Sequence record: NC_048747.1
Length of the DNA stretch: 64,000 nucleotides
Reading direction: 5' to 3' (one strand)
Shown here: positions 1-64,000 of the stretch, in pieces
Layout: each line of letters starts with the position of its first letter
How positions within the stretch are numbered: position 1 is the stretch's first letter
Position numbers and translations under genes: made by a program
Notes under the pieces: generated by a model
What the model was told of the DNA's origin: nothing
Databases searched by the model: none
Seen by the model: only the letters and a program-made list of their open reading frames with translations

Positions 1-414
1 CAAGAACTTACTTACTCGACGCATTGCTCTGACCGCCCTAGCAATTTTCTCATCATCCATTTGAAGACGATCAAGTCGCTCTAAGAAGCGATACATGTCC
101 ATAGATTCATCTCGGTATTTTTCTAACCACTCTTCGAACACATTCACACCATCGATCGATTTCTTATCTCCTTTATTACACCAGATACGTTGCAGTGTAG
201 GATAGTATTTGTGTTCTTTATTTTCATCCAACAGCTTAATGATTTCTCGTTCGTTCTCTAGACCTGCTCTCCAACCCGGTAATGAGTCACAAGCATCATA
301 CCAGTAGTCGTGATTACAAATGCGCTGGTATAGTTTTAACAACTCAGGTTGTTGTGACATAATGTTCTTTTCAAAGCGAGTAGCGAAACGTTGGGTGTAA
401 GTTAGTTTAGTCAT
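1..414 (-). CDS. Hypothetical protein, truncated by window edge (MTKLTYTQRFATRFEKN...)
   Basis: ATG at 414-412; frame read by hand is open for 138 codons to base 1; missing from the ORF track because its stop is outside the window. Confidence 0.75.
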   Translation of the reverse strand, partial: MTKLTYTQRFATRFEKNIMSQQPELLKLYQRICNHDYWYDACDSLPGWRAGLENEREIIKLLDENKEHKYYPTLQRIWCNKGDKKSIDGVNVFEEWLEKYRDESMDMYRFLERLDRLQMDDEKIARAVRAMRRVSKFL

Positions 415-651
415 AATGTGTTCTCTTTGTTATCAGTTGTTATCGTGACCTAACGGTCGTTAGTCTAGTATACGTTAAATAACCTTTATACGTATTACTT
501 CGTAATACTCACCGTATATACTCCCATCACTTCGTAATGTCGTATATACTCTAAGGTATATTTAACTTAGTATATTAATTAAATTATCTTCGATGTTTTT
601 CAAGTCTTTGCCCCTCCCCCATTAGGATAACTTTCACAGTAAGAAAATATT

Positions 652-963
652 TTACTTAGATTCAAAATAATCAAGTAATAGGGTTCCGTGAACTAAGTTA
701 TTAAACTCAGATACTACGAAGTCACACTTTAATGACTTTAAAGCAGAGATCAGGAATTTATCTGATGCTTGATCAACGTACTGGTTATACCAAGTTCCAT
801 TGCTCCATCGGAAAATGTCGTAAGCATTAACGAAGTACAAGTCCTTGTATCGAGTTATCCTTAAAGTGAGTTCTTCTTCCGGACTGGTCCGTATTAATAG
901 TCTGGCGACGTTCTCATAAGGAAAGTCTTTGGGTTTCTTTTTGAAACAGTTAAATAAACGCAT
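652..963 (-). CDS. Hypothetical protein (103 aa)
   Basis: ORF track; co-oriented and tightly packed with neighbours. Confidence 0.7.
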   Translation of the reverse strand: MRLFNCFKKKPKDFPYENVARLLIRTSPEEELTLRITRYKDLYFVNAYDIFRWSNGTWYNQYVDQASDKFLISALKSLKCDFVVSEFNNLVHGTLLLDYFESK

Positions 964-964
964 C

Positions 965-1126
965 TTAACGCTCCCTGGTAACCGTTTTGTTGAGTTCTCT
1001 AATCAATACAGCCTGAAAGTCTTTATCACTGTCTCTGTCCGTTTTACGGCGTTTTGTTTGATTCTGGATAACTGGTTTAGAGTGATGACCGAAATAAGGT
1101 GAGACAGGATTAACTTTTAAAAACAT
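965..1126 (-). CDS. Small hypothetical protein (53 aa, MFLKVNPVSPYFGHHSK...), below ORF-track cutoff
   Basis: AGGAG 6 nt upstream of ATG at 1126; fills the gap exactly, TAA 1 nt before the next ATG. Confidence 0.7.
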   Translation of the reverse strand: MFLKVNPVSPYFGHHSKPVIQNQTKRRKTDRDSDKDFQAVLIRELNKTVTRER

Positions 1127-1137
1127 AATAAACTCCT

Positions 1138-1169
1138 ATACTCAGAGACCCCGAAGGATCCCTGAGTAT
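1138..1169 (-). terminator. Intrinsic terminator-like hairpin with UUCG loop
   Basis: mRNA ATACTCAGGGATCC-TTCG-GGGTCTCTGAGTAT just after the HTH gene stop. Confidence 0.7.
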
Positions 1170-1178
1170 TTAGGTGGA

Positions 1179-1577
1179 TTAAAGGTGTACGACGTTATTT
1201 AAACCAGTTTCGTTTAACTGATGGTGACTACGAAGTTGGTTGTACTCTTCTTGGTAGCTGATCTCTGGTTCTCTTGTATCAGACTTACGAACATTATACA
1301 CGTCCATCTGGAACGAGTAGCTGGTGATCCCTCTACGGCGCACCATTTGGAAAGTGTAGTTGATGTTCAAGTTATCCATAATGGCAAAGATGCGATTAAG
1401 TGAGATACTTTTAACACTACCGTTCTTAATAGAACTTAACGTTGAAGGGTTCACTTTAGCCATCTCCGCCATCGCTTTAATACTCTTCACTTTATGGTGA
1501 CGGTAAATCCAGCTGCTTAGTTGAACTAGTGCGAAGATACGAATTTGGTTTAGTGAACCGTCTTTCTTGATAGTCAT
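1179..1577 (-). CDS. XRE/Cro-like helix-turn-helix DNA-binding protein
   Basis: SIKAMAEMAKVNPSTLSSIKNGSVKSISLNRIFAIMDNL matches the XRE HTH pattern. Confidence 0.75.
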   Translation of the reverse strand: MTIKKDGSLNQIRIFALVQLSSWIYRHHKVKSIKAMAEMAKVNPSTLSSIKNGSVKSISLNRIFAIMDNLNINYTFQMVRRRGITSYSFQMDVYNVRKSDTREPEISYQEEYNQLRSHHQLNETGLNNVVHL

Positions 1578-1631
1578 GGTATAAATCCTTAATTAATGTA
1601 TTGGTAAAATCGGTTGTTATCGGTTGATGAA

Positions 1632-3059
1632 TTAAAGGCGCTTCATCATGCGCTTCATTAGTGGTGACATCTCTTTACGAGACTGTTTAAGCTTCACGCC
1701 TTTGATGGTCGCTTCGATAGGGTTTATGGGACTCTCGAATGTCATTCTTGTTTCCCAGTTAGGTAGGATCAGATCTTTATTGACCAACATGTTGGTGATC
1801 TCTTTAACCAACATGTTGTTCGATAGAGCAGTTCCTTCACCATCTAGGTGTGGGAAGTGAATCGTGCAATTTACAAACAATTTAGATTCTGAGTAATCTT
1901 CTTTGTCTGCACGCTCGCAATTTATTGCTGATGACACACCCAGTGAATGTGAAACTAGAGTGTCACCTTTGTTTAGGTAGTTAATGAAGATCGAGGGTTG
2001 CACGGATTTAGGACCAAGGTAAGTTTTAGGTGCACTTAATGTATAAGGTCTCCCGTAAGCACCAAAGGTCGAGTTAGTCAACATGGACTTTGCACGTTTC
2101 AGTATAGCTAATTTGCTTTCGTCCGTCTCGTCTTTAATTGGATGCTGAAAGACTGCAACAGCTTGGTTAATGACCAGACGAACTTTATTAGTGAATATCT
2201 GCAACATTAAAATGTCGTCCGGTTCCAGTATGTGAAGAAACTCTTCCACATCACACTTAGTACTCCCCACGTAACACTCTAGATTTTCAGCCAACTCACG
2301 AAGTTGATTGACTCGCTCCTCAGTCATGAATCCTTCCACGATACGAGTAGAGAACTCGATGTGAGGTCGATAGATCGTTTGTCGTGACAGGTACTGTGAG
2401 TCACCATCACGTTGTAAGTTCATTCTTCGCATAGAAAAATCCGGCTTAGATTCATCGATATCTTTTATGGTCTCTAACCACAAAGATTTTAAACAAACGA
2501 ATGCATCCGACCGCATGTGAGGATTTAGTTTAGGTCGTTTTTCACCATCCAGCAATGAGATGTTAATACGCCCACCAAACGCTTCCACCATGAAACTATC
2601 TTCCACTTCTATTTGTTCAGAAATGGTGATTAAGTCTGTTTCATGATTACCTTGATAGAAACGGATCTCCTTTGGTTTTAATTGAGTTTTCAAGTTATCT
2701 ATCAAACCAGTAGGGTCACCTACGATAGCGTAGTTGCAACGACCTAAGCATTTGACCAACTCCATCGTGACCGAATCTTCTTTTAAATTTACTCGGAGTA
2801 AGTCTCCCGGCATCCCCATTTCTTTTAGCACTTCGCGTGTGGTAGGACGACCATCGATGAGACAATAAATGTTCTCAGGATTTTTATCTTTGATGAAGGG
2901 CTGGAGGTCGATAGGAGTGGTAAGTCGAACTTCTCCTTGACCTTCTGGACAAGGCTTGTAAACCGTCTCCACTAGGGATTTTAAATTTTCATGTTGGTTT
3001 TCTTCAAAAAGACCTAACATTGCGCTTTTACGTGATTGGTATTCGTTATTATCAGACAT
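1632..3059 (-). CDS. Hypothetical protein (475 aa), probably early-expressed
   Basis: Long ORF, AGGA RBS, promoter motif at 3111-3130; no family recognised. Confidence 0.85.
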   Translation of the reverse strand: MSDNNEYQSRKSAMLGLFEENQHENLKSLVETVYKPCPEGQGEVRLTTPIDLQPFIKDKNPENIYCLIDGRPTTREVLKEMGMPGDLLRVNLKEDSVTMELVKCLGRCNYAIVGDPTGLIDNLKTQLKPKEIRFYQGNHETDLITISEQIEVEDSFMVEAFGGRINISLLDGEKRPKLNPHMRSDAFVCLKSLWLETIKDIDESKPDFSMRRMNLQRDGDSQYLSRQTIYRPHIEFSTRIVEGFMTEERVNQLRELAENLECYVGSTKCDVEEFLHILEPDDILMLQIFTNKVRLVINQAVAVFQHPIKDETDESKLAILKRAKSMLTNSTFGAYGRPYTLSAPKTYLGPKSVQPSIFINYLNKGDTLVSHSLGVSSAINCERADKEDYSESKLFVNCTIHFPHLDGEGTALSNNMLVKEITNMLVNKDLILPNWETRMTFESPINPIEATIKGVKLKQSRKEMSPLMKRMMKRL

Positions 3060-3110
3060 GATTTGGTTCCTATTAAGGTTAATGAAAGTGAAACTGTTCT
3101 TAGCTTCATG

Positions 3111-3130
3111 TAGGTGATATAGATTTGAAA
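3111..3130 (-). promoter_or_regulatory. Putative early (virion RNAP) promoter
   Basis: TTTCAAATCTATATCACCTA; one of seven copies of the motif, each upstream of a minus-strand gene. Confidence 0.65.
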
Positions 3131-3147
3131 AAATCTAAATGCAAAGG

Positions 3148-3178
3148 TAACTACGGTGGACTAAGTCCACCGTAGTTA
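3148..3178 (-). terminator. Terminator hairpin ending the structural operon
   Basis: Perfect 14-bp inverted repeat taactacggtggac/gtccaccgtagtta at the 3179 stop. Confidence 0.8.
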
Positions 3179-4510
3179 TTAAACGTATTGTTCTTCCAGA
3201 CCCATAAACAGAGTTAAGTTTACGTTGCAATAAAACATGTACTGAGGAGACGCATCTTTAGGTACGTAATCGAATGCCATTCCAATGACGGTTCCTGTAC
3301 GTTGTTTCACTAAACCTTCCGATGTTAAGTAGTAATAACGGAAAGGCATGCCGGGACGCACCAAACGAGGGTCCGCGTTCTTCCAAGGAATGGTGAGGAT
3401 TTCACCATTGTTCACTCGAGACTTAGATAACTCACGAGCGACGTTATTAGTGGGAACGGGATTAACGTTAATGCGTTCTTCTCCAGACTTACGCTCTACG
3501 GTACGGTATTGGGTTAACGAGTCTTGACGTGTCAATAAGACTTGTCCTTTCTCATAGTGACTACCTACCATGCCGTTAGCGGCTTTACTCGAGATGATCT
3601 GTTGACCAGTGCCTTTGTTCTGAAGTTGTATATCGACTGAGTTACGTAACTCACCACGTCCACTGGAAACGATACTTAAGTTAGTGTCGTTTAAATAGTA
3701 CGAAGCTTCAATGGTCGGCATGACATCTTCAGGCACACGGATAATATCCAACGTATAGTCACTGCGGTCATATTTTACAGTGTCCCATAACGTGTAGACA
3801 CGCCACTCTCCTTTAGCATAGTACGAACCCACCCCTCGAGAGTAAACCCCGTAGTCAGTCTCTTGCAAGAACTGTACGACGTTGATTAAGTTAGTCTTAC
3901 CTTGAGGGAAAGTAATTTGTCGGTAAACCACCGTGTTGTCCACAGGCTCTTCTATAAAGACACCTTTGAATTTATCTTGACCACTTAACTCAAGGTCGAT
4001 GGTTTCCGAACTTAACGCATAGTGGATGACGTCTTTTACATTCGCAGACAAAAACACATCGGAGTAAGGAATGGTCCGTAGTTTAGAAAACCCTAAGTCC
4101 ATTAGCTGGAAGTCTAAGCTAATGAAGTTTTGATCATCGTAAAGGCTGAGGTCCATTTCCTTAGTTGTATTGCCCAAGGACTCCGTATCATTTACTGACA
4201 ACGGAATGCAACGATAATAGCGAACTTCAGAACCAGCATCAGTAGTCGTGATGAGTTCAAATTGCAAATCGTCTTTGTAGGGCAATACCTCACGCTGATA
4301 AACACCGGGTTGAATACGAACTCTTACCCGAATGTCATCACTCCTTGCTCCAACGTAATTAGCTAAACCTGTAATGCGTTCCACACCAATAATGCTCACG
4401 TAACCTTCCGGGAGCACAAACATCCCTTCCAACTCATAAACGATCGGTGCAGGTTTGGTTGCGTTGAGCTGAGCTTGCTCCATGAGGTTACTGAGTTCTA
4501 AAGGTATCAT
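3179..4510 (-). CDS. Virion structural protein, phiKZ gp101-like (possible baseplate hub)
   Basis: 443 aa; last gene of the block after the head-protein array; assignment by synteny and size. Confidence 0.5.
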   Translation of the reverse strand: MIPLELSNLMEQAQLNATKPAPIVYELEGMFVLPEGYVSIIGVERITGLANYVGARSDDIRVRVRIQPGVYQREVLPYKDDLQFELITTTDAGSEVRYYRCIPLSVNDTESLGNTTKEMDLSLYDDQNFISLDFQLMDLGFSKLRTIPYSDVFLSANVKDVIHYALSSETIDLELSGQDKFKGVFIEEPVDNTVVYRQITFPQGKTNLINVVQFLQETDYGVYSRGVGSYYAKGEWRVYTLWDTVKYDRSDYTLDIIRVPEDVMPTIEASYYLNDTNLSIVSSGRGELRNSVDIQLQNKGTGQQIISSKAANGMVGSHYEKGQVLLTRQDSLTQYRTVERKSGEERINVNPVPTNNVARELSKSRVNNGEILTIPWKNADPRLVRPGMPFRYYYLTSEGLVKQRTGTVIGMAFDYVPKDASPQYMFYCNVNLTLFMGLEEQYV

Positions 4511-4518
4511 AGTAACTC

Positions 4519-5223
4519 CTAAGCAATAAGGTCGGCGATATCAGCCATGTTAATGCGCCATTCTTCTTCAACATCCATCGTAGCTGCTGCGCGTTTACTT
4601 TGGGTGTAGTAGTCTCTCAATCGAGCAGGGAGACGATCGTCGAGTATACTGTTGAAGCTAATTTCCTCCGGGATCTCATCTACAGACTCAGAAGCCCCCA
4701 TTCTCAGTAATAGTAAGAATGGATTGACGCTTAGGTCTTCTCCTTCTGCACGGCGCTTAGCGAGCTTCATATTAGCTCTATGGATCATGACGGGACGATA
4801 AGTATGGAACACCCACAAAGCGACGTCTTCTAACTCGTACAGTTCCGGGACATGCGGAATGTAGTATTGAGGGGCCTCATTCGCAATTTCCATCCACAAG
4901 TCTAAGTATTCAGTGATGTGAGTGAAAAGTCTTATGGAATCGTCCGCATCATAAAACCCGATGGTTGACTCTTTGTTGATACCTTTGATTAAATCCTTGA
5001 GCATCGATACGGTAATCAAGAACGGTTGATGAGCACGGATGCTGTCTCCCCAACCAAAGGAATCTTGATAACTGACGTGTTCGTGGTTTTGTATCTGATC
5101 TTTCGTCATGAACATTTGAGCTGGAACAAACATACGAAACCCTTCATAAGAAAGCTCTCGCCATAAATCAATCAAACGTTTACGAACATAAGTGTAACGG
5201 ACGATGTCCACATTAACCTCCAA
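4519..5223 (-). CDS. Conserved hypothetical protein of the structural block
   Basis: 234 aa, coupled to neighbours; synteny only. Confidence 0.55.
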   Translation of the reverse strand: MEVNVDIVRYTYVRKRLIDLWRELSYEGFRMFVPAQMFMTKDQIQNHEHVSYQDSFGWGDSIRAHQPFLITVSMLKDLIKGINKESTIGFYDADDSIRLFTHITEYLDLWMEIANEAPQYYIPHVPELYELEDVALWVFHTYRPVMIHRANMKLAKRRAEGEDLSVNPFLLLLRMGASESVDEIPEEISFNSILDDRLPARLRDYYTQSKRAAATMDVEEEWRINMADIADLIA

Positions 5224-6502
5224 ATACGCGTTTAGACGTCATGATCGCTGAGACCAATATACCCGCTCGGTAGATTTGATCTTTCGGCGTCCATGTGTTA
5301 TACGCTTCACAGAATTTTAAAATCTTTTCTCGATCGACAGTTCGATCACCAAAGAACTCCTTACACCATTGTTCAAACTCACCTTTGTACCCTCCGTTGT
5401 AAAACTCTTCGGAGAAATAGTTAGGGACTTTGGTACCTTCTTCCATAGGAGGACGTGGAGCAAACCCGTTGTCTCTTGAAATATAAAGAGAGTTAAGTTC
5501 ATTGAACTCCAGTTTACTCGGGAGTAAGATGTAGTCAAACTTGGTGGCAAGGAAACCAGTGTAACCTCGAGATGACATCATTGAGGTTCGGTTGTACTTG
5601 TAGAGTTCTTTACTTACCATTGGTAAGAAGTCAAACGAACCTTGAATAAAACAATCCCAAATAGTGAGTTCTTTATCGTAATTGAAATTACGACCCACCT
5701 TAAAGTTAAGCGATTCAATCGGAGAAGCACCCGGGATGTATTTGTGGGGAATAACACGTTGTAGGTAACGTACCAAGAAGGCGTCGTAGTAATACAACTT
5801 ATCATCTTCCACAATAGCGATCGTACGCTCTGGGTTCCAATAATGATTCGTCAACAAATGTTGCGAGATCATGTAAGCCCAACGATCTAGCTTCTGGTTT
5901 AACTGACGGTTTTCTTCAGTGATGATCGCTTGACCACCCTTAAGTGCCGACTCTGCTGAGAACCATGAAGTTTCCACCACCTTACTGCGGATGTTTGCTT
6001 CGATCGTTTCATTCATCTCCGCCAACAAAGTACACTCACACATGTAAACTTTGTCTTTAGCGATTGACATAGGTTCTGGGGTTTTGGTGAGCTGAATTAG
6101 ACCAGCACGCCCGTCGCCAATATCTTGAACAAAGATGTCCGCTTTCAAAGGTTGTAGATCAAAAACGAAGTGCCCTACCCAAGTTTGGTTAACTTCGTAA
6201 CGTTCTTCATTCCAGTTACGAGAAGGGTCACCATCCCGTTTGTAGACCAGATTCTTGATCTCGGTGTACGACTGGTACGTTGCAATATCGTTTAACTGTA
6301 AACCAACGACTTCTTCGTCTTGCCCTAAGTACTGACGGTAGTAATCACAACGAATAGGTTGACCGCTAACGTTGTGTAACAGACTGGTGTGTGGAATGTA
6401 CTCAGAATCTACAATAGAGTGACGGTACTCTTTGGCGTAGACCGTAGGTTTATTTAAATCCGGTTTATCATTGATACCCGGAGCTTGTTCTAAAAAGGAC
6501 AT
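5213..6502 (-). CDS. Virion structural protein (possible neck/head-tail connector)
   Basis: 429 aa in the phiKZ gp98-100 position; function inferred from synteny. Confidence 0.5.
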   Translation of the reverse strand: MSFLEQAPGINDKPDLNKPTVYAKEYRHSIVDSEYIPHTSLLHNVSGQPIRCDYYRQYLGQDEEVVGLQLNDIATYQSYTEIKNLVYKRDGDPSRNWNEERYEVNQTWVGHFVFDLQPLKADIFVQDIGDGRAGLIQLTKTPEPMSIAKDKVYMCECTLLAEMNETIEANIRSKVVETSWFSAESALKGGQAIITEENRQLNQKLDRWAYMISQHLLTNHYWNPERTIAIVEDDKLYYYDAFLVRYLQRVIPHKYIPGASPIESLNFKVGRNFNYDKELTIWDCFIQGSFDFLPMVSKELYKYNRTSMMSSRGYTGFLATKFDYILLPSKLEFNELNSLYISRDNGFAPRPPMEEGTKVPNYFSEEFYNGGYKGEFEQWCKEFFGDRTVDREKILKFCEAYNTWTPKDQIYRAGILVSAIMTSKRVFGG

Positions 6503-6506
6503 TTTG

Positions 6507-8105
6507 TTACCTCACTACTAAGGACATGTCTAGCATGAATGAAGGAGTGTCTGGGAACTCAGGTAAAGCACCGATCATGTCGATTGCTTTTTCTAACTCT
6601 TCCAAAGTCACCACAACGTGATCGTCGTAATAATCCTTACCACCTGTTTCCCAACCCGGGATAGGTGTTCCGGTCGTTCCCCATGGTCCTGCTTCTTCCG
6701 CTTCTTTAAGCGTATTCCAGTTCCACCAAGGGAATACTTCAGGAAGCACTTTGAGTCGGTAGTTATCATCCTCAATAATAAGACGCTTGCCTTGATCAGT
6801 AAGTAGACCTAACATACCATCGATGTTTAACACAAAACGGTAGTTGTTCTCTATCACTGGATCTCTCAATAAAAACAGGTTACCTTCTGCATCCAGTTCG
6901 ATGTCCTCCTGCAATACCGGGAGATCATCAGAATAAAGCTGAATCCAAAGCACTAGGTTGTTTCTAACGGTAATCAAATCATGGTACTTCAGGATAAACT
7001 GAAGAATGATAGGATTCCATTGCATGCCTGGGATTTCTTTGATGTTGAACAAGAACTGTTTGGTGGTCTCATTCTTAACCGTAAAGTTAACGATGACCTT
7101 AGGTTCTACACGATCATAGTTCGGTGGCGGGAACCAAGGGTCGTATAACGGATAACGAGCGTGGTAGTAATGCTTAGTCCCGTCAAACCCTTTGATAGAA
7201 TCACCCGCCTGCAATTCGAAGAACTTAAACGGACTGTGTGGATTCCCTGGTTCAACTAATGGAGAATTGACAAAGTCTGAACTGATCGGAAGCTGATTAA
7301 CCATTAGTGGGTAAGTGACCTTCCAGTTAGTGAGTTCTTGCCAATAGAAAGAGTAACGGAAGCTGACTTCGTATTTACCTAAGACTTCTTGGTTGCGTTG
7401 TACCAATGCAATCGTAGGTTCCTCTAATATCAACTCAGAGTTCTCTATACGACGTTTAATCCCAAAGATGGGATGTTCACCCGCTGCGTTAGTTAAAATG
7501 CTTGTAGGAGCCGTACAGTGACGAATAAACCAATCTGGGTACTCTTCTTCTGTAGAACTGAGCCCTGCTGCTTCACTCAGTTGTTTTAAGTGACTGGTTA
7601 GCAACATGAACTCGTAAGGAACTGGATAGTGGATATGAGCACGGAACCAAGGCTGTGCGCCTTGCAGGTCATAAATACGTTGAAGTCGGTTGCGGAAGTT
7701 CTTAGCTTGCTGTCGGGTATTGAAATGAACGTTACAATCCACGTTCACCTTACGACCCTCAAAAATAGGAACCATGTTGGTACGAACAAAAGAGTTGTAC
7801 CATAGCGGGAAGTTGTTCAGTTGTCTCCCCATGTTACCGTAGCCTGAGTTGAACTCCGTGGTGACCACTTCTGCTACGGCGAACAGTTTATTACGAAATA
7901 TGAAATCAGTGTACTGACCTGACCTTGGTCCGTCTTCCGGGCTGGAGTACATAGGTCGAGCGTCTTGTGCTTCGCCATTCAGGTACACCGTCAGGTCTTT
8001 TTCTCGAACTTGGTAGTACTCCAATACAGAGTAGATGCTGTCGAGAATAGCGGGACGTGTCGCATTACGATACGTCTCACCTGCATCAAAAAGAGCAGTG
8101 AGCAT
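6507..8105 (-). CDS. Virion structural protein (possible tail completion/neck protein)
   Basis: 532 aa in the phiKZ gp98-100 position; synteny. Confidence 0.5.
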   Translation of the reverse strand: MLTALFDAGETYRNATRPAILDSIYSVLEYYQVREKDLTVYLNGEAQDARPMYSSPEDGPRSGQYTDFIFRNKLFAVAEVVTTEFNSGYGNMGRQLNNFPLWYNSFVRTNMVPIFEGRKVNVDCNVHFNTRQQAKNFRNRLQRIYDLQGAQPWFRAHIHYPVPYEFMLLTSHLKQLSEAAGLSSTEEEYPDWFIRHCTAPTSILTNAAGEHPIFGIKRRIENSELILEEPTIALVQRNQEVLGKYEVSFRYSFYWQELTNWKVTYPLMVNQLPISSDFVNSPLVEPGNPHSPFKFFELQAGDSIKGFDGTKHYYHARYPLYDPWFPPPNYDRVEPKVIVNFTVKNETTKQFLFNIKEIPGMQWNPIILQFILKYHDLITVRNNLVLWIQLYSDDLPVLQEDIELDAEGNLFLLRDPVIENNYRFVLNIDGMLGLLTDQGKRLIIEDDNYRLKVLPEVFPWWNWNTLKEAEEAGPWGTTGTPIPGWETGGKDYYDDHVVVTLEELEKAIDMIGALPEFPDTPSFMLDMSLVVR

Positions 8106-8145
8106 AAACTCCCCCTTCAGTGAATAATCATAAAATCGAATAAAG

Positions 8146-8169
8146 GGGTGAGTCCCGAAGGACCCACCC
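8146..8169 (-). terminator. Terminator hairpin, UUCG loop
   Basis: GGGTGGGTCC-TTCG-GGACTCACCC after the 8177 stop. Confidence 0.75.
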
Positions 8170-8176
8170 GTTCAGT

Positions 8177-9595
8177 TTAGAGCATCCACGATTCTTGACC
8201 GTCGACTTTTTTCTTTTCTTTGTTGGATTCCGTAACACGATCCAGTGTTGCTTTGATACCACGAAGCATAGCCATCGACTTCATGGATTCACCGATTGAG
8301 TCAGACGCTGCTTTCATCAACTCTTTAGCAGTTTTCTGAGCTTCAGACATTTGAGTCTTGATTTGACCTTTGGTGTTCTCATCAGCATCATCGCTAGTGC
8401 CAGCCGGAGGAGTAGAAGCTTCTTTAACTTTCGCTTCTGCTTCACGCAGTTTGGCTTCTGCTTCTTTCATCTCTGAAATCATGGAACCGAATTCACCTGA
8501 GATAGTTGACAAAGCTTGACTTAATTGAGTATAGGTCGTAACACCGTTTAGTTTAGCGGCTTGGTCTTTAAAGCCAGCTTTCTCTAAACGTTGTTGTAAT
8601 TGCTTAACATGACCTGAATCAGGTTCACCCGCCATACCCTTTAGCTTATCGATAGATTCATCGATCGCTTTCTTGATAGACTCGGCTTCTTTAGAACCTT
8701 CTTTCTTACGTTCTTCAAAACGAGCTTTCAAAGACTTCATACCGGCAGTCAACATTTCTGCTGCTTTACCCGCCATGCGTTTTACGTCTTCTTTAAAGTC
8801 TTCGTTGCCAGTTAACTTAAGTAAGTGAAGTGAATGAGATTGATCTAGTTCCTTCCAGAAACCTTCCATGCCACTCACATCCAACGTTTCCATGTTTTTA
8901 TCCACAGACTCACGTTGTTCTTTAGTCATCGACTCAGGAGATTCCAACAGATCACTGTCAAGGACTTGATCCATTGCAGCCACACCATCGCGGAACTTTT
9001 TGTACCAGATGTCTTCAGGTGTTTTGTCTTCTAAGAACAAATCCAGTCCTTTACTTTGGACGTGCTCAAAGATAGCAAAGACAAACATCAACTCACGAGT
9101 ACAACGTTCGATCAAGTCGAAGTCCTTAGAGTACTCTTTACTGATCTCCTCCTCCAATACTTCTAAGTTGATTTGGAAGTTGGCGAGGTGGAGTTTCATC
9201 ATCCCGGAATCCACCAAGTTATCACTTGACTCCTTCGGAGTAATGCGGTACAAGAAACCCGCATGATCAAACTTAGTATCTGGACAGTAGTCACGCATGT
9301 CGTAATAGTTGAAGTTGTTTAGCAACGCTTCAAACTTCTCAGGAACTAGGGTGTCCACTCCATCCATGAAAGAATGTAGTTCATGAACTTTTTGGATTAA
9401 CTCCTGACGAATGGCAGCAAGCAACCCCCAAGGTTCGTTGATTGTGAAAGTCCCTACGATATCTTTATCGATACCGAGGTCTTTAGCAACCTTTTCCAAC
9501 ATGATCACATCACGGTGATCTTTAATCATTGAGTCCTTTTCCACAACTCGGTAAGCGCGGGCTAGGAACAACATGTGTTTCAAAGGAGTAATCAT
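8177..9595 (-). CDS. Internal head (ejection) protein, phiKZ gp93-97-type region
   Basis: Lys/Glu/Ala-rich helical protein with SGME-GF, TGNE-DF and C-terminal DGQE-S motifs. Confidence 0.65.
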   Translation of the reverse strand: MITPLKHMLFLARAYRVVEKDSMIKDHRDVIMLEKVAKDLGIDKDIVGTFTINEPWGLLAAIRQELIQKVHELHSFMDGVDTLVPEKFEALLNNFNYYDMRDYCPDTKFDHAGFLYRITPKESSDNLVDSGMMKLHLANFQINLEVLEEEISKEYSKDFDLIERCTRELMFVFAIFEHVQSKGLDLFLEDKTPEDIWYKKFRDGVAAMDQVLDSDLLESPESMTKEQRESVDKNMETLDVSGMEGFWKELDQSHSLHLLKLTGNEDFKEDVKRMAGKAAEMLTAGMKSLKARFEERKKEGSKEAESIKKAIDESIDKLKGMAGEPDSGHVKQLQQRLEKAGFKDQAAKLNGVTTYTQLSQALSTISGEFGSMISEMKEAEAKLREAEAKVKEASTPPAGTSDDADENTKGQIKTQMSEAQKTAKELMKAASDSIGESMKSMAMLRGIKATLDRVTESNKEKKKVDGQESWML

Positions 9596-9605
9596 TACTT
9601 ATCCC

Positions 9606-10700
9606 TTATTTGTTAGTGACAGGGTGAATCTGTGAACCTACCAAATCCACAGCCGCCGATAGAACACTTAGATAATAGTTCAACGGAATGGTAACCGACT
9701 TATGTTGGTAGTTCACCAACCAGCGATAGTACTTCAGAATCTCTTCTTTGGACTTCTCTGGGTATAACTTCACGCCGTCCGCCAAAGGCTGGATGGAGCG
9801 TTTAAAGTTATTAGCAAAGCTTCGCTGTGACTTGTGTGCTTTCTCAACGTCCATTAAACACACATCCATTTTGAGGATGAGTCGTTGAACGGTGTCCGCA
9901 CTAGGGACAAACGATTCTGGGATGATCGGGGAGACTTTAGTTTGGAAGTATTCCGTTAAGGTGAAGCCATTAAAACCACGAGCAGGATTACTCACTGCTT
10001 TCATGGTTTGGAAGCCTGACGGGAAAGCGATTTCGTAAACGTTGTCTTTAATACGTTTACCACCCATACCAGAAACGTAACTGGTCACTAGGGAGTCCGA
10101 GAAATTCAACAACTGAGCACGAGTAACGTCTGAAGGGAAAGCACGGGTCAGACTTGCAATTTGAGTTTGCTGAGACATCATGGAGGCATAGAACTTCTGT
10201 GCCGCTTCTACTGACTTAACTGCAAAGTCTGGGGAACTTGGAATGTTCGGTCTTGTTGCGAGTTTCACTACACTGCGTGGATAACGACAGTCTTTCAGTT
10301 TAATCCCGTTGTCGTTGAACGAGTACTTCATTCTGGTGATTCGTCGTCGTAACGTGGATACTCGGTTAAAGACGTAGTCCGCAATCCAGTTGAATATATC
10401 CATGGCTTTACGAAGTAACCACTGGACGCCGGCTTTCACAGAATCCATGAAGTTCTCTAAACCTTCCATAGGTAATTCGAGACTGTTCATTCCGGATAAG
10501 GTGTGGAAAGCCTTGACCTTGTTTAGACTTTTCTCTAAGTCTTCACCACTCACTGGGAGATCTGGTTCCAGCGTCCCTTGGTCTTTAGGATCCAACGGTT
10601 TGTCCGCTTCCCTTAAAGCTGCATCCGTACCACTTTTAGTCTCATCATATTTAGACTTGACTGTGGATAATTGGGCTGGAGCTTCACTGGTTTTGTTCAT
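9606..10700 (-). CDS. Internal head protein paralog
   Basis: EGLE-NFMDSVK box shared with neighbouring paralogs. Confidence 0.7.
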   Translation of the reverse strand: MNKTSEAPAQLSTVKSKYDETKSGTDAALREADKPLDPKDQGTLEPDLPVSGEDLEKSLNKVKAFHTLSGMNSLELPMEGLENFMDSVKAGVQWLLRKAMDIFNWIADYVFNRVSTLRRRITRMKYSFNDNGIKLKDCRYPRSVVKLATRPNIPSSPDFAVKSVEAAQKFYASMMSQQTQIASLTRAFPSDVTRAQLLNFSDSLVTSYVSGMGGKRIKDNVYEIAFPSGFQTMKAVSNPARGFNGFTLTEYFQTKVSPIIPESFVPSADTVQRLILKMDVCLMDVEKAHKSQRSFANNFKRSIQPLADGVKLYPEKSKEEILKYYRWLVNYQHKSVTIPLNYYLSVLSAAVDLVGSQIHPVTNK

Positions 10701-10734
10701 TATGTTAACCTCTAAATTAAGGAGAACGTGAAGA

Positions 10735-10764
10735 AATCGGAGAGAGCCTAAGCCCTCCCCGATT
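10735..10764 (-). terminator. Terminator hairpin, UUAG loop
   Basis: AATCGGGGAGGGC-TTAG-GCTCTCTCCGATT followed by TTCTT. Confidence 0.7.
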
Positions 10765-10793
10765 ATCAGTATCTAACCCACTCGGGAGTTGGA

Positions 10794-12032
10794 TTATAGG
10801 TAAGCTTTAACCGCTGCTAGTTTAGCATCAGCTACGTTACCTAGGATACGAGCACCAACTGTGAAGATCTTGTTAGTCATCGCTGTAGAAGCTTTAACAG
10901 CATTGATTGCAGGTTTCACCCACTCTTCTTCTTTGCCGTCAAGTTTCTTGATAGCTGCAACTAGTTCGTCACGGCCTTTCTCGTTACCAGACTTAGACTC
11001 TTTAAGTTCTGATAGACGTTTGCCAGCTTTACCAGCTTCAGTTAGGTAAGCGCTTGCTTTAGATTTGTCTAGAGCTTCGAACTTAACGTCACCAGACTTG
11101 TCAGCAGAGAAGCTTAGAGAAGTCGCTTTAGCTGCTTTAGATACGTCAGCTTGCTCTTTGATCTCACCAGTGTAAACGCTTGCTGTGATCATCACTGCAC
11201 CAACTTTGATTTGGTGAGTTTCTTTGTCGCCAGACTTAGACTTGTTAGAGTCGCCAGTAGACGCCAGACCTTCAACTGCTGACTTAAGGTTGCCGTAAGC
11301 TGAAGCGTAACCAGCAACGTCGTTAGTAGACAGTTTCTGAGCCGCAGATACAACAGCGTCAGCTGAAGTGATCAGACGTTCGATCTTAGAAGTGTCAGTG
11401 ATCTTAGCTAGAGAAGCCCACTTACCAGGTTTCACGTCTTTCTTCAACTCTTCTGCTTTATCCAGACGAGCTTTAGTCGCTTTAACTTGGTTTTCGATCG
11501 CTACAGACTTGTCAAGTAGACCTTTAACAAAGTTCTTAGCTGCTTCGTACATGCTCATGATGAACTTAACTGCTGAGTCTTTGTATTGCTTCATTGTTTC
11601 TGTGAAGCCTTCTAGACCTGAGCGTGCCGCAAGACCTGCTGAAGTTGCGTCACCTAGTGCTTCTGCGCCAACTACTGCGCCAGTGTCTTTACCACCAAGT
11701 TTGCGGTGAATTTTTTCTGCGCGGTTGTAAAGGATGCCGAACGCTGCTGCATTGTAAGAACCAGCTTGTAGTAGAGATTCAAGACCTTCTACACACTCTT
11801 CTAGTTCTTCAACGTCTTCTTCGATCTCTTCAATCGCTTCAGAAACTTCTTCAACTTCGTCAGCTAGATCGTTGACTTCTTCTTTTACTTCTTCCGCAGC
11901 TTTGTCTGCAACCAGCTCAGCTACTTCTTCTGCTGTCTTTTCAGCGATTTCTTCAACTTGCGAAGCATCAGCTGCGCTAAGAGATTCCATGCCGGCTACT
12001 TGAGACATAAGCATATTACGAATGTGAGACAT
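10794..12032 (-). CDS. Internal head protein paralog, likely abundant
   Basis: AGME-S, acidic propeptide, EGLE-S, SGLE-GFTETMK box; strongly biased codons. Confidence 0.75.
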   Translation of the reverse strand: MSHIRNMLMSQVAGMESLSAADASQVEEIAEKTAEEVAELVADKAAEEVKEEVNDLADEVEEVSEAIEEIEEDVEELEECVEGLESLLQAGSYNAAAFGILYNRAEKIHRKLGGKDTGAVVGAEALGDATSAGLAARSGLEGFTETMKQYKDSAVKFIMSMYEAAKNFVKGLLDKSVAIENQVKATKARLDKAEELKKDVKPGKWASLAKITDTSKIERLITSADAVVSAAQKLSTNDVAGYASAYGNLKSAVEGLASTGDSNKSKSGDKETHQIKVGAVMITASVYTGEIKEQADVSKAAKATSLSFSADKSGDVKFEALDKSKASAYLTEAGKAGKRLSELKESKSGNEKGRDELVAAIKKLDGKEEEWVKPAINAVKASTAMTNKIFTVGARILGNVADAKLAAVKAYL

Positions 12033-12198
12033 AACAATGTTCCTTTAATATATTTAGTCGTTTTGACTAGAAGATTTAATTAAATTTTCTAAACACTACA
12101 GTTTAAACTGTAATGAAAGTGTGGTACTACAGTACTATAGTATCCCACATATAATTACGGCAATACCACGTTAGAAGAGACGAGCTCACATACAATAC

Positions 12199-13467
12199 TT
12201 AGATATGCGCTTTCAATAAATCACACTTAGCTTCAACTAAATTGAAAATTAAACGCTCTGTATGAGTGATGATTTTACGCTTCGTAGAAAGTGCACTCGT
12301 TAACTTAGTTTTGTTCATACCACCTGTGCCCGAGTTAATGACACCGATTAAACGGTCACGTTCACTGCGTAGGCCGGAATGCATTTTCTCGAAATTGTTT
12401 TTGGTGTTTTCAACAAACTTAAGAAGGGAGCGTAATTCGGTGACCAAATTACGAGGATCTTTGTAAATCGCTTTAGTCGTAGTTTCTTTACCGTCGGCAT
12501 TTTGTTCAGAGTACATACCAAAGGCTTTGAAGACATCTAACGATTCATTCTGAGCATGAGGGACTGTGTAAGTCACTTTGACGTTAGCAATATCAAACTG
12601 GTAAGATTCGATCTGTTTAGATGCATCAGGACTAAGCTTCTTCATAGGTAATTGAGTGATTGCCTCAGTTAACGCTTTAACACTGCCTAGGTCGATGGTT
12701 TTAGCGTTAGGGTCTTGTTCCATTACAACATCAACAAGTGAGACAGGTGCAACATTTAATGCCACACCCAACAGACGGAATAACGACACCGTATCAAAAA
12801 CCGGTTTGTTAGCAACGTCTAACCAACGGTCCCATTTACCCAACTTAATCTCATCTTTAAGATCAGTTGCTTTATCAGCTTTAACGATAGCGTGTTTGAT
12901 TTTTTCTGACAGGCTACTGAACTGACCAATCCAACCTGTTACCAACTCCATCAGGTAACGGAAGACAGAGATAACCACATCCTTGGCTTTGGTACTGGCT
13001 TCTTTCACAGAATCCATGAAACCTTCTAGACCATTACGAGTCTCGAGGTAGATCGACGCTGTAGTCATCGATTCCATACCATCGAGCTTAACCGGCAACT
13101 CAACGCCCGCACGTTTTGCACAACGCTCTGCATGACGCATGAGGTGGTTATAAGCAGTTTGAGAGAACTCACCTTCGAATAAAGCTTCAACACCCGCCAC
13201 AGCTTCACCTAGGTCGGTTAACGCTTGTTCTTGCTTTTCTTCTTGCTCGATGTAAGTTTCAGCGAGTTTAGAAGACTCTTCAACATCACTGGTTGCTTCA
13301 GCTAATGCTTGATTAATTTTTTGTCCAACGACTGCTTCATCTGGAGTTAATTCAGAGTCACCAGTAAAGACGTTTTCAATGATGTGGTTTTGGAGATCAG
13401 TGGTCATCTCCTCAGCAGACATGGATTCTAGTCCAGCCAGAGCTGCTAATTTAAAACGTGTGTTCAT
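12199..13467 (-). CDS. Internal head protein paralog (start revised to MNTRFK)
   Basis: AAGGAAACTATA-ATG at 13467; AGLE-S, AGVE-A, DGME-S, NGLE-GFMDSVK. Confidence 0.75.
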   Translation of the reverse strand: MNTRFKLAALAGLESMSAEEMTTDLQNHIIENVFTGDSELTPDEAVVGQKINQALAEATSDVEESSKLAETYIEQEEKQEQALTDLGEAVAGVEALFEGEFSQTAYNHLMRHAERCAKRAGVELPVKLDGMESMTTASIYLETRNGLEGFMDSVKEASTKAKDVVISVFRYLMELVTGWIGQFSSLSEKIKHAIVKADKATDLKDEIKLGKWDRWLDVANKPVFDTVSLFRLLGVALNVAPVSLVDVVMEQDPNAKTIDLGSVKALTEAITQLPMKKLSPDASKQIESYQFDIANVKVTYTVPHAQNESLDVFKAFGMYSEQNADGKETTTKAIYKDPRNLVTELRSLLKFVENTKNNFEKMHSGLRSERDRLIGVINSGTGGMNKTKLTSALSTKRKIITHTERLIFNLVEAKCDLLKAHI

Positions 13468-13540
13468 TATAGTTTCCTTCATGAAGTTTACTAAGATCAC
13501 GTCTGACCTTATCTTAGAACATTCGTAAACATCCTAAGAT

Positions 13541-13564
13541 AAGGTAGGTGAGAACACCTACCTT
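13541..13564 (-). terminator. Terminator-like hairpin
   Basis: aaggtaggtg-agaa-cacctacctt, 10-bp stem after the 13574 stop. Confidence 0.65.
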
Positions 13565-13573
13565 AGAGTACAC

Positions 13574-14743
13574 TTACTTAATGCAAGCGGAAATGTAGTC
13601 CGCCGCCGCTTTGGCGTATTTTAAACGCTGACCGGTAACGTAAGTCAGAATGGTTGTCACAAATCTTGACTGTGCTCGCAAAAGATCACGTATGTTAGGT
13701 TCTAGGTCTTTTGAAGTCTTAGCAACTTCACGTTCACCTTTTTTAGCAATAGACTCTTGCTCGAAAACCTCTTCAGTGATGCTTTTAACATGTTTGGCTA
13801 GCGATAAGAAACCTGATTTTGGCATGGCCGGGCGGAACGTTTCTTGGTTAGAAGCGTAGTCCACTTTGAAGTCGTGTTTTCGGAAGCTACGGTAGAATTC
13901 CAGGGCTTCCTTTACGGTCTCTGGTCTTGCGCTTAGGTACTCCAAATCCAAACCTTCTTTAGAGAAGACACGAACCATCTTACCTTTTTCAGTCTTGGTG
14001 GTTTCGGACAGTTTAGAAGTGAAACTCGTAAGAGTATCATGAATGTGTTTGGCGTTTGCGACTAGACCGTCCTCTGTTTCTTTTGGGACGATGGAAGAAA
14101 CCAGCCTTTTACTGATTTCTTGAATAGGAGTGGTGCGACCATTAGAGAACATAGTCATGTAACCTGTCCACGAACCGTATTTAACTTCTTCTTTGATTTC
14201 AGTTTCGTCAGCCTCTAGCTTTCTAACCAATTTATCCATGCGAGTGCTTAGTCGTTTAGCTGAGTTAGTCTTCTCAATAAAGAAAGCAACCAGACGCTCC
14301 CACAAAGCCTTTAAAAATTTCCAAGTATCATCCGCACCTTTCTTTAAGGTGTCCATGAATGATTCACATCCAACGATCATGTGGGCTTCTAAAGTGCGAG
14401 CGTCCACTGACTCCATTCCTGCTCGAGGTTGGGTAGATGTCCCGCCTAACTTAACATGAATGCGGTCCGCAAGATTGTAGAGTAAGACCATAGCTTGAGG
14501 GTTCGGGTGTTGTTTAAGGAACTCCAAACCTTCAACGTGCTCTGAGAGTTCTTGACGAAGTTCATCTTCAACTATCGCGCGCTCTCCCATCTCTTGAATT
14601 TCTTTTTCAAGTTCTTTTGCTTCGTTTTCGACTTTTTGTTCAGCCACTTCTTCAACTAGATCGACAATCTCTTCTTTAGTCATGTCCAGTGCTTCAGTAC
14701 CCATTACTTGTGCTCTTAGGCGAGCCGCCTTATCAAATTTCAT
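13574..14743 (-). CDS. Internal head protein paralog
   Basis: MGTE-A, EGLE-F, AGME-S, VGCE-SFMDTLK; same layout as neighbours. Confidence 0.75.
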   Translation of the reverse strand: MKFDKAARLRAQVMGTEALDMTKEEIVDLVEEVAEQKVENEAKELEKEIQEMGERAIVEDELRQELSEHVEGLEFLKQHPNPQAMVLLYNLADRIHVKLGGTSTQPRAGMESVDARTLEAHMIVGCESFMDTLKKGADDTWKFLKALWERLVAFFIEKTNSAKRLSTRMDKLVRKLEADETEIKEEVKYGSWTGYMTMFSNGRTTPIQEISKRLVSSIVPKETEDGLVANAKHIHDTLTSFTSKLSETTKTEKGKMVRVFSKEGLDLEYLSARPETVKEALEFYRSFRKHDFKVDYASNQETFRPAMPKSGFLSLAKHVKSITEEVFEQESIAKKGEREVAKTSKDLEPNIRDLLRAQSRFVTTILTYVTGQRLKYAKAAADYISACIK

Positions 14744-14776
14744 TATTAAACCTTAATGACTTTACAAATAAAAAAT

Positions 14777-14803
14777 AAACTGTGGTTCTAGGAACCACAG
14801 TTT
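14777..14803 (-). terminator. Intrinsic terminator
   Basis: 12-bp stem aaactgtggttc/gaaccacagttt followed by a U-rich tract on the mRNA. Confidence 0.8.
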
Positions 14804-14814
14804 AATAGAAGAGA

Positions 14815-16080
14815 TTAGAAGTGAGCTTTAACCGCTTGTAACTTAGCACTATCTACGCTAGAAACAATACGACAGAAGTTGTTCACTAGCTGACTGTGCT
14901 TCGCTACCAGACGCTTAAGTGCGGAGATAAAGACTTTAGTCGCTTTATCGTCTGAACCTTCTTTAGGGCCCTGTTTGAGTTTGTTGATGATGCTGTCAAC
15001 TGTAGATTTAAGACCTTCTACATCAACCTTCAATTTCTTGATAATTTCTGCATGTTTAACAACAGAATCAAGAATACCACCAACTTCACCTTTGGAGAAC
15101 ATAGCGGGAGCTTCACCTGATAACTTAGTGCCTTCAAGGGTGTTCATGTGAGAACCTGCTTCCACGTTAAATTGGAACGCTGCGATTGCTTTATCAACAG
15201 TCTCGCCTTTGAAGTCATCTTTATTAGGTACAATCCACTGAACGAAGTTAGTACCGTTTGTAGTACGACCCTTACCAGCAGTCCAAGGGGAGCCAGACTT
15301 CTTGATAGCTGCTTCGAATTTGTCTGCTAGACTCGTTACTTTACCAAGTAGTTTATCGTTATCTTCAGCCGAAACAGATGTGACGTCTGTCATTTCTTTT
15401 AGTAAGTTACCAAACTCAGGGATAACACCACTGACATCAGCGATTACCTTATCCATGCTATCGACCTTACCATTGAACCAACGGTTCCAACCACCTAGTT
15501 TGATTGGTGTGCGAAGTTCTTTACCATCCACTTCGGCTTTAAGTTTCTTGGCTTTTTCAGATTGATCCGTTGCAAAACTGAAGAGTTTCTTAACAGCATC
15601 AACTAACGCATAGAAAATGTTCTTAACAAAAGAGGATGTTGTATCGTAAGCTTTCTTCATGGTTTCCATGAAACCTTCACAGCCTGTAACAACTGCTGCG
15701 CGGTAAGCGTCGTCACTAGCAAGACTTTCGTTACCTGCAACTTGCTCAGGCTCTGCACCACCAAGACCAGCGTTTAGACGCTGTGCACGACGGTAAAGAA
15801 CGTTCATAGTAGCACGGTTCAGTTCAGGTAGCTTAGCAAGCATTTCCAGACCTTCAACTACTTCTTCTAGTTCTTCAACTTCGTCTTGAACTTCTTCAAC
15901 AACTTCAGCGATCTCATTGATCTCTTTCGAGTTCTCATTGATCTCGTTGGTCATTTGTTGGTGTGCTACTTCGTTAGCAAGCTCGTGAGCTTCTTCAGCA
16001 GTCATTTCGACTGGAGCTGGTGTACCTAGGTCTTCCATTCCCGCTTGAAGCGCTAACATTTCTTTGATTCGAAGAGACAT
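14815..16080 (-). CDS. Internal head protein paralog
   Basis: AGME-D, EGLE-M, AGNE-S, TGCE-GFMETMK; N-terminal half visibly parallels 10794..12032. Confidence 0.75.
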   Translation of the reverse strand: MSLRIKEMLALQAGMEDLGTPAPVEMTAEEAHELANEVAHQQMTNEINENSKEINEIAEVVEEVQDEVEELEEVVEGLEMLAKLPELNRATMNVLYRRAQRLNAGLGGAEPEQVAGNESLASDDAYRAAVVTGCEGFMETMKKAYDTTSSFVKNIFYALVDAVKKLFSFATDQSEKAKKLKAEVDGKELRTPIKLGGWNRWFNGKVDSMDKVIADVSGVIPEFGNLLKEMTDVTSVSAEDNDKLLGKVTSLADKFEAAIKKSGSPWTAGKGRTTNGTNFVQWIVPNKDDFKGETVDKAIAAFQFNVEAGSHMNTLEGTKLSGEAPAMFSKGEVGGILDSVVKHAEIIKKLKVDVEGLKSTVDSIINKLKQGPKEGSDDKATKVFISALKRLVAKHSQLVNNFCRIVSSVDSAKLQAVKAHF

Positions 16081-16106
16081 ACTAATGTTTCCTTTGTTTA
16101 TGAAAG

Positions 16107-16129
16107 TAGGGGAGTCGACTGACTCCCTA
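16107..16129 (-). terminator. Terminator-like hairpin
   Basis: gggagtc-gact-gactccc between 16139 and 16080. Confidence 0.6.
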
Positions 16130-16138
16130 ATATTAAAT

Positions 16139-17092
16139 TTATTTCAGGACAACGGTCACTAAATCGTTACCTTGATTTACGTAATGATTTAAATAGGCAA
16201 TCAGTCGAGGAAGGAACGTCGTATAAAATTCCACCTGGGATGAATTGAGTGCCATGTGACTCACTAATTGGTTGTTAACCGATTTACTCACGCCTTCAGT
16301 TTTATCCAGATGACTTTGGACATCTTTAACCGTACCACTCCATTCTTTCAAGAACTTAGCGTAGCGGTTAATCATCTCACTCAAAGATTTCTGCTGAGTA
16401 TTCACCCAACGCATCTGAGTCAAGAATTTGTTTAACTGATCTTTACTGAACTCAAAGGTCTGTTCACCTTCAGAATCACCCGTTCCGTCCAAGATGAACT
16501 TCACTGGGTTCTCAGTACAACGAATGCGTTTACCGCCTGGGAGTAGTTCAGAGTGATAACCGTCTTCATCTTTAGCGCGCAGTTTTAAAACAGGGAATTT
16601 AACCATGCCAAGCTTAGTGGTGATCTCGGTCAGCTTAGCATTATCTTTAGCAGACTTGCTAGCTTTTAGAAGTGTATTAATTTCACTTCCGTAACTCTCC
16701 AGCTCGCTTTGATAACGCATTACCGTTGAGATTGTATCACTTAATGTCTTTTGATCACTAAGTAAGTGAGAAAGCTCGTTGTCGATGGTGAGGTCTGAAA
16801 TCAGTTTACCTGAGACCTTGACCTCATGAAGTTCAGCTGATTTAGCTCGAGACATCAGTGAACTGATCACCCCATCGTTAGAACCTAACGCTTTAGCCGT
16901 TAAACGTGCTACAGTATTAGCGCCCAACATGAAACGGTTAGCGAGCTTGCCATCAGACAACCCATCCACCTGCTCGGCTTTAGAACCACCTAGACCGATG
17001 GCGTCACGGATGTCACTGAATAACGACTCTTCACCTGCTAGCCCGCGGAACGCCAATTGCAGTTGTTCTGGTGTGTACTCAGTTTCATCCAT
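16139..17092 (-). CDS. Internal head protein (short propeptide)
   Basis: LAGEE-SLFSDIR near the N-terminus; ELLPGGKRI segment typical of this family. Confidence 0.6.
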   Translation of the reverse strand: MDETEYTPEQLQLAFRGLAGEESLFSDIRDAIGLGGSKAEQVDGLSDGKLANRFMLGANTVARLTAKALGSNDGVISSLMSRAKSAELHEVKVSGKLISDLTIDNELSHLLSDQKTLSDTISTVMRYQSELESYGSEINTLLKASKSAKDNAKLTEITTKLGMVKFPVLKLRAKDEDGYHSELLPGGKRIRCTENPVKFILDGTGDSEGEQTFEFSKDQLNKFLTQMRWVNTQQKSLSEMINRYAKFLKEWSGTVKDVQSHLDKTEGVSKSVNNQLVSHMALNSSQVEFYTTFLPRLIAYLNHYVNQGNDLVTVVLK

Positions 17093-18378
17093 TATGGTTG
17101 CTCCATCGATTGTTCACAAACGTTCAAGATCGCATTCATAACTAGTGTGGTGTATTTCACCACATCTGAACGCATGCGGACCTGTTCGTTATTACGAGCT
17201 AGGATCAAAGCAATAAACGCGTCACCAATTGAAGCCTTCACTGATTCTGACCAACTAACGTCACTCAGCATGGCGAGCATTTTCTTATACTCACTGCCGT
17301 CCACTAAGTAGCGATCACCTTCCTTGAACAAACCTTCTACATCTTTCAACGTAGAGAACACGCTACGGATAGCTTTATCGGTTTGTGCTTGGTCGAACGC
17401 TGGTAGGGTCACTTCACCGTCTTGTCGAGTTTGGACTTCCAACTTGATGGTTTCGTGTTTGCGGTAAAGTTCAATCCACGACTTAACACCTTCTAAGTCA
17501 ATACGTTCTTTACGGTCCACAAGGAAAGTATTGATGTATTGACGATCACCTAACAATTTAACGCTACCACGAGTCTGGTAGATGTCGTTAGACTGCTCGC
17601 GGATGTTAAACATGGCTTCTTTAAACTGATACTTAGATAAAGTGCCAGGGAGCATTAGGAGGCGTTTAATCGCAGCTTCTTCATCCAGTCCAGCAAACCC
17701 ACCAAAGTAAGAGATCATCTCATTTGTGTTGGCTTGGTTAGCTCGATAGAAGTTACTCGTAATAGCACGAGTAGTGGCAACGAAACGGGTGATCTGGTTT
17801 TGAAGATCTTCGGGTACTTTGTTGTTTAACAACAATACTCGGTTAGCGCCACCTAGGGTGATCTCACCTTCTTTGAAAACCGTCTTACGATCGTTCACCA
17901 AAGTTTGGAGTAACTTAGCACGCTTAGTGAGTGTGTCGTGTCCGTCTTTCATTAAGACTAGCTGTTCCAACACTTCGTTATAGAAACGTTTAGTGATGTT
18001 ACGGCTCCAGTCCATGAATTCAGTCAAGAAAGATTCACACGCTGCAATACGGGTTTCTAGGTAACGCTTAGGTGTTAACCCCATACCTAGAGACTCAACA
18101 CCCGCAACTTCATCTTTATCACCAAAGCTACGGACACCCACGCGTTCTAGCTGACGGTCCATGATGTTACCAAACAACTGAGTAACATCTTTAGGTTCTG
18201 TTTCACCTAGCACAGTCTTTACCGCTTCTACACGATCGATCGCATTCGTGATCTCGTCTTGCAGTTTAACTAGGTCACGACCTTCACGGGCTTGTTCGGC
18301 CAGCTCAGACGAGCTGACCACACTTAGTGCTGCTAATTCATTGTTCACATCTTCACTAGGCATATGCTGATTCTCCAT
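17092..18378 (-). CDS. Internal head protein, gp93-like
   Basis: AGVE-S and AACE-SFLTEF; LLGDRQYI segment; first gene of the array. Confidence 0.65.
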   Translation of the reverse strand: MENQHMPSEDVNNELAALSVVSSSELAEQAREGRDLVKLQDEITNAIDRVEAVKTVLGETEPKDVTQLFGNIMDRQLERVGVRSFGDKDEVAGVESLGMGLTPKRYLETRIAACESFLTEFMDWSRNITKRFYNEVLEQLVLMKDGHDTLTKRAKLLQTLVNDRKTVFKEGEITLGGANRVLLLNNKVPEDLQNQITRFVATTRAITSNFYRANQANTNEMISYFGGFAGLDEEAAIKRLLMLPGTLSKYQFKEAMFNIREQSNDIYQTRGSVKLLGDRQYINTFLVDRKERIDLEGVKSWIELYRKHETIKLEVQTRQDGEVTLPAFDQAQTDKAIRSVFSTLKDVEGLFKEGDRYLVDGSEYKKMLAMLSDVSWSESVKASIGDAFIALILARNNEQVRMRSDVVKYTTLVMNAILNVCEQSMEQP

Positions 18379-18865
18379 TAAAGGTGATCAACATACGAGC
18401 GAACATCTGAGGACCAATACCTTCGATCAAACGGTAAACGTCTTCATGGTGAAGGTGACGGATTACATCTTCTATTTCATCCAAGTTACGACGATCCACA
18501 TTAGGGATCGCGGCTTTGATGTATTTGAGTTCCGTAGTGGTAACCAGTTGTTCGTCCGCAGTGATTGCTTGCTCTAGAGTACGAGCAGAGATCTTACCGT
18601 TAAGGAAGAACACGATGTTACGCATTAGACGAGCACGACGACCTGCACCGCGTTCGTAGTTAGCCATCACCCAATGCTTGAAGTCTTTACCAGTGATCTT
18701 ATCACCCATCTCTAAGACTTCCTGGATTGACGCTGGATCAATCATCATCTCCATGTCTTGCGAACTTTGTACGTAAGCACGAAGGATACCATTGATCACC
18801 GTTAGCGTCGGGTCCAGTAAACGACTATCCACGTAGCCGTATGCAACTTTACGAAAGTCACTCAT
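18356..18865 (-). CDS. Conserved hypothetical protein (phiKZ gp91/92 position)
   Basis: 169 aa; synteny. Confidence 0.55.
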   Translation of the reverse strand: MSDFRKVAYGYVDSRLLDPTLTVINGILRAYVQSSQDMEMMIDPASIQEVLEMGDKITGKDFKHWVMANYERGAGRRARLMRNIVFFLNGKISARTLEQAITADEQLVTTTELKYIKAAIPNVDRRNLDEIEDVIRHLHHEDVYRLIEGIGPQMFARMLITFNGESAYA

Positions 18866-18875
18866 TACTTACCCC

Positions 18876-19757
18876 TTAAGCGTAGCGTTGTTCGATTTCT
18901 TCCATCTTAGCTTGCGCCTTGATGATGCGTTCTTCAAGCAACTCGATCATTTTCTCGTTGGCAGGAGACGGTTCTTGGTTTTGAAGATCTTGGTAGTAAC
19001 TGATCTTTTGTGCGTTCGACTCAATGGAGTTTTGTTGTGACTCATACTGATGTAGAGCAAATTCCATTTTAAGTAGCGAGTACCAGTAACCCGGGTTTAG
19101 TGAGTGAGGACCAAAGTTACGCGTTTGCATAACTAGTACTGAATCTTTACCCTTAGTTTCAGTCAGTACGTCAACAGTTTGTTCGTCTGCCACGATCTTA
19201 GGTGCTGAACGGTAACGCTTGTGAATGATACCGCCACGTTCAAATAGTAAGTAAGTCAGCTCACCAAACTTAGCCATGTTCTTACTTAAGAACTCTAGAT
19301 CAGGTTTTTGAGCAACTTGTTCTGCTTTCTTACCTTTAACCATCATTGATGTAAACATGTTCATCAAACGAGATAGGTAGTCTACCCAGAACGCAATGTA
19401 AGTATCTAGCATCAACGCGTTAAGTTCGCGGATAGTCGCTGTTTCTTTACCAATCACACCAGGACCTGCATTGAAGTCTTTTTCTAGTGTTTCAAGGATA
19501 GCCAGTGAGTTACGAATAGCGCCTTCAACGATACTTTCCATTGCGATAGATTTGTTAACCGGACCACGCATCTCTTTGAAAAGAGCAGGAGCCAGTTTCC
19601 AACCTTCCATTGCCTTGCTTAATGGAATGCCTTCGCTTTGTAGTAGACGTAAGTTGTCGTGAGCACCTTCGATGTAATCGCGGTGACCTTTAACCACTTT
19701 AACGATGTCGGCTTTCTTTACCGGCTTTAGGTTATTTTTAAATTCTAGGATTTCCAT
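18876..19757 (-). CDS. Head/inner-body protein, phiKZ gp90-like
   Basis: 293 aa, coiled-coil C-terminus, NFGPHSLNPGY segment; synteny. Confidence 0.6.
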   Translation of the reverse strand: MEILEFKNNLKPVKKADIVKVVKGHRDYIEGAHDNLRLLQSEGIPLSKAMEGWKLAPALFKEMRGPVNKSIAMESIVEGAIRNSLAILETLEKDFNAGPGVIGKETATIRELNALMLDTYIAFWVDYLSRLMNMFTSMMVKGKKAEQVAQKPDLEFLSKNMAKFGELTYLLFERGGIIHKRYRSAPKIVADEQTVDVLTETKGKDSVLVMQTRNFGPHSLNPGYWYSLLKMEFALHQYESQQNSIESNAQKISYYQDLQNQEPSPANEKMIELLEERIIKAQAKMEEIEQRYA

Positions 19758-20866
19758 TACATACCGCCATTAAGAAGTTTCATGATGTCTGTTAAAGAAC
19801 CTACACTAGACTCTTTAGCTGCTTTTTGTTTGATGTCGTTGCGAGTGTATTGCTCAGGTAGTTTCTCACCCATGGTGTAGAAAGTGAACAAGCCACGAGA
19901 CTCATTACAAATTACGATGGTGTTGGCTTTAAGACCTTGCCACAAAGATTCACGCTGACTTACGTTATCAAAACGTTTGCCAGTCACTAACTCGATCTGA
20001 CGAGCCGTACTATCGGTGATAACGAACGTGTTCGCCATGTTGTTCATGGACATCTCGCCAGTCGCAAACGCTTTTTGGATGTGGTTACGTTGGTTGGCGA
20101 TAGAGTCGTTGATGTACTTCGTTTTAGACTTAAGATCGTCTAAACGTACACGGAACTTCTCTTTAACGATATCACTACCGGTCAACAGTTCAGGTGTGGT
20201 GATCATGTTAACGCTTAGTTTATCAAAGCGTGTTTTCCATTTATCTTCACCTTTGGCATTACTGAATACACGTTCTAAGTCTTTTACATCCATAGGAACA
20301 GGAATCTGACGGAACGTAAGAGGGAAGTTAACAGGTTTGTCGTCAATGTTAACTTGCGCTTCTACTGTGCGGCCTAACGCCAGTGGTGCGTATTCAGTCA
20401 AAACGGTTTGAGCAGATTTGCTATCAACGGATACTGGGTGTGCTTCTTGACCAGCAACTTCACCTTCAATAGGTTTTAAGATGTCTGTGCCACCGAAAGA
20501 CTCCAAGCCACCGAAACTACCTAGACGACGACTCATGTTACGAGTAGGACGAATAGGGTCAATGTACTTGTCAATCTGCACACCACCGATTGTACCTTGG
20601 AGACGTAAATGGCTCAAAGTAGCCTGAATATCTCGCAATTGTATGATCGTCATCAGGTCAGTCGCGTAGTCCTGATGCACTACAGATTGTTCGATGACGA
20701 CCATTGGTCGAATCATCGTTTTTTGTGCTGAAGCAACTAGACTGTTGCCTTTATGGGTGTCGTACACAGCACCACCCTGCGTAGTGACAGTCTCTGTCAA
20801 ATTGGCAATCCATTCCGGACTAAGTGCGTTCAGAAGGGCGGAGCCAAGAGTGATCATTGGGTTCAT
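19757..20866 (-). CDS. Head/inner-body protein, phiKZ gp89-like
   Basis: 369 aa; GGLE-S and AGQE-A motifs; coupled to the gp90-like gene. Confidence 0.6.
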   Translation of the reverse strand: MNPMITLGSALLNALSPEWIANLTETVTTQGGAVYDTHKGNSLVASAQKTMIRPMVVIEQSVVHQDYATDLMTIIQLRDIQATLSHLRLQGTIGGVQIDKYIDPIRPTRNMSRRLGSFGGLESFGGTDILKPIEGEVAGQEAHPVSVDSKSAQTVLTEYAPLALGRTVEAQVNIDDKPVNFPLTFRQIPVPMDVKDLERVFSNAKGEDKWKTRFDKLSVNMITTPELLTGSDIVKEKFRVRLDDLKSKTKYINDSIANQRNHIQKAFATGEMSMNNMANTFVITDSTARQIELVTGKRFDNVSQRESLWQGLKANTIVICNESRGLFTFYTMGEKLPEQYTRNDIKQKAAKESSVGSLTDIMKLLNGGM

Positions 20867-20904
20867 AATGAATTCTCTTCAAGTTAAGTTATTAGGAAAT
20901 AAAA

Positions 20905-21948
20905 ATGGATGAAATTGACAAACAGCAAAAGCCGCTCAACCCATTTACTGGGGAAGTCGATCCAAATTTGAAGGTTTGGTTGAATGACATTTTTAAAGAA
21001 AATGGCGGCGGTAGCTACCTTAGCCCGTTAGGTAATATTCTTCATGGCATAAAAATATTGGGTAACGGCATACAACTAGCACCTTTGGCTGATGACACCA
21101 TAGGATTAATGTTCATGCCTCGTCCCATCTTGAACCTCAGTGACGAGAACGTATCAAAGTCACCTCGATTTGCTAAACTGTATAAAGCTGACGCTAACAC
21201 ATTAGGTGGTTACATTCGTGGATTATTGGATTATCGTGTCGGTAGGACTTATAATCACCCCGCTTTAGATAACAAAAATGCCTGGCTCCCGCTATTAACT
21301 AACCTACTAAGGAAGTCGGACGGGTTCCCTGATCTAGAACTAGAATCGAATGCTGGTCAACCTGGTATCCGTCAAGAGGTCTACCAGTGGATAGAAGGCA
21401 TCTTAGAAACAAACGGACTGTTAACCATTAACCAAACCTATAAAAATGTTAAGGGCGGTATTCTCCCTTACTTATTTTCGGTTTGGGAACATTACATCCC
21501 TGAAGTTCGTTTGGGTGACCATGGCATGGAACCTTACTTCGAAGCTCAGCATCAAAACTATTGGGATTTCGATACTCGTATCTTCCACTTATTCATGAAC
21601 CCAAACATGGTGAACATCGAATCTATCTACATGACGATTCAATCGGTTCCCTCCACACACCCTCAAGGTAGTTTGGCTTCTATCGACTACGAACAAAACA
21701 GTCGACGTGGACCGGGTCAGGATACATACGATATTCAATTCAAATCCATAGGTGCTCGTGCTGATACCTTTGAGTGTGTTGACGCCTTCAATGGTTCTAC
21801 AACGTTCTTTAATTCTGACATGAGAGATGGTCGTCGTGAGAAAGTCTATCGTAAACTGGATCCGTCAGAATTCTTAGATCACAACTTTAAAGCTTATCCG
21901 TGGATTAACATTAATACCATGGAACTAGAATGGTGGGTAACTAAATAA
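20905..21948 (+). CDS. Virion structural protein, phiKZ gp88-like (possible tube-fold baseplate protein)
   Basis: 347 aa, plus-strand pair with the 974-aa gene as in phiKZ gp87/88. Confidence 0.5.
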   Translation: MDEIDKQQKPLNPFTGEVDPNLKVWLNDIFKENGGGSYLSPLGNILHGIKILGNGIQLAPLADDTIGLMFMPRPILNLSDENVSKSPRFAKLYKADANTLGGYIRGLLDYRVGRTYNHPALDNKNAWLPLLTNLLRKSDGFPDLELESNAGQPGIRQEVYQWIEGILETNGLLTINQTYKNVKGGILPYLFSVWEHYIPEVRLGDHGMEPYFEAQHQNYWDFDTRIFHLFMNPNMVNIESIYMTIQSVPSTHPQGSLASIDYEQNSRRGPGQDTYDIQFKSIGARADTFECVDAFNGSTTFFNSDMRDGRREKVYRKLDPSEFLDHNFKAYPWININTMELEWWVTK

Positions 21949-24872
21949 TGAGTGGTGAATTAACCTTCGATGAACTAAACCGCATCGCTAACAACCCGGG
22001 TCGTGCCATCTCCTTGGTACTCGACCGTACAGCAGAAGCCTTTGAAGGTAAACGAGTGGCCTTTGAAAGCACAAGTCATCCTTTCGTTCGTGCACTAGAT
22101 ACGATCGTTTCTGAATCAGCGGGTTTGATTAACCGCATCGGAGATGTGGAGTCTCGTCTTTATCGAGAACATGCTCGCAAACCGTCAGACTTATTCCGTC
22201 ACATGAGCGACTATGAGTTCTTTGGATTGTTTGGTTATCCTAGTGAGACCACAATGCGTTTCTCACTCCCTATGAACGAGATCCGTCGTTTAGCCATTCC
22301 TTACGAAGAACAGTCCGGTACGGTGATTAATAGCTACCGTAAGCTGGTGATGCCGAAAGATACCATCGTGGAAGTCTACGGTGTTCCTTTCAGTATCGTG
22401 CATGCGATTGAATTCCGTTTAATGGAAGCAGGGCACGTTCAGGTCGTTTACGATAGTAAGAGCGATCATCCTTTTTACAACATCACTACGAACTCCCTAG
22501 ATCGTCGTACAGTCAACATGCTGGGCGAAGAATACCTGTATGTCGATATTCCAGTGAAGCAGCTTAAGGGTGAGACTAAGCGTAAGATCGCTATCACACC
22601 AACTGCCGGTCTCCGTGAAACCTATACGTTCAAAGATAAACTCTTTGGTATTCGTGCTTTCCTAAGTCCGGCCAACGGCGAACCAACTCGTGAAATTCGT
22701 ATTGCGTATAACAACCAGGTCTTCAACCAAAACGAAGTGACCCTAACGGTGGATGTTGATCAGAACAACCAACAGTTTGTTTACGCTATTCCAGAAGTCT
22801 ACATCAATAACAAACGTGGTGTGGGTACTTTAACATTAGTCGTCTATACGACCAAAGGTGCGTACGAACAAGATTTGAAAACACTTCGTACTCAAACACA
22901 TACTGCAACGTATCTAGACTTTGATTACGGAACGAACCAACTTGGTCGTTATGAAGCACCAATGCGAGAAGTTAACAACTCAGCGTGGGAAATCCAGGCT
23001 GCGGTTAGTGGGGGTGCTAATCCTCGTAACTTCTTGCAAATGAAACACGAAGCGATCAATAACAGTCGTCGTCAATCCATCCCTATTTCGGAAAACCAGA
23101 TCAGCAACTACCTTAATGCCTACGGTTACAGTGCGACGAAACTGATCGACATGTACACCAACCGTCTGTATCAGTTAACCCGAGACCTACCAACGTACTC
23201 TGACGCTGAGAAGCGCTCAGTATCGGTTAACGCTTATATCGCTAGTGTGATGTATTCATTAGACGAACTGCGTGACTCTGGCGTGGTTTACGATAACGAT
23301 TTGCGTGTCACTATTCCACCGGGTACAGTCTTTGAAGTAACGGATACCGGCACACGTGTATTACCTAAGACTCAGGTTAATGCAATCGGCTTAATGACTA
23401 CGGATGAGTTGTTGGATTATGTTAACGGTCGCATGTTGGTCTACACACCTTTCCATAATGTGTTGGACACCACCAGTGGTACTGTTAAGATTCGTCCTTA
23501 TCTGTTGGATGTTCCTAAGTACGACAACCAGAACTTCCTTTATGAGAAAGAAACTCTGGGCGTGGAATTGAGTGTTGAGTCTATCTTAGTTGAACACTTA
23601 GAAAACGGTTACCGTATTGTTATGCGAACTCGTGGGGATGAAGTTTACAACTCCATGCCGGATGACAAAGTCGCTGCTCAACTTTACTTTACTCCGGCGG
23701 ACTCTAGTGAGATCGCTACAATGAAAGGTAATGTGTTGGGTCGTGATCAAGACAACAACCGCATCTGGGAATTCATCTTAGAAACCAACTTTGACGTAGA
23801 CGTTCGTGACATGCTGAGTTTTACTAACCTTCATATGTTCGGTCGTCCTGCTAAAAGCGTGAACGCAGAACTGAAAACTGACATCAAGGTCATGTTCTTA
23901 GTAGGTGCGTCTGAAGGTGAGAAACCAACGGAACAAGACTTGCGTATTGACGCTGTACTGTTTGGTTCTGGCATGACGTGTTTGATCGAGGTAGGTTATG
24001 ACGTGATCTTTGGTAAGACGTTGAATAACCTCTACCACCGTGCTCACCCAGTATTGGGCGAAGAACAATATCAACGTTATTCGGAAGACGTTCCTGAAGT
24101 ATGGCCTGAGGACACCTTCAAACGAGACGAGAACAACCGTTACGTATTTGAAGACGGCAAGATGGTGATCGAACACCGCGCTGGAGATCCAATGTATAAC
24201 GAGAATGGCGAACCCGTCATCTTGCATTACAAGAACTCTTTGGTTTATGACGATAACGGTAATCCCGTGAAGTTAAGTGGTGGTGAACTTAAATACTACA
24301 TGGACTTTGTTTGTTTCGATGGCAACTTCTGGTTCTCTAATGACCAGTATGATCTGAACTTCGCTAAACAGACTAAAGCGTACATCAGTGATGTGGTTAT
24401 GCAGGACATGGCTAACTTTGATAGTCAAATGCGTGATAAAACAGAATTGATGTTCTCACCTAAGGTGAAACTTGGTTTGATCAATGTAGTGATTAACTCT
24501 CAGTTTGAAACTAAAGTTCGTGCTGATCTATCATTTAACGTAGTTTACTACTTAACGCCAGCTGGCATCCGTAGTGACACCATTCGTCCAGCGCTTAAGA
24601 CCTTGACCTCTAATGTCATTAATGAGATGCTGAAAAACACCACGGTATCTAATAACGACATCTTGAGAGCATTGAAAGATGTTTTACCGACTGACGTGGT
24701 AGACGTCCGACTTAATGCTTTAGCTGACGACCAAGAGATCGATGTGGTGTCTAACATGGATACTACAACTTCGTTCTCAGTTCGTAAACGTCTAGAGAAC
24801 ACCGGTGATGGTGTAGCGAGTGTTAAAGAGGCAATCTCTTTTGCGTTCCTCCCACACTACAAAAATAAATAA
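21948..24872 (+). CDS. Large virion structural protein, phiKZ gp87-like (putative baseplate wedge)
   Basis: 974 aa, beta-rich; size, orientation and synteny. Confidence 0.55.
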   Translation: MSGELTFDELNRIANNPGRAISLVLDRTAEAFEGKRVAFESTSHPFVRALDTIVSESAGLINRIGDVESRLYREHARKPSDLFRHMSDYEFFGLFGYPSETTMRFSLPMNEIRRLAIPYEEQSGTVINSYRKLVMPKDTIVEVYGVPFSIVHAIEFRLMEAGHVQVVYDSKSDHPFYNITTNSLDRRTVNMLGEEYLYVDIPVKQLKGETKRKIAITPTAGLRETYTFKDKLFGIRAFLSPANGEPTREIRIAYNNQVFNQNEVTLTVDVDQNNQQFVYAIPEVYINNKRGVGTLTLVVYTTKGAYEQDLKTLRTQTHTATYLDFDYGTNQLGRYEAPMREVNNSAWEIQAAVSGGANPRNFLQMKHEAINNSRRQSIPISENQISNYLNAYGYSATKLIDMYTNRLYQLTRDLPTYSDAEKRSVSVNAYIASVMYSLDELRDSGVVYDNDLRVTIPPGTVFEVTDTGTRVLPKTQVNAIGLMTTDELLDYVNGRMLVYTPFHNVLDTTSGTVKIRPYLLDVPKYDNQNFLYEKETLGVELSVESILVEHLENGYRIVMRTRGDEVYNSMPDDKVAAQLYFTPADSSEIATMKGNVLGRDQDNNRIWEFILETNFDVDVRDMLSFTNLHMFGRPAKSVNAELKTDIKVMFLVGASEGEKPTEQDLRIDAVLFGSGMTCLIEVGYDVIFGKTLNNLYHRAHPVLGEEQYQRYSEDVPEVWPEDTFKRDENNRYVFEDGKMVIEHRAGDPMYNENGEPVILHYKNSLVYDDNGNPVKLSGGELKYYMDFVCFDGNFWFSNDQYDLNFAKQTKAYISDVVMQDMANFDSQMRDKTELMFSPKVKLGLINVVINSQFETKVRADLSFNVVYYLTPAGIRSDTIRPALKTLTSNVINEMLKNTTVSNNDILRALKDVLPTDVVDVRLNALADDQEIDVVSNMDTTTSFSVRKRLENTGDGVASVKEAISFAFLPHYKNK

Positions 24873-24879
24873 AAGCAAC

Positions 24880-24914
24880 TATACTCCCTCTCCCTTATCG
24901 GGAGAGGGAGTATA
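24880..24914. terminator. Bidirectional terminator between convergent genes
   Basis: 15-bp perfect stem tatactccctctccc/gggagagggagtata. Confidence 0.85.
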
Positions 24915-24920
24915 TATTGT

Positions 24921-25643
24921 TTACTTGTTTTCTAAAGCATCAAGTTGTTCTGGTGTAAGTTCCAAACGAGCAATGCCGAATTCAGTAATACGTTCTACTA
25001 GAGATTGTAACGCGTTAACTGCGTACATTAAACGTTCAGCATCCCAACTTAGACTCCAGAAATAGACACCACTGTGGTGAGGACGAACAGAGACATTGTA
25101 CAATGCTTCTTTAGCCGACTCCAAGGAATACATGTCCGTTAGGTAATCACCTTCTGGCTCTAACTTAGACCATTCAATCGGCTCATAGATACCACGGTTA
25201 ATGTAAGCATGGAAGCGAGAAACATCACGACTCAAACACACCGCTTTATGACAATTAACCTCAGTACGTTCTCGGTTTAATTCTTCCAACGTGTATTTGA
25301 TCATCTTGGTTGCTAGTTCGTAGTAACGGTGAATCAACTCACGTCCTTTGTTTAGAGGACTTAATTCAATATATCCGTTATTGCTACGAATAGCCACACA
25401 CTGACGGAAAGCATCACCATTAACGTGTGAGGGACCGCGGGTAGCGACCAAGTTCAACTCACGAATCTCCGACGGTAAAGCTTCAGCGAACTTAGCCATT
25501 TCCATTAGAGTTGCTTTGTCGATTGGGTTGTCTAACGCTTCTTTGAGTTCTACGACTTTCACGTTAAACTCAGCGATGTCATCTCCCCACTTACGAACAG
25601 CTTGACGAACAGCTTTGTATTCGCTATTAATCTCACGAATCAT
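24921..25643 (-). CDS. Hypothetical protein (240 aa)
   Basis: ORF track; overlaps the upstream stop. Confidence 0.7.
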   Translation of the reverse strand: MIREINSEYKAVRQAVRKWGDDIAEFNVKVVELKEALDNPIDKATLMEMAKFAEALPSEIRELNLVATRGPSHVNGDAFRQCVAIRSNNGYIELSPLNKGRELIHRYYELATKMIKYTLEELNRERTEVNCHKAVCLSRDVSRFHAYINRGIYEPIEWSKLEPEGDYLTDMYSLESAKEALYNVSVRPHHSGVYFWSLSWDAERLMYAVNALQSLVERITEFGIARLELTPEQLDALENK

Positions 25644-27103
25644 TTTACAGTCACCCCTACGTTAAGTTTACGAGACAACGTGTTCATCGTCTTCTTCATC
25701 CCAGGTAAGAGACGGTCGTACAGTGCACGCCATTGGCGTTCAGTTGCATCAAGTGCATGCTCAGGAACGTCTCTTAAGTTAGCTGTATCAAGTTGTACGC
25801 CGGTTGCATCATAGTGTGCTTGACGAGCATCCTTGCGTTGCTTAACCGTTTCCAGAGAATAGATGCCTAAGATCGCATCGTAACGCTGCGACCATTCTGC
25901 CAAGTAACGTACTTCATTACTGTAACGCACAGAAGCTTCTACACACATCTGAAGCGTCGTTGCGTAGTTAGCGCAGCGAGCTACAAACTCACGATACACT
26001 GCTACTGGGCGAGGGTTACCAGTTTCCTGAGCAAGTGTTTCGAAGAACTCCAAATCACTCATGCTGACCAGTTTATCAAAGTCTTTAAGATCGGAGAGAT
26101 CCACTTCAATATCCCAGTCACCAGGGTTTTCACTGATCTGCTTGCGTAGTTGGTTACCAAAGTCAGATAGTTGAGCGAACTCTTCTACTGAGACGTTGTC
26201 TTTGGTTGCCTCTTGGGTACGCTTCATCATATCCGAGAATTCACGGAACTGTTTATCCACATCAATGATGTTTTGATCTTTCTCATCAACGGTTGTTGCC
26301 GCCGCTAACTTAACGTACGCTGCCTTCAACGTATGTGTTTGTAGGTGCTGGGCAACTAGGTCAGTGATCTGCGCTTCCCAAAGACCCAAGTCTTCCATAG
26401 TCAAAGACTTTTCATTTGCACGCTTACGCAGATGTTTGATGCTCTTGTCGAAAGTATCTTTGGTCTTGTTAACACTTGCTTTGTGGCGAGACAGTTCAGA
26501 GATCAGTTTCTTAATGTGGAAAGAGTTCTCTGTCAAACGTTTTGCGGCTTCAATAACCTTAACGTTACGAGCTTTCAGTAAACGTACCATTTCCAAACGA
26601 CGCATTACAGGACGATGGGACTCCGTCAACTCCTTAACATCGATGATGTTAAAAGACGGACCGCCTAGTTGCATCAGTTTGTCTTCAATGTCGCGAAGCA
26701 TTTCTTCAGACTTTTGAATCTCACGGTTATCACTGAAGAAGTGCGTAAACTCACGAGCTTTAGTCAGAATCCATTTAAGTGCACCTGAGATAATCTTAAT
26801 AGCCCAAGTAACGAATTTCTTAGCACCTTCTTTGATGCTGTTTAAGAAAGACTCACCACCAAGGATGCCGTTAAGTTCTGTACAACCAGGTTCAAAACGC
26901 TCAGTACCAGAAACTTTTTGTTGCTCCAAAGCACGCTTGCTTAGTTTACCGTTACGTAGGTATTCTGCGATCGCTTCTGTTTCTTCATGGCTGGTTTTAT
27001 CATCGTAGTGTTCATCCAGATCGATGAGTTGTTCACCGTCACTCAACTTAACACCAGAGCCCGATGCCGTTCCCATGGAAACAAAGTTAGGAGTTTTACT
27101 CAT
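25640..27103 (-). CDS. Putative head/ejection protein
   Basis: SGTE-R and LGGE-SFLNSIKEGAKKF resemble the paralog box; helical body. Confidence 0.6.
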   Translation of the reverse strand: MSKTPNFVSMGTASGSGVKLSDGEQLIDLDEHYDDKTSHEETEAIAEYLRNGKLSKRALEQQKVSGTERFEPGCTELNGILGGESFLNSIKEGAKKFVTWAIKIISGALKWILTKAREFTHFFSDNREIQKSEEMLRDIEDKLMQLGGPSFNIIDVKELTESHRPVMRRLEMVRLLKARNVKVIEAAKRLTENSFHIKKLISELSRHKASVNKTKDTFDKSIKHLRKRANEKSLTMEDLGLWEAQITDLVAQHLQTHTLKAAYVKLAAATTVDEKDQNIIDVDKQFREFSDMMKRTQEATKDNVSVEEFAQLSDFGNQLRKQISENPGDWDIEVDLSDLKDFDKLVSMSDLEFFETLAQETGNPRPVAVYREFVARCANYATTLQMCVEASVRYSNEVRYLAEWSQRYDAILGIYSLETVKQRKDARQAHYDATGVQLDTANLRDVPEHALDATERQWRALYDRLLPGMKKTMNTLSRKLNVGVTVK

Positions 27104-27113
27104 GACTAACCCC

Positions 27114-27524
27114 TTATTTGTTGTGTGCGATGATTTCGTTTAGCAGAGCGCGATGCAGTGCTGTGAACTCAGGGACTTTCAGTAAGTCAACTTCCAGACC
27201 TTCGATGTCAAGTTCAATAGGTTGGAAATTGCCGCCAGCGACTGCTTGGTTGTAAAGGCGTTGTAGAATAGCTCGAACGTCTTCGAAGATCTTACGATGG
27301 TTAACAGGAGATACTTCGTTCCAGTATTCCACGGTGTTGCGCATGGCTTCACTAGCATGGTCTGTTAGGTTAGGACCTTCTACACCACCAGTGATGTAAG
27401 CGTAAGAAATGATTGCGCGAGTAATCGCAGAATCTACGATCTTAGCCTGATCTTCAGGATTCGACGTGATGTTCTCTTCGATCAACTTGGCGTTGAGTTT
27501 CACGATGTGATTTAGGTGTGACAT
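27114..27524 (-). CDS. Conserved hypothetical/structural protein (136 aa)
   Basis: ORF track; operon context. Confidence 0.6.
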   Translation of the reverse strand: MSHLNHIVKLNAKLIEENITSNPEDQAKIVDSAITRAIISYAYITGGVEGPNLTDHASEAMRNTVEYWNEVSPVNHRKIFEDVRAILQRLYNQAVAGGNFQPIELDIEGLEVDLLKVPEFTALHRALLNEIIAHNK

Positions 27525-27525
27525 T

Positions 27526-28854
27526 TTAAGCTCCCTTACCTAAAAGTTGAATTTTGTTATTGACCAATGTCATCTCATTGTTCAACATGATTTTGGTGTA
27601 ATGCTCTAAAGCATCGTAACGTGGTGAACCTTCACTGAACATCCAAGTTAACAAACGTTGCATACCAGTGTCTTCAAAGAAAGGTTTAGCTTCTTGAACG
27701 ATCTTGAGGTTTTTCTCTAGATCACGGATAGCTTTACGTTTGTCACTGTCAGATAGGTTCTTAGCTTGCTTAAGGCGCTGGATTTGTTCTTGGAACATGT
27801 TCAGGATTCGACGATACGGAGTATCATAGATGTCCGCCACCATAGTCATGCTAAAGTACATGAAGCTGGTTAGCGCCATACCCAGTAAGAAAGCACCGAC
27901 AATAAACCCTAGGATAGGAATGCAGCTCGCAGTAATCATTGCGGTCACCACACCACTCATAAGGGTACCCATGAAGAGTTCCATGCCAGAAACATCATTA
28001 AGACCTTTAGTGCCTTCAATCAATGCTTTATCACAACCCATGCGGATAGCGTAGACGTCAGCTAAAACTTCAGCATTCATCAGATCCACACCTAATGAAC
28101 GGGAGTTCATCTGGGTGCGTTGTTGGGACAACTTAGTCAAGCTAGTAACGATCACTTCGCTATCACCAGACTCCGCAATTTTCTTCAGGTCTTTAACTTG
28201 CTTCTCGTCGATCTCCATCAGACGCAAAGCATCTTTATAGATCGCAACTTCTGTTTGACCGTGACTTTGGTTACTCATGAAATGAACTGCCGAAGTGATG
28301 GCATACGAGTCCATTAGGAAACGGTGGATGGAGAACACACCCGAGAACGCATGGCCGAGTTCATGGGTAATAAAGGCGATCAGTTGTTCAGCCATGTCTA
28401 GGTCAGTTTCCTTATTCATGAAACTGGTTAAGTCATGGTTGATGTAAATTTCAAAAGGCATGGTAGCGTAAGCGCCACCCACTTTACCTGTTTTGAAATC
28501 GATGGTACCGCGCATCAAGTTAGATTGGTTTTGGGTAAACCAACGATAAAGATTAGTTTGACCTTTAGGTAGGAAATACTCGATGTCTTTGGAATTCAGG
28601 ATGTTACCAGGAGATACGTAACCAGCATCAATAGCCAAGTTGCCGTAATCGATAAGGTTAAAGTTGAGGTTCTCAAACCCAGTGTACTTTTTAATGACCT
28701 CGTGAACACCCATAGGAAGTTCAGTCAATTGACCGTCCTGAACAACGGGTTCGAATAAAGCCACCATTTCATTAAAGAAATCACGGGATTGGAAATCCAT
28801 AAACTCTAGGCCCGCGATCTTTAGTTGCGGGTTTAGAAATTTGTTGCTGATCAT
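27526..28854 (-). CDS. Putative virion protein with zincin motif and hydrophobic hairpin
   Basis: THELGHAF, downstream EVLADVYA, ~45-aa hydrophobic stretch, N-terminal AGLE-F. Confidence 0.65.
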   Translation of the reverse strand: MISNKFLNPQLKIAGLEFMDFQSRDFFNEMVALFEPVVQDGQLTELPMGVHEVIKKYTGFENLNFNLIDYGNLAIDAGYVSPGNILNSKDIEYFLPKGQTNLYRWFTQNQSNLMRGTIDFKTGKVGGAYATMPFEIYINHDLTSFMNKETDLDMAEQLIAFITHELGHAFSGVFSIHRFLMDSYAITSAVHFMSNQSHGQTEVAIYKDALRLMEIDEKQVKDLKKIAESGDSEVIVTSLTKLSQQRTQMNSRSLGVDLMNAEVLADVYAIRMGCDKALIEGTKGLNDVSGMELFMGTLMSGVVTAMITASCIPILGFIVGAFLLGMALTSFMYFSMTMVADIYDTPYRRILNMFQEQIQRLKQAKNLSDSDKRKAIRDLEKNLKIVQEAKPFFEDTGMQRLLTWMFSEGSPRYDALEHYTKIMLNNEMTLVNNKIQLLGKGA

Positions 28855-28935
28855 GTGGATTACCTTTTTAAATTTACTACAATGCGCATTATACTAGACC
28901 TAATTAAATCCAGTCATAAAATGAGGAAGGCTGAA

Positions 28936-30693
28936 ATGAATTATAGTTACACGCCGCCTTCGAGCGAATCCCCAGTTGTAGGGAAAGTGTGTAAACACGC
29001 TGTGTATGTTCCGTCTAAGCGAGATAAGCTTAAAGACATGACGTTTATTAAACAAACGACCATACACGAGAACGGTGACCGTACTAACCAATTTCTTAAA
29101 GTCCCAGACTACGTTCGACCTTTCTATATCGTTAAAGAAAAATACCGTAAATTCGAACAGAAAAAAGATTACATTGATAAAAGACTGGTAAAACAATACA
29201 AGTCCACTCAAGCTAGATTGGCAATGAACATCAAGCGCGTCCTATACGGCATCAATGACCGCAATGCTGACTTGATGGCAGTAAAAGCAAATCCTTATGT
29301 GTTTGGTTGTGAGACTTCCGTTCCGGTACTGGTTAAACGCCGTTACTTTGAACGTTACCCTGACTATCAAGAAACAGAACCAGCTACGTTGGCAGCATAC
29401 GACGTTGAGACTGACATGGTGAATGGTGAGGGCGAAGATGTTATCATGGCTTCGACCACCATGAAAGAGAAAATCTATTTTGCTGTGGTCCGTAGTTTCT
29501 TTGAGGGAATGTCAGATGAAGACATTTTAGATGGACTTAAGAAATCTGAAGAGGAATTAATCGGAGAACGTCTACGTAAACGTGGAGCGACAGTAGTTTA
29601 CGAGATAGTAGATAATCAAACTCAATGTGTTGAAAATAACATTAAATGTTGGCATATGTGGGAACCTGATTTCATCTCATCTTGGAACGCCTCTTACGAT
29701 ATGGTTCGAAATGAACACGCCCTTAATCTAGGTGGACGTGATTTAGAAGAAGTCTATACTGACCCATCTATACCTCGAGAATTCCGTTACTATCAATACC
29801 ACGAGGGACGCACCCATAAGCGTAAAGAGAATGGCGACTCTCAACCGCTTGAGTGGCAGGAACGTTATCCTACAGTTCGTGCTGCTGCTAGATGGCAGTG
29901 GTTGGATGGTGCGAGTTTCTATGCGATTAAAAACGCCCCTAAAGGTAAGAAAGAATCTTACTCACTGGAGTTTACTGCGCAAGACAACGGCATCGAGGGT
30001 AAGCTTTACACGGACAAAGGTTCACACCTAACTCAAGGTAAAGCGGCATGGCACCGTTGGATGCAGAAAAACGCTAAGTTCGAATACTGCATGTACAACA
30101 TCTCTGATAACTTGGTTATTGAAGAGATGGATGAGAAAACCAACGACATCGCACTGAACCTACCTTTGCTATTGAAGTCTACTGAGTTCTTTGATTACCC
30201 GTCTCAACCTAAATGTATTTCTAACGAACTATCGTTTATCGCAGAAGAACATGGTTACATTTGGGGAACCAAAGGTCGTGGTGGTAAGAAAGATGAACTG
30301 GATCAACACAAACCAACACTGGGAGATTGGATTGCGTTATTAGAGACAGAGAAAAACGCAGACAACGGTAAAGCGGTATTTATCGGGATGCCGGGGATAC
30401 GTTCTCGTGGTCGTGGTCTGACAGATGACATCGACGTAGAGGGTGCATACCCAACTGCAACAGTAGCATTAAACATCTCTAATAAGACAACTAAGATAGA
30501 AGCTTGTGCGATACAAGGGTTGAATCCAATTCAGTTCCGCGAAGTAGGTGTTAACTATGCTTCTTCTCCTAAAGCTAACGCTGTATCATTGTGTGCTACT
30601 TTGCACCGTTTCCCTGGCTACGAGGAAATGGATGAGATATTCCCTGAACTATACGAAGAAGAGTTTGGTGAACCACTAGCACTCGCTGCTTAA
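28936..30693 (+). CDS. Split B-family DNA polymerase, exonuclease/motif A half (phiKZ gp82-like); start revised to MNYSYTPP
   Basis: ExoI YDVETD, ExoII WNASYDM, ExoIII YNISDN, motif A-like DIDVEGAYPT; GAGGAAGG RBS before ATG 28936. Confidence 0.85.
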   Translation: MNYSYTPPSSESPVVGKVCKHAVYVPSKRDKLKDMTFIKQTTIHENGDRTNQFLKVPDYVRPFYIVKEKYRKFEQKKDYIDKRLVKQYKSTQARLAMNIKRVLYGINDRNADLMAVKANPYVFGCETSVPVLVKRRYFERYPDYQETEPATLAAYDVETDMVNGEGEDVIMASTTMKEKIYFAVVRSFFEGMSDEDILDGLKKSEEELIGERLRKRGATVVYEIVDNQTQCVENNIKCWHMWEPDFISSWNASYDMVRNEHALNLGGRDLEEVYTDPSIPREFRYYQYHEGRTHKRKENGDSQPLEWQERYPTVRAAARWQWLDGASFYAIKNAPKGKKESYSLEFTAQDNGIEGKLYTDKGSHLTQGKAAWHRWMQKNAKFEYCMYNISDNLVIEEMDEKTNDIALNLPLLLKSTEFFDYPSQPKCISNELSFIAEEHGYIWGTKGRGGKKDELDQHKPTLGDWIALLETEKNADNGKAVFIGMPGIRSRGRGLTDDIDVEGAYPTATVALNISNKTTKIEACAIQGLNPIQFREVGVNYASSPKANAVSLCATLHRFPGYEEMDEIFPELYEEEFGEPLALAA

Positions 30694-30716
30694 ACAAAAA
30701 AAAATAAAGAGAGTTT

Positions 30717-30748
30717 AGTACCTGTCTCCCACATGGGAGACAGGTACT
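30717..30748. terminator. Bidirectional terminator
   Basis: 14-bp perfect stem agtacctgtctccc/gggagacaggtact between convergent genes. Confidence 0.85.
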
Positions 30749-30753
30749 TATTA

Positions 30754-31101
30754 TTATGCGTCTGGGTTTTGTAGGCCAGTTACTTCAGTGATCATTTGGT
30801 TGATCTCATCAGTGTCTTCTTCTGTTTCGTCAGAATCACCTGAGAACAGACGACCAATACCTTTGAATACAGCAGAAGCGATTGTGCCACCTGCAATCAT
30901 GCTCGCGCCGTAGATTACTGCATCGGTAGTAGAGAAGTCTTGTTCTTCATCAATCTGTATTGTAGCTGTATGTAGGCCACCAGTCACTGCGTGGTAACCA
31001 GCGATGGCATGAGAGTCAAATACTTTCTCAGCGATTACTGTGTTAGTTACTGTAGCTAGACCAGATGCGATGCGTGCTTTGTTAGTTTTAGAAATTTCCA
31101 T
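30754..31101 (-). CDS. Small early protein with hydrophobic segments and acidic tail
   Basis: AAGGA RBS; own promoter and terminator. Confidence 0.8.
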   Translation of the reverse strand: MEISKTNKARIASGLATVTNTVIAEKVFDSHAIAGYHAVTGGLHTATIQIDEEQDFSTTDAVIYGASMIAGGTIASAVFKGIGRLFSGDSDETEEDTDEINQMITEVTGLQNPDA

Positions 31102-31166
31102 GATAGTGTTCCTTATTAAAGGTTAATTAAATTTAAGTGTGATGTATATACCTATGTCTATACACC

Positions 31167-31186
31167 TAGACTATATAGATCTGAAA
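31167..31186 (-). promoter_or_regulatory. Putative early promoter
   Basis: TTTCAGATCTATATAGTCTA. Confidence 0.7.
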
Positions 31187-31214
31187 TTAACTGTATGTTA
31201 AAAAATAACTAAAT

Positions 31215-31246
31215 AAACTCCATCACCCGTTAAGGTGATGGAGTTT
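31215..31246 (-). terminator. Intrinsic terminator
   Basis: 13-bp stem aaactccatcacc/ggtgatggagttt with a U-rich tail on the mRNA. Confidence 0.8.
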
Positions 31247-31264
31247 AACTTACTGACGTTGTTA

Positions 31265-31825
31265 TTAGCTGTACGTGCGGCTGAAGTAGTTCTGTAGGTT
31301 TTGCGCTACCTTAGGGTGATAACCTTTGGTTAGCATTACAATGTCTACTTGACGGCCCACGCGATGACGATCTTTTAAGTTACGACCTAACGTAACAATG
31401 GCAGAAAGTAAAGCCATGTGTTTTTGCAAGTACTGTTCTTTCTTAGCACGCTTCACTTCCGGATGCTGAGTGTGAACAAACAGACGGTCCATAGCAAAGG
31501 CTTTAGGTTCACGACGAACAGAGTTGACCATGTAATCCATTACCGTAGTAAAGATTGCGTAGTCTTCTTTAAGCGTGTCGTCTAAAGCTTGCATGAAGTT
31601 AAGTTGTTCTTCACCGTACTTCTCAGAAGGCACGTTGCGACGACCTGCAAGTAAAGTGATAAACTTATCTACTTTCTCTAGCAAGATTTTAGCACCCGGT
31701 TCTTCGATAGCTTTAAACTTCTCTGATTCCGTTGCTTTAGGAAGTTCTTCTTCCACGGCTGTAACTTCTTTTGTTTCGACTTGCTCGAATACTTGTTCTT
31801 CTACTGGGGGTGTATACTTACCCAT
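31265..31825 (-). CDS. Conserved hypothetical protein (186 aa)
   Basis: ORF track; GAGG RBS. Confidence 0.75.
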   Translation of the reverse strand: MGKYTPPVEEQVFEQVETKEVTAVEEELPKATESEKFKAIEEPGAKILLEKVDKFITLLAGRRNVPSEKYGEEQLNFMQALDDTLKEDYAIFTTVMDYMVNSVRREPKAFAMDRLFVHTQHPEVKRAKKEQYLQKHMALLSAIVTLGRNLKDRHRVGRQVDIVMLTKGYHPKVAQNLQNYFSRTYS

Positions 31826-31870
31826 GATGATACCTCGTGGTTGTTTACGATTAGCATAGAATTGTGGAAA

Positions 31871-31900
31871 TAACGCCTGCCCTCGTAAGGACAGACGTTA
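31871..31900 (-). terminator. Terminator-like hairpin
   Basis: TAACGTCTGTCCT-TACG-AGGGCAGGCGTTA after the 31908 stop. Confidence 0.65.
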
Positions 31901-31907
31901 GTTTATA

Positions 31908-32348
31908 TTACCCGCTGGATAGATCTACTCGACTGAGTTCAGCCAGTTGTTGTTCCAGATCGTGCTGCTCTCCGGATTTAGGTTGAGAGTTGTTTTGTCG
32001 CTGTCTGAGTTGGTTTAACTCTTCAGCGCCTTTTCTCATCCCTTTGACAATCTCTGAAGCTACTTTAGGGGACATATTCAAATACGTATTAAGGTCACCA
32101 AAGATTTCCTTTAGTTCGTAAAACGCATAAGTTCTAGCTCTAGACTGAATTGACCACGGATGTTCAAAGTCATAACTGTCGTCATAGAGTTTAATGTCAT
32201 CCCCAGGTTCTGGACAATTCTCCAACTGACCGTAACCTGCACGGTACAACATCAGTGCTATGGTTTGATGTTGTACCTCACCTATACCTGAGGGATCAAT
32301 ATTAGAGATTCTCTCACGGTATACGTGGTACAGGTTATCGGTTAACAC
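31908..32348 (-). CDS. Putative tail/baseplate assembly chaperone, downstream part; likely reached by -1 frameshift
   Basis: GTG start without an evident SD; frame open upstream to 32444, past the slippery site; ELKEIFGDLNTYLNMSPK resembles T-type chaperone tails. Confidence 0.55.
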   Translation of the reverse strand: MLTDNLYHVYRERISNIDPSGIGEVQHQTIALMLYRAGYGQLENCPEPGDDIKLYDDSYDFEHPWSIQSRARTYAFYELKEIFGDLNTYLNMSPKVASEIVKGMRKGAEELNQLRQRQNNSQPKSGEQHDLEQQLAELSRVDLSSG

Positions 32349-32356
32349 CCCTGGTA

Positions 32357-33982
32357 TTAAAGGGTGTCTGGTGCGATTATCCCGCGGTTCACCGCTCGGA
32401 CGGAAATCGTTTGGCGGGTCAGGATGAAAAAACTCATGAATGGGTCAATAGGAGTAATCCCATGTGAAGTGTGACCACCGTGAGTATCTTTACCACACTT
32501 AGGACACACCGAGTTACTCATACCCACTACAGTTGAACTCATCTCAGGACCGTGTTCCACACACCAATGGATCAGCTTACGGGTTACGTCGTCTGACTCA
32601 TCAATGATAGGTAGTAAGCCGTTAAAGAAACCGACTGGGTCTTCACGTCGAGTAAAGACTTCTGGTTCTTCATCCGAACCTGCTTCAGGGAAGATGGTGA
32701 GTTTAGAACACCAGTGCATGTACTCTAGACCACGAACCGTGTCAATCAATACCGTGAGTTTCTTTTCGTACTCTTGGTCGTTCATGGTATCCGTACGGAT
32801 ATCACGTAGTGTAGGTTGGATGTAATCCATAAACACGTCAAACGCACAGAAGTATTCACTCAGTGACGGTTGGGCAAACTCTAGGCGGTGTGTATCGTCG
32901 TGGAAGTCAATGTGATCTTTCTCCACAAACTTAGATTGATCTTGTAACGCCAGTACTTCTTCAAAAGTGTGCTTAACGGCAAAGTTCTTCAGACTACCTA
33001 ACGCTGCGGCCTGTTCATCACTAAGCAACGTCTTATCATGCCAGAGCATGGTAACAGGATCCGCCTTAACGTAATCTACCCAGTCACAACCATTCTGGTT
33101 ACAGTAAAGTTGGATCGGCAATCCGTCTTCTGCTAGCTCCGCCATCATATCAACAAACAGTGCTCGGATGTCAGACAGTTTTATTAGACGAGCTAAGTCG
33201 CGTGGATCATCAACATCAGAGACTGAATGACTGGTGATTTTCTCACTGATGTAATTCCAGAACACACGGTAAATAGAAGCACGAATCAGAGTCATGGAGT
33301 TACCATTGAAGCTAGAAACGTAACCGTGAATCTCTTTGTTGATTTTGTCGATCACCTGACCTAACTCAATAATAGAGCTAGGTTCTAAACGAACTTGAAT
33401 GAACGAGTCACGCATAAGTACGTCGTAACCATTTGGAGTACGACTCTTACGCTGAGAACTACGCTGCATGCGTTCCGCCAATGCAGTGGCTTCATTCTTA
33501 GCACCTGGGTAACGTGGAACAATATCCCCTTCTTCTTTACCGTCAGCAAAGACAGATAGGTTTTCCCATGGGCGGTCTTTCAGCATTGGGTTGCGGAAGT
33601 AAGACAACTCTACTAGGTTACGATGGAAGCTCAAGAAATTAGACATCATTACTTCTAATTCTTCTTCCGTTTTACCTGGGTGTTGTTCCTTAGCTAATTC
33701 TTCGTATTGTTTCTTATAACGAGTGATCTCAGCTTTGGTCGCTTTGCCTTCTGACAACGCTGACTGGTAACGAGCCCAAGATAACGCTAAACGCATAGTA
33801 GGTTCGAAGTTAGCTTTACTTGTACCTAGTAGGATGTTGAAAATTGCACTGCCTTCTTCAAGCTCCGCTGTATTTGGAAGAGCCGGATTAACCGACTCCT
33901 TCATCGTGGTGTTCTCTGGTGTGTGTTTTTCACGCAAAGAAGGGCGTTTAATTTCTTTTGACTCTTCAGTCATCTTATTCAC
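32357..33982 (-). CDS. Putative baseplate hub/tail assembly chaperone with Cys pairs
   Basis: CNQNGC and CPKCG motifs; PIDPFMSFF near the C-terminus, reminiscent of T4 gp26/gp51-type proteins. Confidence 0.55.
   Translation of the reverse strand: MNKMTEESKEIKRPSLREKHTPENTTMKESVNPALPNTAELEEGSAIFNILLGTSKANFEPTMRLALSWARYQSALSEGKATKAEITRYKKQYEELAKEQHPGKTEEELEVMMSNFLSFHRNLVELSYFRNPMLKDRPWENLSVFADGKEEGDIVPRYPGAKNEATALAERMQRSSQRKSRTPNGYDVLMRDSFIQVRLEPSSIIELGQVIDKINKEIHGYVSSFNGNSMTLIRASIYRVFWNYISEKITSHSVSDVDDPRDLARLIKLSDIRALFVDMMAELAEDGLPIQLYCNQNGCDWVDYVKADPVTMLWHDKTLLSDEQAAALGSLKNFAVKHTFEEVLALQDQSKFVEKDHIDFHDDTHRLEFAQPSLSEYFCAFDVFMDYIQPTLRDIRTDTMNDQEYEKKLTVLIDTVRGLEYMHWCSKLTIFPEAGSDEEPEVFTRREDPVGFFNGLLPIIDESDDVTRKLIHWCVEHGPEMSSTVVGMSNSVCPKCGKDTHGGHTSHGITPIDPFMSFFILTRQTISVRAVNRGIIAPDTL
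32426..32432 (-). other. Candidate -1 programmed ribosomal frameshift site U_UUU_UUC
   Basis: mRNA AUG AGU UUU UUC; the -1 frame continues without a stop into ORF 31908..32348. Confidence 0.65.
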
Positions 33983-34739
33983 CTTTTACTTTCACTAGTT
34001 CTCCTACACGCTCCAAGTGGATTTCACGAGAAACGTCGTAGAGGTTACTTTTACCTAAGATTTCACCAACGAACTTGATGTCGTCGTTAATAAGCTCGGT
34101 GTGTGGTTCAGCTAACTCGATTAACGGTGTGATGATTTCTTCACTGTCTTCTTGGTAGCTCAACAGCGTAGGGATTAAACGCTCACCTAAGACTTCGTTA
34201 TCCAGAATTGCTTGGTGTTGTTTCTCTTCATCGAGTCCACGGATGCTTTCGAAAGCATCCAGTACCGCAGTTGCGTTATTGATGTATTTCAATACCGCTG
34301 CATCTAACGCGTCCATCTTAGCGGTAAGCGCTTCAGTCAACACAAGTTTTTCTTGTTCTACCAAAGAGTGTAAGGTTGCTACCAGTGCGTGCGGACGGAT
34401 GTAGTGGTTTAGACCTTCACAAAGCAGGTTAGTCATGCCATCTAGGTCCAGTGGTGTAACTGTGTTACCTTCTTTCTCAAAAGACTTCATAGCGTCTTTC
34501 TGCAACTGGCGGGGCAATGTACTGAACACTTTCCAGAATTTCTCTTTTGCTTCTTTCTTCATCTCATCACTCATAGCGTGTTCGCCACCGAGTGTGTCAT
34601 TGAGTTCTTGAAGTAGCATTTGGTCTTTTAATAAGCGTCTTTCTTGAGCGTCTTTTAAACGCTGCTTGCTTTTAGACGCCTGCACATTACGTTGACGCTG
34701 TTTACGTTTTGCCTGTTTATGTTTGCTAATTTTTGGCAT
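33975..34739 (-). CDS. Hypothetical protein with very basic N-terminus
   Basis: MPKISKHKQAKRKQRQRN...; helical acidic body. Confidence 0.75.
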   Translation of the reverse strand: MPKISKHKQAKRKQRQRNVQASKSKQRLKDAQERRLLKDQMLLQELNDTLGGEHAMSDEMKKEAKEKFWKVFSTLPRQLQKDAMKSFEKEGNTVTPLDLDGMTNLLCEGLNHYIRPHALVATLHSLVEQEKLVLTEALTAKMDALDAAVLKYINNATAVLDAFESIRGLDEEKQHQAILDNEVLGERLIPTLLSYQEDSEEIITPLIELAEPHTELINDDIKFVGEILGKSNLYDVSREIHLERVGELVKVKGE

Positions 34740-34768
34740 TTTATGTTCCTTCTGATTAAGAGGTTATT

Positions 34769-35686
34769 ATGAACGATACTATCCCTGCGGTGGACTTAAC
34801 CAACGTGGATTTATTAACTAAAGACTTGGGTGAACCTTGGATTAATTTCACTAAAGTAATCACCCCAGAAAACGCGGAGCTCATTCAACGAGTCTACACA
34901 CTGTTAGTTTTAGCAGATGAAGAGAATGTACTGGTCTCAACCATCGCTAACATTTTGAGTGATGACGACTCAGCAGTCGTTGAACAAAAAGCAGTCATAC
35001 TTGAGCTCCTGCTAAACAATATAATTGAACAACTGGTTAAGTTTGGCATCACAATCGATTTAGAATACGTTGAGGCTAATAAGTTGGACACGCTGTACCA
35101 AATTACAGATGTGATCTACTTGCTTAACGGTTATGAGGATTTACAGAGTCTGAGTGAAGTTTTAGAACAACGAGACCTTGCTCCTAAAGATCGCTTTATT
35201 GAAGTCTTCCGTAAACTCTACGACTACGAGCCAAGCACACCTATTATTGAAGACTTGGAATACTTGATTTTAGAGTGTAGCGAATACTTGATGGAAACTT
35301 TACGCATCAGCCTAATCGTGTCTGATGGTACTCCGGATGTCCCTGAGTTCGTTAAACTGCGCATTAAGACCAACGTAGCATTCCTAGAAGGTACCGTCGC
35401 CGCTAAACACGTTCGTAACAACGGTCAGCTTGGGATGGGCTTTTTAACGCTCCTAGGGTTCTACGCTTTGGAATTAGACGCTGCCATGAAAACGTCTCCA
35501 GAACATTACATTAAGGAGTTGTTTGGGTTCTCTTTGATCAGTGAAACTCCTAACGATAAGTTCTGGGATCAAATTAAACAAGTGATTGAAGAAAACGTAG
35601 AAGAAGTTACGTTACTTTACCGAGCGGAACGTTTGGCTGAAGAAATCATGTTACCCGAAGGAGTGAAAGATGATCACCAAGCATGA
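34769..35686 (+). CDS. Virion protein, phiKZ gp79-like
   Basis: 305 aa, directly upstream of and overlapping the virion RNAP beta' gene; synteny. Confidence 0.55.
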   Translation: MNDTIPAVDLTNVDLLTKDLGEPWINFTKVITPENAELIQRVYTLLVLADEENVLVSTIANILSDDDSAVVEQKAVILELLLNNIIEQLVKFGITIDLEYVEANKLDTLYQITDVIYLLNGYEDLQSLSEVLEQRDLAPKDRFIEVFRKLYDYEPSTPIIEDLEYLILECSEYLMETLRISLIVSDGTPDVPEFVKLRIKTNVAFLEGTVAAKHVRNNGQLGMGFLTLLGFYALELDAAMKTSPEHYIKELFGFSLISETPNDKFWDQIKQVIEENVEEVTLLYRAERLAEEIMLPEGVKDDHQA

Positions 35687-36971
35687 GTACCTTAAACTCT
35701 GTTTTCAATCTCGATGTTATCAGAAAAAAGCATGGTTGCTGAGTGTCTTTACAAAGTTGTCAGATGATGAAGCCACCGACCGTATCCTGAGTAAGATCAA
35801 GTACGCACTTTATCGAGACGGGGATGGATTCTACTTCTATAAAGACGATGGCACCACAGAACGCGTAGAAGGTGATTTAAGCACTCCTTTCTGTTATAAG
35901 GACGAACGCATCACTATCGACTCTGATTTTGATCCTAGGGTCGATGGGGAGCTAGAAACCACTATGGGTTTGTTATTGGTAAACCGTGTGGTGTTTTATG
36001 AGTCACTAAAAGACGCAGTACCTTATCATAACAAAGTGATGGGTGCGGGTGACGTAAAACGAATCATCAGCGAGGTGATGGTGGATAACCCGGAAGAAGG
36101 TGAAACGGTTCCTCCGGGTAAGTGCAGTGTTGACGATTGCCATAAGGTTACTAAGCAGTTCAACTACCTCATGGGTTTGAACAACGTCTTCTGTAAGGCA
36201 GCATCGATCCAAGCACTGACCGTTGATAAAGAACTGTTGGAGCTGAAGGCGAAGCTCCTTAAGGAAAACCCTGACGCCATCCACGATCCAATTAAAGCCG
36301 CATGGATTATCGATCAGTTAGTTGCCAAGGACATGGAGATTCAGCTTAACGGTGATTCCAAAGACTTCTTCATCAATAAGAAGTTTATTGATAACGCCCG
36401 TAAACGTATGTTTATTGCCTTTGGTGCTGAACAAGACTGGAATACAGGTGAGTGGACGTTCTTACATAAGTCATTGGATGACGGTTGGGATATGGAACAT
36501 CTCCACCAATACATCAACACTGCGATCGCGGGTTCTTACGACCGTGGTAAGGCAACCGGTGAAGGTGGTGCGGCGGTTAAGGACATCCAGCGTTTGACTT
36601 CCCGTATTACCATCCCTGAAGATGATTGTGGGACTAAGGTTTACGAGACAGTTCACGTTACGGAAGATCAAGTCAAGATGTGGACTGGGTGTTATTATGT
36701 GTTGGGTGAAGGCGGTGCGTTGAAACGCTGGACCGGTACAGAGAAAAACTTAGTGGGTCGTGACATTAAGTTCAGAACCCCTAATGTTTGTGTTACTAAA
36801 GAAGGTAACTACTGTAAGGTATGTGTGGGTGACGCGCTCTCAGACGCCGCTGACGCACTTTCAATGGAATGTTCTGACATTGCTACTGGATTCATGCTAC
36901 AGCGTATGAAAGGCATGCACACAAGCTCCATGTCGGTCAAGAACTTCACTTTGTCAGAACTCTTCGAATAA
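35670..36971 (+). CDS. rpoC: Virion RNA polymerase beta' C-terminal subunit (phiKZ gp80-like)
   Basis: SYDRGKATGEGG, EDDCGT, Zn site CVTKEGNYCKVCVG, QRMKGMH. Confidence 0.85.
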   Translation: MITKHEYLKLCFQSRCYQKKAWLLSVFTKLSDDEATDRILSKIKYALYRDGDGFYFYKDDGTTERVEGDLSTPFCYKDERITIDSDFDPRVDGELETTMGLLLVNRVVFYESLKDAVPYHNKVMGAGDVKRIISEVMVDNPEEGETVPPGKCSVDDCHKVTKQFNYLMGLNNVFCKAASIQALTVDKELLELKAKLLKENPDAIHDPIKAAWIIDQLVAKDMEIQLNGDSKDFFINKKFIDNARKRMFIAFGAEQDWNTGEWTFLHKSLDDGWDMEHLHQYINTAIAGSYDRGKATGEGGAAVKDIQRLTSRITIPEDDCGTKVYETVHVTEDQVKMWTGCYYVLGEGGALKRWTGTEKNLVGRDIKFRTPNVCVTKEGNYCKVCVGDALSDAADALSMECSDIATGFMLQRMKGMHTSSMSVKNFTLSELFE

Positions 36972-37100
36972 ACCTAACAGCGATTATATGGCACTTTGGT
37001 GTCTTTTTCTTTCTGATGGTTCCTTCACCTAATGTTTGGTAGGGATGTTTGGGGGCAGGCAGCGCCCCCTCTTTTTTTCAGAAAAAAAAATAAGAACAGT

Positions 37101-37136
37101 TATAACTCCGTACTCCCTGAGGAGTACGGAGTTATA
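37101..37136. terminator. Terminator between convergent units
   Basis: 16-bp perfect stem tataactccgtactcc/ggagtacggagttata; a second hairpin with T-run lies near 37050-37080. Confidence 0.85.
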
Positions 37137-37146
37137 TATGCATTCG

Positions 37147-37587
37147 TTATTTAAAGATAAATACGAAACCGCCATTCTGACCAGTGGTCCAAGTGAAGTC
37201 ACGAGGTACCGCAAAGTCTTGGTTAGCTAGAACGTTGATTTGGTCTGAGTTATCTGGGTTGCTTAGGAAAGCGTCAGTTACCAGTTCAAACAGATCTAGG
37301 ATGTCTGCCGTTAGTGATTTAAGCATCGATTGATGTTCTTCTTCAGTACGGTCTTCAGGACATTCACCTAGTACACGTTCAGCGAACTCTTCAATACGAG
37401 TCTCGTTGTCTTGCTCTGGATCGTAGTCTTCACCTTCTTCAATAGGCGGAGGACCAGCTAGATCGGTACGATGTTTGTTAGCCAGTTCTTCTAACACCAT
37501 GAGGAAGAAAGCAGTTTGAGTGTCGTAAGTTAGAATTTCGTTAACTTTAGTTAGTGCTGATGGTTCGCCCATTAGGTTGTATTGCAT
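37147..37587 (-). CDS. Small acidic hypothetical protein
   Basis: 146 aa, very Asp/Glu-rich; AGGA RBS. Confidence 0.75.
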   Translation of the reverse strand: MQYNLMGEPSALTKVNEILTYDTQTAFFLMVLEELANKHRTDLAGPPPIEEGEDYDPEQDNETRIEEFAERVLGECPEDRTEEEHQSMLKSLTADILDLFELVTDAFLSNPDNSDQINVLANQDFAVPRDFTWTTGQNGGFVFIFK

Positions 37588-37606
37588 GGGATGGTTCCTT
37601 TTTTAA

Positions 37607-38017
37607 TTATGAGTTGATTAACGATAGTGGAGAATTTACTAACAATATAATGTTAGCGTAGTTTTGCGATGTTTGAATCGAATGTATCTCTCCCATACCG
37701 TGTAAAGTAGTCAGGGTGTTGACGGAGTCGTAGTTTTGTGGACTAGTGATTAAGTCTTCCAAGAAAGAGTTTAATCCACCGTAAGTTTCATCGAAAGCAT
37801 TACTGTAGGACTCGGGTCCGTTCATGCCTTCGTATTCATCCATAACGGTACTGACGACGCCGGATAAAATGGTTGGTTGGTACGAACCATACACAAAGAT
37901 GTCGTGTAGTGCGATCTCTATGGTGCGCAAATAACACTCATGTGAAATGTGTTCGTTATTGGGTAACAAATAAAAGAAAGGTACCGTTAGGTACCTTGGG
38001 TTGTTGGTTGATTCCAT
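37607..38017 (-). CDS. Small acidic hypothetical protein
   Basis: 136 aa; overlaps the upstream gene. Confidence 0.7.
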   Translation of the reverse strand: MESTNNPRYLTVPFFYLLPNNEHISHECYLRTIEIALHDIFVYGSYQPTILSGVVSTVMDEYEGMNGPESYSNAFDETYGGLNSFLEDLITSPQNYDSVNTLTTLHGMGEIHSIQTSQNYANIILLVNSPLSLINS

Positions 38018-38430
38018 AAGGCAGCTCCAGGTGGGTTAAGTACGATTCGCACTAACCCCCATTGATCTGAGATTTTTACTACTTCGACGTCTTTTACATT
38101 AAGCATATAAACTGAGCGAAGTTCTTGGTGGTCCCCCAACACGATGTTAAGTAGATCTTTAGCGTTATCCAGAGTTTCGAAGTATCGGTTCTCTATATCC
38201 GCTAGGACGGCATAATCACTTATGTCCTCGTGGTATCTCGGGTCGTAGAGCTCCAAGACTGAATCTACCGCTATTCCTAGATCGTCATGAATCTCTTCCG
38301 GGTTCATTTTAGTGGAAATTAATAACGAACAAAGATGATCTAAAACAGCATCGAAAGCATCGTCGGGGTAACCCCATTGATTGTCAATGTTTACAAAAAT
38401 ACTTTTGGGGGTATTATCCTTGAACGTCAT
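37987..38430 (-). CDS. Small acidic hypothetical protein
   Basis: 147 aa; AGGA RBS. Confidence 0.75.
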   Translation of the reverse strand: MTFKDNTPKSIFVNIDNQWGYPDDAFDAVLDHLCSLLISTKMNPEEIHDDLGIAVDSVLELYDPRYHEDISDYAVLADIENRYFETLDNAKDLLNIVLGDHQELRSVYMLNVKDVEVVKISDQWGLVRIVLNPPGAALWNQPTTQGT

Positions 38431-38438
38431 TGAGGTTC

Positions 38439-38762
38439 CTATTGAGGTTGAAAGGTTAACGATATGAACTGCTTAGCGACCTTGAAGTCACTTAGTTCAT
38501 AGTCTTCCGAATAATTGCGAATTAACTGCTCTCCAAACAAACGACCTTCTTCTTCGGTCTTAAGCAAAGCATGGAGGCTTTCCAATAACTCTGCTTTCCA
38601 GTCAGGAACTACATCGTGAATGATCTTTGACTCTGTGGCGTTTGGATGGTCTTCAAGGAATAAATTAGCTAAAAGCTTTAATGAGTTGTCTTCCTTGAAT
38701 AACGAATAATACGTTACGTTGATTGAAAGGTTTAAATTAATTTTTCTGTTCTGTTCTGACAT
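38439..38762 (-). CDS. Small acidic hypothetical protein
   Basis: 107 aa; AGGAG RBS; promoter motif just upstream. Confidence 0.75.
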   Translation of the reverse strand: MSEQNRKINLNLSINVTYYSLFKEDNSLKLLANLFLEDHPNATESKIIHDVVPDWKAELLESLHALLKTEEEGRLFGEQLIRNYSEDYELSDFKVAKQFISLTFQPQ

Positions 38763-38783
38763 GTTCGTTCTCCTGTAAACACT

Positions 38784-38821
38784 TAGATAATATCGACCTG
38801 AAATTACTTCAGGTCGATATT
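38784..38821 (-). promoter_or_regulatory. Putative early promoter overlapping a 14-bp terminator-like palindrome
   Basis: TTTCAGGTCGATATTATCTA (38803-38784) shares sequence with the stem aatatcgacctgaa/ttcaggtcgatatt (38789-38821). Confidence 0.55.
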
Positions 38822-38827
38822 AGTTGG

Positions 38828-40360
38828 CTAAGTAATGTGGTGGAAGGAATTAATGTTGCGGTGAGATTTAGATTTCACAGCAAATAGTTGTTTGCGTTTT
38901 TGGTGGTACTCTTTCTGTTTAGGAATCGAGCTACACACAAAGTACACAAATTTAGGACTATCACCCGGGTAGTTCTTCAACGGTCGCGTACGACCTAACA
39001 TCTGGTCGTTGCGTTGTCTAGATGAACAAGCGTATGGACTGAATGCTACCGCCAAGTCTGGGATGTCTTTACCGGTACCACAAGACTGAGGTGTGGTAAA
39101 GACGACTTGGTGTTCCATGTAGGACATTTCCGTCTCTTTGTTCTTAGACTCCGTATTAGTGAACTTCCAGATATCCATATCCGGATACGCTTCCTCAAAG
39201 TCCTCTTTCATCCGAGTTGCCATTTCCACGGTACTGAAGAACCACAGACACTTCTGACCTTCCTTATGGTCATTCACGTAGAATTCTTCAAAAGCTTGTT
39301 TACACAAGTCTAGGTACTGGGAATACAACTTAGGTGATTTGAGTATGGCTTGTTCATACTTAACATGAGAGTAACCGCCAAACCCTTTGGTGTTGATACG
39401 GTATTTCTGCATGTCGATATAGTGATGGTACGCTACTACATCGATGAACTTTTTATACTCAGGTTCTTTGAGTCGCATTGCAGGTGGATAAACGTAACGA
39501 TAGATGTCGTTAACGAATGGATCATCAGCCTTTAATGTAGCAGAGAGTGCAATGGTTTTCTCAAAGTTACCAAACAACATGGACATGTAAACACGATAGA
39601 TATCTTCGTGTGCTTCATCCATGATACGAAGACCAATCTCCATGTCTGAGAAAACGTCATCTAGACACGGAATGTCTTCTTCACGCTCACGCTTGAGGTA
39701 GGTATCGTAACGAGTTAACGGGAGTATAATAATCTTTGGATCAGCTTTACCTTCTTTAATAGTCTCGGCAGCTTCCTCAATCTTACCATTCCCCACCAAC
39801 ATGATATCCTCGGGGTCCAACTCCACCGACTGACCTAACGACTCAAACCAGATAGACACGTAACGAGGCAAACACGTAATGAGTGTTCGCTTATTCGTGT
39901 TCACCATGGTGTGGGTCGCCATAAAGGTCTTCCCGTCGCCTGTCTGGGCGTTGTTAACCTTTACTGGACCATCGGCTAGTTGATACTCACACCAGTCTTC
40001 CTGATGCGGTCTAGGAGCTCCCCATCCCTCTTTCCATTTAAACTCAACGTCTTTCCCTTTAATAACCGGTTCGTCTTTTATCTTGACACGAGATTGCTTG
40101 TAACCGACCCCTTCCATAAACTGAATGAAGTCATCAAGTAAACCCGCGGAGATGCGAAACTCACTACGGTCATTATTCAAACGAGCAAAAGAATGAGTAA
40201 CTACGGTACGTTTTTGTCGGGTCCCCGGAATGGGAACCTGACCTAAACGGTATAAGCGCCGACGACAAAACGGCATAATGACGTCTTGAACAAACGGCGC
40301 TTTGTAGTCTGTTATTCTTAGGTAAGTCCCGCCCTTCCACACGGTCACAGTAGAGCGCAT
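38828..40360 (-). CDS. Superfamily 2 helicase (phiKZ gp75-like)
   Basis: Walker A NAQTGDGKT, DEAH, motif III SAT, motif VI QMLGRTRP. Confidence 0.9.
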   Translation of the reverse strand: MRSTVTVWKGGTYLRITDYKAPFVQDVIMPFCRRRLYRLGQVPIPGTRQKRTVVTHSFARLNNDRSEFRISAGLLDDFIQFMEGVGYKQSRVKIKDEPVIKGKDVEFKWKEGWGAPRPHQEDWCEYQLADGPVKVNNAQTGDGKTFMATHTMVNTNKRTLITCLPRYVSIWFESLGQSVELDPEDIMLVGNGKIEEAAETIKEGKADPKIIILPLTRYDTYLKREREEDIPCLDDVFSDMEIGLRIMDEAHEDIYRVYMSMLFGNFEKTIALSATLKADDPFVNDIYRYVYPPAMRLKEPEYKKFIDVVAYHHYIDMQKYRINTKGFGGYSHVKYEQAILKSPKLYSQYLDLCKQAFEEFYVNDHKEGQKCLWFFSTVEMATRMKEDFEEAYPDMDIWKFTNTESKNKETEMSYMEHQVVFTTPQSCGTGKDIPDLAVAFSPYACSSRQRNDQMLGRTRPLKNYPGDSPKFVYFVCSSIPKQKEYHQKRKQLFAVKSKSHRNINSFHHIT

Positions 40361-40368
40361 GTCACCTC

Positions 40369-42354
40369 CTAGTTAACAGAGTTAGTAAAGAAACACTCCA
40401 TTGCCGTTGCCTGACGTTCTTTCACATAAAACGTAGACGGGGACTCAATCACTTTGTTTTGACCTTGGTAGATCAACAAAGAACCGAAACCACGATTCTC
40501 TATCGCGTTCTTAAACGGAATAAAGTAACGAGGCTCATCCCCCACCGGCAACCTATACAATCCCTCGTTAGGAGCCACGGCGGTGGTACTGTGGAGTAGT
40601 GTTTCGATGTGGACCATGTTGATGTTTTTGAACTTACGGTTAATCAGTAACCAGAAGTCTACCATAACTTGACCGAAGAACTCTGGTGTAACCTGAGTAT
40701 CACGCCAAGCTTTATTACGACGAGACAGTGCCAAGAACGATTCAATCTCACTGCGGTACTTATCCAAATCCTCATACACATAAGGTAGGCTAAGTAGTGG
40801 GTAGTCTGGATCGAAATCCGTAACATCGATTTCGATGTACTTCTTGGTTTTCTCCCAACCTTTAGTCATGGTGTACTCAATGAACTCTTTAGACATACGA
40901 GCTTGTCTAGAGCTGACCTGTGTATCCAGGTGAACGGTGGTTTCCGTTTTAGTCCCAGGTAACATAGGGTCTTCCATTTCGTACGTTAAGGTTAACGTTG
41001 GGAAGCACGTCAATTGATCATCTTGAACCTCATCCAGGTTTTCCATAGAGCGTAAGTCGGTTAACTCACTCACCATAGAGACAGGCAACTGGATACGAGT
41101 CGAACATTTAATCATCTCTGGCTTCAAGAAAATATCGTCACCATTGGTAGTGATGTATTCGTGATCACCCGCCATGACAGAGAAAGGCACAGCTTGTACG
41201 TGTCGCATGAAGTGTTTAGTAGACAACATGCCTTGACCGATAGGTTCCGCCACCGCAGTACCACTTAACATCCCCGGGTTGGCTGACTTACGCATAATGA
41301 CGTTGTAAGGCACGGACATACGCATTTGACCGTAACATACAGCACACGGTGCTTTCTCATTACGACAAAACTGAATTGAACGAATGTGAATGGTTTCACC
41401 CACTTTCAACTCTTTGACGCGTTCTCTCGTAATCAGGTGGATGTTACCATCCTCGTCATGATAATACTTACCTTGTAGTGCGTTGATCAGTTCCTTAGAC
41501 TTTAGGTTAACTGGGATAACCGTGTTAGTCCCACAGTCAGTGTAGTGATCAATGTCCTTGACTGGTGAAGTAGTCAAGTGCAACTTACGGTGGAACCACT
41601 CCGAGTCTTCCAGTGCTTTACCGTTCGATACCAACGCTTTACCTGCCGAACGAGATTCCGCTAAGATATCCGCTAGGTTAGTGATACCTTCGGCAAATGA
41701 TGGTTCGATAGGGTTTGGCATGATTCGGTTGTTCAAGTCGAAACATGCACCACGAGAGATAAAGGTTTGGAAACCTTGGTTAATGGACACCGCGCCAGTA
41801 CGCGCTTGCATAATGAACGTTGAGAAGTCTAGAGTGGATTCTCGCAATACGGCTTGCTTGAATTCTTCTTCAGCTTCATCGTAGGTCAATTTACCAGCTC
41901 TTAGTCGGCTACGGATGTCAGCAATCTTAGGATGATTAAAGACCTCCATAACGTCTTCTGCGGTCGCAGAGATTACCCCGGGAGAACCGAGGTAAACTAA
42001 GATGTTATTCATCTTAAAATGCCACACATAAACGATCTGTTTGATCAAGTCCGCTTCCACGGGGTCGTTTACATGAGACATTAAGATATCTAACATATAC
42101 TGTAATGGACGCTGCAACGTTGCATCATTGTAAACCTTACAATGAATGATCTCCTTGGTAGAGTAAGGAATGTTCAGGTGTCCGTATCGACGATGGAGTT
42201 CCAAACCATACCAAGTCATGATAAGGTCGTAAGTATTACTAACTAAGGATTCCCCGTTATCATCGACCACTGTGACCTTACTGAGATCTTTACGCCATCC
42301 GATAACTTGGTGTTCCGATAAATTAGCGAATTCACGAAGAGAGATCGTTTTCAT
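40369..42354 (-). CDS. rpoC: Non-virion RNA polymerase beta' C-terminal subunit (phiKZ gp74-like)
   Basis: TDCGT, Zn site CRNEKAPCAVCYG, EPIGQGMLSTKH (trigger-loop equivalent). Confidence 0.88.
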   Translation of the reverse strand: MKTISLREFANLSEHQVIGWRKDLSKVTVVDDNGESLVSNTYDLIMTWYGLELHRRYGHLNIPYSTKEIIHCKVYNDATLQRPLQYMLDILMSHVNDPVEADLIKQIVYVWHFKMNNILVYLGSPGVISATAEDVMEVFNHPKIADIRSRLRAGKLTYDEAEEEFKQAVLRESTLDFSTFIMQARTGAVSINQGFQTFISRGACFDLNNRIMPNPIEPSFAEGITNLADILAESRSAGKALVSNGKALEDSEWFHRKLHLTTSPVKDIDHYTDCGTNTVIPVNLKSKELINALQGKYYHDEDGNIHLITRERVKELKVGETIHIRSIQFCRNEKAPCAVCYGQMRMSVPYNVIMRKSANPGMLSGTAVAEPIGQGMLSTKHFMRHVQAVPFSVMAGDHEYITTNGDDIFLKPEMIKCSTRIQLPVSMVSELTDLRSMENLDEVQDDQLTCFPTLTLTYEMEDPMLPGTKTETTVHLDTQVSSRQARMSKEFIEYTMTKGWEKTKKYIEIDVTDFDPDYPLLSLPYVYEDLDKYRSEIESFLALSRRNKAWRDTQVTPEFFGQVMVDFWLLINRKFKNINMVHIETLLHSTTAVAPNEGLYRLPVGDEPRYFIPFKNAIENRGFGSLLIYQGQNKVIESPSTFYVKERQATAMECFFTNSVN

Positions 42355-44434
42355 TTTCAGTCCTTAATTCATAACCAGCGTCAGTTAACATATTCATACT
42401 TAGTTGGAGAGCACGGTTGGCTTTATACTCTTCACGTTTCACTACCTCAGGGACACCAAATGGGTCGTCACTACGGACGATGCGTTTGATAGCCATGCGA
42501 GAAGCTTCCGGTGAGTTAGCTAAAGTCAACATACGAGCGGTTTCTTCACCACCCTCATGGGATACCGCAATACGTCCTTCGGTTTCACCCGTGTTACGGT
42601 CCACCTTACTACGATAGTATTTGTTGTACTTATCGTTAGCGTTTAGCTTGGCAGGGAGACCATATAAGTTACGTTTAGGGAAAGACTCAGAAGACATTTC
42701 CGTACCGAACTTGTCCAACAGTAAATAATACATGCTACTGATGATCACTGGTTCCAATGTGGTTTCGCGCTCACCCAACTCGTTAGTGTACGTTACGCGA
42801 GTTGGTTTCCAATCACCATACTGTTCAGAAAGACGACGAATCACCTCCACACCAACGACTTCTGAATCACTTCGGCGTTGAATAGAGATCATCCCTTCTT
42901 TCTTAATGTAATCCACGTGCTCGAAGATGAACTGGTCGTCTGTCTTACCTACCCCTTCTACTATTTTGTGGAACTCCGGTGAAGTAGTTTCATAGAACCT
43001 CAGTAGTTCTTTGTAAGCTTGGCGATAATCACCTTGCTCACGCAGAGCCATAACCTTATCGTAAACGTTCAGGTTAATGAAGTTAATCGAAGCTTCCATC
43101 AAAGATGCGTAGATTTGACGACGGAACGCTGGTGTGTTGTTGATGATGATTTCAGCTTTACGACCGTACTCATCCACCGGAGCGTCTTCCAGTTTAAACG
43201 TTTGAACAATTACCGACTTACCACCATTCAAATCTGACAACTTGAATCGAACTTTTCCAGGGACATCTTCTTTTAATGTCACTTTTACGTTCCAGTCCAA
43301 TAGAGACTTGTTACGGTGGGTACGTTTGGTGAAATTAGGTTTGTTAACCGCGTAATCTTTGGTGACGTTGCCGAAGGCTTGATAGATGAACGCTAGTAAT
43401 TCACGAGTGAATGGTAGTTTCTCTTCACTGTTGTATTTCTTGATCTGTTGGAAGTACCAGATCTTCAAGGAATACCACATGTTGTTGTCTTCGGTCTCAT
43501 AGCGCTCTAGGAGCTTAGTATGAGCGTAGCTAGGCTTTTCCACACGACGGTTGTTAGAACGGTCTTTAAGACGCTCTGAACGCACCTCAATGTTCTTAAC
43601 CACGGAACCCGGTGGAGCATAGAACTTCACATCGTAAAGTAGGTCCGGTTTCATCAACGCTTTCTTCGTTAAAGAAGAAAGTGCGGAATTACCATCACGG
43701 CGACGGAACGCCATAACAAGACCATCTTCACGGACTTGCTCACCGTTCTCTGGGAACGCCTTAGGATTATCTAGTGTACCGTAAAGGTTCACTGGAATGT
43801 ATTCCGCTTCATTCCAACTAAACTTACGAACGTGTTCAAACATCACCATTAGACGCTCTAGGTAATCTTCACGTACCATGATGCCGTCTTCTTCGGTTGC
43901 TGGCAATGTCATACCCGCTACCATGGTTTCTAAGCCAAACTTCCATTCACCAGTTTCGCTGATGCCCGGGGACTTAGCAAAGACTTCACCCTTAGCATAA
44001 GTCGCACCTTTACGTAAACGGTTTAACATCTGTTTATCGTAGGTGTATTCAAAGCCCACATAGAAGTTATGCGTGTGATACTTAGGTAGATGAAGCACAT
44101 CGTAACGCTGCATGTCAGCATCAAAGTACACAACATGGATGGTTCCCCAGTCATCCGTTTTGGCGTCATTGGAATTAATGGACTTACGGTAAACAACCAG
44201 TTCCACTTCCATGTTGCAAGGCGCAACGATTTTACGAGCGTGGTCCCCATACTGGCGCTCGAAACCAGAAGTAATACGACGGTTAGTAATCCCCTTAGCA
44301 CGACACGACTTAGGGATCATGTTACCAGACATATATTTACGTGCAGCCGACACGTTGTGAGTACCCACGCCTAGGTTGATGGCGATGGATCCCACTTCCG
44401 GTAAGATTTGATTATCAATTTTATGGATTTTCAT
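42332..44434 (-). CDS. rpoB: Non-virion RNA polymerase beta C-terminal subunit (phiKZ gp71-73-like), uninterrupted
   Basis: RKYMSGNMIPKS, EEDGIMV, KLSDLNGGKSVI, GETEGR correspond to bacterial RpoB motifs. Confidence 0.9.
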   Translation of the reverse strand: MKIHKIDNQILPEVGSIAINLGVGTHNVSAARKYMSGNMIPKSCRAKGITNRRITSGFERQYGDHARKIVAPCNMEVELVVYRKSINSNDAKTDDWGTIHVVYFDADMQRYDVLHLPKYHTHNFYVGFEYTYDKQMLNRLRKGATYAKGEVFAKSPGISETGEWKFGLETMVAGMTLPATEEDGIMVREDYLERLMVMFEHVRKFSWNEAEYIPVNLYGTLDNPKAFPENGEQVREDGLVMAFRRRDGNSALSSLTKKALMKPDLLYDVKFYAPPGSVVKNIEVRSERLKDRSNNRRVEKPSYAHTKLLERYETEDNNMWYSLKIWYFQQIKKYNSEEKLPFTRELLAFIYQAFGNVTKDYAVNKPNFTKRTHRNKSLLDWNVKVTLKEDVPGKVRFKLSDLNGGKSVIVQTFKLEDAPVDEYGRKAEIIINNTPAFRRQIYASLMEASINFINLNVYDKVMALREQGDYRQAYKELLRFYETTSPEFHKIVEGVGKTDDQFIFEHVDYIKKEGMISIQRRSDSEVVGVEVIRRLSEQYGDWKPTRVTYTNELGERETTLEPVIISSMYYLLLDKFGTEMSSESFPKRNLYGLPAKLNANDKYNKYYRSKVDRNTGETEGRIAVSHEGGEETARMLTLANSPEASRMAIKRIVRSDDPFGVPEVVKREEYKANRALQLSMNMLTDAGYELRTENENDLSS

Positions 44435-44471
44435 TGGACTACCTTTGATGTCACTTAGGTTGGTTCACACT

Positions 44472-44491
44472 CAGGTAATATAGAACTCAAT
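44472..44491 (-). promoter_or_regulatory. Putative early promoter for the nvRNAP operon
   Basis: Contains exact TATATTAC (44482-44475), the reported phiKZ early-promoter core. Confidence 0.65.
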
Positions 44492-44503
44492 TAGGATAGA
44501 CAA

Positions 44504-44824
44504 ATGGCGATTGATCTACCACCGGCTATGGATCAGTTTTTTACTGACGAATATAAAACAATGATCCGTTCCAATAAAGAGTACTTGTTATCGATAGCAG
44601 GCAAGTACCCTATTCAAGATCTAAGCTTCCTTCACGCTCATCGTTATGATTTCTATCGCGTGCTATGGGAGAGTTTCAATGTCCCACAACATCTGCACTG
44701 GACTGTGGCGTTCCTTAATGACGTAGAGGATCCGTCACAGTATGTAGGCGATATGAAGGAGGTACTAATTATTGACACCGCCGTGGTAAATAAGTTAGTA
44801 CAGCGCATGAACATTAAACGTTAA
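44504..44824 (+). CDS. Small protein, possible T4 gp53-like baseplate wedge protein
   Basis: YDFYRVLWESFNVPQHLHWTVAFLNDVEDP resembles the gp53/LysM-like pattern. Confidence 0.5.
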   Translation: MAIDLPPAMDQFFTDEYKTMIRSNKEYLLSIAGKYPIQDLSFLHAHRYDFYRVLWESFNVPQHLHWTVAFLNDVEDPSQYVGDMKEVLIIDTAVVNKLVQRMNIKR

Positions 44825-44840
44825 AAATTAAAAAGTAATT

Positions 44841-44872
44841 CGTACCCACTCCCTTAATTGGGAGTGGGTGCG
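44841..44872. terminator. Bidirectional terminator
   Basis: cgtacccactccc/gggagtgggtgcg between convergent genes. Confidence 0.8.
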
Positions 44873-44876
44873 TTTA

Positions 44877-45500
44877 TTAAGGCATCAAGTTTTCTTTATC
44901 CAAATCGAAACAGATGAACGTTTCTTTAAGTTCGGTATTGTAACCTAAACGTGGATAACAGCGGAAAGAAACCTTAGGGTCATCAATCCAACGCTGAGTA
45001 ATCTCAGCTTGCGGGCCATGGGGAACGAAGTCGATATGGATGCCGGAACGACCCAGTCGGATGTTAGTGATACGGAAACCGATACGGGACTCCTTTAAAG
45101 AGAAGTGACCACGAATGAGTTGTTTGTACCCTTTCACACCTTCGAGTGTCGCTTTGTACATATGAAACTCTAGAGGAGGTCTTGCACCTATTTCACCGAC
45201 TACTTCACCTTGAGCAAGTTCTTCTTTTACTTTACTAACTATCTCGTCGATAGTAACATCTTTAAAGCTAGTGAATTCAGATGCCACCACTCCGTATACA
45301 GTCCATCCTTTTTCTGGAACTTCTTCATCGACCAAAGATGGGCGGTAAAGTGGTTTGTTGGGAGAACGATCAACAGCTTTGTTGTGTTCTAAATATTCAC
45401 CGACATCGAATTTCTCGTGTTTCATTAATTCGAGTTGGTAGCGTTCTAAGTCCTTAGGACTCATATTTTGTAGTTCTTCTGAACTCAGCTTTTTAAACAT
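44877..45500 (-). CDS. Hypothetical protein, possibly a degenerate prohead-protease fold
   Basis: VVGEIGARPP, RIGFRITNI, FVPHGPQ, SFRCYPR echo the T4 gp21-family layout. Confidence 0.4.
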   Translation of the reverse strand: MFKKLSSEELQNMSPKDLERYQLELMKHEKFDVGEYLEHNKAVDRSPNKPLYRPSLVDEEVPEKGWTVYGVVASEFTSFKDVTIDEIVSKVKEELAQGEVVGEIGARPPLEFHMYKATLEGVKGYKQLIRGHFSLKESRIGFRITNIRLGRSGIHIDFVPHGPQAEITQRWIDDPKVSFRCYPRLGYNTELKETFICFDLDKENLMP

Positions 45501-45534
45501 GTTGTGGTCTCCGAAAAGTTAATTAAATAAAAGC

Positions 45535-45556
45535 CCGGGAGTCCTAAGACCCCCGG
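45535..45556 (-). terminator. Terminator hairpin, UUAG loop
   Basis: CCGGGGGTC-TTAG-GACTCCCGG followed by GCTTTT. Confidence 0.7.
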
Positions 45557-45564
45557 ATAATGTT

Positions 45565-46980
45565 TTACCAAGTTGTAGCTGACTCAGTTACCGGATGGTA
45601 GCTAGGCGTAACTGTTTCGTAGCTAGTAGGTTGTTGCTGGATAGCAGGGTTCATGTGACCGCTTAGCATTGCTGCGTATTGAGCTTGGTTCATGCCGTAA
45701 CCGTAGTTCATCATGCCGTTCATCATGCCCATGTTAGGTGTCATGCTTGACTCTCGGCTTAGGAAGTTACCCTGACGAGTGTAACGGATTTGAGCAGGGC
45801 CATTAGGAGATTGAATGGTGTGAACATAATGACCAGTTGCAGGGTCTTGTGTAACACCCACCCAAGTCTCGCCCGGTAATAGGGAGGCTTGCACCAATGC
45901 GGCGTAACCATTGCTCACATCGCCCATGGTTTGTTCTGTTGTGGTTGCACCTACGTGGTTGGTGGGAGTAACGTTCGCAGTGGTGTTGGTTGTTGTAGAC
46001 GTTTGGTTCATTAGGCCGCTCACCATCTGTTGATTCTGGATTTCAGCTTTCACTGATTCAGAACCGCTAGATTGAGAGTTGTACGGCATAGGTGGAACTT
46101 GTTTGTAGATGACGTCAATGTCTTCCAACATAGTAGTGAATGACGTATCAATTTCGTAAACACCTACTTTATCAAACTCCGCACGGAATGTGTTTTGTAG
46201 GTTGTTCATGTCACTGATCAGTGATACGTAAGTGTTCACCAGTACAGAGAAACGTGCTGCTTCTGCTGAAGTTTGTTCTTGTTCGTACGCCAACGGATCT
46301 TCTACACCCGGCAATACAAAACGGAAGATTTCTTCAGCTACTACTAACGCACCGCGAGAGAACTCTTTACCAAGAATCTTCACTGGCTTATTGGCTGCTT
46401 CACCTTCAGTACGAGTTAGACGACGCACGAGTTCGTTGTAGAACGGGAAGATAGGTTTACAGCTATAGTAAATCTTGTCACCTGTCAATTTACTACGACC
46501 ACCACGTTTGATATCGAAGTGTACAAAACGACGGTCTAGGTTGTCGTCTTCCATCTCTACTGCCATGTGGTCGAACAGAACCGCTACTTCTTTACGGTGT
46601 GCTGCTTTCGCCGCTTTAATAACCTCAATGCGCTCTAGCAAGTCATTACGCAGACCACGTTTAGCTTTCTTGTTTGCGATGTCAAACAACACTGGAGCAA
46701 ACTTCTTAAAGTGTGTCAGTAGTTGCAGACCTGCCAGTTTACGGATGATACGGAAGATTTCCGTTTCTTTAGAAATGATTGACTCACAACCCGGGTGGAA
46801 GAACACTTTATCAGAAGTATCAGTTTCCAGTGCTTCGTTGAATGGCAAGTAAACATCCATACCGTCCAACGTGATAGGGTAAGAGTTACCGTCGAGCTCT
46901 AATTGCAGTTTGCCCATGTCGTCATGGTTTGTATTCCAAGCACGAGTGATGGCTACGTACAATTTATTTAATTCATTCAT
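45565..46980 (-). CDS. Nlp-like conserved nuclear protein (phiKZ gp70 position); start revised to MNELNK
   Basis: Between the PicA-like gene and nvRNAP beta; AAAGGA RBS before 46980; low-complexity C-terminus. Confidence 0.55.
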   Translation of the reverse strand: MNELNKLYVAITRAWNTNHDDMGKLQLELDGNSYPITLDGMDVYLPFNEALETDTSDKVFFHPGCESIISKETEIFRIIRKLAGLQLLTHFKKFAPVLFDIANKKAKRGLRNDLLERIEVIKAAKAAHRKEVAVLFDHMAVEMEDDNLDRRFVHFDIKRGGRSKLTGDKIYYSCKPIFPFYNELVRRLTRTEGEAANKPVKILGKEFSRGALVVAEEIFRFVLPGVEDPLAYEQEQTSAEAARFSVLVNTYVSLISDMNNLQNTFRAEFDKVGVYEIDTSFTTMLEDIDVIYKQVPPMPYNSQSSGSESVKAEIQNQQMVSGLMNQTSTTTNTTANVTPTNHVGATTTEQTMGDVSNGYAALVQASLLPGETWVGVTQDPATGHYVHTIQSPNGPAQIRYTRQGNFLSRESSMTPNMGMMNGMMNYGYGMNQAQYAAMLSGHMNPAIQQQPTSYETVTPSYHPVTESATTW

Positions 46981-47065
46981 CAGGAAATTTCCTTTAATAT
47001 TGATCAATATTGATAGTGAGTTTAACCGTGGGTTTGACGTGCACTTCTCCCCCACGGCATGAGGT

Positions 47066-48547
47066 TTACTGGAAGTTCATGTATTCTTTCAGGTTACTGT
47101 AGAAACCGGTAACAGATTGGTTCAGACCTTGGTTGCTTACTAAGGTAGGGTCAAAACGGTTACCCGCCATAGTACCGAACACCTCTGTGTGCGGCTTATC
47201 ACGTTCGCCGTTAATAGTGACGGTGATGTGTGATTCACCAAACAATGAAAGCTGTAGTTCAATGTCCACAATCATGCGGTCGTGGATAACAGGTGCGTTG
47301 TACTTGGAGTAGAATTGGTAGATTAAGTTTTCTACTGCCGCGGTAGCGTTGTACTGCCAATCTGGGTCTTTGTTAACTAATGGTGCTGATTGACCTAACT
47401 GGTACATGACTGGTAGGTCGTTTACTAACACCTGACCACCATCTTGCTGTACATCGTTAGTCGCACGGATGTGGATGTAAGAAAGGCGGTTAGCGTCCAT
47501 TACCGCATTACCGATGTTGTTAAGTTCAGATGCAATGAGGGTTTGGAAGTTAGCACCACCCATTGTGTCTGAATCGTAACGATGGTCAACCACGTTAAAG
47601 GCACTTTGGTCAGTCAAAGTAACGTTAGTCACTTGTCCGAAGTTTTCAAATACCGTTGCAATCTCTATCATAGAGAAACCACGGAAGTTGCACATATTAA
47701 CGTGACCTAGTTGACGGCGCATTACACGAATGAATGGGTTGTCTTCTAGAGATACTTCTTTAATAGTACTCATGCCAGTAGCTGACGAGATAGCTTCAAA
47801 ACGGTCACCACGCATTTCGTTCTCAAACGATGCCATGGTAGCCGCACCTAGAATCTTAGCCGCGTAATCCACAGTAGAGGCGTTGTTCGCTTTAGAGATG
47901 TTCATACCCGCTGTTGCCAGCATGCCACCAGAAGAACCCCCAAAGCCGTCAAGCATGCCCGCAGGTTGATCGTCTTCATCAAATGCTGCAAGTGCTGATG
48001 CCGAGTTGATTACATCCATTGGGCGGATGGTGTGTAGACCGTCATTGCCACCAACGTAGTTAGGGTCGTTCATCAAGTAAGTGCCTGACTGACTCATTTG
48101 ACGAGTTTCCATTGGGAACCCAGTGTGGTCTGTTGCCATGCTGGTTTCTACCATCCACATACGAACAGGAACAAACATCGCGTCTTCTGGTAGCGCACCA
48201 CCAGTTTGTGCAGGAGAACCGCCGTACATGTAGCCGTAAACTGTTAAGCTTTGCTGCATGATTGGAGAAGCGCCTTCGATAGCGAACTCTAGGCTAGCTA
48301 GACCGCGTGCTGTCGCCCAGCCGTCTTCAACGTTAGCTACACCGCCAGCTTGAGTTGCAACGCCACCTGAACGAGATGCGATATCATGTAGGTCAGTTGG
48401 TGCCACACGGTTAGTGTTACCTAGTCGACCCGCAAGTAGTTGGTTTGCATCACCCGCTGATAGATTCAAAGAGTGAGCACGCAAGTAGTGGTCTTGGTAC
48501 ATGCTAGATAGACCAATAGTTGCTTGAGTAAGAGTTAGAGTAGCCAT
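47066..48547 (-). CDS. picA: Phage nuclear import factor PicA/Imp1 (phiKZ gp69-like)
   Basis: 493 aa directly downstream of the gp68-like gene in the conserved block; synteny and size. Confidence 0.6.
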   Translation of the reverse strand: MATLTLTQATIGLSSMYQDHYLRAHSLNLSAGDANQLLAGRLGNTNRVAPTDLHDIASRSGGVATQAGGVANVEDGWATARGLASLEFAIEGASPIMQQSLTVYGYMYGGSPAQTGGALPEDAMFVPVRMWMVETSMATDHTGFPMETRQMSQSGTYLMNDPNYVGGNDGLHTIRPMDVINSASALAAFDEDDQPAGMLDGFGGSSGGMLATAGMNISKANNASTVDYAAKILGAATMASFENEMRGDRFEAISSATGMSTIKEVSLEDNPFIRVMRRQLGHVNMCNFRGFSMIEIATVFENFGQVTNVTLTDQSAFNVVDHRYDSDTMGGANFQTLIASELNNIGNAVMDANRLSYIHIRATNDVQQDGGQVLVNDLPVMYQLGQSAPLVNKDPDWQYNATAAVENLIYQFYSKYNAPVIHDRMIVDIELQLSLFGESHITVTINGERDKPHTEVFGTMAGNRFDPTLVSNQGLNQSVTGFYSNLKEYMNFQ

Positions 48548-48602
48548 GGATGGGTTTCCTTAATTCGTTTAAACGTTTAATGATAATAAAAAGGCGAAGT
48601 GA

Positions 48603-50177
48603 TTAAGAACTCACTTCTTTAACTAGGTTTAGGAACTCAGTCTTGAGACTGCGGTCCAGTTCGACTTCAAACAGGTCACCTTGGTCAGCATTACGCATAA
48701 TCTCAGGGTCACCTAACATACCCGGTTCAATGATTGAAGACCATTGCCCATTACCGAGTCCACGTAGGAAGTCGTTAGCAGAGATGACCGCTTCGTTGTC
48801 AGTACTTAATCCTGACTGCCCGCGATACACTGCACAAATCGATTCCAACATTTCTTTTTCACTGGTGTCTAATGAGAAAATCTCGTCAGTCAAACTACGA
48901 GGTTGTGACTCATCGTAAACCGTACAGATCAATGTTGCTAACTTAGGATACCCCATCTCGTGAAGTTTTACAGTAGCTAACGACATTGCTGCCATCAATT
49001 GATAGTGGTCCAGTGATAAATAGATGTTGTAAGAGATGTCTTCTTGTAACGTCAATTGGAGTAGAGTATAGATGTGTGGTTGTAACTCAAAGTCCCAATT
49101 ACTTGGGATTTGGTCATACACCCATTCTACTAAATCTGGACGTTGGATACGAAGACCTTCACAAGGGTATTTAAAGCGATCGTGTGTTTTCGGGTTGTCC
49201 TCACAATCAAACAGTCCCATTGAGAAAAACTCAGCATGGGCTTCTTCATCCGCCGAACTGACTTCTTCTTTAAGGAAGTAGATTTCGTAAAGACTGCGCT
49301 TTTCATTCATCTCGTCTTTTGTAGTGAGTTTCTTCTCACGAATACGAGATGATGGTGCAGAGAACTGCTTGGCAACTGAATATAAAGATTTAGCGATGTT
49401 CTTACTGTTATCCAGTGAAGGGATGTGTGTTGAACCCAAGCGACTGAACAATGCTGAGTAGAACGCGTGATTCACGTATGAGTCTTCTGAGATCAACGAT
49501 AGTTGAAGTGAATTCACTCCGTTAGTTGAATAGAAGTAATTCATGTAGTTGCGAATCTTAATCCAGCCATGATGATTAGTAAACGCATCGAAGTCTTTAA
49601 ACAACCCAGAGGTCACCACTTCTTTGTACTCGTCACCTGTAATCTCTTTAGCTTTTTGCATCATGCCCGAAATGATCGGAAAACTAGGACGCATTAGTAA
49701 AGCGAGTTCAGCGACTTGTTCATACTCAGTAGGGTTAATGGTTTGTTCCGCATGGTATTCACCACGAGCTACAGTTTCTCGTAAACCTTTAGGTGGCGCA
49801 CAAACACCAGACTGTTTCAAGTAATACGAGTAGTTACGCAAATCTACATGTTTGTATAATTCACGCACTAAAGGAATCAGACGATCTACGATGAAACGAT
49901 AGTCACGATGGTTACGTAGTAGTTCATCATCCTTTCCTAGGGTTTCTCCGTAATCTGGTTCCAGTATTGCCTTAACGCGTTTGAATACATCGAACATCTT
50001 ATCCAGACGTGATTCAGGTACCGACTGGAAATATTCATTCACATGAATAAAGAGGTCACCTTCAGAATCACCACAATGGATCTTACTGTGAGCGGCGAAG
50101 TTAATCGTCTCCCCTTTATGAGTTACCGCTATCCCTTTGAACTGGGAACGAGTCTTATTGGTAATGTGGAATTCCAT
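48603..50177 (-). CDS. Non-virion RNAP sigma-like subunit (phiKZ gp68-like)
   Basis: 524 aa, helical; gp68 position; preceded by the early promoter motif. Confidence 0.7.
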   Translation of the reverse strand: MEFHITNKTRSQFKGIAVTHKGETINFAAHSKIHCGDSEGDLFIHVNEYFQSVPESRLDKMFDVFKRVKAILEPDYGETLGKDDELLRNHRDYRFIVDRLIPLVRELYKHVDLRNYSYYLKQSGVCAPPKGLRETVARGEYHAEQTINPTEYEQVAELALLMRPSFPIISGMMQKAKEITGDEYKEVVTSGLFKDFDAFTNHHGWIKIRNYMNYFYSTNGVNSLQLSLISEDSYVNHAFYSALFSRLGSTHIPSLDNSKNIAKSLYSVAKQFSAPSSRIREKKLTTKDEMNEKRSLYEIYFLKEEVSSADEEAHAEFFSMGLFDCEDNPKTHDRFKYPCEGLRIQRPDLVEWVYDQIPSNWDFELQPHIYTLLQLTLQEDISYNIYLSLDHYQLMAAMSLATVKLHEMGYPKLATLICTVYDESQPRSLTDEIFSLDTSEKEMLESICAVYRGQSGLSTDNEAVISANDFLRGLGNGQWSSIIEPGMLGDPEIMRNADQGDLFEVELDRSLKTEFLNLVKEVSS

Positions 50178-50201
50178 GATTTATCTCCTATGGATTACCC
50201 T

Positions 50202-50221
50202 AAGATAATGTAGGTTTGAAA
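50202..50221 (-). promoter_or_regulatory. Putative early promoter
   Basis: TTTCAAACCTACATTATCTT. Confidence 0.55.
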
Positions 50222-50243
50222 TAATTTAACGACAGCATAAGAG

Positions 50244-50267
50244 GAAGAGGAGCCGAAGCCCCTCTTC
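50244..50267 (-). terminator. Terminator hairpin, UUCG loop
   Basis: GAAGAGGGGC-TTCG-GCTCCTCTTC followed by CTCTT. Confidence 0.75.
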
Positions 50268-50290
50268 GGAATTACTTATTAGGAAGTAAA

Positions 50291-51016
50291 TTAGAAGTCG
50301 ATGTCGTCGAAGTTATCACCGCCACCGCCGTTGTTATTGTTGTTGCCCCAGCCGCCGTTACCGCCGCCGTTACCGTTACCACCACCATTGTTGTTGTTCC
50401 AGTTGCCGTTGTTCTTAGGCTTAGGTGGTTGGTACACTTCCATGTCTTTAGTGTTAAGGATACCACCCATGCGTTTCACGTAAGAACGCACCCACATTTG
50501 AGACATCTTGCCTTCACGAGTTACCCACTCACCGTTTTCAAAGAAACGCAGTTCAGAGTGACCCGGAGCAGTGAACGTAAACAGTACTTTGTAATCACCA
50601 CGAGTGTAACCCATCGAGATAACGCCGTTTTGATCACGGATAACAGTAAACTGACCTTGAGCGATAGGTTGGTCTGAAAGCTTAGACTGACCGTTTTGAC
50701 GAACGAATGCGTGCTTCTTAACGGTGTACTGACCTTTAGTGAACTTCTCATCGTTCGCTGCTTCTAGCAGTAGTTCGAAGATCATGTTACGGTCAGAAGG
50801 GTCCATTTCACATTCTTTCTTTTTGTAAGCTTGCTGATCGTTAGGGTTGTAACGTTTGTCATCCGCTTTGAAAAGAATCTTGCCGTTGTTAGCAATTTCC
50901 CAAAGCATCTGACCAGGGAACTTAGCACCTTCCACTGGCTGTGAGGTAGTTGGGTGTACTGCGTAGAAATCGTTCAGTGGAGTTTTAACACGTGCGTTGC
51001 CGTTTGGTTGAGACAT
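50291..51016 (-). CDS. chmC: ChmC-like single-stranded nucleic-acid-binding protein (phiKZ gp67 position)
   Basis: 241 aa, beta-rich domain, Gly/Asn tail ending DNFDDIDF; immediately upstream of the gp68-like gene. Confidence 0.6.
   Translation of the reverse strand: MSQPNGNARVKTPLNDFYAVHPTTSQPVEGAKFPGQMLWEIANNGKILFKADDKRYNPNDQQAYKKKECEMDPSDRNMIFELLLEAANDEKFTKGQYTVKKHAFVRQNGQSKLSDQPIAQGQFTVIRDQNGVISMGYTRGDYKVLFTFTAPGHSELRFFENGEWVTREGKMSQMWVRSYVKRMGGILNTKDMEVYQPPKPKNNGNWNNNNGGGNGNGGGNGGWGNNNNNGGGGDNFDDIDF
50322..50415 (-). repeat. Coding low-complexity Gly/Asn codon repeats
   Basis: Encodes NNGNWNNNNGGGNGNGGGNGGWGNNNNNGGGG. Confidence 0.85.
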
Positions 51017-51093
51017 AAAAGGTTCCTGCCTTAAAAATTTGAATTAGTTAAAAAGTGTCTTTTGTACTAATAATAGTACACCAAGGTTAGGAC

Positions 51094-51891
51094 TTACCAG
51101 AAAAGTAATAGTCCGTCTTTATCAATACCTGTCAAGTAAGTATTGATAGAACTACGACATCGTTGAGGGGTAGTCGCTGATGTCCATCCTGCTTTAACAG
51201 CAAGATCACGAACCAACTTCTTAATCGCTTGGTTTTGTCCTAGGAAGTTGACTGACTTATCTCCGAAGACTTGGATTGTCATTCGGTTAAGGGGGATGTT
51301 GTAATTGGCTTGCTCACCACCAGTGAGTTTCGTGTTCCATAACAAGTAAGGTTTCACTACACCAGAGTGAGTCTCCAATAATGATAAACGTCCCCAACCA
51401 TCCGTTAAAGTCAAATCCACCGGGTGGTGGGTGATAACCAAACCTTTACCTTTAAAGGTAGGCATCCCACAATCGGTGTTGGTGACTAACTCTTTATGGT
51501 CTTTGATGAAAGCTTTGGCTACTTTCTCATATAGACTTTGCAGAGCTTTCTGTTTCTCAGTCGTAGCCTTCCAGATAGAAGCGTGAGGAAACTTTTGTGC
51601 CAATGACTTATACGTAGGATAATAAATTTCGATGTTCATCGTAGAACGCGGGGAGATCACCGTGAGTGCTCTGGCTATCTCTTTGATGTCCTCCAGCACC
51701 GCTTTCTTCAATGCATCCACATCATTAATTTGTGGATCGTCTTTAGAGTACGCACCATGTGCATTTCGTATTAAGGTGCGTAAGTTAATCAAAAATGAGT
51801 CGGCGTTAGGAATGGCATGTTTACCCTCCTCTCCCTCAAAGGCTTGTGCGGTGCCAATCGACATCGCATATACTTCACCTAAGTCTCTCAT
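51094..51891 (-). CDS. Conserved hypothetical protein (phiKZ gp66 position)
   Basis: 265 aa, coupled to sbcD; DSFLINLRTLIRN start loosely resembles PIN/flap-nuclease folds. Confidence 0.55.
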   Translation of the reverse strand: MRDLGEVYAMSIGTAQAFEGEEGKHAIPNADSFLINLRTLIRNAHGAYSKDDPQINDVDALKKAVLEDIKEIARALTVISPRSTMNIEIYYPTYKSLAQKFPHASIWKATTEKQKALQSLYEKVAKAFIKDHKELVTNTDCGMPTFKGKGLVITHHPVDLTLTDGWGRLSLLETHSGVVKPYLLWNTKLTGGEQANYNIPLNRMTIQVFGDKSVNFLGQNQAIKKLVRDLAVKAGWTSATTPQRCRSSINTYLTGIDKDGLLLFW

Positions 51892-53012
51892 AAGAATTCC
51901 TCCAACAATTCCAACGAACCTTCCATCATGTTCTGATCAGTCATTTCCTCAATCATGAACTGGCGGAGATGTTCAGAAAAGTTATCTTTAGTTAAGGACA
52001 CCCCTTCGTAAGTTAAATCATTAACTGTGTCAGGAGAAATCATTTTCTCCATTTGTGATGAGGTATCAATATCGAAGAAATAATCAACGTAGGTGGCTTT
52101 GAGGTACTCCGCTACACCTTTGATTAACGCCCCATTCTTACCACGTATTTGAATACGACTTTTAGGGATCGGATTCTTCAACTTTATCAACCGATTGACT
52201 TTATCCAACAAATCTTCGTTAGTGTCATCCGGATGTTGTAACACACGGTAGTAAGGCAGGGCGTTTTTATTCTCCCAAAACTTAGTATCACACCAATCAC
52301 TTTCTGGATCCCACCAGAATTCGTAACCGCCTTTGGCATGTTCTTCGCCATGATTGAGTCGGTCAAAAGAACCACTGACTCGTATCTTTCCGTATTCGGA
52401 AGGTTTGTGAACATGCCCCGCAAACAAATGACGCCTTACGATAGACTGCCAGCGGGTTTCAGAATGTGAGTGTTTACTAAACTTCAGGGGAATCTGGTAT
52501 TCAAAAGCACCGTGGAAAAAGACGTAGTCTACTTCTTTCTTTCCGTTGGCGCTTAGAATCTCTAAGGTCTTGTCCCAAATGACATCTGGAGACAAACTAC
52601 CCATATTGTCCGGCACATAGAAGACGTCAATACCTAATGCTTCGATGTATTCGTAAGAGAGCTCTTTCACCCATTTAAGGTCTAACCCATCGGGACATTG
52701 AACAACAAAGTTCTCAGGCTGTTCACGGTCGTGTGAGGACGTACCTTCAAGCACCCTCACAATCACGTTGTGCTCCAAACATTCCAATAAGAACTTTCTA
52801 ATCCAGTGTTGGGTTAATCGCATGTCTGGATGAGAAGCGTCGACCAAACGCTCATAAAAGTCTCCACCGAATACAACGATGTCCACTTCTTCTAAATTAT
52901 GACTGCGGGTCAAAAACTGACTTGAATTGTACAGTATGTGACTAGTCGGTGTTTTACTATGTAGGTTATGTTGGTCACTGAACCATAACCCGAAAAAGCG
53001 GTTGTCTTGCAT
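51888..53012 (-). CDS. sbcD: SbcD/Mre11-family metallophosphoesterase nuclease
   Basis: SDQH, GGDFY, GTSSHD, FHG, AGHVH calcineurin-like motifs. Confidence 0.85.
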   Translation of the reverse strand: MQDNRFFGLWFSDQHNLHSKTPTSHILYNSSQFLTRSHNLEEVDIVVFGGDFYERLVDASHPDMRLTQHWIRKFLLECLEHNVIVRVLEGTSSHDREQPENFVVQCPDGLDLKWVKELSYEYIEALGIDVFYVPDNMGSLSPDVIWDKTLEILSANGKKEVDYVFFHGAFEYQIPLKFSKHSHSETRWQSIVRRHLFAGHVHKPSEYGKIRVSGSFDRLNHGEEHAKGGYEFWWDPESDWCDTKFWENKNALPYYRVLQHPDDTNEDLLDKVNRLIKLKNPIPKSRIQIRGKNGALIKGVAEYLKATYVDYFFDIDTSSQMEKMISPDTVNDLTYEGVSLTKDNFSEHLRQFMIEEMTDQNMMEGSLELLEEFL

Positions 53013-53033
53013 AGTTATTATTCGCCAATCTAA

Positions 53034-53999
53034 TTAGTTTTCAAATGGATCAAAGTCCTCGCTGTTAGATGGACCTTCTAGTGACAAATCACCTGGGTTT
53101 TCGACTGGCTCGTACTCTGGTGGTGTGAATTCACCGTCCGTTAGAATTTCCATGAACGTCAATTGGTGATCGCTCAATTTATGCTTGTTATGGATTGCGG
53201 TAAAGACGCTCTCCGCCATATCCCAGTCAAGCTTGATCGCCGGGTTAAGTCCATAAACATCACGACAGTAAATCATAGAACGCTTCACGTATGGGATTAC
53301 GTTGTACTTAGCGTAGAACCAACCAGGAACCAAATCTGTCAACGTGATGGATTCATCCGACACGTAAGTTTTAATCAGGTTCGACGTATTGGTGATGATT
53401 TCTTGAGCACGATGGGAGTCACCGGTCTCTTCTGCTGAAGATGCGTTAGTGTAAGACTTATGAGCTAGGTCTAACACGTACTGTTCTTCTGGTGTGAACT
53501 GAGCGCGTGACAACGGTGGGATAACAAAGATAGGTTCACCTGCGTCGTCAGTGATTACTACGCCACGTTGGTGACCGTGTGTGATCTTACCCCAAGCACT
53601 CGCATCAAAGTAGTTAGTCTTGCCGACATACCCCAAAGCGAATTGATCTAACCAACGGTGAACAAACGCACTCTCCTTGATACGAGTATCCGAGATGATG
53701 TAACTGCCGTTAGGATCTTGGAGTGTCATTTGACCGTCGATGTTGACGAGTTTAAGTTCACCTATCCAACCAAAGTCTTCTTTTAGACGAGCTTTGTGTT
53801 TATCGCTGCTAACTTGAACGCGTTCGATATAACGGTACTCGTCATTTTCAGCAATCTCAACGGCGTCTTCATCACCATCGACATCTTCTTCAGAATCTTG
53901 CTCTGTTTCAATATCCGATTTCTCTACTATGGTTTCTTCGACCTGTTCTACGTTTTCAGCAACAGATTCATTTTCTTTTTTAATTTCTTGCTCTTGCAT
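53034..53999 (-). CDS. Conserved hypothetical protein with acidic termini
   Basis: 321 aa ORF in the core block. Confidence 0.75.
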   Translation of the reverse strand: MQEQEIKKENESVAENVEQVEETIVEKSDIETEQDSEEDVDGDEDAVEIAENDEYRYIERVQVSSDKHKARLKEDFGWIGELKLVNIDGQMTLQDPNGSYIISDTRIKESAFVHRWLDQFALGYVGKTNYFDASAWGKITHGHQRGVVITDDAGEPIFVIPPLSRAQFTPEEQYVLDLAHKSYTNASSAEETGDSHRAQEIITNTSNLIKTYVSDESITLTDLVPGWFYAKYNVIPYVKRSMIYCRDVYGLNPAIKLDWDMAESVFTAIHNKHKLSDHQLTFMEILTDGEFTPPEYEPVENPGDLSLEGPSNSEDFDPFEN

Positions 54000-54402
54000 T
54001 TAAGCGTCCTTCATTGATAAGTTTGAAAGTCTCACCTGACACCTGAACAGAAGTACCTAAATCGTACCATTGGTTATCATGGTGAACAGAAACTTGTACA
54101 TAAAGATGGAAACGACCGTCACGTTCGTTCGTAAATCCCTCGGTGGTAGTTTGCACTTCCACACGCTGGAATAGTTCTTCAAAATGGTTCTTTAACGCAG
54201 CTTGGACGTCGTCCGCCACTCGTTGCTGGTTACCTTGAGCTTCTTTAAGAATCCACTCAAAAGAATTGGTGTGGAGAATCGTCATCCCTTGACTGCGGCG
54301 TGCCGCGAACCAATAGGTGATATGGCGATCCATAGCGATCTCTGGAGCTTCTGTAATATGTCCTAACGTGGACATCGTTCCGACGATATAGTCTTTAGCC
54401 AT
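53980..54402 (-). CDS. Putative T4 gp25-like baseplate/sheath-initiator protein
   Basis: 140 aa; helical then beta pattern (VQAALKNHFEELFQRVEVQT...LYVQVSV) fits the gp25 fold. Confidence 0.45.
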   Translation of the reverse strand: MAKDYIVGTMSTLGHITEAPEIAMDRHITYWFAARRSQGMTILHTNSFEWILKEAQGNQQRVADDVQAALKNHFEELFQRVEVQTTTEGFTNERDGRFHLYVQVSVHHDNQWYDLGTSVQVSGETFKLINEGRLNARARN

Positions 54403-54434
54403 AATAAAACCTAAAAAAATAAAGAGGGTTGGAG

Positions 54435-54460
54435 TTCCTCCTACCCGAAGGTAGGAGGAA
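54435..54460 (-). terminator. Terminator hairpin, UUCG loop
   Basis: TTCCTCCTACC-TTCG-GGTAGGAGGAA. Confidence 0.8.
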
Positions 54461-54465
54461 GATAA

Positions 54466-54594
54466 TTACCAGTTACCGTAAGTCAGGCTGACGTATGCGC
54501 TCACTAGCATTAGGACAGTGAACACTCCATTAGAACGGTACCAAGGTGCTTTAGTTTCAATGTTTTTAGGTTGAACGTTTACGTAATCTTTCAT
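54466..54594 (-). CDS. 42-aa membrane peptide MKDYVNVQPKNIETKAPWYRSNGVFTVLMLVSAYVSLTYGNW, below ORF-track cutoff
   Basis: GAGGA RBS; bracketed by an early promoter and a terminator; one hydrophobic helix. Confidence 0.75.
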   Translation of the reverse strand: MKDYVNVQPKNIETKAPWYRSNGVFTVLMLVSAYVSLTYGNW

Positions 54595-54635
54595 CAGGAA
54601 GTCCTCGATATAAATTTATTAATTCATTTTACACC

Positions 54636-54655
54636 TAGACTATATAGATTTGAAA
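54636..54655 (-). promoter_or_regulatory. Putative early promoter
   Basis: TTTCAAATCTATATAGTCTA. Confidence 0.7.
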
Positions 54656-54666
54656 AAGACTGTATG

Positions 54667-55143
54667 TTAATTCTTACCTACTGATAAAATTGGACTTTCC
54701 TTAGATTCCACATAGATGCAACAGTTCATGAAATACTGTTTACGACCGTGTTCGTCTAATACTTGTTCACCGTCACACAGCACAGGTCGTTTAACACGCT
54801 TAAACTTAAATTCAAACGTTGGGACCTTGGACGTCAATAATAACTGACCTATACTGATACGCTTCGTGCATCCACCTAATGTGATAGTGGGGTTATCCGT
54901 GTCAGCCGGATAGATTAACGAAGTGAGGTTTCCATCTTTATCATAACTAAAGTTAGTGAGTTTGAGAACCGCGTGTTTTGGGTTAATGCGGTCATCCAAA
55001 GGTTCACCGAACTCCACCAATAAGAAACGCTTCTTTTCTGGACGCTTCTTTAGGGTACGGAGGAGTTTTATTACAGACAAATCTATTTCGTCTTTTCGAA
55101 AGACAACCAAACGTCTTCTATTAACTATACGTACAGAATTCAT
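54667..55143 (-). CDS. Basic hypothetical protein, possibly a degenerate prohead-protease fold
   Basis: LVEFGEP-LDDRINPKHAVLKLTNF echoes the GELGHP...RID...HI pattern. Confidence 0.4.
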   Translation of the reverse strand: MNSVRIVNRRRLVVFRKDEIDLSVIKLLRTLKKRPEKKRFLLVEFGEPLDDRINPKHAVLKLTNFSYDKDGNLTSLIYPADTDNPTITLGGCTKRISIGQLLLTSKVPTFEFKFKRVKRPVLCDGEQVLDEHGRKQYFMNCCIYVESKESPILSVGKN

Positions 55144-55170
55144 AATACTCCTGAGAAGAAAAAGAGGGGA

Positions 55171-55830
55171 TTACTCCCCTCCTGCTTTTCCAGCGTTTTC
55201 TTCTTCCTGCGCTGATTTACGAAGTTCACCATCACTGCTAGTAAAGTCAAACAGACTATTCGCTAGATGGTGGTTAACGGCAGTACGAGTAGTTGCTAGG
55301 TCGTAACGTTCACGAACGCTCAGACCGGTTCCTGCAACCGAATCGTAGTAGTGCTTAGTTCGAGCCACATTACGATCTTCGACTTGATCTAATTGCAGTA
55401 GACCGTGCATTTGTCGACGATAGTAAATGTTGTCTTCACCAGTACCAGAACACCAGTCGCTAAACTGACCTTCCCAACCGTTAAGTTCCCCTTCATCATA
55501 CAACTCCATCACATTAGGCATAGCCATGATGTAGTCACGCATGAAACCTTGGGATGCTTGCAGTGATTCCATGGATGTCGCGATACCGATATCGTAGTAA
55601 CCGATATAATGGTCTTCGGCTCCACCGCGGATACGACTTGCTAAATCCCAAGCTCTCGAGTTAACAAAGTTCTTAAACGAGTTCATGAAGTTGTCGGCTC
55701 CTTGACCTAACCAACCTCCCACGTTCTGAACTTGTTCAAAGTTCATCTGGACCATGTTCGCATAAGACTGTATCTGGTTGTCATGCACAGTCCCTGATGT
55801 ACCGATAGAGAAAGCTTGACATGCATTCAT
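55171..55830 (-). CDS. Conserved hypothetical protein downstream of nvRNAP beta'
   Basis: 219 aa, start overlaps the exon 2 stop. Confidence 0.75.
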   Translation of the reverse strand: MNACQAFSIGTSGTVHDNQIQSYANMVQMNFEQVQNVGGWLGQGADNFMNSFKNFVNSRAWDLASRIRGGAEDHYIGYYDIGIATSMESLQASQGFMRDYIMAMPNVMELYDEGELNGWEGQFSDWCSGTGEDNIYYRRQMHGLLQLDQVEDRNVARTKHYYDSVAGTGLSVRERYDLATTRTAVNHHLANSLFDFTSSDGELRKSAQEEENAGKAGGE

Positions 55831-56018
55831 TATTTGAACTCCAGTTTACGCATTACGTTGTTGATGTTCATCAAGTTAGTCGACGGTTGTTTATAATGTC
55901 GACTGATTGAGAACGGTTTGTTTTCATCAAATACCGATTGGTGACCGAATGCGCCGTAGCTCACTGCCTTAGACCTTAAGTCAGGCAAGAAGAACAGCGT
56001 CATCTGGTCACCATCGAA
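55830..56018 (-). CDS. rpoC: Non-virion RNAP beta' N-terminal subunit, exon 2 (FDGDQM...; phiKZ gp56.1-like)
   Basis: Starts TTC GAT GGT GAC, completing NADFDGD after splicing; 62 aa. Confidence 0.9.
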   Translation of the reverse strand, partial: FDGDQMTLFFLPDLRSKAVSYGAFGHQSVFDENKPFSISRHYKQPSTNLMNINNVMRKLEFK

Positions 56019-56410
56019 CATCTACACCAAAGGGGGGAGCGATTAACTCCCATGTGAGTTTGATGACCCTCACACTGTAGATAGACTATATCATCTCCAT
56101 ATCTTCTCAGACTTAGGAGTTTCCCCACTTCCCCTAGATATCTCTACCTAAGGTACTCCGCGCTACCGGATAGTCGTTGAACCTTTTCCCACTTAAGCAG
56201 GACTTGGCTGCTGATTACCCCTTGTTAATATCCCTTAGCGTTATTGGTTAGCTTAGGACAGGTTCACTATTGTTTCTGAGTTTCCTCACCATACAGGTTG
56301 TGAACTTTTGTGGGTGTTCCAGCAATTCAGGGAAATACACATTAGGGATTTCTCGCCTAATGGGACAGTATCTTTAACTTTAATGACGGGTAAGCGTTAA
56401 AGTTAGTGCT
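56019..56410 (-). ncRNA. Group I self-splicing intron, 392 nt, no homing endonuclease ORF
   Basis: P GAATTGCTGGAA (56328-56317), Q AATCAGCAG (56216-56208), R GGTTCAACGACTA (56183-56171), S GATGATATAGTCT (56095-56083); P7 GACUA/UAGUC; exon ends in U; intron ends in G. Confidence 0.92.
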
Positions 56411-57823
56411 ATCAGCGTTGAAATTGCTCACAGACAGTATTGGAAGACCAATAGATTGGTCACCCAGATCACGTTTAATTCGGGCAAAGAACGTACGTCG
56501 TGACAAGTACTGGATTGATGGCATACGACCAGCTTTACAGACTAAGTCGTTACGTTCTTCATGGTAACGGAAGAAAGCATCAATATCTGGATCGAGGTAA
56601 TGTGCCGCTTTAGAAATCTTAGTCAATGCCGCCATTGGGGAATATCCCTTGCGATACAGATGAGATAAGATTTGCTTCTCTAATTGAGATAGAGCCATAA
56701 TCCAAGGAACTTCTATCATTCCTGGGTTATGGATGCCTGTCTTAGAGGTGATTACTGAACGACCCGTCATAGGTAGAGAACCGGAGGCGACTAACTTACG
56801 CGCTGCACCAGGTTTAGGGAACAAAAAGTCCTTTAGGTGTTGCGAGTTTTGGGAAGCCAGTGCCACGATGCCTTTACCTACCCTTGCCACGGATTCATGT
56901 ATGTCGAACTCATTCACCTGATACAAATCGGTATTGTCTTTGGTGTCTGCGATAGACATGTAAGTGGAATCCATTTTTAACTGACTGCTAGACGCGTAAC
57001 GCTCCTTTCCTGATTTCTCAATTACTGTTGAGAGTTTGTTAGGGACAGGTAAGTAGTTAGTGAACACCGTATCTTTGAAATCCATGTATCCTAACATGAT
57101 CTCTTTGGCATCTGCGTTCTTTAAAGCGGTCAGCGTACGACCCTCACCTAATAGAAAGTGATCCATGATAGTGTCAGCATGAACAACAAACTCGTTTAGG
57201 TCCAAACGGGTGATTAAACGTTTTAAGTGACTTTGTAACTCTCGTAGTTTCTCAGAGCTATTTGAGTTAATTTTACGACGATACCCTGGATCGATGATGT
57301 AAGTAATGATCTCGATCTTTGGGGAAGCCGTGGCGATCTTCTGCAAAAAGGTTTTGTAGAAGGCCGGGTTAATGAATGAGTGCACACCAGTGGGTAATCG
57401 CAACCACACCTTAGTGGATAGTTCAGTATCCACTAGACGTTCAACCTGGTTACCACAGTTACGACACACTCTCCCTGAACCAATTAGGTGGTTACCCTTT
57501 AGTGGCTTGTCACAACCACATGAAGCGATGGTTTCAAAAGTATCCGCATCGAAGTCCATACGGATGAGTTTCTCTAAACGCTCTCGATCTTCTTCTAAGC
57601 AGAAGTCAAAGTCGTTTAAATAGATAGGTTGGGATTTCGAAGTATCATGTGCAAAATTGAAATCTCGGAAATCCGGATAGAGCGGAGCGTAGTAGCTCTG
57701 ATCATCAAATAGCTTTTGCCCTAGCTGTTCTTGATAACGCTCGAACTGCTTAATTGGCAGAAGGTCTTCGAAAGACTCAGCGGCTAGTACCTCTACTGCA
57801 ACATCACGTTCAGGGGTCGACAT
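56411..57823 (-). CDS. rpoC: Non-virion RNAP beta' N-terminal subunit, exon 1 (phiKZ gp55-like); spliced product 533 aa
   Basis: Zn finger CGC...CRNC, PKPGAARK...GRSVI, GRMPSI; ends NFNAD at the splice site. Confidence 0.9.
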
Positions 57824-57866
57824 TACAGAAACTCCTTACTTTAATAAAAAATTAAAAAACGATATA

Positions 57867-57897
57867 AAGGAGTGAGGAGCCGTAGCCCCTCACCCTT
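57867..57897 (-). terminator. Intrinsic terminator after chimallin
   Basis: AAGGGTGAGGGGC-TACG-GCTCCTCACTCCTT followed by a U-rich tract. Confidence 0.8.
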
Positions 57898-57918
57898 AGA
57901 ACTCACTACCGAGGTAGA

Positions 57919-59985
57919 TTACGCGTAAGTAATGCCTGAGCTGTTACCTACAATGCCGCCGCTGTTAGTCATGTACGCACCAGAAGCACCAGCTGCTGCT
58001 TGTACAGCGAACTCAACTGATGGAGCGTAGATAGCAACGTTAGAAGCAAACGTACCCATAGTACCAGATGCATTAAGGTTACCAAGTTTATCCATACATT
58101 GACCTAGGAATACTGCAAACTCTGGAGACACGTAGTGACGACGTGAGGTACCAGTGATGTTTACATCATCGTTGATTAGTGTAGGAAGCATGGTAGTCAT
58201 GCGGTAGCGACGCACAGCTTCTGGTGTTTGGCCACCGTCACCGTATACCGCTTGTAGGTACTGAACCATTGGAGTAGTGTCAGTTGGACATAGACGGCTT
58301 AGGAACATCTCGTCTACTTCTTGTAGAGAGTGTAGATGGCCGTTGTGTTTGAATGTACCAACTGGGCTGATGATTGCAGATGGACATAGAACTTGTTTCT
58401 CTAGAGTCCAACCTTTACCAGATTGCTTGTTCTCTGCAATGCGACGAGACGCTTCACCGCCAGTGATCGCATCGATCATCTTAACGATAACCAGTTTGTT
58501 TTCAGTAGCAGCTTCGCTGTTACCGCTTAGGTTTAGTAGGAAGTTGTGTAGTGCAGCTTCGTTACCAAATTCTACTAAGTCGATAGCGTACGATGCACGC
58601 TCAGCGATGTTACGACGAATCCAAGAAGAAGTGAAGTCCATGTCTTTTAGACGAGCTTCTGTAATCTTCAGTTTTTCGTCACGCTTAGGTAGAGCACCTG
58701 CAACCATGTCGTCAATACGACGTTCGATGTCAGCTAGGTTACCACGAGCACCAATCTTAGCCATACGTAGAGGCTCAGTGAATAGGTGGTTGTGGTTCAC
58801 TGTCATGTTAGCGTATAGCGCCATCAACCAAGATGCGATACCAGAGTTGTTACCCATTTGTGCTTGAGCACGAGAAGTTTCCATCACTACAACCGCTTGC
58901 AGTGGGTGGTAACCGTGTGGGTACGCGTCGTTGGAGTTCATCATTGGGTTGAACAATGGTTGTACTTGACGGTTTTGTAGTTGCGCAGTGTAAACCGCAA
59001 AAGGAACACCAACTAGTAGAACGTTAGAGTAAGCATTCACGATACCGCGAGCTGCATCTGCGTTGTACTGTTGACCTTCTTTTGGTGCAGTTTGTAGCTG
59101 AACCAACATGTTCGCACCAGATGGTACGCCGTCGATAGTGATAGGAGCACCAGACTGAGTTTTGATAGACTCGATACGAGCAGTCGCACACTTAGTCGGA
59201 CCGTACGCGTTTTTATCGATTTGACCTTTGTTGTCGATGAACGGAGTTTTCAGTTCCGTACCAGTCTTAACCATAGTCTTAGCTAGAGTAGTCTTCATAC
59301 CACGTTCCCACTCTTCTAGGATAACGTTAGATAGAAGGTCTGCCATACCGATCTCTTTGTTTTCAGGAGTTTGGTAAGACTCTAGGTCGATAACGCGAGA
59401 CGTGATTAGTTGCACGTCGTTTACACCGTCGTTAGCGTAACGAAGTTTCATTGATTCGATGATGTTACGAACCACTTCTTTACTCATGTAACGGTTTGGT
59501 GCTTGTTTGATTTGCACTTTGCTAGGTACGTTTTGACCCATAGTGCCGTTAGTGTGAATCTCTTCCAGCTGGATAGCGATTTCACGGTTAGAGAACAACA
59601 CTGGTGCAATGATCAGCGTGTTACCCACACGACGTGCAAGAATGATACCCGGCAATACTGGAGACAGGTTAGTGTCCATTGAGATGATTTCTTGCGGGAT
59701 GATTTGCTGTAGTGCAGGGTTGATAGATGACTTATCTTTCTCTTCACGGAAGTCATTCAACTTCTTAACGATATCGTTCACAACAGGAACGCTACGACCA
59801 CCGGCCATCATTGAGTTCATACCAAGAACGTTAGCGAAGTCTAGTAGAGATTGGTTTTTGTTTGATGACATTTTTTCTGCTCCTTGTTGTGCAGCTTTGT
59901 GATTGGTTGGATTTTGCGATTGTGGGTTTGCAGGTGATTGATCATTGTCACCTACGTTGTCCCAGTCATTTTTACCAGAGATCAT
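57919..59985 (-). CDS. chmA: Chimallin, major phage nuclear shell protein (ChmA/PhuN; phiKZ gp54-like)
   Basis: 688 aa directly upstream of nvRNAP beta'; disordered Q/N-rich N-terminus; segments (LPGIILARR, YAIDLVEFG, TGTSRRHYVSPEF) parallel the 201phi2-1 gp105 sequence as I recall it; strongly biased codons; own promoter and terminator. Confidence 0.85.
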   Translation of the reverse strand: MISGKNDWDNVGDNDQSPANPQSQNPTNHKAAQQGAEKMSSNKNQSLLDFANVLGMNSMMAGGRSVPVVNDIVKKLNDFREEKDKSSINPALQQIIPQEIISMDTNLSPVLPGIILARRVGNTLIIAPVLFSNREIAIQLEEIHTNGTMGQNVPSKVQIKQAPNRYMSKEVVRNIIESMKLRYANDGVNDVQLITSRVIDLESYQTPENKEIGMADLLSNVILEEWERGMKTTLAKTMVKTGTELKTPFIDNKGQIDKNAYGPTKCATARIESIKTQSGAPITIDGVPSGANMLVQLQTAPKEGQQYNADAARGIVNAYSNVLLVGVPFAVYTAQLQNRQVQPLFNPMMNSNDAYPHGYHPLQAVVVMETSRAQAQMGNNSGIASWLMALYANMTVNHNHLFTEPLRMAKIGARGNLADIERRIDDMVAGALPKRDEKLKITEARLKDMDFTSSWIRRNIAERASYAIDLVEFGNEAALHNFLLNLSGNSEAATENKLVIVKMIDAITGGEASRRIAENKQSGKGWTLEKQVLCPSAIISPVGTFKHNGHLHSLQEVDEMFLSRLCPTDTTPMVQYLQAVYGDGGQTPEAVRRYRMTTMLPTLINDDVNITGTSRRHYVSPEFAVFLGQCMDKLGNLNASGTMGTFASNVAIYAPSVEFAVQAAAGASGAYMTNSGGIVGNSSGITYA

Positions 59986-60068
59986 ATTCGATCCTTTATT
60001 ACGGGTTTCAATATTTAATAACGTTATTAAACATCTAGGTATTTAGTTAATACCACTTGCTTAACACC

Positions 60069-60088
60069 TAGGTTATATAGGACTGAAA
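60069..60088 (-). promoter_or_regulatory. Putative early promoter for chmA
   Basis: TTTCAGTCCTATATAACCTA. Confidence 0.7.
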
Positions 60089-60207
60089 ATATTTAGGAAT
60101 GCAGAAAACCTCTCGATTTTATGTCTTAAATATTTCAATACCGGTCCCATCCACTCCAACCGCAAGGTCGGAGAAAGTTTTATTTACATATAATAGGTAT
60201 TCAGTTT

Positions 60208-61311
60208 ATGCAAACATTATTCACGGGATTGAGTTCGATGAGTAATGCGTCTTATAGTTACACTAATATAAGTAACTTAATTCGCATGTGTCGATTCAAC
60301 CAAGAACAATTTAAGGAACGGGTGCTAGATACCAGTTACCGTTTATCAAATGAACATCCATTAGTTCAACTCGTTGAGTTTATGCAAATAGACCCGTCTT
60401 GGACGTCTGAAGAATTAGAGCAAGTTATTAGTCTTAAAAAGGAACGCTGGGCTAGTTCAGTAAAAGCAGTTGGTGTTTACGGCTCAGGGCGACTTCACCA
60501 AAATGCACTATATATGCAAGGCTTTCGTGAGCTACTAATATCTTTGCCACCGCAGTTTCCTTTTACAGATTATCTCGCCACTAATACTGAAGACTTGTGT
60601 CCCTTTATTCCAGTGTACAGTGATTCAACAGATTTAGACTTCCGTCCGGTCAAAGATAAACCTTCCAATGACCCTGACGGTAAATTTGCGATCATCGGGA
60701 TAGATTTCAGTGCCTTAGCTGTGGCTTACTGGCGTTACCTCAAAGATGCGAACACCTACGGGTTTGACCCTAAACCTCATCTATGGTTACCTAAGTTTCC
60801 GTTAATGAATGCCCAGTTACTCGGTAATCGATTGGTGGTACTCAACACACTCTACGAACACATAGTGACCGGGAAAGAGTTCAAAGACTTAGTAAGCGTA
60901 CCGCGCACCACTTACGCCATTAACTCTGTTGAGCGTTTGTTAGAGCGCACCATAGAGAAATACGATGAACTCTTAAACCGTAAACCTATGCGCAACTTGG
61001 ATGCTTTAGTCTATGACTTGGAAGTGTACGATACATTACCTACCCCGTTGGATAATCCAGTGGTATGGAAGAACCCAGAACAATACGAACTTTATCTGAA
61101 GTCTCGTTGGGTTTGGAATTTCTCGTATATGAAAGTCCTTACGGTTTTATTTCATTACAACCGAGTCACTAATACCAAGAACGGGTATTTGCAGAGCCAC
61201 GTTAAACGTTGGTTGCAACAAGACACACGTTTGTCCACTCAACAGATAAAGAATCCATTATTGGAAAAACGTTTCTTAGCGATGAGAACCGAACTTGAAA
61301 AACGAGTATAA
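60208..61311 (+). CDS. Conserved core protein between DNA polymerase and chimallin (phiKZ gp52 position)
   Basis: 367 aa, opposite strand; synteny. Confidence 0.6.
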   Translation: MQTLFTGLSSMSNASYSYTNISNLIRMCRFNQEQFKERVLDTSYRLSNEHPLVQLVEFMQIDPSWTSEELEQVISLKKERWASSVKAVGVYGSGRLHQNALYMQGFRELLISLPPQFPFTDYLATNTEDLCPFIPVYSDSTDLDFRPVKDKPSNDPDGKFAIIGIDFSALAVAYWRYLKDANTYGFDPKPHLWLPKFPLMNAQLLGNRLVVLNTLYEHIVTGKEFKDLVSVPRTTYAINSVERLLERTIEKYDELLNRKPMRNLDALVYDLEVYDTLPTPLDNPVVWKNPEQYELYLKSRWVWNFSYMKVLTVLFHYNRVTNTKNGYLQSHVKRWLQQDTRLSTQQIKNPLLEKRFLAMRTELEKRV

Positions 61312-61318
61312 AGAAAAG

Positions 61319-61350
61319 TAGCTCCGTACGGGATTACCCGTACGGAGTTA
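61319..61350. terminator. Bidirectional terminator
   Basis: tagctccgtacggg-atta-cccgtacggagtta between convergent stops. Confidence 0.85.
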
Positions 61351-63423
61351 TTAGTGTTCATCACTGATTAGTCGAGTGATCTTTTCGTTCACAATAAAGA
61401 GACCTAAAGACTCAAGTACTGCATAAACACACTTCAAGTTTTGTTTGATGATGGAACGAATATCTGCTGCTTGGATGATTTCCTTAGGGATACCTTGCGC
61501 ACCCAGACATTCTTCTGGAACGTAAATGGTGGTTAGTTTCGTAGTATCTTTAAGGTGGTCTTCTGCTGCCGACTTCATTTCTGGCTCAAGAGTTTCTATC
61601 CATTCCGTAATACCTGCTTTGTTCAACGTCTTAGCATTTACTTTGATTGCAGTGTACGGTAGTTCAGGAGCGCGACCATATTTCTTAGAGAACAGTTTCT
61701 CCCAAAGCACGTGATACTGGTAAACAGACGATTCGGGCTTAGAGTAGATTTCCGCATCTTTAATGGTAGATTTGGTCAACCAAGTCCAATCACCGTCTTC
61801 AATATCCTTGATGATTTCTCGTTCTAGCTCGGCGGCACGGTAAAGAACATCTGCGGCATCGAGTTGTCGGTGTTCGTGAATTGCGTCTAACACTTCCCGC
61901 ATTAACTTGTGCGCAAAGGACTTAATGTTAGCCGCTATCTTAGCGGAACGTAAGTGCACCCCTTTGATTTCCATTTCAACTTCTTTGTTCATCACACCCT
62001 CTACCATCAACTGAGTGGCGTAGTAGTGTTTTGACATCGTCGTTGTTACGTAAGCCCCGAACAAATACTCATTCTTCATGTTCAAGCGATACAAGAAACG
62101 TTTCGCTACGTTCATGTTTTCTGAGAACTGCGCGTGTTGGTGTACCGCAATCATACGGATGAAGTAAGTAAGTACACCGTTGGTTCTTAGCGATGTAGCT
62201 CGGTCTTTGGTGTATTGGTCTACAACAGTATCTACGGTGTAGATAGACGAGTCCGTGTCGGAAGTCAATACTACTTCACGAATCATGTCTTTGATGTTGT
62301 AAACACCAGATGGTGGGATTTCTTGCTTAAGGAAAATCTCGATGAAATCAAACCACTTTTGTTCACACTCTAAATGCCAAGCGTTAAGGTGGTTGATTTG
62401 TAACTTACTGGCTTTACCAACGATCTTTGAAACACAAAGGATGTATCGGTCACCAGTGTCCGGTTTAGGATAATCCTCAGCTTTAGCACCTTCCGGTATT
62501 TCCGGTACTTTAGAGAAGTCGTCGAGTAATTCGTATAACGTTTTCTGGTTCGTTACACGGAGACCTTCCAAGTCCAACACACAAAGTACAGCGGTTAGTT
62601 CCACGGGACGGAATGTGTTGATCAGTTCTTCGATAGTCTGCATACGAACCGCGTTACGCCAGTATCGACCTGTAGAGTGACGAATCATGTTCATGACTTC
62701 ATCTACAGTAGCGTGTCGCATACCTAGTTTATCCATCACCTCCTGCATACGTTTTAAGTCAGTATACTGGACGGTAGCGATGATGTTTTGCAGGGTATTT
62801 TCAAAGGTGTTGTAAAGTCGATTACCTGCTAGGAATTTCTCGTTACAGATGTTAGCAGTAGACGTAAGACCACGACACGTTGAGGTCATGGAAGTGTGTC
62901 CCGACTTATTAACTAGCGGCGTACCATTAGACGACATAGCACCAGACTGAGCGTTGTTAAAGATCTTCAGTGCGTTCTGGATAACGTCGTAAGTTTTCTC
63001 CGCCCATTTATCTCCACTGTCTTTAGCGTCCTGTCGTTTGTTTTTGTAAAGTTTACGAAGTTTAAGGAATCGCTCAGTACCGATGGAGTTAACGGATTGT
63101 TCTTCTTCTGAGTTCTTATAACCAACTAGTGATGGACTTAGGTGGTAGTTATTACTGTGTACGTTTTTAAAGAACTCGCTGGCGGACATGACTTTGAGTT
63201 CACGGTCGCCGAATTTGTTTTTCTCTAAGACCTTGAACTTACGGTCTTGGTATTCGCCTTTGTTAGGACGAAAGTGTTTCTTTATAATTTTTTCTGCTTG
63301 CTCAACGGTCACCTTGAAACGTTTCTGTACGTAGGTGATCATCTGATCGTGATAGTGCTTCACGATGTTTCTATCAGAATGATAATCCGGATCCACAAAA
63401 GGAGACAACATCGGTTGTATCAT
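61351..63423 (-). CDS. Split B-family DNA polymerase, catalytic half (phiKZ gp50-like)
   Basis: Motif B-like ALKIFNNAQSG, motif C TSDTDSSIY, SKHYY; no exonuclease domain or motif A. Confidence 0.88.
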   Translation of the reverse strand: MIQPMLSPFVDPDYHSDRNIVKHYHDQMITYVQKRFKVTVEQAEKIIKKHFRPNKGEYQDRKFKVLEKNKFGDRELKVMSASEFFKNVHSNNYHLSPSLVGYKNSEEEQSVNSIGTERFLKLRKLYKNKRQDAKDSGDKWAEKTYDVIQNALKIFNNAQSGAMSSNGTPLVNKSGHTSMTSTCRGLTSTANICNEKFLAGNRLYNTFENTLQNIIATVQYTDLKRMQEVMDKLGMRHATVDEVMNMIRHSTGRYWRNAVRMQTIEELINTFRPVELTAVLCVLDLEGLRVTNQKTLYELLDDFSKVPEIPEGAKAEDYPKPDTGDRYILCVSKIVGKASKLQINHLNAWHLECEQKWFDFIEIFLKQEIPPSGVYNIKDMIREVVLTSDTDSSIYTVDTVVDQYTKDRATSLRTNGVLTYFIRMIAVHQHAQFSENMNVAKRFLYRLNMKNEYLFGAYVTTTMSKHYYATQLMVEGVMNKEVEMEIKGVHLRSAKIAANIKSFAHKLMREVLDAIHEHRQLDAADVLYRAAELEREIIKDIEDGDWTWLTKSTIKDAEIYSKPESSVYQYHVLWEKLFSKKYGRAPELPYTAIKVNAKTLNKAGITEWIETLEPEMKSAAEDHLKDTTKLTTIYVPEECLGAQGIPKEIIQAADIRSIIKQNLKCVYAVLESLGLFIVNEKITRLISDEH

Positions 63424-63483
63424 TGTATCACTCCAAAGTAAAATATTTTAATTGTGCTAAATCATTTACCTCGGAGTTGGGAC

Positions 63484-63921
63484 TTACACCAAGGTTTTAG
63501 TTAACTTTATAATATGGTTATGGATTTCTTCATTTCGGGTATCCAAGTCCTTTTGCTTTTGAATGTTGCCCTCTTTCTCTTTTTGGAGTTTATCGATGGT
63601 GAGCTGTGTTACATCGTTTAAACTCATTGGGAGGGAATAACCTTCCGATAGAAATGATTTTCGTTTCTTACGTTCTTCGAAATTACTGTAACTGTACTCA
63701 CACTTATAAGCGTTCGAGGGACAGAACAAAGTGAGTTTATTAGTGCTCAACACTAATGGTTTTGAGAGATCTCGACAACGTGGGCAAAACCAATCTTGGG
63801 TCAGGTCTAAGTGTTTAAATGGACCAGTGTAAGGTTTGAAACTTACCGTAGGATATAAAGCGTTCCAGACTTCACATTGTTCAATGTTGTATTGAAGTTC
63901 TTGTTCAGGATTAGCGTTCAT
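63484..63921 (-). CDS. C4 zinc-ribbon protein with coiled-coil C-terminus
   Basis: CPRC...LVLSTNKLTLFCPSNAYKCEY resembles topoisomerase-type Zn ribbons. Confidence 0.6.
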   Translation of the reverse strand: MNANPEQELQYNIEQCEVWNALYPTVSFKPYTGPFKHLDLTQDWFCPRCRDLSKPLVLSTNKLTLFCPSNAYKCEYSYSNFEERKKRKSFLSEGYSLPMSLNDVTQLTIDKLQKEKEGNIQKQKDLDTRNEEIHNHIIKLTKTLV

Positions 63922-63952
63922 AAATCACCAAAAAAAAATAAGATTGTAGAAA

Positions 63953-63979
63953 CTACCCTACCCATGACGGGTAGGGTAG
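63953..63979 (-). terminator. Terminator hairpin of an upstream gene outside the window
   Basis: ctaccctaccc/gggtagggtag, followed by TTTC and a long U-run on the minus strand. Confidence 0.7.
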
Positions 63980-64000
63980 GAAGTTTACTCTTTATCACTG

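Follow-up and report, generated by a model that had tools for sequence, protein, structure and literature searches.

The closest described relatives of the arrangement reported here are the tail chaperone pairs lambda G/GT and P2 E/E+E', whose -1 frameshift is reportedly conserved in long-tailed phages. The lambda G/GT shift is not known to need a stimulatory RNA structure, and more generally a stimulatory element is not an obligatory feature of -1 frameshift sites. A second phage case is T7 gene 10A/10B, said to shift at the site G_GUU_UUC. In bacteria, E. coli dnaX (tau/gamma) and the orfA-orfB pairs of the IS3 family use -1 shifts of the X_XXY_YYZ type that fix the ratio of two products; their A_AAA_AAG heptamer is flanked by an SD-like element on the 5' side and by a hairpin or pseudoknot on the 3' side. 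T4 gene 26 likewise has two nested products, which come from internal initiation.

How does the locus of Vibrio phage 2 TSL-2019, with the two open reading frames that I call ORF-A and ORF-B, compare with these systems? Like lambda G/GT and P2 E/E+E', it has a candidate -1 shift shortly before the 3' end of the upstream frame, a predicted long form that would share its N-terminal part with the short one, and conservation over very divergent phages. Unlike lambda G, which is about 140 aa long, ORF-A is about 540 aa, does not lie beside tail tube or tape measure genes and has no family match; its slip site is a U-run where lambda has G_GGA_AAG, and its expression may be early. T7 10A/10B is similar in that ribosomes shift to -1 at a U-rich Phe site late in a large ORF and so extend the protein at its C-terminus, and the non-canonical sites of two metagenomic relatives of ORF-A (GTT TTT followed by A) resemble the T7 site. 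However, the T7 protein is a capsid protein, its extension is short and the shift is not family-wide in the same sense. ORF-A would share the X_XXY_YYZ type of -1 shift and the pair of products with dnaX and IS3, but none of their accessory elements was found at its site, and whereas the dnaX shift shortens the product, a shift in ORF-A would lengthen it. Finally, T4 gp26/gp51 (PF12322) show a weak predicted-fold likeness to ORF-A through the names of BFVD entries. They are only 200-285 aa long, ORF-A does not belong to PF12322 by sequence, and the ORF-A pair would arise by frameshifting rather than by internal initiation.

I put the probability that a programmed -1 ribosomal frameshift on a U-run joins ORF-A to ORF-B at roughly three in four. 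The cg18 site, as the ORF-A locus is called in its family (see below), would add a further example to a mechanism that is already known. Literature searches found no earlier description of a frameshift at cg18 or in phiKZ-like phages, in agreement with the impression given in the first-pass annotation of this DNA. Nor did they turn up proteomic or ribosome-profiling evidence of a trans-frame product of this gene.

Anatomy of the locus

The stretch analysed (the window) is the final 64 kb of the Vibrio phage 2 TSL-2019 genome, and the features of the locus are listed in Table 1. ORF-A is surrounded by genes for an RNAP beta subunit, a DNA polymerase and a helicase and by hypothetical genes, and this synteny is the same in relatives. 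RefSeq starts ORF-A at ATG 33973, three codons after GTG 33982, which gives 538 aa; the stop of the upstream gene gp189 lies 1 nt before that ATG. No terminator-like hairpin was found between ORF-A and ORF-B.

Table 1. Features of the ORF-A/ORF-B locus, with positions in the window.
Feature	Position	Strand	Remarks
Terminator-like hairpin after gp186	31214..31247	-	15-bp stem, then T-rich tail
Downstream gene gp186	31265..31825	-	186 aa; same strand block; syntenic in most relatives
ORF-B (gp187)	31908..32348	-	146 aa from GTG 32348; PHROG 24181
-1 frame after the heptamer	31908..32426	-	172 codons + stop; start-less 26-codon extension + annotated ORF-B
ORF-A (gp188, HWC03_gp188), zero frame	32357..33982	-	541 aa from GTG 33982
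Dual-coding overlap	32357..32425	-	23 zero-frame codons ending at TAA 32359-32357
Slippery heptamer T_TTT_TTC	32426..32432	-	X_XXY_YYZ phase, checked by hand and by script
TGA closing the -1 frame	32445..32447	-	4 codons upstream of the heptamer
Second Cys pair of ORF-A	32495..32506	-	C493 invariant, C496 in >=90%
First Cys pair of ORF-A	33086..33103	-	C294 + C299, invariant in 52 homologues
Upstream gene gp189	33975..34739	-	254 aa; same operon; phiKZ gp78 position

The first-pass annotation had singled out a U_UUU_UUC heptamer in slippery phase close to the end of ORF-A, together with a -1 frame that is closed by a TGA just upstream and from there open through a start-less extension into ORF-B. 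Both observations hold. ORF-A reads the heptamer as the codons AGT TTT TTC and meets its TAA 23 codons later, and between the TGA and the heptamer the -1 frame contains no start codon at all. The heptamer sits on a conserved Phe-Phe (residues 518-519) at the beginning of the last helix of ORF-A. The overlap that follows carries the predicted C-terminal helix of the short form in the zero frame and a Pro-rich linker in the -1 frame. ORF-B itself is predicted to be helical, in a model of low confidence (pLDDT 54).

To set the site against chance, a crude gene set for the 64-kb window was used. Its roughly 21,000 codons contain 60 in-frame X_XXY_YYZ heptamers, and the stretch of open -1 frame behind them has a median length of 6.5 codons (95th percentile 31). 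At only one of the 60 does it remain open for more than 60 codons, and that one is the ORF-A site, with 172.

The ORF-A family and its possible function

Full-length homology, conserved synteny and the core-gene table identify ORF-A as the Chimalliviridae core gene cg18 (the phiKZ gp77 family), one of about 70 core genes common to the nucleus-forming jumbo phages. Orthologues include phiKZ gp77, PhiPA3 gp074, 201phi2-1 gp136, EL gp47, Goslar gp081 and RAY gp267, which match ORF-A in sequence, in length, in four Cys and in synteny beside homologues of gp78, gp79 and gp80. Supporting this, record notes connect gp074, gp77, gp136 and EL gp47. Searches with tblastn recovered 126 records with ORF-A as query and 246 with PhiPA3 gp074. 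Annotations label the family hypothetical and show its -1 extension either as a separate small gene or not at all. Some database records name homologues "baseplate protein" or "baseplate hub".

The AF2 model of ORF-A is of high quality (pLDDT 91, pTM 0.90) and predicts a helix for the zero-frame tail after the site, a tail that is also conserved among relatives. The two Cys pairs, the second of which lies 22 residues ahead of the Phe-Phe, likely form a putative four-Cys metal site. Profile searches of Pfam, PHROGs, NCBIfam and PDB gave no meaningful match that would assign a function to ORF-A or ORF-B, and a PDB fold search with the ORF-A model came back empty. Foldseek against BFVD returned orthologues and, in addition, weak matches (E about 3e-3, prob 1.0, TM by target 0.41-0.48) to entries named T4-like baseplate hub assembly protein or chaperone. 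This predicted likeness, apparently the sole link of ORF-A to tails, is kept as a lead.

Could ORF-A and ORF-B then act like G/GT as a chaperone of tail or baseplate assembly, by whatever mechanism the two products arise? The layout invites the comparison, with a short form and a putative long form that would arise by shifting to -1 close to the 3' end, 23 codons ahead of the stop, and extending the protein by 172 codons, and the BFVD matches and the baseplate names point the same way. G/GT chaperones bind the tape measure and are missing from the virion; in the 201phi2-1 record, gp136 and gp135 carry no mass-spectrometry note, unlike their neighbours gp138 and gp139. Nevertheless I consider a chaperone of this kind unlikely. 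The PF12322 profile reached only 2 of the 52 members, with a best E of 0.073, which is below noise, and PHROGs and NCBIfam offered no family link either. The gene is located among replication and transcription genes, and the homologue in phage Churi is listed as early-expressed. The label "G/GT-type tail chaperone" in the first-pass annotation is rejected on size, genome position and family: G/GT pairs lie between the tail tube and tape measure genes, which ORF-A and ORF-B do not, and their upstream protein has about 100-150 aa and a tail-chaperone family match, whereas ORF-A has 541 aa, four times the size of G, and found no such match in Pfam, PHROGs or NCBIfam.

Conservation of the frame and of the slip site

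The check proposed in the first-pass annotation, an alignment of orthologous loci, was carried out on 32 distinct loci from at least 17 genera and from metagenomes, a set widened using annotated phage records and contigs that encode homologues. Many of the proteins are only about 20-35% identical, and the 32 loci share descent, so the counts that follow are not fully independent. ORF-B lies in the -1 frame of ORF-A at 32 of 32 loci, with 9 to 45 codons from the site to the ORF-A stop. A canonical in-phase heptamer is present in 28 of them (T_TTT_TTY in 26, T_TTT_TTG in one and G_GGT_TTT in one); the other four sites are non-canonical, yet each keeps the in-phase U_UUU, which is thus retained in all 32. 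Around the heptamer, about 33 nt are unchanged in five genomes whose identity to the window, where aligned, is about 73-87%.

Codon choice at the site is constrained beyond what the protein needs, and in a manner that agrees with the X_XXY_YYZ rule. TTT serves as the first slip codon in 31/31 cases, whereas on average it makes up 0.32 of the Phe codons in the same genes, and the preceding codon ends in T in 30/32 (background 0.42) while encoding nine different amino acids. The Z position, on the other hand, is unconstrained (14 T, 15 C and 1 G among the 30 sites with T at the first five bases). At the protein level, the Phe-Phe lies 7-51 residues from the C-terminus in 134 of 150 representative homologues clustered at 50% identity, and an in-frame fusion of ORF-A and ORF-B was found in 0 of the 150. 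Taken across the 32 loci, the comparison strongly supports the fusion by -1 shift that had been proposed from this single genome.

No stimulator accompanies the slip site among the elements searched for. The first-pass annotation had drawn attention to CCCGC/GCGGG complementarity in the spacer, and this pairing, which is not conserved, was dropped as a stimulatory element: when folded, the 97 nt from the heptamer onward score z = -1.64 relative to shuffled sequences, RNAalifold found no shared pairs in eight close relatives, and the 3' arm is altered in one relative. Over 28 loci the mean z is -0.24 versus -0.47 in control windows, so the downstream structure is not unusually stable. An upstream SD-like element was not found at the site, and an Rfam scan gave no match. 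Because neither a conserved structure nor an SD-like element was found, the efficiency of the slip may be low.

The same two proteins would also result from transcriptional slippage, with the phage RNA polymerase stuttering on the T-run so that some mRNAs gain one U. These phages carry their own multisubunit RNA polymerases, all but one of the loci have a homopolymer of 5-8 T, and the lack of a detected stimulatory RNA structure fits slippage as well. But most of the runs are short (5 T in 2 loci, 6 in 13, 7 in 12 and 8 in 4, with the one exception), while established slippage sites usually have 7-9 or more in a run. If run length were what matters, T should moreover be favoured at every position, yet the last heptamer position is C about as often as T and it is the two positions demanded by the ribosomal model that are T in 30/32 and 31/31; the locus with G_GGT_TTT also speaks against it. 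Slippage is therefore quite unlikely, and ribosomal frameshifting remains the preferred reading of the site.

Starts and coding signal of ORF-B

If ORF-B were instead an independent gene that overlaps ORF-A, it would initiate alone or by re-initiation, at GTG 32348 or later, and no recoding would be involved. GTG 32348 lies just 9 nt past the ORF-A TAA, 4-nt or short overlaps are frequent in phage operons, and most genomes annotate ORF-B separately, with an RBS annotated in Miami and Moabite. At this GTG, the purine run directly abuts the start codon with no spacer, so there is no usable SD, just as the first-pass annotation had held. In PDCC-1, which is 87% identical, GTC replaces the GTG and the annotated ORF-B is 32 codons shorter. 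The ORF of the phiKZ-like phage PA02 has no annotation, and it offers no start codon of any type until 85 codons in. Across loci the first ATG of ORF-B lies 24-123 codons after the site and start positions are not conserved, and in 21 of 23 loci there is no start between the upstream -1 stop and the site.

Furthermore, the sequence ahead of the first ATG appears to be translated. From the ORF-A stop to the first ATG in eight Gorgonvirinae, third positions of -1 codons vary at 33/34, against 18/33 first and 16/34 second positions, and this third-position excess implies that the segment codes in the -1 frame. With the -1 piece as query, tblastn matched the Miami group from the first residue at about 29% identity. 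Independent genes would leave without explanation both the -1 relation in 32/32 loci and the fixing of rare TTT codons with a preceding T at one spot, and I regard them as very unlikely. In some relatives ORF-B could plausibly start by itself, as it could at the GTG of the present phage, and free ORF-B may therefore also be made alongside the fusion.

A further reading, that one gene is broken in this record by a recent inactivating frameshift or by a mistake of sequencing or assembly in an error-prone homopolymer, is refuted for practical purposes by the same frame relation in 32 independently sequenced genomes and contigs, by the lack of in-frame fusions among the 150 representatives and by the conserved, predicted helical tail of the zero frame past the site.

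The proposed frameshift and its consequences

Under the proposed frameshift, most ribosomes on ORF-A would pass U_UUU_UUC in frame and terminate 23 codons on, giving a short form of about 538-541 aa that ends in the C-terminal helix. Some ribosomes would slip back one nucleotide, with tRNA-Phe re-pairing with UUU in the -1 frame, and add 172 codons. The resulting long form, presumably the minor product, would have about 688-691 aa and would carry the Pro-rich linker and the helical ORF-B domain in place of the terminal helix. The products of 541 and 691 aa predicted in the first-pass annotation are the correct ones for the GTG start. What the comparison shows is the sequence anatomy and its conservation; the slip itself, its efficiency and any need for a set ratio of isoforms I infer. 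If the shift model is right, ORF-B is mainly a C-terminal extension of ORF-A and not a gene with its own start, and since the same arrangement recurs at 32 of 32 loci, the core protein would have a longer form that is not annotated.

What might such a shift be for? One improbable possibility is that the cg18 shift is family-wide, proceeds without an RNA stimulator and has a phage-specific rate, and that the ratio of short to long form changes during infection as a switch of timing or assembly. If so, the rate might be set by the nascent Phe-Phe peptide, by conserved codons just after the site or by phage proteins that bind host ribosomes.

If the shift is true, all genomes of the family carry a wrong annotation here, with ORF-B given arbitrary starts or, as in the phiKZ-like record, missed, and the long form would be invisible to proteomic searches against annotated proteins. 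Genetic and structural work on the homologues of phiKZ gp77 would have to consider two isoforms. Finally, cg18 would be a phage frameshift of deep conservation that falls into neither the tail-chaperone nor the transposase class and apparently works without an RNA stimulator, and thus a useful natural case of recoding on bare U-runs.

The probable frameshift locus and its setting

The locus belongs to Vibrio phage 2 TSL-2019 (NC_048747), a 242-kb jumbo phage (Gorgonvirinae, Aphroditevirus; 100% identity), and is surrounded by genes for RNA polymerase, DNA polymerase and helicase. Its genes run in the order gp189, ORF-A (gp188, the upstream ORF), ORF-B (gp187, the downstream ORF) and gp186; a terminator-like hairpin after gp186 is, from its sequence, the probable end of the operon holding ORF-A and ORF-B. 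The window covers the final 64 kb of the phage record, and adding 178,446 converts window to record coordinates. The record's entry for gp196 (window 38828-40360, minus strand; record 217274-218806) contradicts itself, with the product "DNA helicase" and the note "Phage terminase, large subunit @ intein-containing".

Features of the ORF-A/ORF-B locus (window coordinates)
Feature	Position	Strand	Detail
ORF-A (gp188)	33982..32357	minus	541 aa counted from GTG
ORF-A RefSeq start	ATG 33973	minus	1 nt past TAA of upstream gene gp189
Cys pair CxxxxC	33086-33103	minus	in ORF-A
Cys pair CxxC	32495-32506	minus	in ORF-A, 22 residues before slip site
TGA closing -1 frame	32447-32445	minus	upstream of heptamer
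Heptamer T_TTT_TTC	32432-32426	minus	codons AGT TTT TTC, X_XXY_YYZ phase
ORF-A stop TAA	32359-32357	minus	23 codons past heptamer
Open -1 frame	heptamer to 31908	minus	172 codons, running through GTG 32348
ORF-B (gp187) annotated start	GTG 32348	minus	
Terminator-like hairpin	31214-31247	minus	strong, 15-bp stem and T-rich tail, 3' of gp186

Since the ATG directly after gp189 is a typical coupled start and also the RefSeq start, the short form (ORF-A alone) more likely has 538 aa than 541. The sequence confirms the first-pass annotation of an in-phase heptamer with a -1 frame closed just upstream and then open into ORF-B. The window holds 60 in-frame heptamers (crude gene set), followed by a median -1 opening of 6.5 codons; only the ORF-A site exceeds 60, so the observation is right and the pattern is not due to chance.

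Conservation of the site

I compared 32 distinct loci, related by descent: 27 named phages, which represent at least 17 genera, and five metagenomic contigs picked because their ORF-A lacks the Phe-Phe of the slip site. The sample includes Aphroditevirus, Tidunavirus, Miamivirus, Elvirus, Risingsunvirus, Petsuvirus, Miltoncavirus, Serwervirus, Phikzvirus, Seoulvirus, Wellingtonvirus, Moabitevirus, Goslarvirus, Chiangmaivirus and Agricanvirus, as well as phages PCH45, Centimanus, Xoo-sp14, JM-2012, sm033 and Yong MS32. ORF-A identity to the window's protein falls to about 20-35% in most loci. The arrangement proposed for the window nevertheless recurs: all 32 place the downstream ORF in frame -1 relative to ORF-A, with that frame open from upstream of the T-run, and a canonical in-phase heptamer is present in 28 (T_TTT_TTY 26, T_TTT_TTG 1, G_GGT_TTT 1). 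Between 9 and 45 codons separate the site from the end of ORF-A; indels have thus occurred there while the frame relation was kept. The other four loci (PhiPA3 and three contigs) have a non-canonical site, with a T before a zero-frame TTT codon, which would still let tRNA-Phe re-pair in the -1 frame. Across five genomes that align to the window at about 73-87% identity, about 33 nt surrounding the heptamer do not vary.

Mechanism

In 31/31 loci TTT serves as the first slip codon, against a mean TTT share of 0.32 among Phe codons of the same genes. A T closes the preceding codon in 30/32 (background T share 0.42), and this codon encodes nine different amino acids across loci. Among the 30 sites that begin with five T, the last base of the heptamer is T in 14, C in 15 and G in one. 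The ribosomal X_XXY_YYZ model leaves this last base free, and constrained T positions with a free last base are its expectation; a mechanism dependent on run length only would not predict the asymmetry. Slippage during transcription, the main rival, is made unlikely by the shortness of the runs (5-8 T, mostly 6-7) and by the free last heptamer position. I regard -1 ribosomal slippage at the T-run as the best reading, with a probability of roughly three in four.

No stimulator was identified in the window fold at the heptamer (z = -1.64), RNAalifold gave no shared pair, and over 28 loci the mean z for a stimulatory structure (-0.24) was no better than in control windows (-0.47). Reading the sequences of the window and its relatives revealed no upstream SD-like sequence, and Rfam had no match at the site. 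The lambda G/GT frameshift is not known to need a stimulator and occurs at a few per cent. Slippage here would work in the same way as in lambda G/GT, T7 10A/10B and other phage -1 shifts. The proposal of a G/GT-type tail chaperone holds for this shared layout but not for family membership, as position, size and family match all failed.

ORF-B as a probable -1 extension

Comparison of sequences indicates that ORF-B is not an independent gene. Across 23 named loci, the first -1-frame ATG falls anywhere from 24 to 123 codons past the site, and in 21 of them the stretch from the preceding -1 stop to the site holds no start codon. In PA02, a phiKZ-like Pseudomonas phage, the earliest start of any type comes 85 codons after the site; its 165-codon -1 continuation (3048-3563 of its locus) is not annotated as a gene, only a 45-aa end remnant being called, so the phiKZ-type ORF-B domain is absent from protein databases. 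The window's GTG is GTC in PDCC-1 (87% identical). There (5849) and in phiKT1019 (5825), the annotated ORF-B begins at an internal ATG and is shorter by 32 codons than in the window, dropping residues conserved among eight Gorgonvirinae.

Between the ORF-A stop and -1 codon 57 in these eight, 33/34 third positions of -1 codons vary, against 18/33 first and 16/34 second; upstream of the site the zero frame shows the same contrast (40/47 third versus 18 and 14). The start-less stretch thus behaves as coding sequence. With tblastn, the -1-frame translation after the heptamer matches the Miami group from its first residue (~29% identity), and this match overlaps the end of the one for ORF-A. These translations can be aligned lengthwise across 23 phages, with Pro as the second -1 codon in most, a variable linker and then a conserved helical domain. 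The ORF-B structure model was poor. Miami (3151-3162) and Moabite (3432-3442) have an annotated RBS and ORF-B start 38-52 codons past the slip site, so free ORF-B may also be made in some lineages besides the long form, ORF-A joined to ORF-B.

HMMER, run in full against 1.84 billion representatives, returned 166 ORF-A homologues (255-663 aa). In 134 of the 150 listed, 7-51 residues (median 17) separate Phe-Phe from the C-terminus; none of the 150 continues in frame into ORF-B. From these sequences, a stop soon after the site and a -1 continuation both seem to be required everywhere, the pattern expected if two products are needed. Separately, the EL-like genomes PQ287644 (HHBS8_1) and PQ516283 (vB_PQ1) match ORF-A in two pieces, with two or three proteins annotated and three matching places in all in vB_PQ1; eight other EL-like genomes are not so split, and these are apparent disruptions or assembly problems.

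Identity of ORF-A

Record notes and tblastn identify ORF-A as the orthologue of phiKZ gp77, PhiPA3 gp074, 201phi2-1 gp136 and EL gp47. Prichard et al. (2023) list this gene as core gene cg18, call its product a "hypothetical protein" and do not mark it as unique to phages that encode chimallin; their core genes do not include ORF-B. Across 52 homologues, Cys 294, 299, 493 and 496 vary little or not at all, and the two pairs, about 195 residues apart, likely form a candidate four-Cys metal site. In the confident AlphaFold model (pLDDT 91, pTM 0.90), Phe-Phe sits at the beginning of the final helix (514-540), which the long form would thus trade for the linker and ORF-B.

ORF-A has no fold neighbour in the PDB and no family match in the profile searches. 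A BFVD fold search returned orthologues and, more weakly, entries carrying the name T4-like baseplate hub assembly protein or chaperone; the PF12322 test for that family failed, and these weak matches serve as a lead only. The fold also matches unnamed 389-974 aa proteins of other myoviruses (BFVD ranks 13-17, E 1e-11 to 1e-6), which fits with cg18 not being marked unique in the core-gene table. The Churi paper places a homologue among early-expressed proteins found by proteomics, which fits poorly with a tail chaperone.

As the first-pass annotation supposed, full-text literature searches (subscription-only papers lay outside them) found no description of a frameshift in phiKZ-like phages or chimalliviruses; on phiKZ gp77 the same searches found nothing beyond lists. 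The locus would be a new case of a known -1 frameshift mechanism and, being family-wide in the loci examined, the predicted frameshift would change the annotation of a core gene.

Follow-up and report, generated by a model that had tools for sequence, protein, structure and literature searches.

A probably functional, recently moved group I intron without ORF in the catalytic motif of a jumbo phage RNA polymerase gene

The gene for the β'-N subunit of the non-virion RNA polymerase (nvRNAP) of the jumbo phage Vibrio phage 2 TSL-2019 (NC_048747.1) is interrupted by a 392-nt group I intron that has no ORF and displays an IA-type architecture. The intron occupies positions 56019..56410 on the minus strand (it starts AGCAC and ends GATG) of the window analysed here, the last 64 kb of this genome, to which all coordinates refer unless the record is named. 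Judged from its sequence, the element is very probably a functional, self-splicing and selfish intron in a gp55-homolog gene that has moved recently; splicing is deduced from the fold, the boundaries and the viability of the phage. This kind of element is already known. Distinctive here are its location in a hot spot of four intron sites and its very recent movement between phages. Ordinary in kind, it nevertheless offers an unusually clean natural experiment: an essential catalytic motif accommodates four sites in 21 nt, the endonuclease is intact, decayed or absent at one and the same site, a guide change tracks a 3-nt site shift, and an ORF-less intron is caught just after transfer with hardly any co-converted flank.

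The interrupted gene and the ribozyme fold

Exon 1 (56411..57823, minus strand, 471 codons) ends in AAC GCT GAT (N-A-D) and exon 2 (55830..56018, minus strand, 62 codons plus stop) begins with TTC GAT GGT GAC (F-D-G-D). Joined, they form a 533-aa ORF containing NADFDGD, with the break between NAD and FDGD. These exon ends, the intron length and the restored product had been proposed in an initial annotation and were all confirmed on the minus strand. The interrupted gene encodes the phiKZ gp55-like β'-N subunit of the nvRNAP. Exon 1 matches profile positions 2-418 of PHROG 2987 (RNAP beta subunit) and exon 2 positions 419-476, which places the junction exactly at 418/419; exon 2 also matches phrog_34135 in the profile search. 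With the ortholog of phage pTD1 as query against the PDB, chain A of 7ogp (PHIKZ055/PHIKZ056.1) was found with an E-value of 5.5e-37. A Pfam search of the exon products and the chimallin gave no match, and the identification came from PHROGs and the PDB search. The β'-N gene is present at one place in the record (single copy) and the chimallin gene lies directly upstream, a synteny that supports the gene identity. Roughly 250 phage genomes possess a β'-N gene of this type. In the close relatives pTD1, phiKT1019 and phiKT1028, the gene is an uninterrupted 1602-nt sequence, collinear with the spliced 533-aa product. These intronless alleles have GAC at the insertion site, not GAT.

Without splicing, the ORF ends after 488 aa (56357..57823) and retains only the first of the motif's catalytic Asp residues, as the initial annotation had recognized. 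Unspliced RNA gives only this product without two catalytic Asp, and therefore a viable phage must splice. In phiKZ, gp55 is a subunit of the nvRNAP, an enzyme that transcribes late promoters (PMC4666361). Both middle and late transcription had been suggested to depend on splicing; that late transcription depends on this enzyme follows from phiKZ (PMC4666361), whereas the same for middle transcription is not established even in that phage.

A search with Rfam covariance models, suggested earlier as a check, retrieved the group I model RF00028 at 56385..56070 (minus strand) with 66.5 bits (gathering score 50), an E-value of 1.1e-14 and coverage of the full model (1-253). It is the sole Rfam match in the 64-kb window. 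Beside this core above the Rfam threshold, the element has a U.G pair in P1 at the 5' splice site and a terminal G (ωG, 56019), as had been noted before, and its exact excision restores the reading frame. The longest stop-free stretch within the intron measures 47 codons and lies on the antisense strand, which leaves no room for an endonuclease gene and bears out the earlier description of the intron as ORF-less.

The secondary structure was assessed by covariation in an alignment of the window intron with seven related introns (n=8) using RNAalifold. All elements lie on the minus strand. The internal guide sequence CUGUC (intron 43-47, 56364..56368) forms P1 with exon GAU (56413..56411) and intron A1 and G2, and P1 thus pairs three exon bases only. 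Immediately 5' of P2, the guide triplet changes in concert with the final three bases of the exon across three insertion sites, with guide/exon triplets GUC/GAU in the window and ZPAH34, GGC/GCU in VB_ZK_P1, phiKp_32 and EL, and GCC/GGU in SPLA5c. Because of this covariation, the P1 of the initial annotation (GAU|AG with CUGUC) is supported. For P10, inspection revealed no convincing pairing of the exon 2 start with the nucleotides preceding the guide sequence, and a 4-bp match to a P9 loop was discarded as chance.

P2 (intron 49-71, 56340..56362) shows compensatory changes at three pairs. The P3 5' strand UUUCCCU (intron 76-82, 56329..56335) pairs with GGGGAAA at 56126..56120 (285-291); six of its seven pairs are formed in at least seven of the eight introns, with two-sided changes at four pairs. 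This pairing, with P7.1 and P7.2 in between, replaces the P3' and P8 of the Rfam alignment, which carried non-canonical marks. P4 (87-92/197-202, in the P and Q elements) encloses P5 and its extension (56209..56324), the latter consisting of a GAAA-capped hairpin (intron 123-134) and P5b (151-182). The P5a tip displays AU/UA and GC/CG swaps, and P5b covaries in the eight-intron alignment. P6/P6a (intron 203-230, 56181..56208) follows, with a CG/GC swap at 205-228 and P6 paired in all eight introns. In P7, the 5' strand GACUA (56171..56175, in the R element) pairs with UAGUC (56088..56084, in the S element), with a UA/CG compensatory change at 239-324. Like P4, P7 is formed in 8/8 introns, in agreement with the earlier recognition of P, Q, R and S elements and P7. 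Between P7 and P3' (56132..56170) lie P7.1 (intron 241-254), in which 4/4 pairs covary, and P7.2 (258-279, GAGA loop), which occurs with several pair types. P7.1 and P7.2 in this position are a mark of subgroup IA. P8 (intron 292-316, 56095..56119) has a GAGA-capped tip and covariation support. Overall, 7-8 of the eight related introns form P3, P4, P6, P7 and P8, with compensatory changes. The P9 domain (56019..56081) comprises a closing stem (330-335/385-390) and two inner hairpins, followed by U and ωG. It was taken from the minimum-free-energy fold and is without covariation support because its sequence diverges from those of the relatives. In a review, P7.1/P7.2 are given merely as classification features (PMC3984707).

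According to this model, the pre-mRNA would fold such that the guide CUGUC pairs with the exon end GAU and intron AG. An exogenous guanosine would attack after the U, and the terminal G would set the 3' splice site. The ligated exons would then read N-A-D-F-D-G-D, restoring the Mg-binding loop.

Intron sites within the NADFDGD-coding stretch

Among nucleus-forming phages, the 21 nt coding for NADFDGD contain four distinct intron sites: N|A, NA|D, NAD|F and NADFDG|D. NAD|F is occupied in 2 TSL-2019, Photobacterium phage PDCC-1 and the Aeromonas phages AVP1 and ZPAH34. NADFDG|D, 9 nt downstream of the window site, is occupied in Aphrodite1, USC-1 and 5 TSL-2019. The Klebsiella/Raoultella phages VB_ZK_P1 and phiKp_32 have an intron at NA|D and a second intervening sequence at NADFDG|D, with a 12-nt mini-exon between them. 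For the second intervening sequence of VB_ZK_P1 (311 nt), no group I match was obtained with Rfam even at an E-value of 10, although its P1 is group I-like and its last base is G. The four sites in the motif, and the endonuclease-bearing relatives at the window's own site, are observations beyond the initial annotation. A literature search for introns in the phage NADFDGD motif or in Aphrodite1 yielded no reports.

The introns of AVP1 and ZPAH34 share the NAD|FDGD position with the window intron, and ZPAH34 also shares its GUC guide triplet. The window core is 84% identical to that of AVP1 over 83 nt and 72% identical to that of ZPAH34 over about 176 nt. The AVP1 intron encodes an intact 336-aa HNH protein and the ZPAH34 intron an internally deleted remnant, whereas the window intron has no trace of an ORF; the AVP1 HNH protein as tblastn query gave no match in the window intron. 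The window phage belongs to the Gorgonvirinae, a lineage different from that of AVP1 and ZPAH34. Related introns located 3 nt upstream of the window site carry the matching guide-triplet change. The element is probably a selfish member of a lineage that colonises exactly the NADFDGD motif in nucleus-forming phages.

The intron of phiKZ (gp55/gp56/gp56.1) resides in the same gene and the same motif, also next to chimallin, and has a related ribozyme core; the phiKZ and window genes are alike annotated as two ORFs that need joining. That the phiKZ gene is split around an endonuclease, as stated in the initial annotation, is corroborated by the name of PDB entry 7ogp_A and by what separates the two gene pieces, namely the HNH gp56 and a group I core scoring 75.6 bits. 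The insertion sites, whose comparison had been recommended, are not the same: the phiKZ intron lies at N|ADFDGD (AAT|GCT), 6 nt upstream of the window's GAT|TTC (D|F). It also differs in measuring 1372 nt and encoding an HNH_3 + NUMOD1 endonuclease, compared with 392 nt and no ORF in the window.

In essential phage genes such as those for the Twort ribonucleotide reductase and the SPO1-family DNA polymerase, group I introns, independent or related, are clustered at conserved codons of the active site. Compared with these multi-intron genes, four sites are found here within 21 nt of a single motif. The intron associated with gp210 of PhiPA3 (Birkholz et al. 2024, PMC11620839) is likewise a group I intron at conserved Asp residues of a jumbo-phage RNAP gene. 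Its endonuclease was shown to be a weapon against the RNAP gene of a co-infecting jumbo phage, and such elements thus affect competition between co-infecting nucleus-forming phages (PMC11620839). In contrast to the window intron, it interrupts another gene (virion RNAP beta subunit, gp211/209) and has its own HNH, and the effect is due to this endonuclease, which is absent in the window.

Recent transfer and candidate nucleases in trans

Between PDCC-1 and the window phage, the intron is identical at 392/392 positions, with 90.3% identity in exon 1 and 94.7% in exon 2. Within the 8-kb locus, the longest stretch of perfect identity (415 nt) has the intron at its centre, compared with 153 nt for the second longest. 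The identity tract extends from the last 1-3 bases of exon 1 through the whole intron to exon 2 position +19/+20. PDCC-1 carries window-specific bases at exon 2 +6 and +19. On either side, up to -2 and beyond about +21, its sequence resembles that of Aphrodite1 and not that of the window phage. At the exon-1 divergence of 9.7%, zero differences in 392 nt would arise by chance with a probability of 4e-18, and even at 3% with one of 7e-6. Outside these two phages, an exact-pattern scan of viral contigs recovered no copy of the intron. A metagenome scan added no further copy; in seven contigs the similarity is confined to the 28-30-nt P7/P3' core, and these represent different introns. A protein-based search for the locus in viral contigs returned six already known Gorgonvirinae genomes and no others.

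The window intron has apparently lost, or never had, its endonuclease, yet moved recently. DNA-level homing during co-infection, with a nuclease provided in trans, is the most likely route. A trans nuclease would initiate homing and the break would be repaired from the intron-bearing allele. Candidate nucleases are the free-standing gp019, the HNH protein gp066 and the neighbouring-site HNH of USC-1-like phages. Homing of introns without their own endonuclease is known from the cyanophage psbA intron with the free-standing F-CphI and from T4 mobE at the nrdB intron (PMC3984707, PMC2790892). As in these systems, an ORF-less intron at a conserved site is accompanied by a free-standing HNH in the genome, and there is evidence that the intron still moves. 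Unlike in these systems, the candidate gp019 does not adjoin the interrupted gene, and cleavage of the insertion site by any of the candidate nucleases is conjectural.

The initial annotation had proposed to look in the genome for a free-standing homing endonuclease, which is one part of a collaborative or trans homing pair, and gp019 (record 13802-14584; PHROG 17657 HNH match, 1e-33) emerged as the candidate. No group I signal was found around gp019 and it is therefore treated as free-standing. A full-length gp019 occurs only in the two intron-bearing phages and is 100% identical between them, a co-occurrence that concerns two closely related phages only. The gene lies about 22 kb from the intron across the genome ends. 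It resembles intron-borne HNH proteins in the HNH motif region only, and this homology gives no link to the insertion site. When identical tracts were compared between PDCC-1 and 2 TSL-2019 in two regions (about 19 kb in total), gp019 was located in a tract of 1246 nt. A 933-nt identical patch was also present at a gene not known as mobile, and general mosaic recombination between these lineages therefore exists. Of the other candidates, gp066 is the HNH_3 protein of the other intron in the 2 TSL-2019 genome, and USC-1 gp126, from the neighbouring-site intron, has an HNH_3 and a weak NUMOD1 match. With these Vibrio, Photobacterium and Aeromonas phages, it should be tractable to distinguish mobilisation of endonuclease-free introns in trans from a role in immunity.

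Alternative readings

The initial annotation had left open that the intron is a relic, which would have lost its endonuclease long ago and been inherited only vertically since. The absence of an ORF fits this reading, as do the intron life cycle visible at the same site in Aeromonas phages (HNH intact in AVP1, decayed in ZPAH34) and the scans of viral contigs and metagenomes without further copies. The evidence nevertheless points away from it: an intron that is 100% identical in PDCC-1 inside exons of about 90% identity is not a relic but was transferred recently, the identity tract stops at most 3 nt from the 5' splice site and reaches about 20 nt into exon 2, and the PDCC-1 flanks resemble Aphrodite1 instead of the window phage. 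We consider an immobile relic highly improbable. Transfer via RNA, in which the intron reverse-splices into an intronless mRNA that is then reverse-transcribed and recombined, would explain the near-absence of co-converted flanks, with identity that is almost exactly the intron and at most 3 nt on the 5' side. Related introns 3 nt apart with matching guide-triplet changes are also what guide retargeting predicts. This route is scarcely probable, however: the genome has no annotated reverse transcriptase, the pathway is without direct experimental support for group I introns (PMC3984707), and the window-specific bases at +6 and +19 in PDCC-1 suggest a short DNA conversion tract. An unlikely but more substantial reading is that the ORF-less intron persists because, in splitting the NADFDGD-coding DNA, it removes the recognition site of neighbouring-site HNH endonucleases (e.g. 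USC-1 gp126) and thereby protects its carrier in co-infection. Among five Aphroditevirus genomes, occupation of NAD|F (2 TSL-2019, PDCC-1) and of NADFDG|D (Aphrodite1, USC-1, 5 TSL-2019) is mutually exclusive, the +9 site falls within the stretch converted in PDCC-1 (-1 to +19/20), and PhiPA3 gp210 provides a precedent (PMC11620839). This exclusivity comes from n=5 genomes, however, and VB_ZK_P1 and phiKp_32 combine the NA|D intron with an intervening sequence at NADFDG|D, and therefore one filled site does not always exclude another. It is conceivable, at rather low probability, that the NADFDGD stretch is a battleground of intron and endonuclease lineages in which the ORF-less intron is retained and spreads as a mobile shield, not as a decaying parasite, by riding on trans nucleases (gp019 or a neighbouring-site HNH) and rendering its carrier immune to them; one altered guide triplet would let this lineage move its target by 3 nt.

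Two further explanations concern expression of the gene. Splicing had been suggested in the initial annotation as a possible control point, which would time or gate late transcription. This holds only trivially, in that a functional β'-N subunit, and hence a functional nvRNAP, is impossible without splicing. In nucleus-forming phages, transcription takes place apart from translation (PMC12908238), and T4 introns have been reported, in a work cited as reference 66 in PMC3984707, to need translation for efficient splicing; the conditions for splicing therefore differ from those of classical phage cases, which raises the question of how group I splicing proceeds where transcription is physically apart from ribosomes. 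Regulation is very unlikely all the same. No regulatory feature was found, pTD1, phiKT1019 and phiKT1028 have no intron at all, and in other relatives another position is occupied by a different intron; the element can thus be dispensed with and behaves as a selfish insert. Finally, the gene could be truly split, with the 488-aa and 63-aa ORFs translated apart and assembling afterwards. Two CDSs are given in GenBank, the second ORF (a 63-aa hypothetical protein) begins with ATG, and polymerases of the phiKZ type already consist of several polypeptides (PMC4666361). We regard a true split as hardly credible: the break disrupts a metal-binding loop of seven residues, the spacer scores highly as a group I ribozyme and shows covariation, uninterrupted orthologs exist, and the ATG is merely the last three bases of the intron.

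On the preferred reading of a spliced, selfish intron, exon 2 was annotated as a protein of its own because the intron ends in ATG. The same treatment of exons as separate proteins is found in the GenBank/RefSeq records of 2 TSL-2019, PDCC-1, Aphrodite1, VP4B, USC-1 and others, which thereby misrepresent the catalytic subunit of the late polymerase. PHROG 34135 aligns with nearly the full length of the 62-aa exon 2 product and appears to be a family of fragments of this type.

An intron in the catalytic motif of a gp55-like gene

The stretch 55830-57823 matched Vibrio phage 2 TSL-2019 (Gorgonvirinae, Aphroditevirus; host V. alginolyticus; NC_048747.1/MK368614.1) at 100% by megablast, and window positions convert to this 242,446-bp record by adding 178446, so that the window forms its final 64 kb. 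On the minus strand, exon 1 ends with AAC GCT GAT at 56411, followed by a 392-nt intron (56410..56019, starting with AGCAC and ending with GATG) and by exon 2, which starts with TTC GAT GGT GAC at 56018. As proposed in the initial annotation, joining the exons yields a 533-aa protein with the catalytic metal-binding motif NADFDGD; without splicing, the frame ends at 488 aa. The Rfam group I model matches 56385..56070 (66.5 bits, threshold 50, E 1.1e-14), group I being the sole Rfam family found in the 64-kb window. At the protein level the exons meet exactly: the alignment to PHROG 2987 (RNAP beta subunit) covers profile positions 2-418 with exon 1 and 419-476 with exon 2. No stop-free stretch of the intron exceeds 47 codons, which leaves it without an endonuclease gene. 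In three relatives (pTD1, phiKT1028 and phiKT1019) the gene is uninterrupted, 1602 nt long, and encodes 533 aa. These have GAC↓TTY at the insertion point (↓) and the two alleles with an intron have GAT↓TTC, which fits the rule that U precedes the 5' splice site of a group I intron. The intron is real and was correctly interpreted in the initial annotation, of which the idea of splicing as a control point for transcription is speculation; the intron is entirely absent from close relatives.

The gene lies directly downstream of the nuclear shell protein (chimallin) gene (59985..57919), an order shared with phiKZ (gp54-gp55) and EL, and is present as one copy in the 2 TSL-2019 genome (tblastn). 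Its pTD1 ortholog matched PDB 7ogp chain A, named PHIKZ055/PHIKZ056.1 (E 5.5e-37), and weakly bacterial beta', around the catalytic loop. In phiKZ, gp55 belongs to the five-subunit non-virion RNAP, the enzyme that reads late promoters; that of middle promoters is left unsettled (PMC4666361).

The window intron is unannotated in public records: RefSeq lists an exon-1 ORF of 488 aa (57823..56357, ‘RNA polymerase beta subunit’) and a separate 63-aa hypothetical protein for exon 2 (56021..55830). PHROG 34135 covers the 62-aa exon-2 product (55830-56021, minus strand) almost end to end (E 3.5e-46) and therefore appears to be a family assembled from exon-2 fragments of this kind. Several GenBank records label the exon-1 gene ‘putative DNA helicase’ and chimallin ‘diguanylate cyclase/phosphodiesterase’. 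Three more genes in the window are named ‘RNA polymerase beta subunit’ (35670-36971 on the plus strand, 40369-42354 and 42332-44434 on the minus strand), and none has an Rfam group I match at the gathering threshold. Gene gp196 (38828-40360, minus strand) is a RefSeq ‘DNA helicase’, yet its note reads ‘Phage terminase, large subunit @ intein-containing’.

Ribozyme architecture and guide sequence

The window intron was aligned with seven introns of the same gene (from ZPAH34, VB_ZK_P1, SPLA5c, Proteus phage 7, EL, phiKp_32 and phiKZ), RNAalifold was run on the alignment, and pairs were then counted for a model that uses the numbering of the window intron. Compensatory changes occur in P2 (49-55/65-71), and P3 (76-82/285-291) changes on both sides at four of its seven pairs. 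P4 (87-92/197-202) is invariant or wobble, and in the P5 core (97-99/191-193) two of three pairs are invariant in all eight introns, the remaining pair being formed in five of them. The GAAA-capped P5a tip (124-126/131-133) shows AU/UA and GC/CG swaps, P5b (151-156/177-182) covaries and P6 (203-205/228-230) has a CG/GC swap. P7 (236-240/323-327) is paired in 8/8 with one UA/CG swap, all four pairs of P7.1 (241-244/251-254) covary and P7.2 (258-266/271-279) is formed by several pair types. Support is partial for P8 (292-295/313-316), and P9 (330-390) comes from a single-sequence fold only. No convincing P10 pairing could be drawn in the window intron. The placement of P3' and P8 in the Rfam alignment carries non-canonical marks and was set aside for the cleaner comparative model. 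P7.1 and P7.2 between P7 and P3' mark subgroup IA, and because both sit there in the window intron, its architecture is IA-type. These helices are given as classification features in a review (PMC3984707).

The P1 previously drawn, GAU↓AG with CUGUC (intron 43-47, 56368..56364), immediately precedes P2 on the 5' side, which holds for the relatives too, and its guide covaries with the exon. Read across the introns, the three guide bases change in step with the last three exon bases: GUC with GAU (window phage, ZPAH34), GGC with GCU (VB_ZK_P1, phiKp_32, EL) and GCC with GGU (SPLA5c). This intron-target covariation supports P1 as well as the splice site.

Four insertion sites within NADFDGD

In kind, the element is already known: group I introns have been found in jumbo-phage RNAP genes, and phage introns may lack an ORF. 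Introns in phiKZ RNAP genes are on record (Mesyanzhinov 2002 and Ceyssens 2014, as cited in PMC11512511), and the intron of PhiPA3 gp210 is located in a virion RNAP gene (PMC11620839). Our literature search found no paper on an intron hot spot at NADFDGD or on introns in Aphroditevirus. The context outweighs the element itself, namely a four-site hot spot, an endonuclease life cycle at one site and retargeting of the guide sequence; a fresh transfer between 2 TSL-2019 and Photobacterium phage PDCC-1, nearly without flanking conversion, is also notable.

The exon ends of relatives define four distinct insertion positions within the 21 nt coding for NADFDGD, each preceded by U. phiKZ is split at N↓ADFDGD (HNH gp56), compared with NAD↓FDGD in the window. 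Introns at NA↓DFDGD carry HNH ORFs in EL and phiKp_32 and an ORF in Proteus phage 7, and are ORF-less in VB_ZK_P1 and SPLA5c. At NAD↓FDGD, the introns of 2 TSL-2019 and PDCC-1 are ORF-less, that of ZPAH34 holds an HNH remnant and that of AVP1 an intact 336-aa HNH. NADFDG↓D is occupied in USC-1 (HNH_3 plus a weak NUMOD1 match), probably in 5 TSL-2019, whose blast hit pattern equals that of USC-1, and by ORF-less introns in Aphrodite1, VP4B and FishSpeaker. The Aphrodite1 intron equals that of USC-1 minus the ORF segment (95% identity).

What remains of an AVP1-type HNH gene in the intron of Aeromonas phage ZPAH34 (L039 1332-1922; L labels denote loci with their own coordinates) is its start and its final 49 codons, with stop codons: a snapshot of endonuclease decay. 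Homology between the HNH proteins of the NA↓D and NAD↓F sites extends from end to end (AVP1_0186 versus phiKp_32, 1e-42; versus EL gp25, 1e-36) and the ribozyme cores are also related, so a single intron/endonuclease lineage occupies two sites 3 nt apart, with the guide changed to match.

In Raoultella phage VB_ZK_P1 (L010 2201-2523) and Klebsiella phage phiKp_32 (L011 3148-3470), the NA↓D group I intron is followed by a 12-nt mini-exon, GATTTTGACGGT (codons D-F-D-G), and a second intervening sequence of 311 nt at NADFDG↓D. The latter has a group I-like P1 (CGGU↓AA with UUGCCG) and a terminal G, and gave no Rfam match even at E 10. Seven metagenome contigs (L029-L035) match the P7/J7-3 core of the window intron exactly over 28 nt, with similarity reaching 30-71 nt at most, and look like other members of its ribozyme lineage.

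Recent transfer and candidate endonucleases

The intron is identical at 392/392 positions in PDCC-1, which originates from Mexico, 2 TSL-2019 being from Australia. The two loci are 91.5% identical over an 8-kb alignment. Exon 1 is 90.3% identical (last 300 nt 88.7%; differences at -4, -7 and -10 from the junction) and exon 2 94.7%, with no difference before +21. Identity is unbroken over at most 415 nt, made up of the intron with 3 nt of exon 1 and 20 nt of exon 2; the next-longest run is 153 nt. If the intron had diverged as far as exon 1 (9.7%), 392 nt free of differences would have a probability of 4e-18; a divergence of 3% would still give only 7e-6. The flanks in PDCC-1 are closer to Aphrodite1 than to 2 TSL-2019: at the end of exon 1 they differ from Aphrodite1 at two of 54 positions, one being a C-to-T change at -1, and exon 2 has the 2 TSL-2019-specific bases at +6 and +19 and is Aphrodite1-like beyond. 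The transferred tract is thus the intron plus about -1 to +19/20, short and asymmetric, and it spans the neighbouring +9 site (NADFDG↓D). This rules out a vertically inherited relic and points to an event that began close to the insertion site, on its 3' side. A USC-1-type HNH, from the site 9 nt downstream, is a candidate trigger of the transfer, and the window intron could shield its carrier from such an enzyme.

No endonuclease is annotated in the 64-kb window. Elsewhere in the 2 TSL-2019 genome, gp066, a 416-aa HNH_3 ORF (8e-12), is carried by a second group I intron (51.7 bits in Rfam at L015 26640..27007; locus NC_048747.1 76419-79743, L015 26419-29743, minus strand), which splits a gene annotated as ‘RNA polymerase beta subunit’ (gp067, then gp065/gp064). 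The free-standing endonuclease sought after the initial annotation is represented by gp019, an HNH protein (PHROG 17657, 1e-33) with no group I signal found nearby. It occurs full-length only in 2 TSL-2019 and PDCC-1, at 100% identity. Together with ~410 nt of non-coding DNA downstream, the gene makes up 1246 nt without a single difference between the two phages (NC_048747.1 13353-14636, L014; PDCC-1 L026 4949-6194), within flanks of 70-92% identity. gp019 would agree weakly with a collaborative or trans-homing model (PMC3984707, PMC2790892), being found in two related phages and not adjoining the intron. Another identical tract, of 933 nt, lies at an unrelated gene (PDCC-1 gp202, L026 9590-10522; 2 TSL-2019 gp013, record 9045-9995) whose product, a 316-aa hypothetical protein, matches no PHROG. 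This tract may be a further cassette that was exchanged recently, and its presence at an unrelated gene indicates that patchy recombination is general between the 2 TSL-2019 and PDCC-1 lineages.
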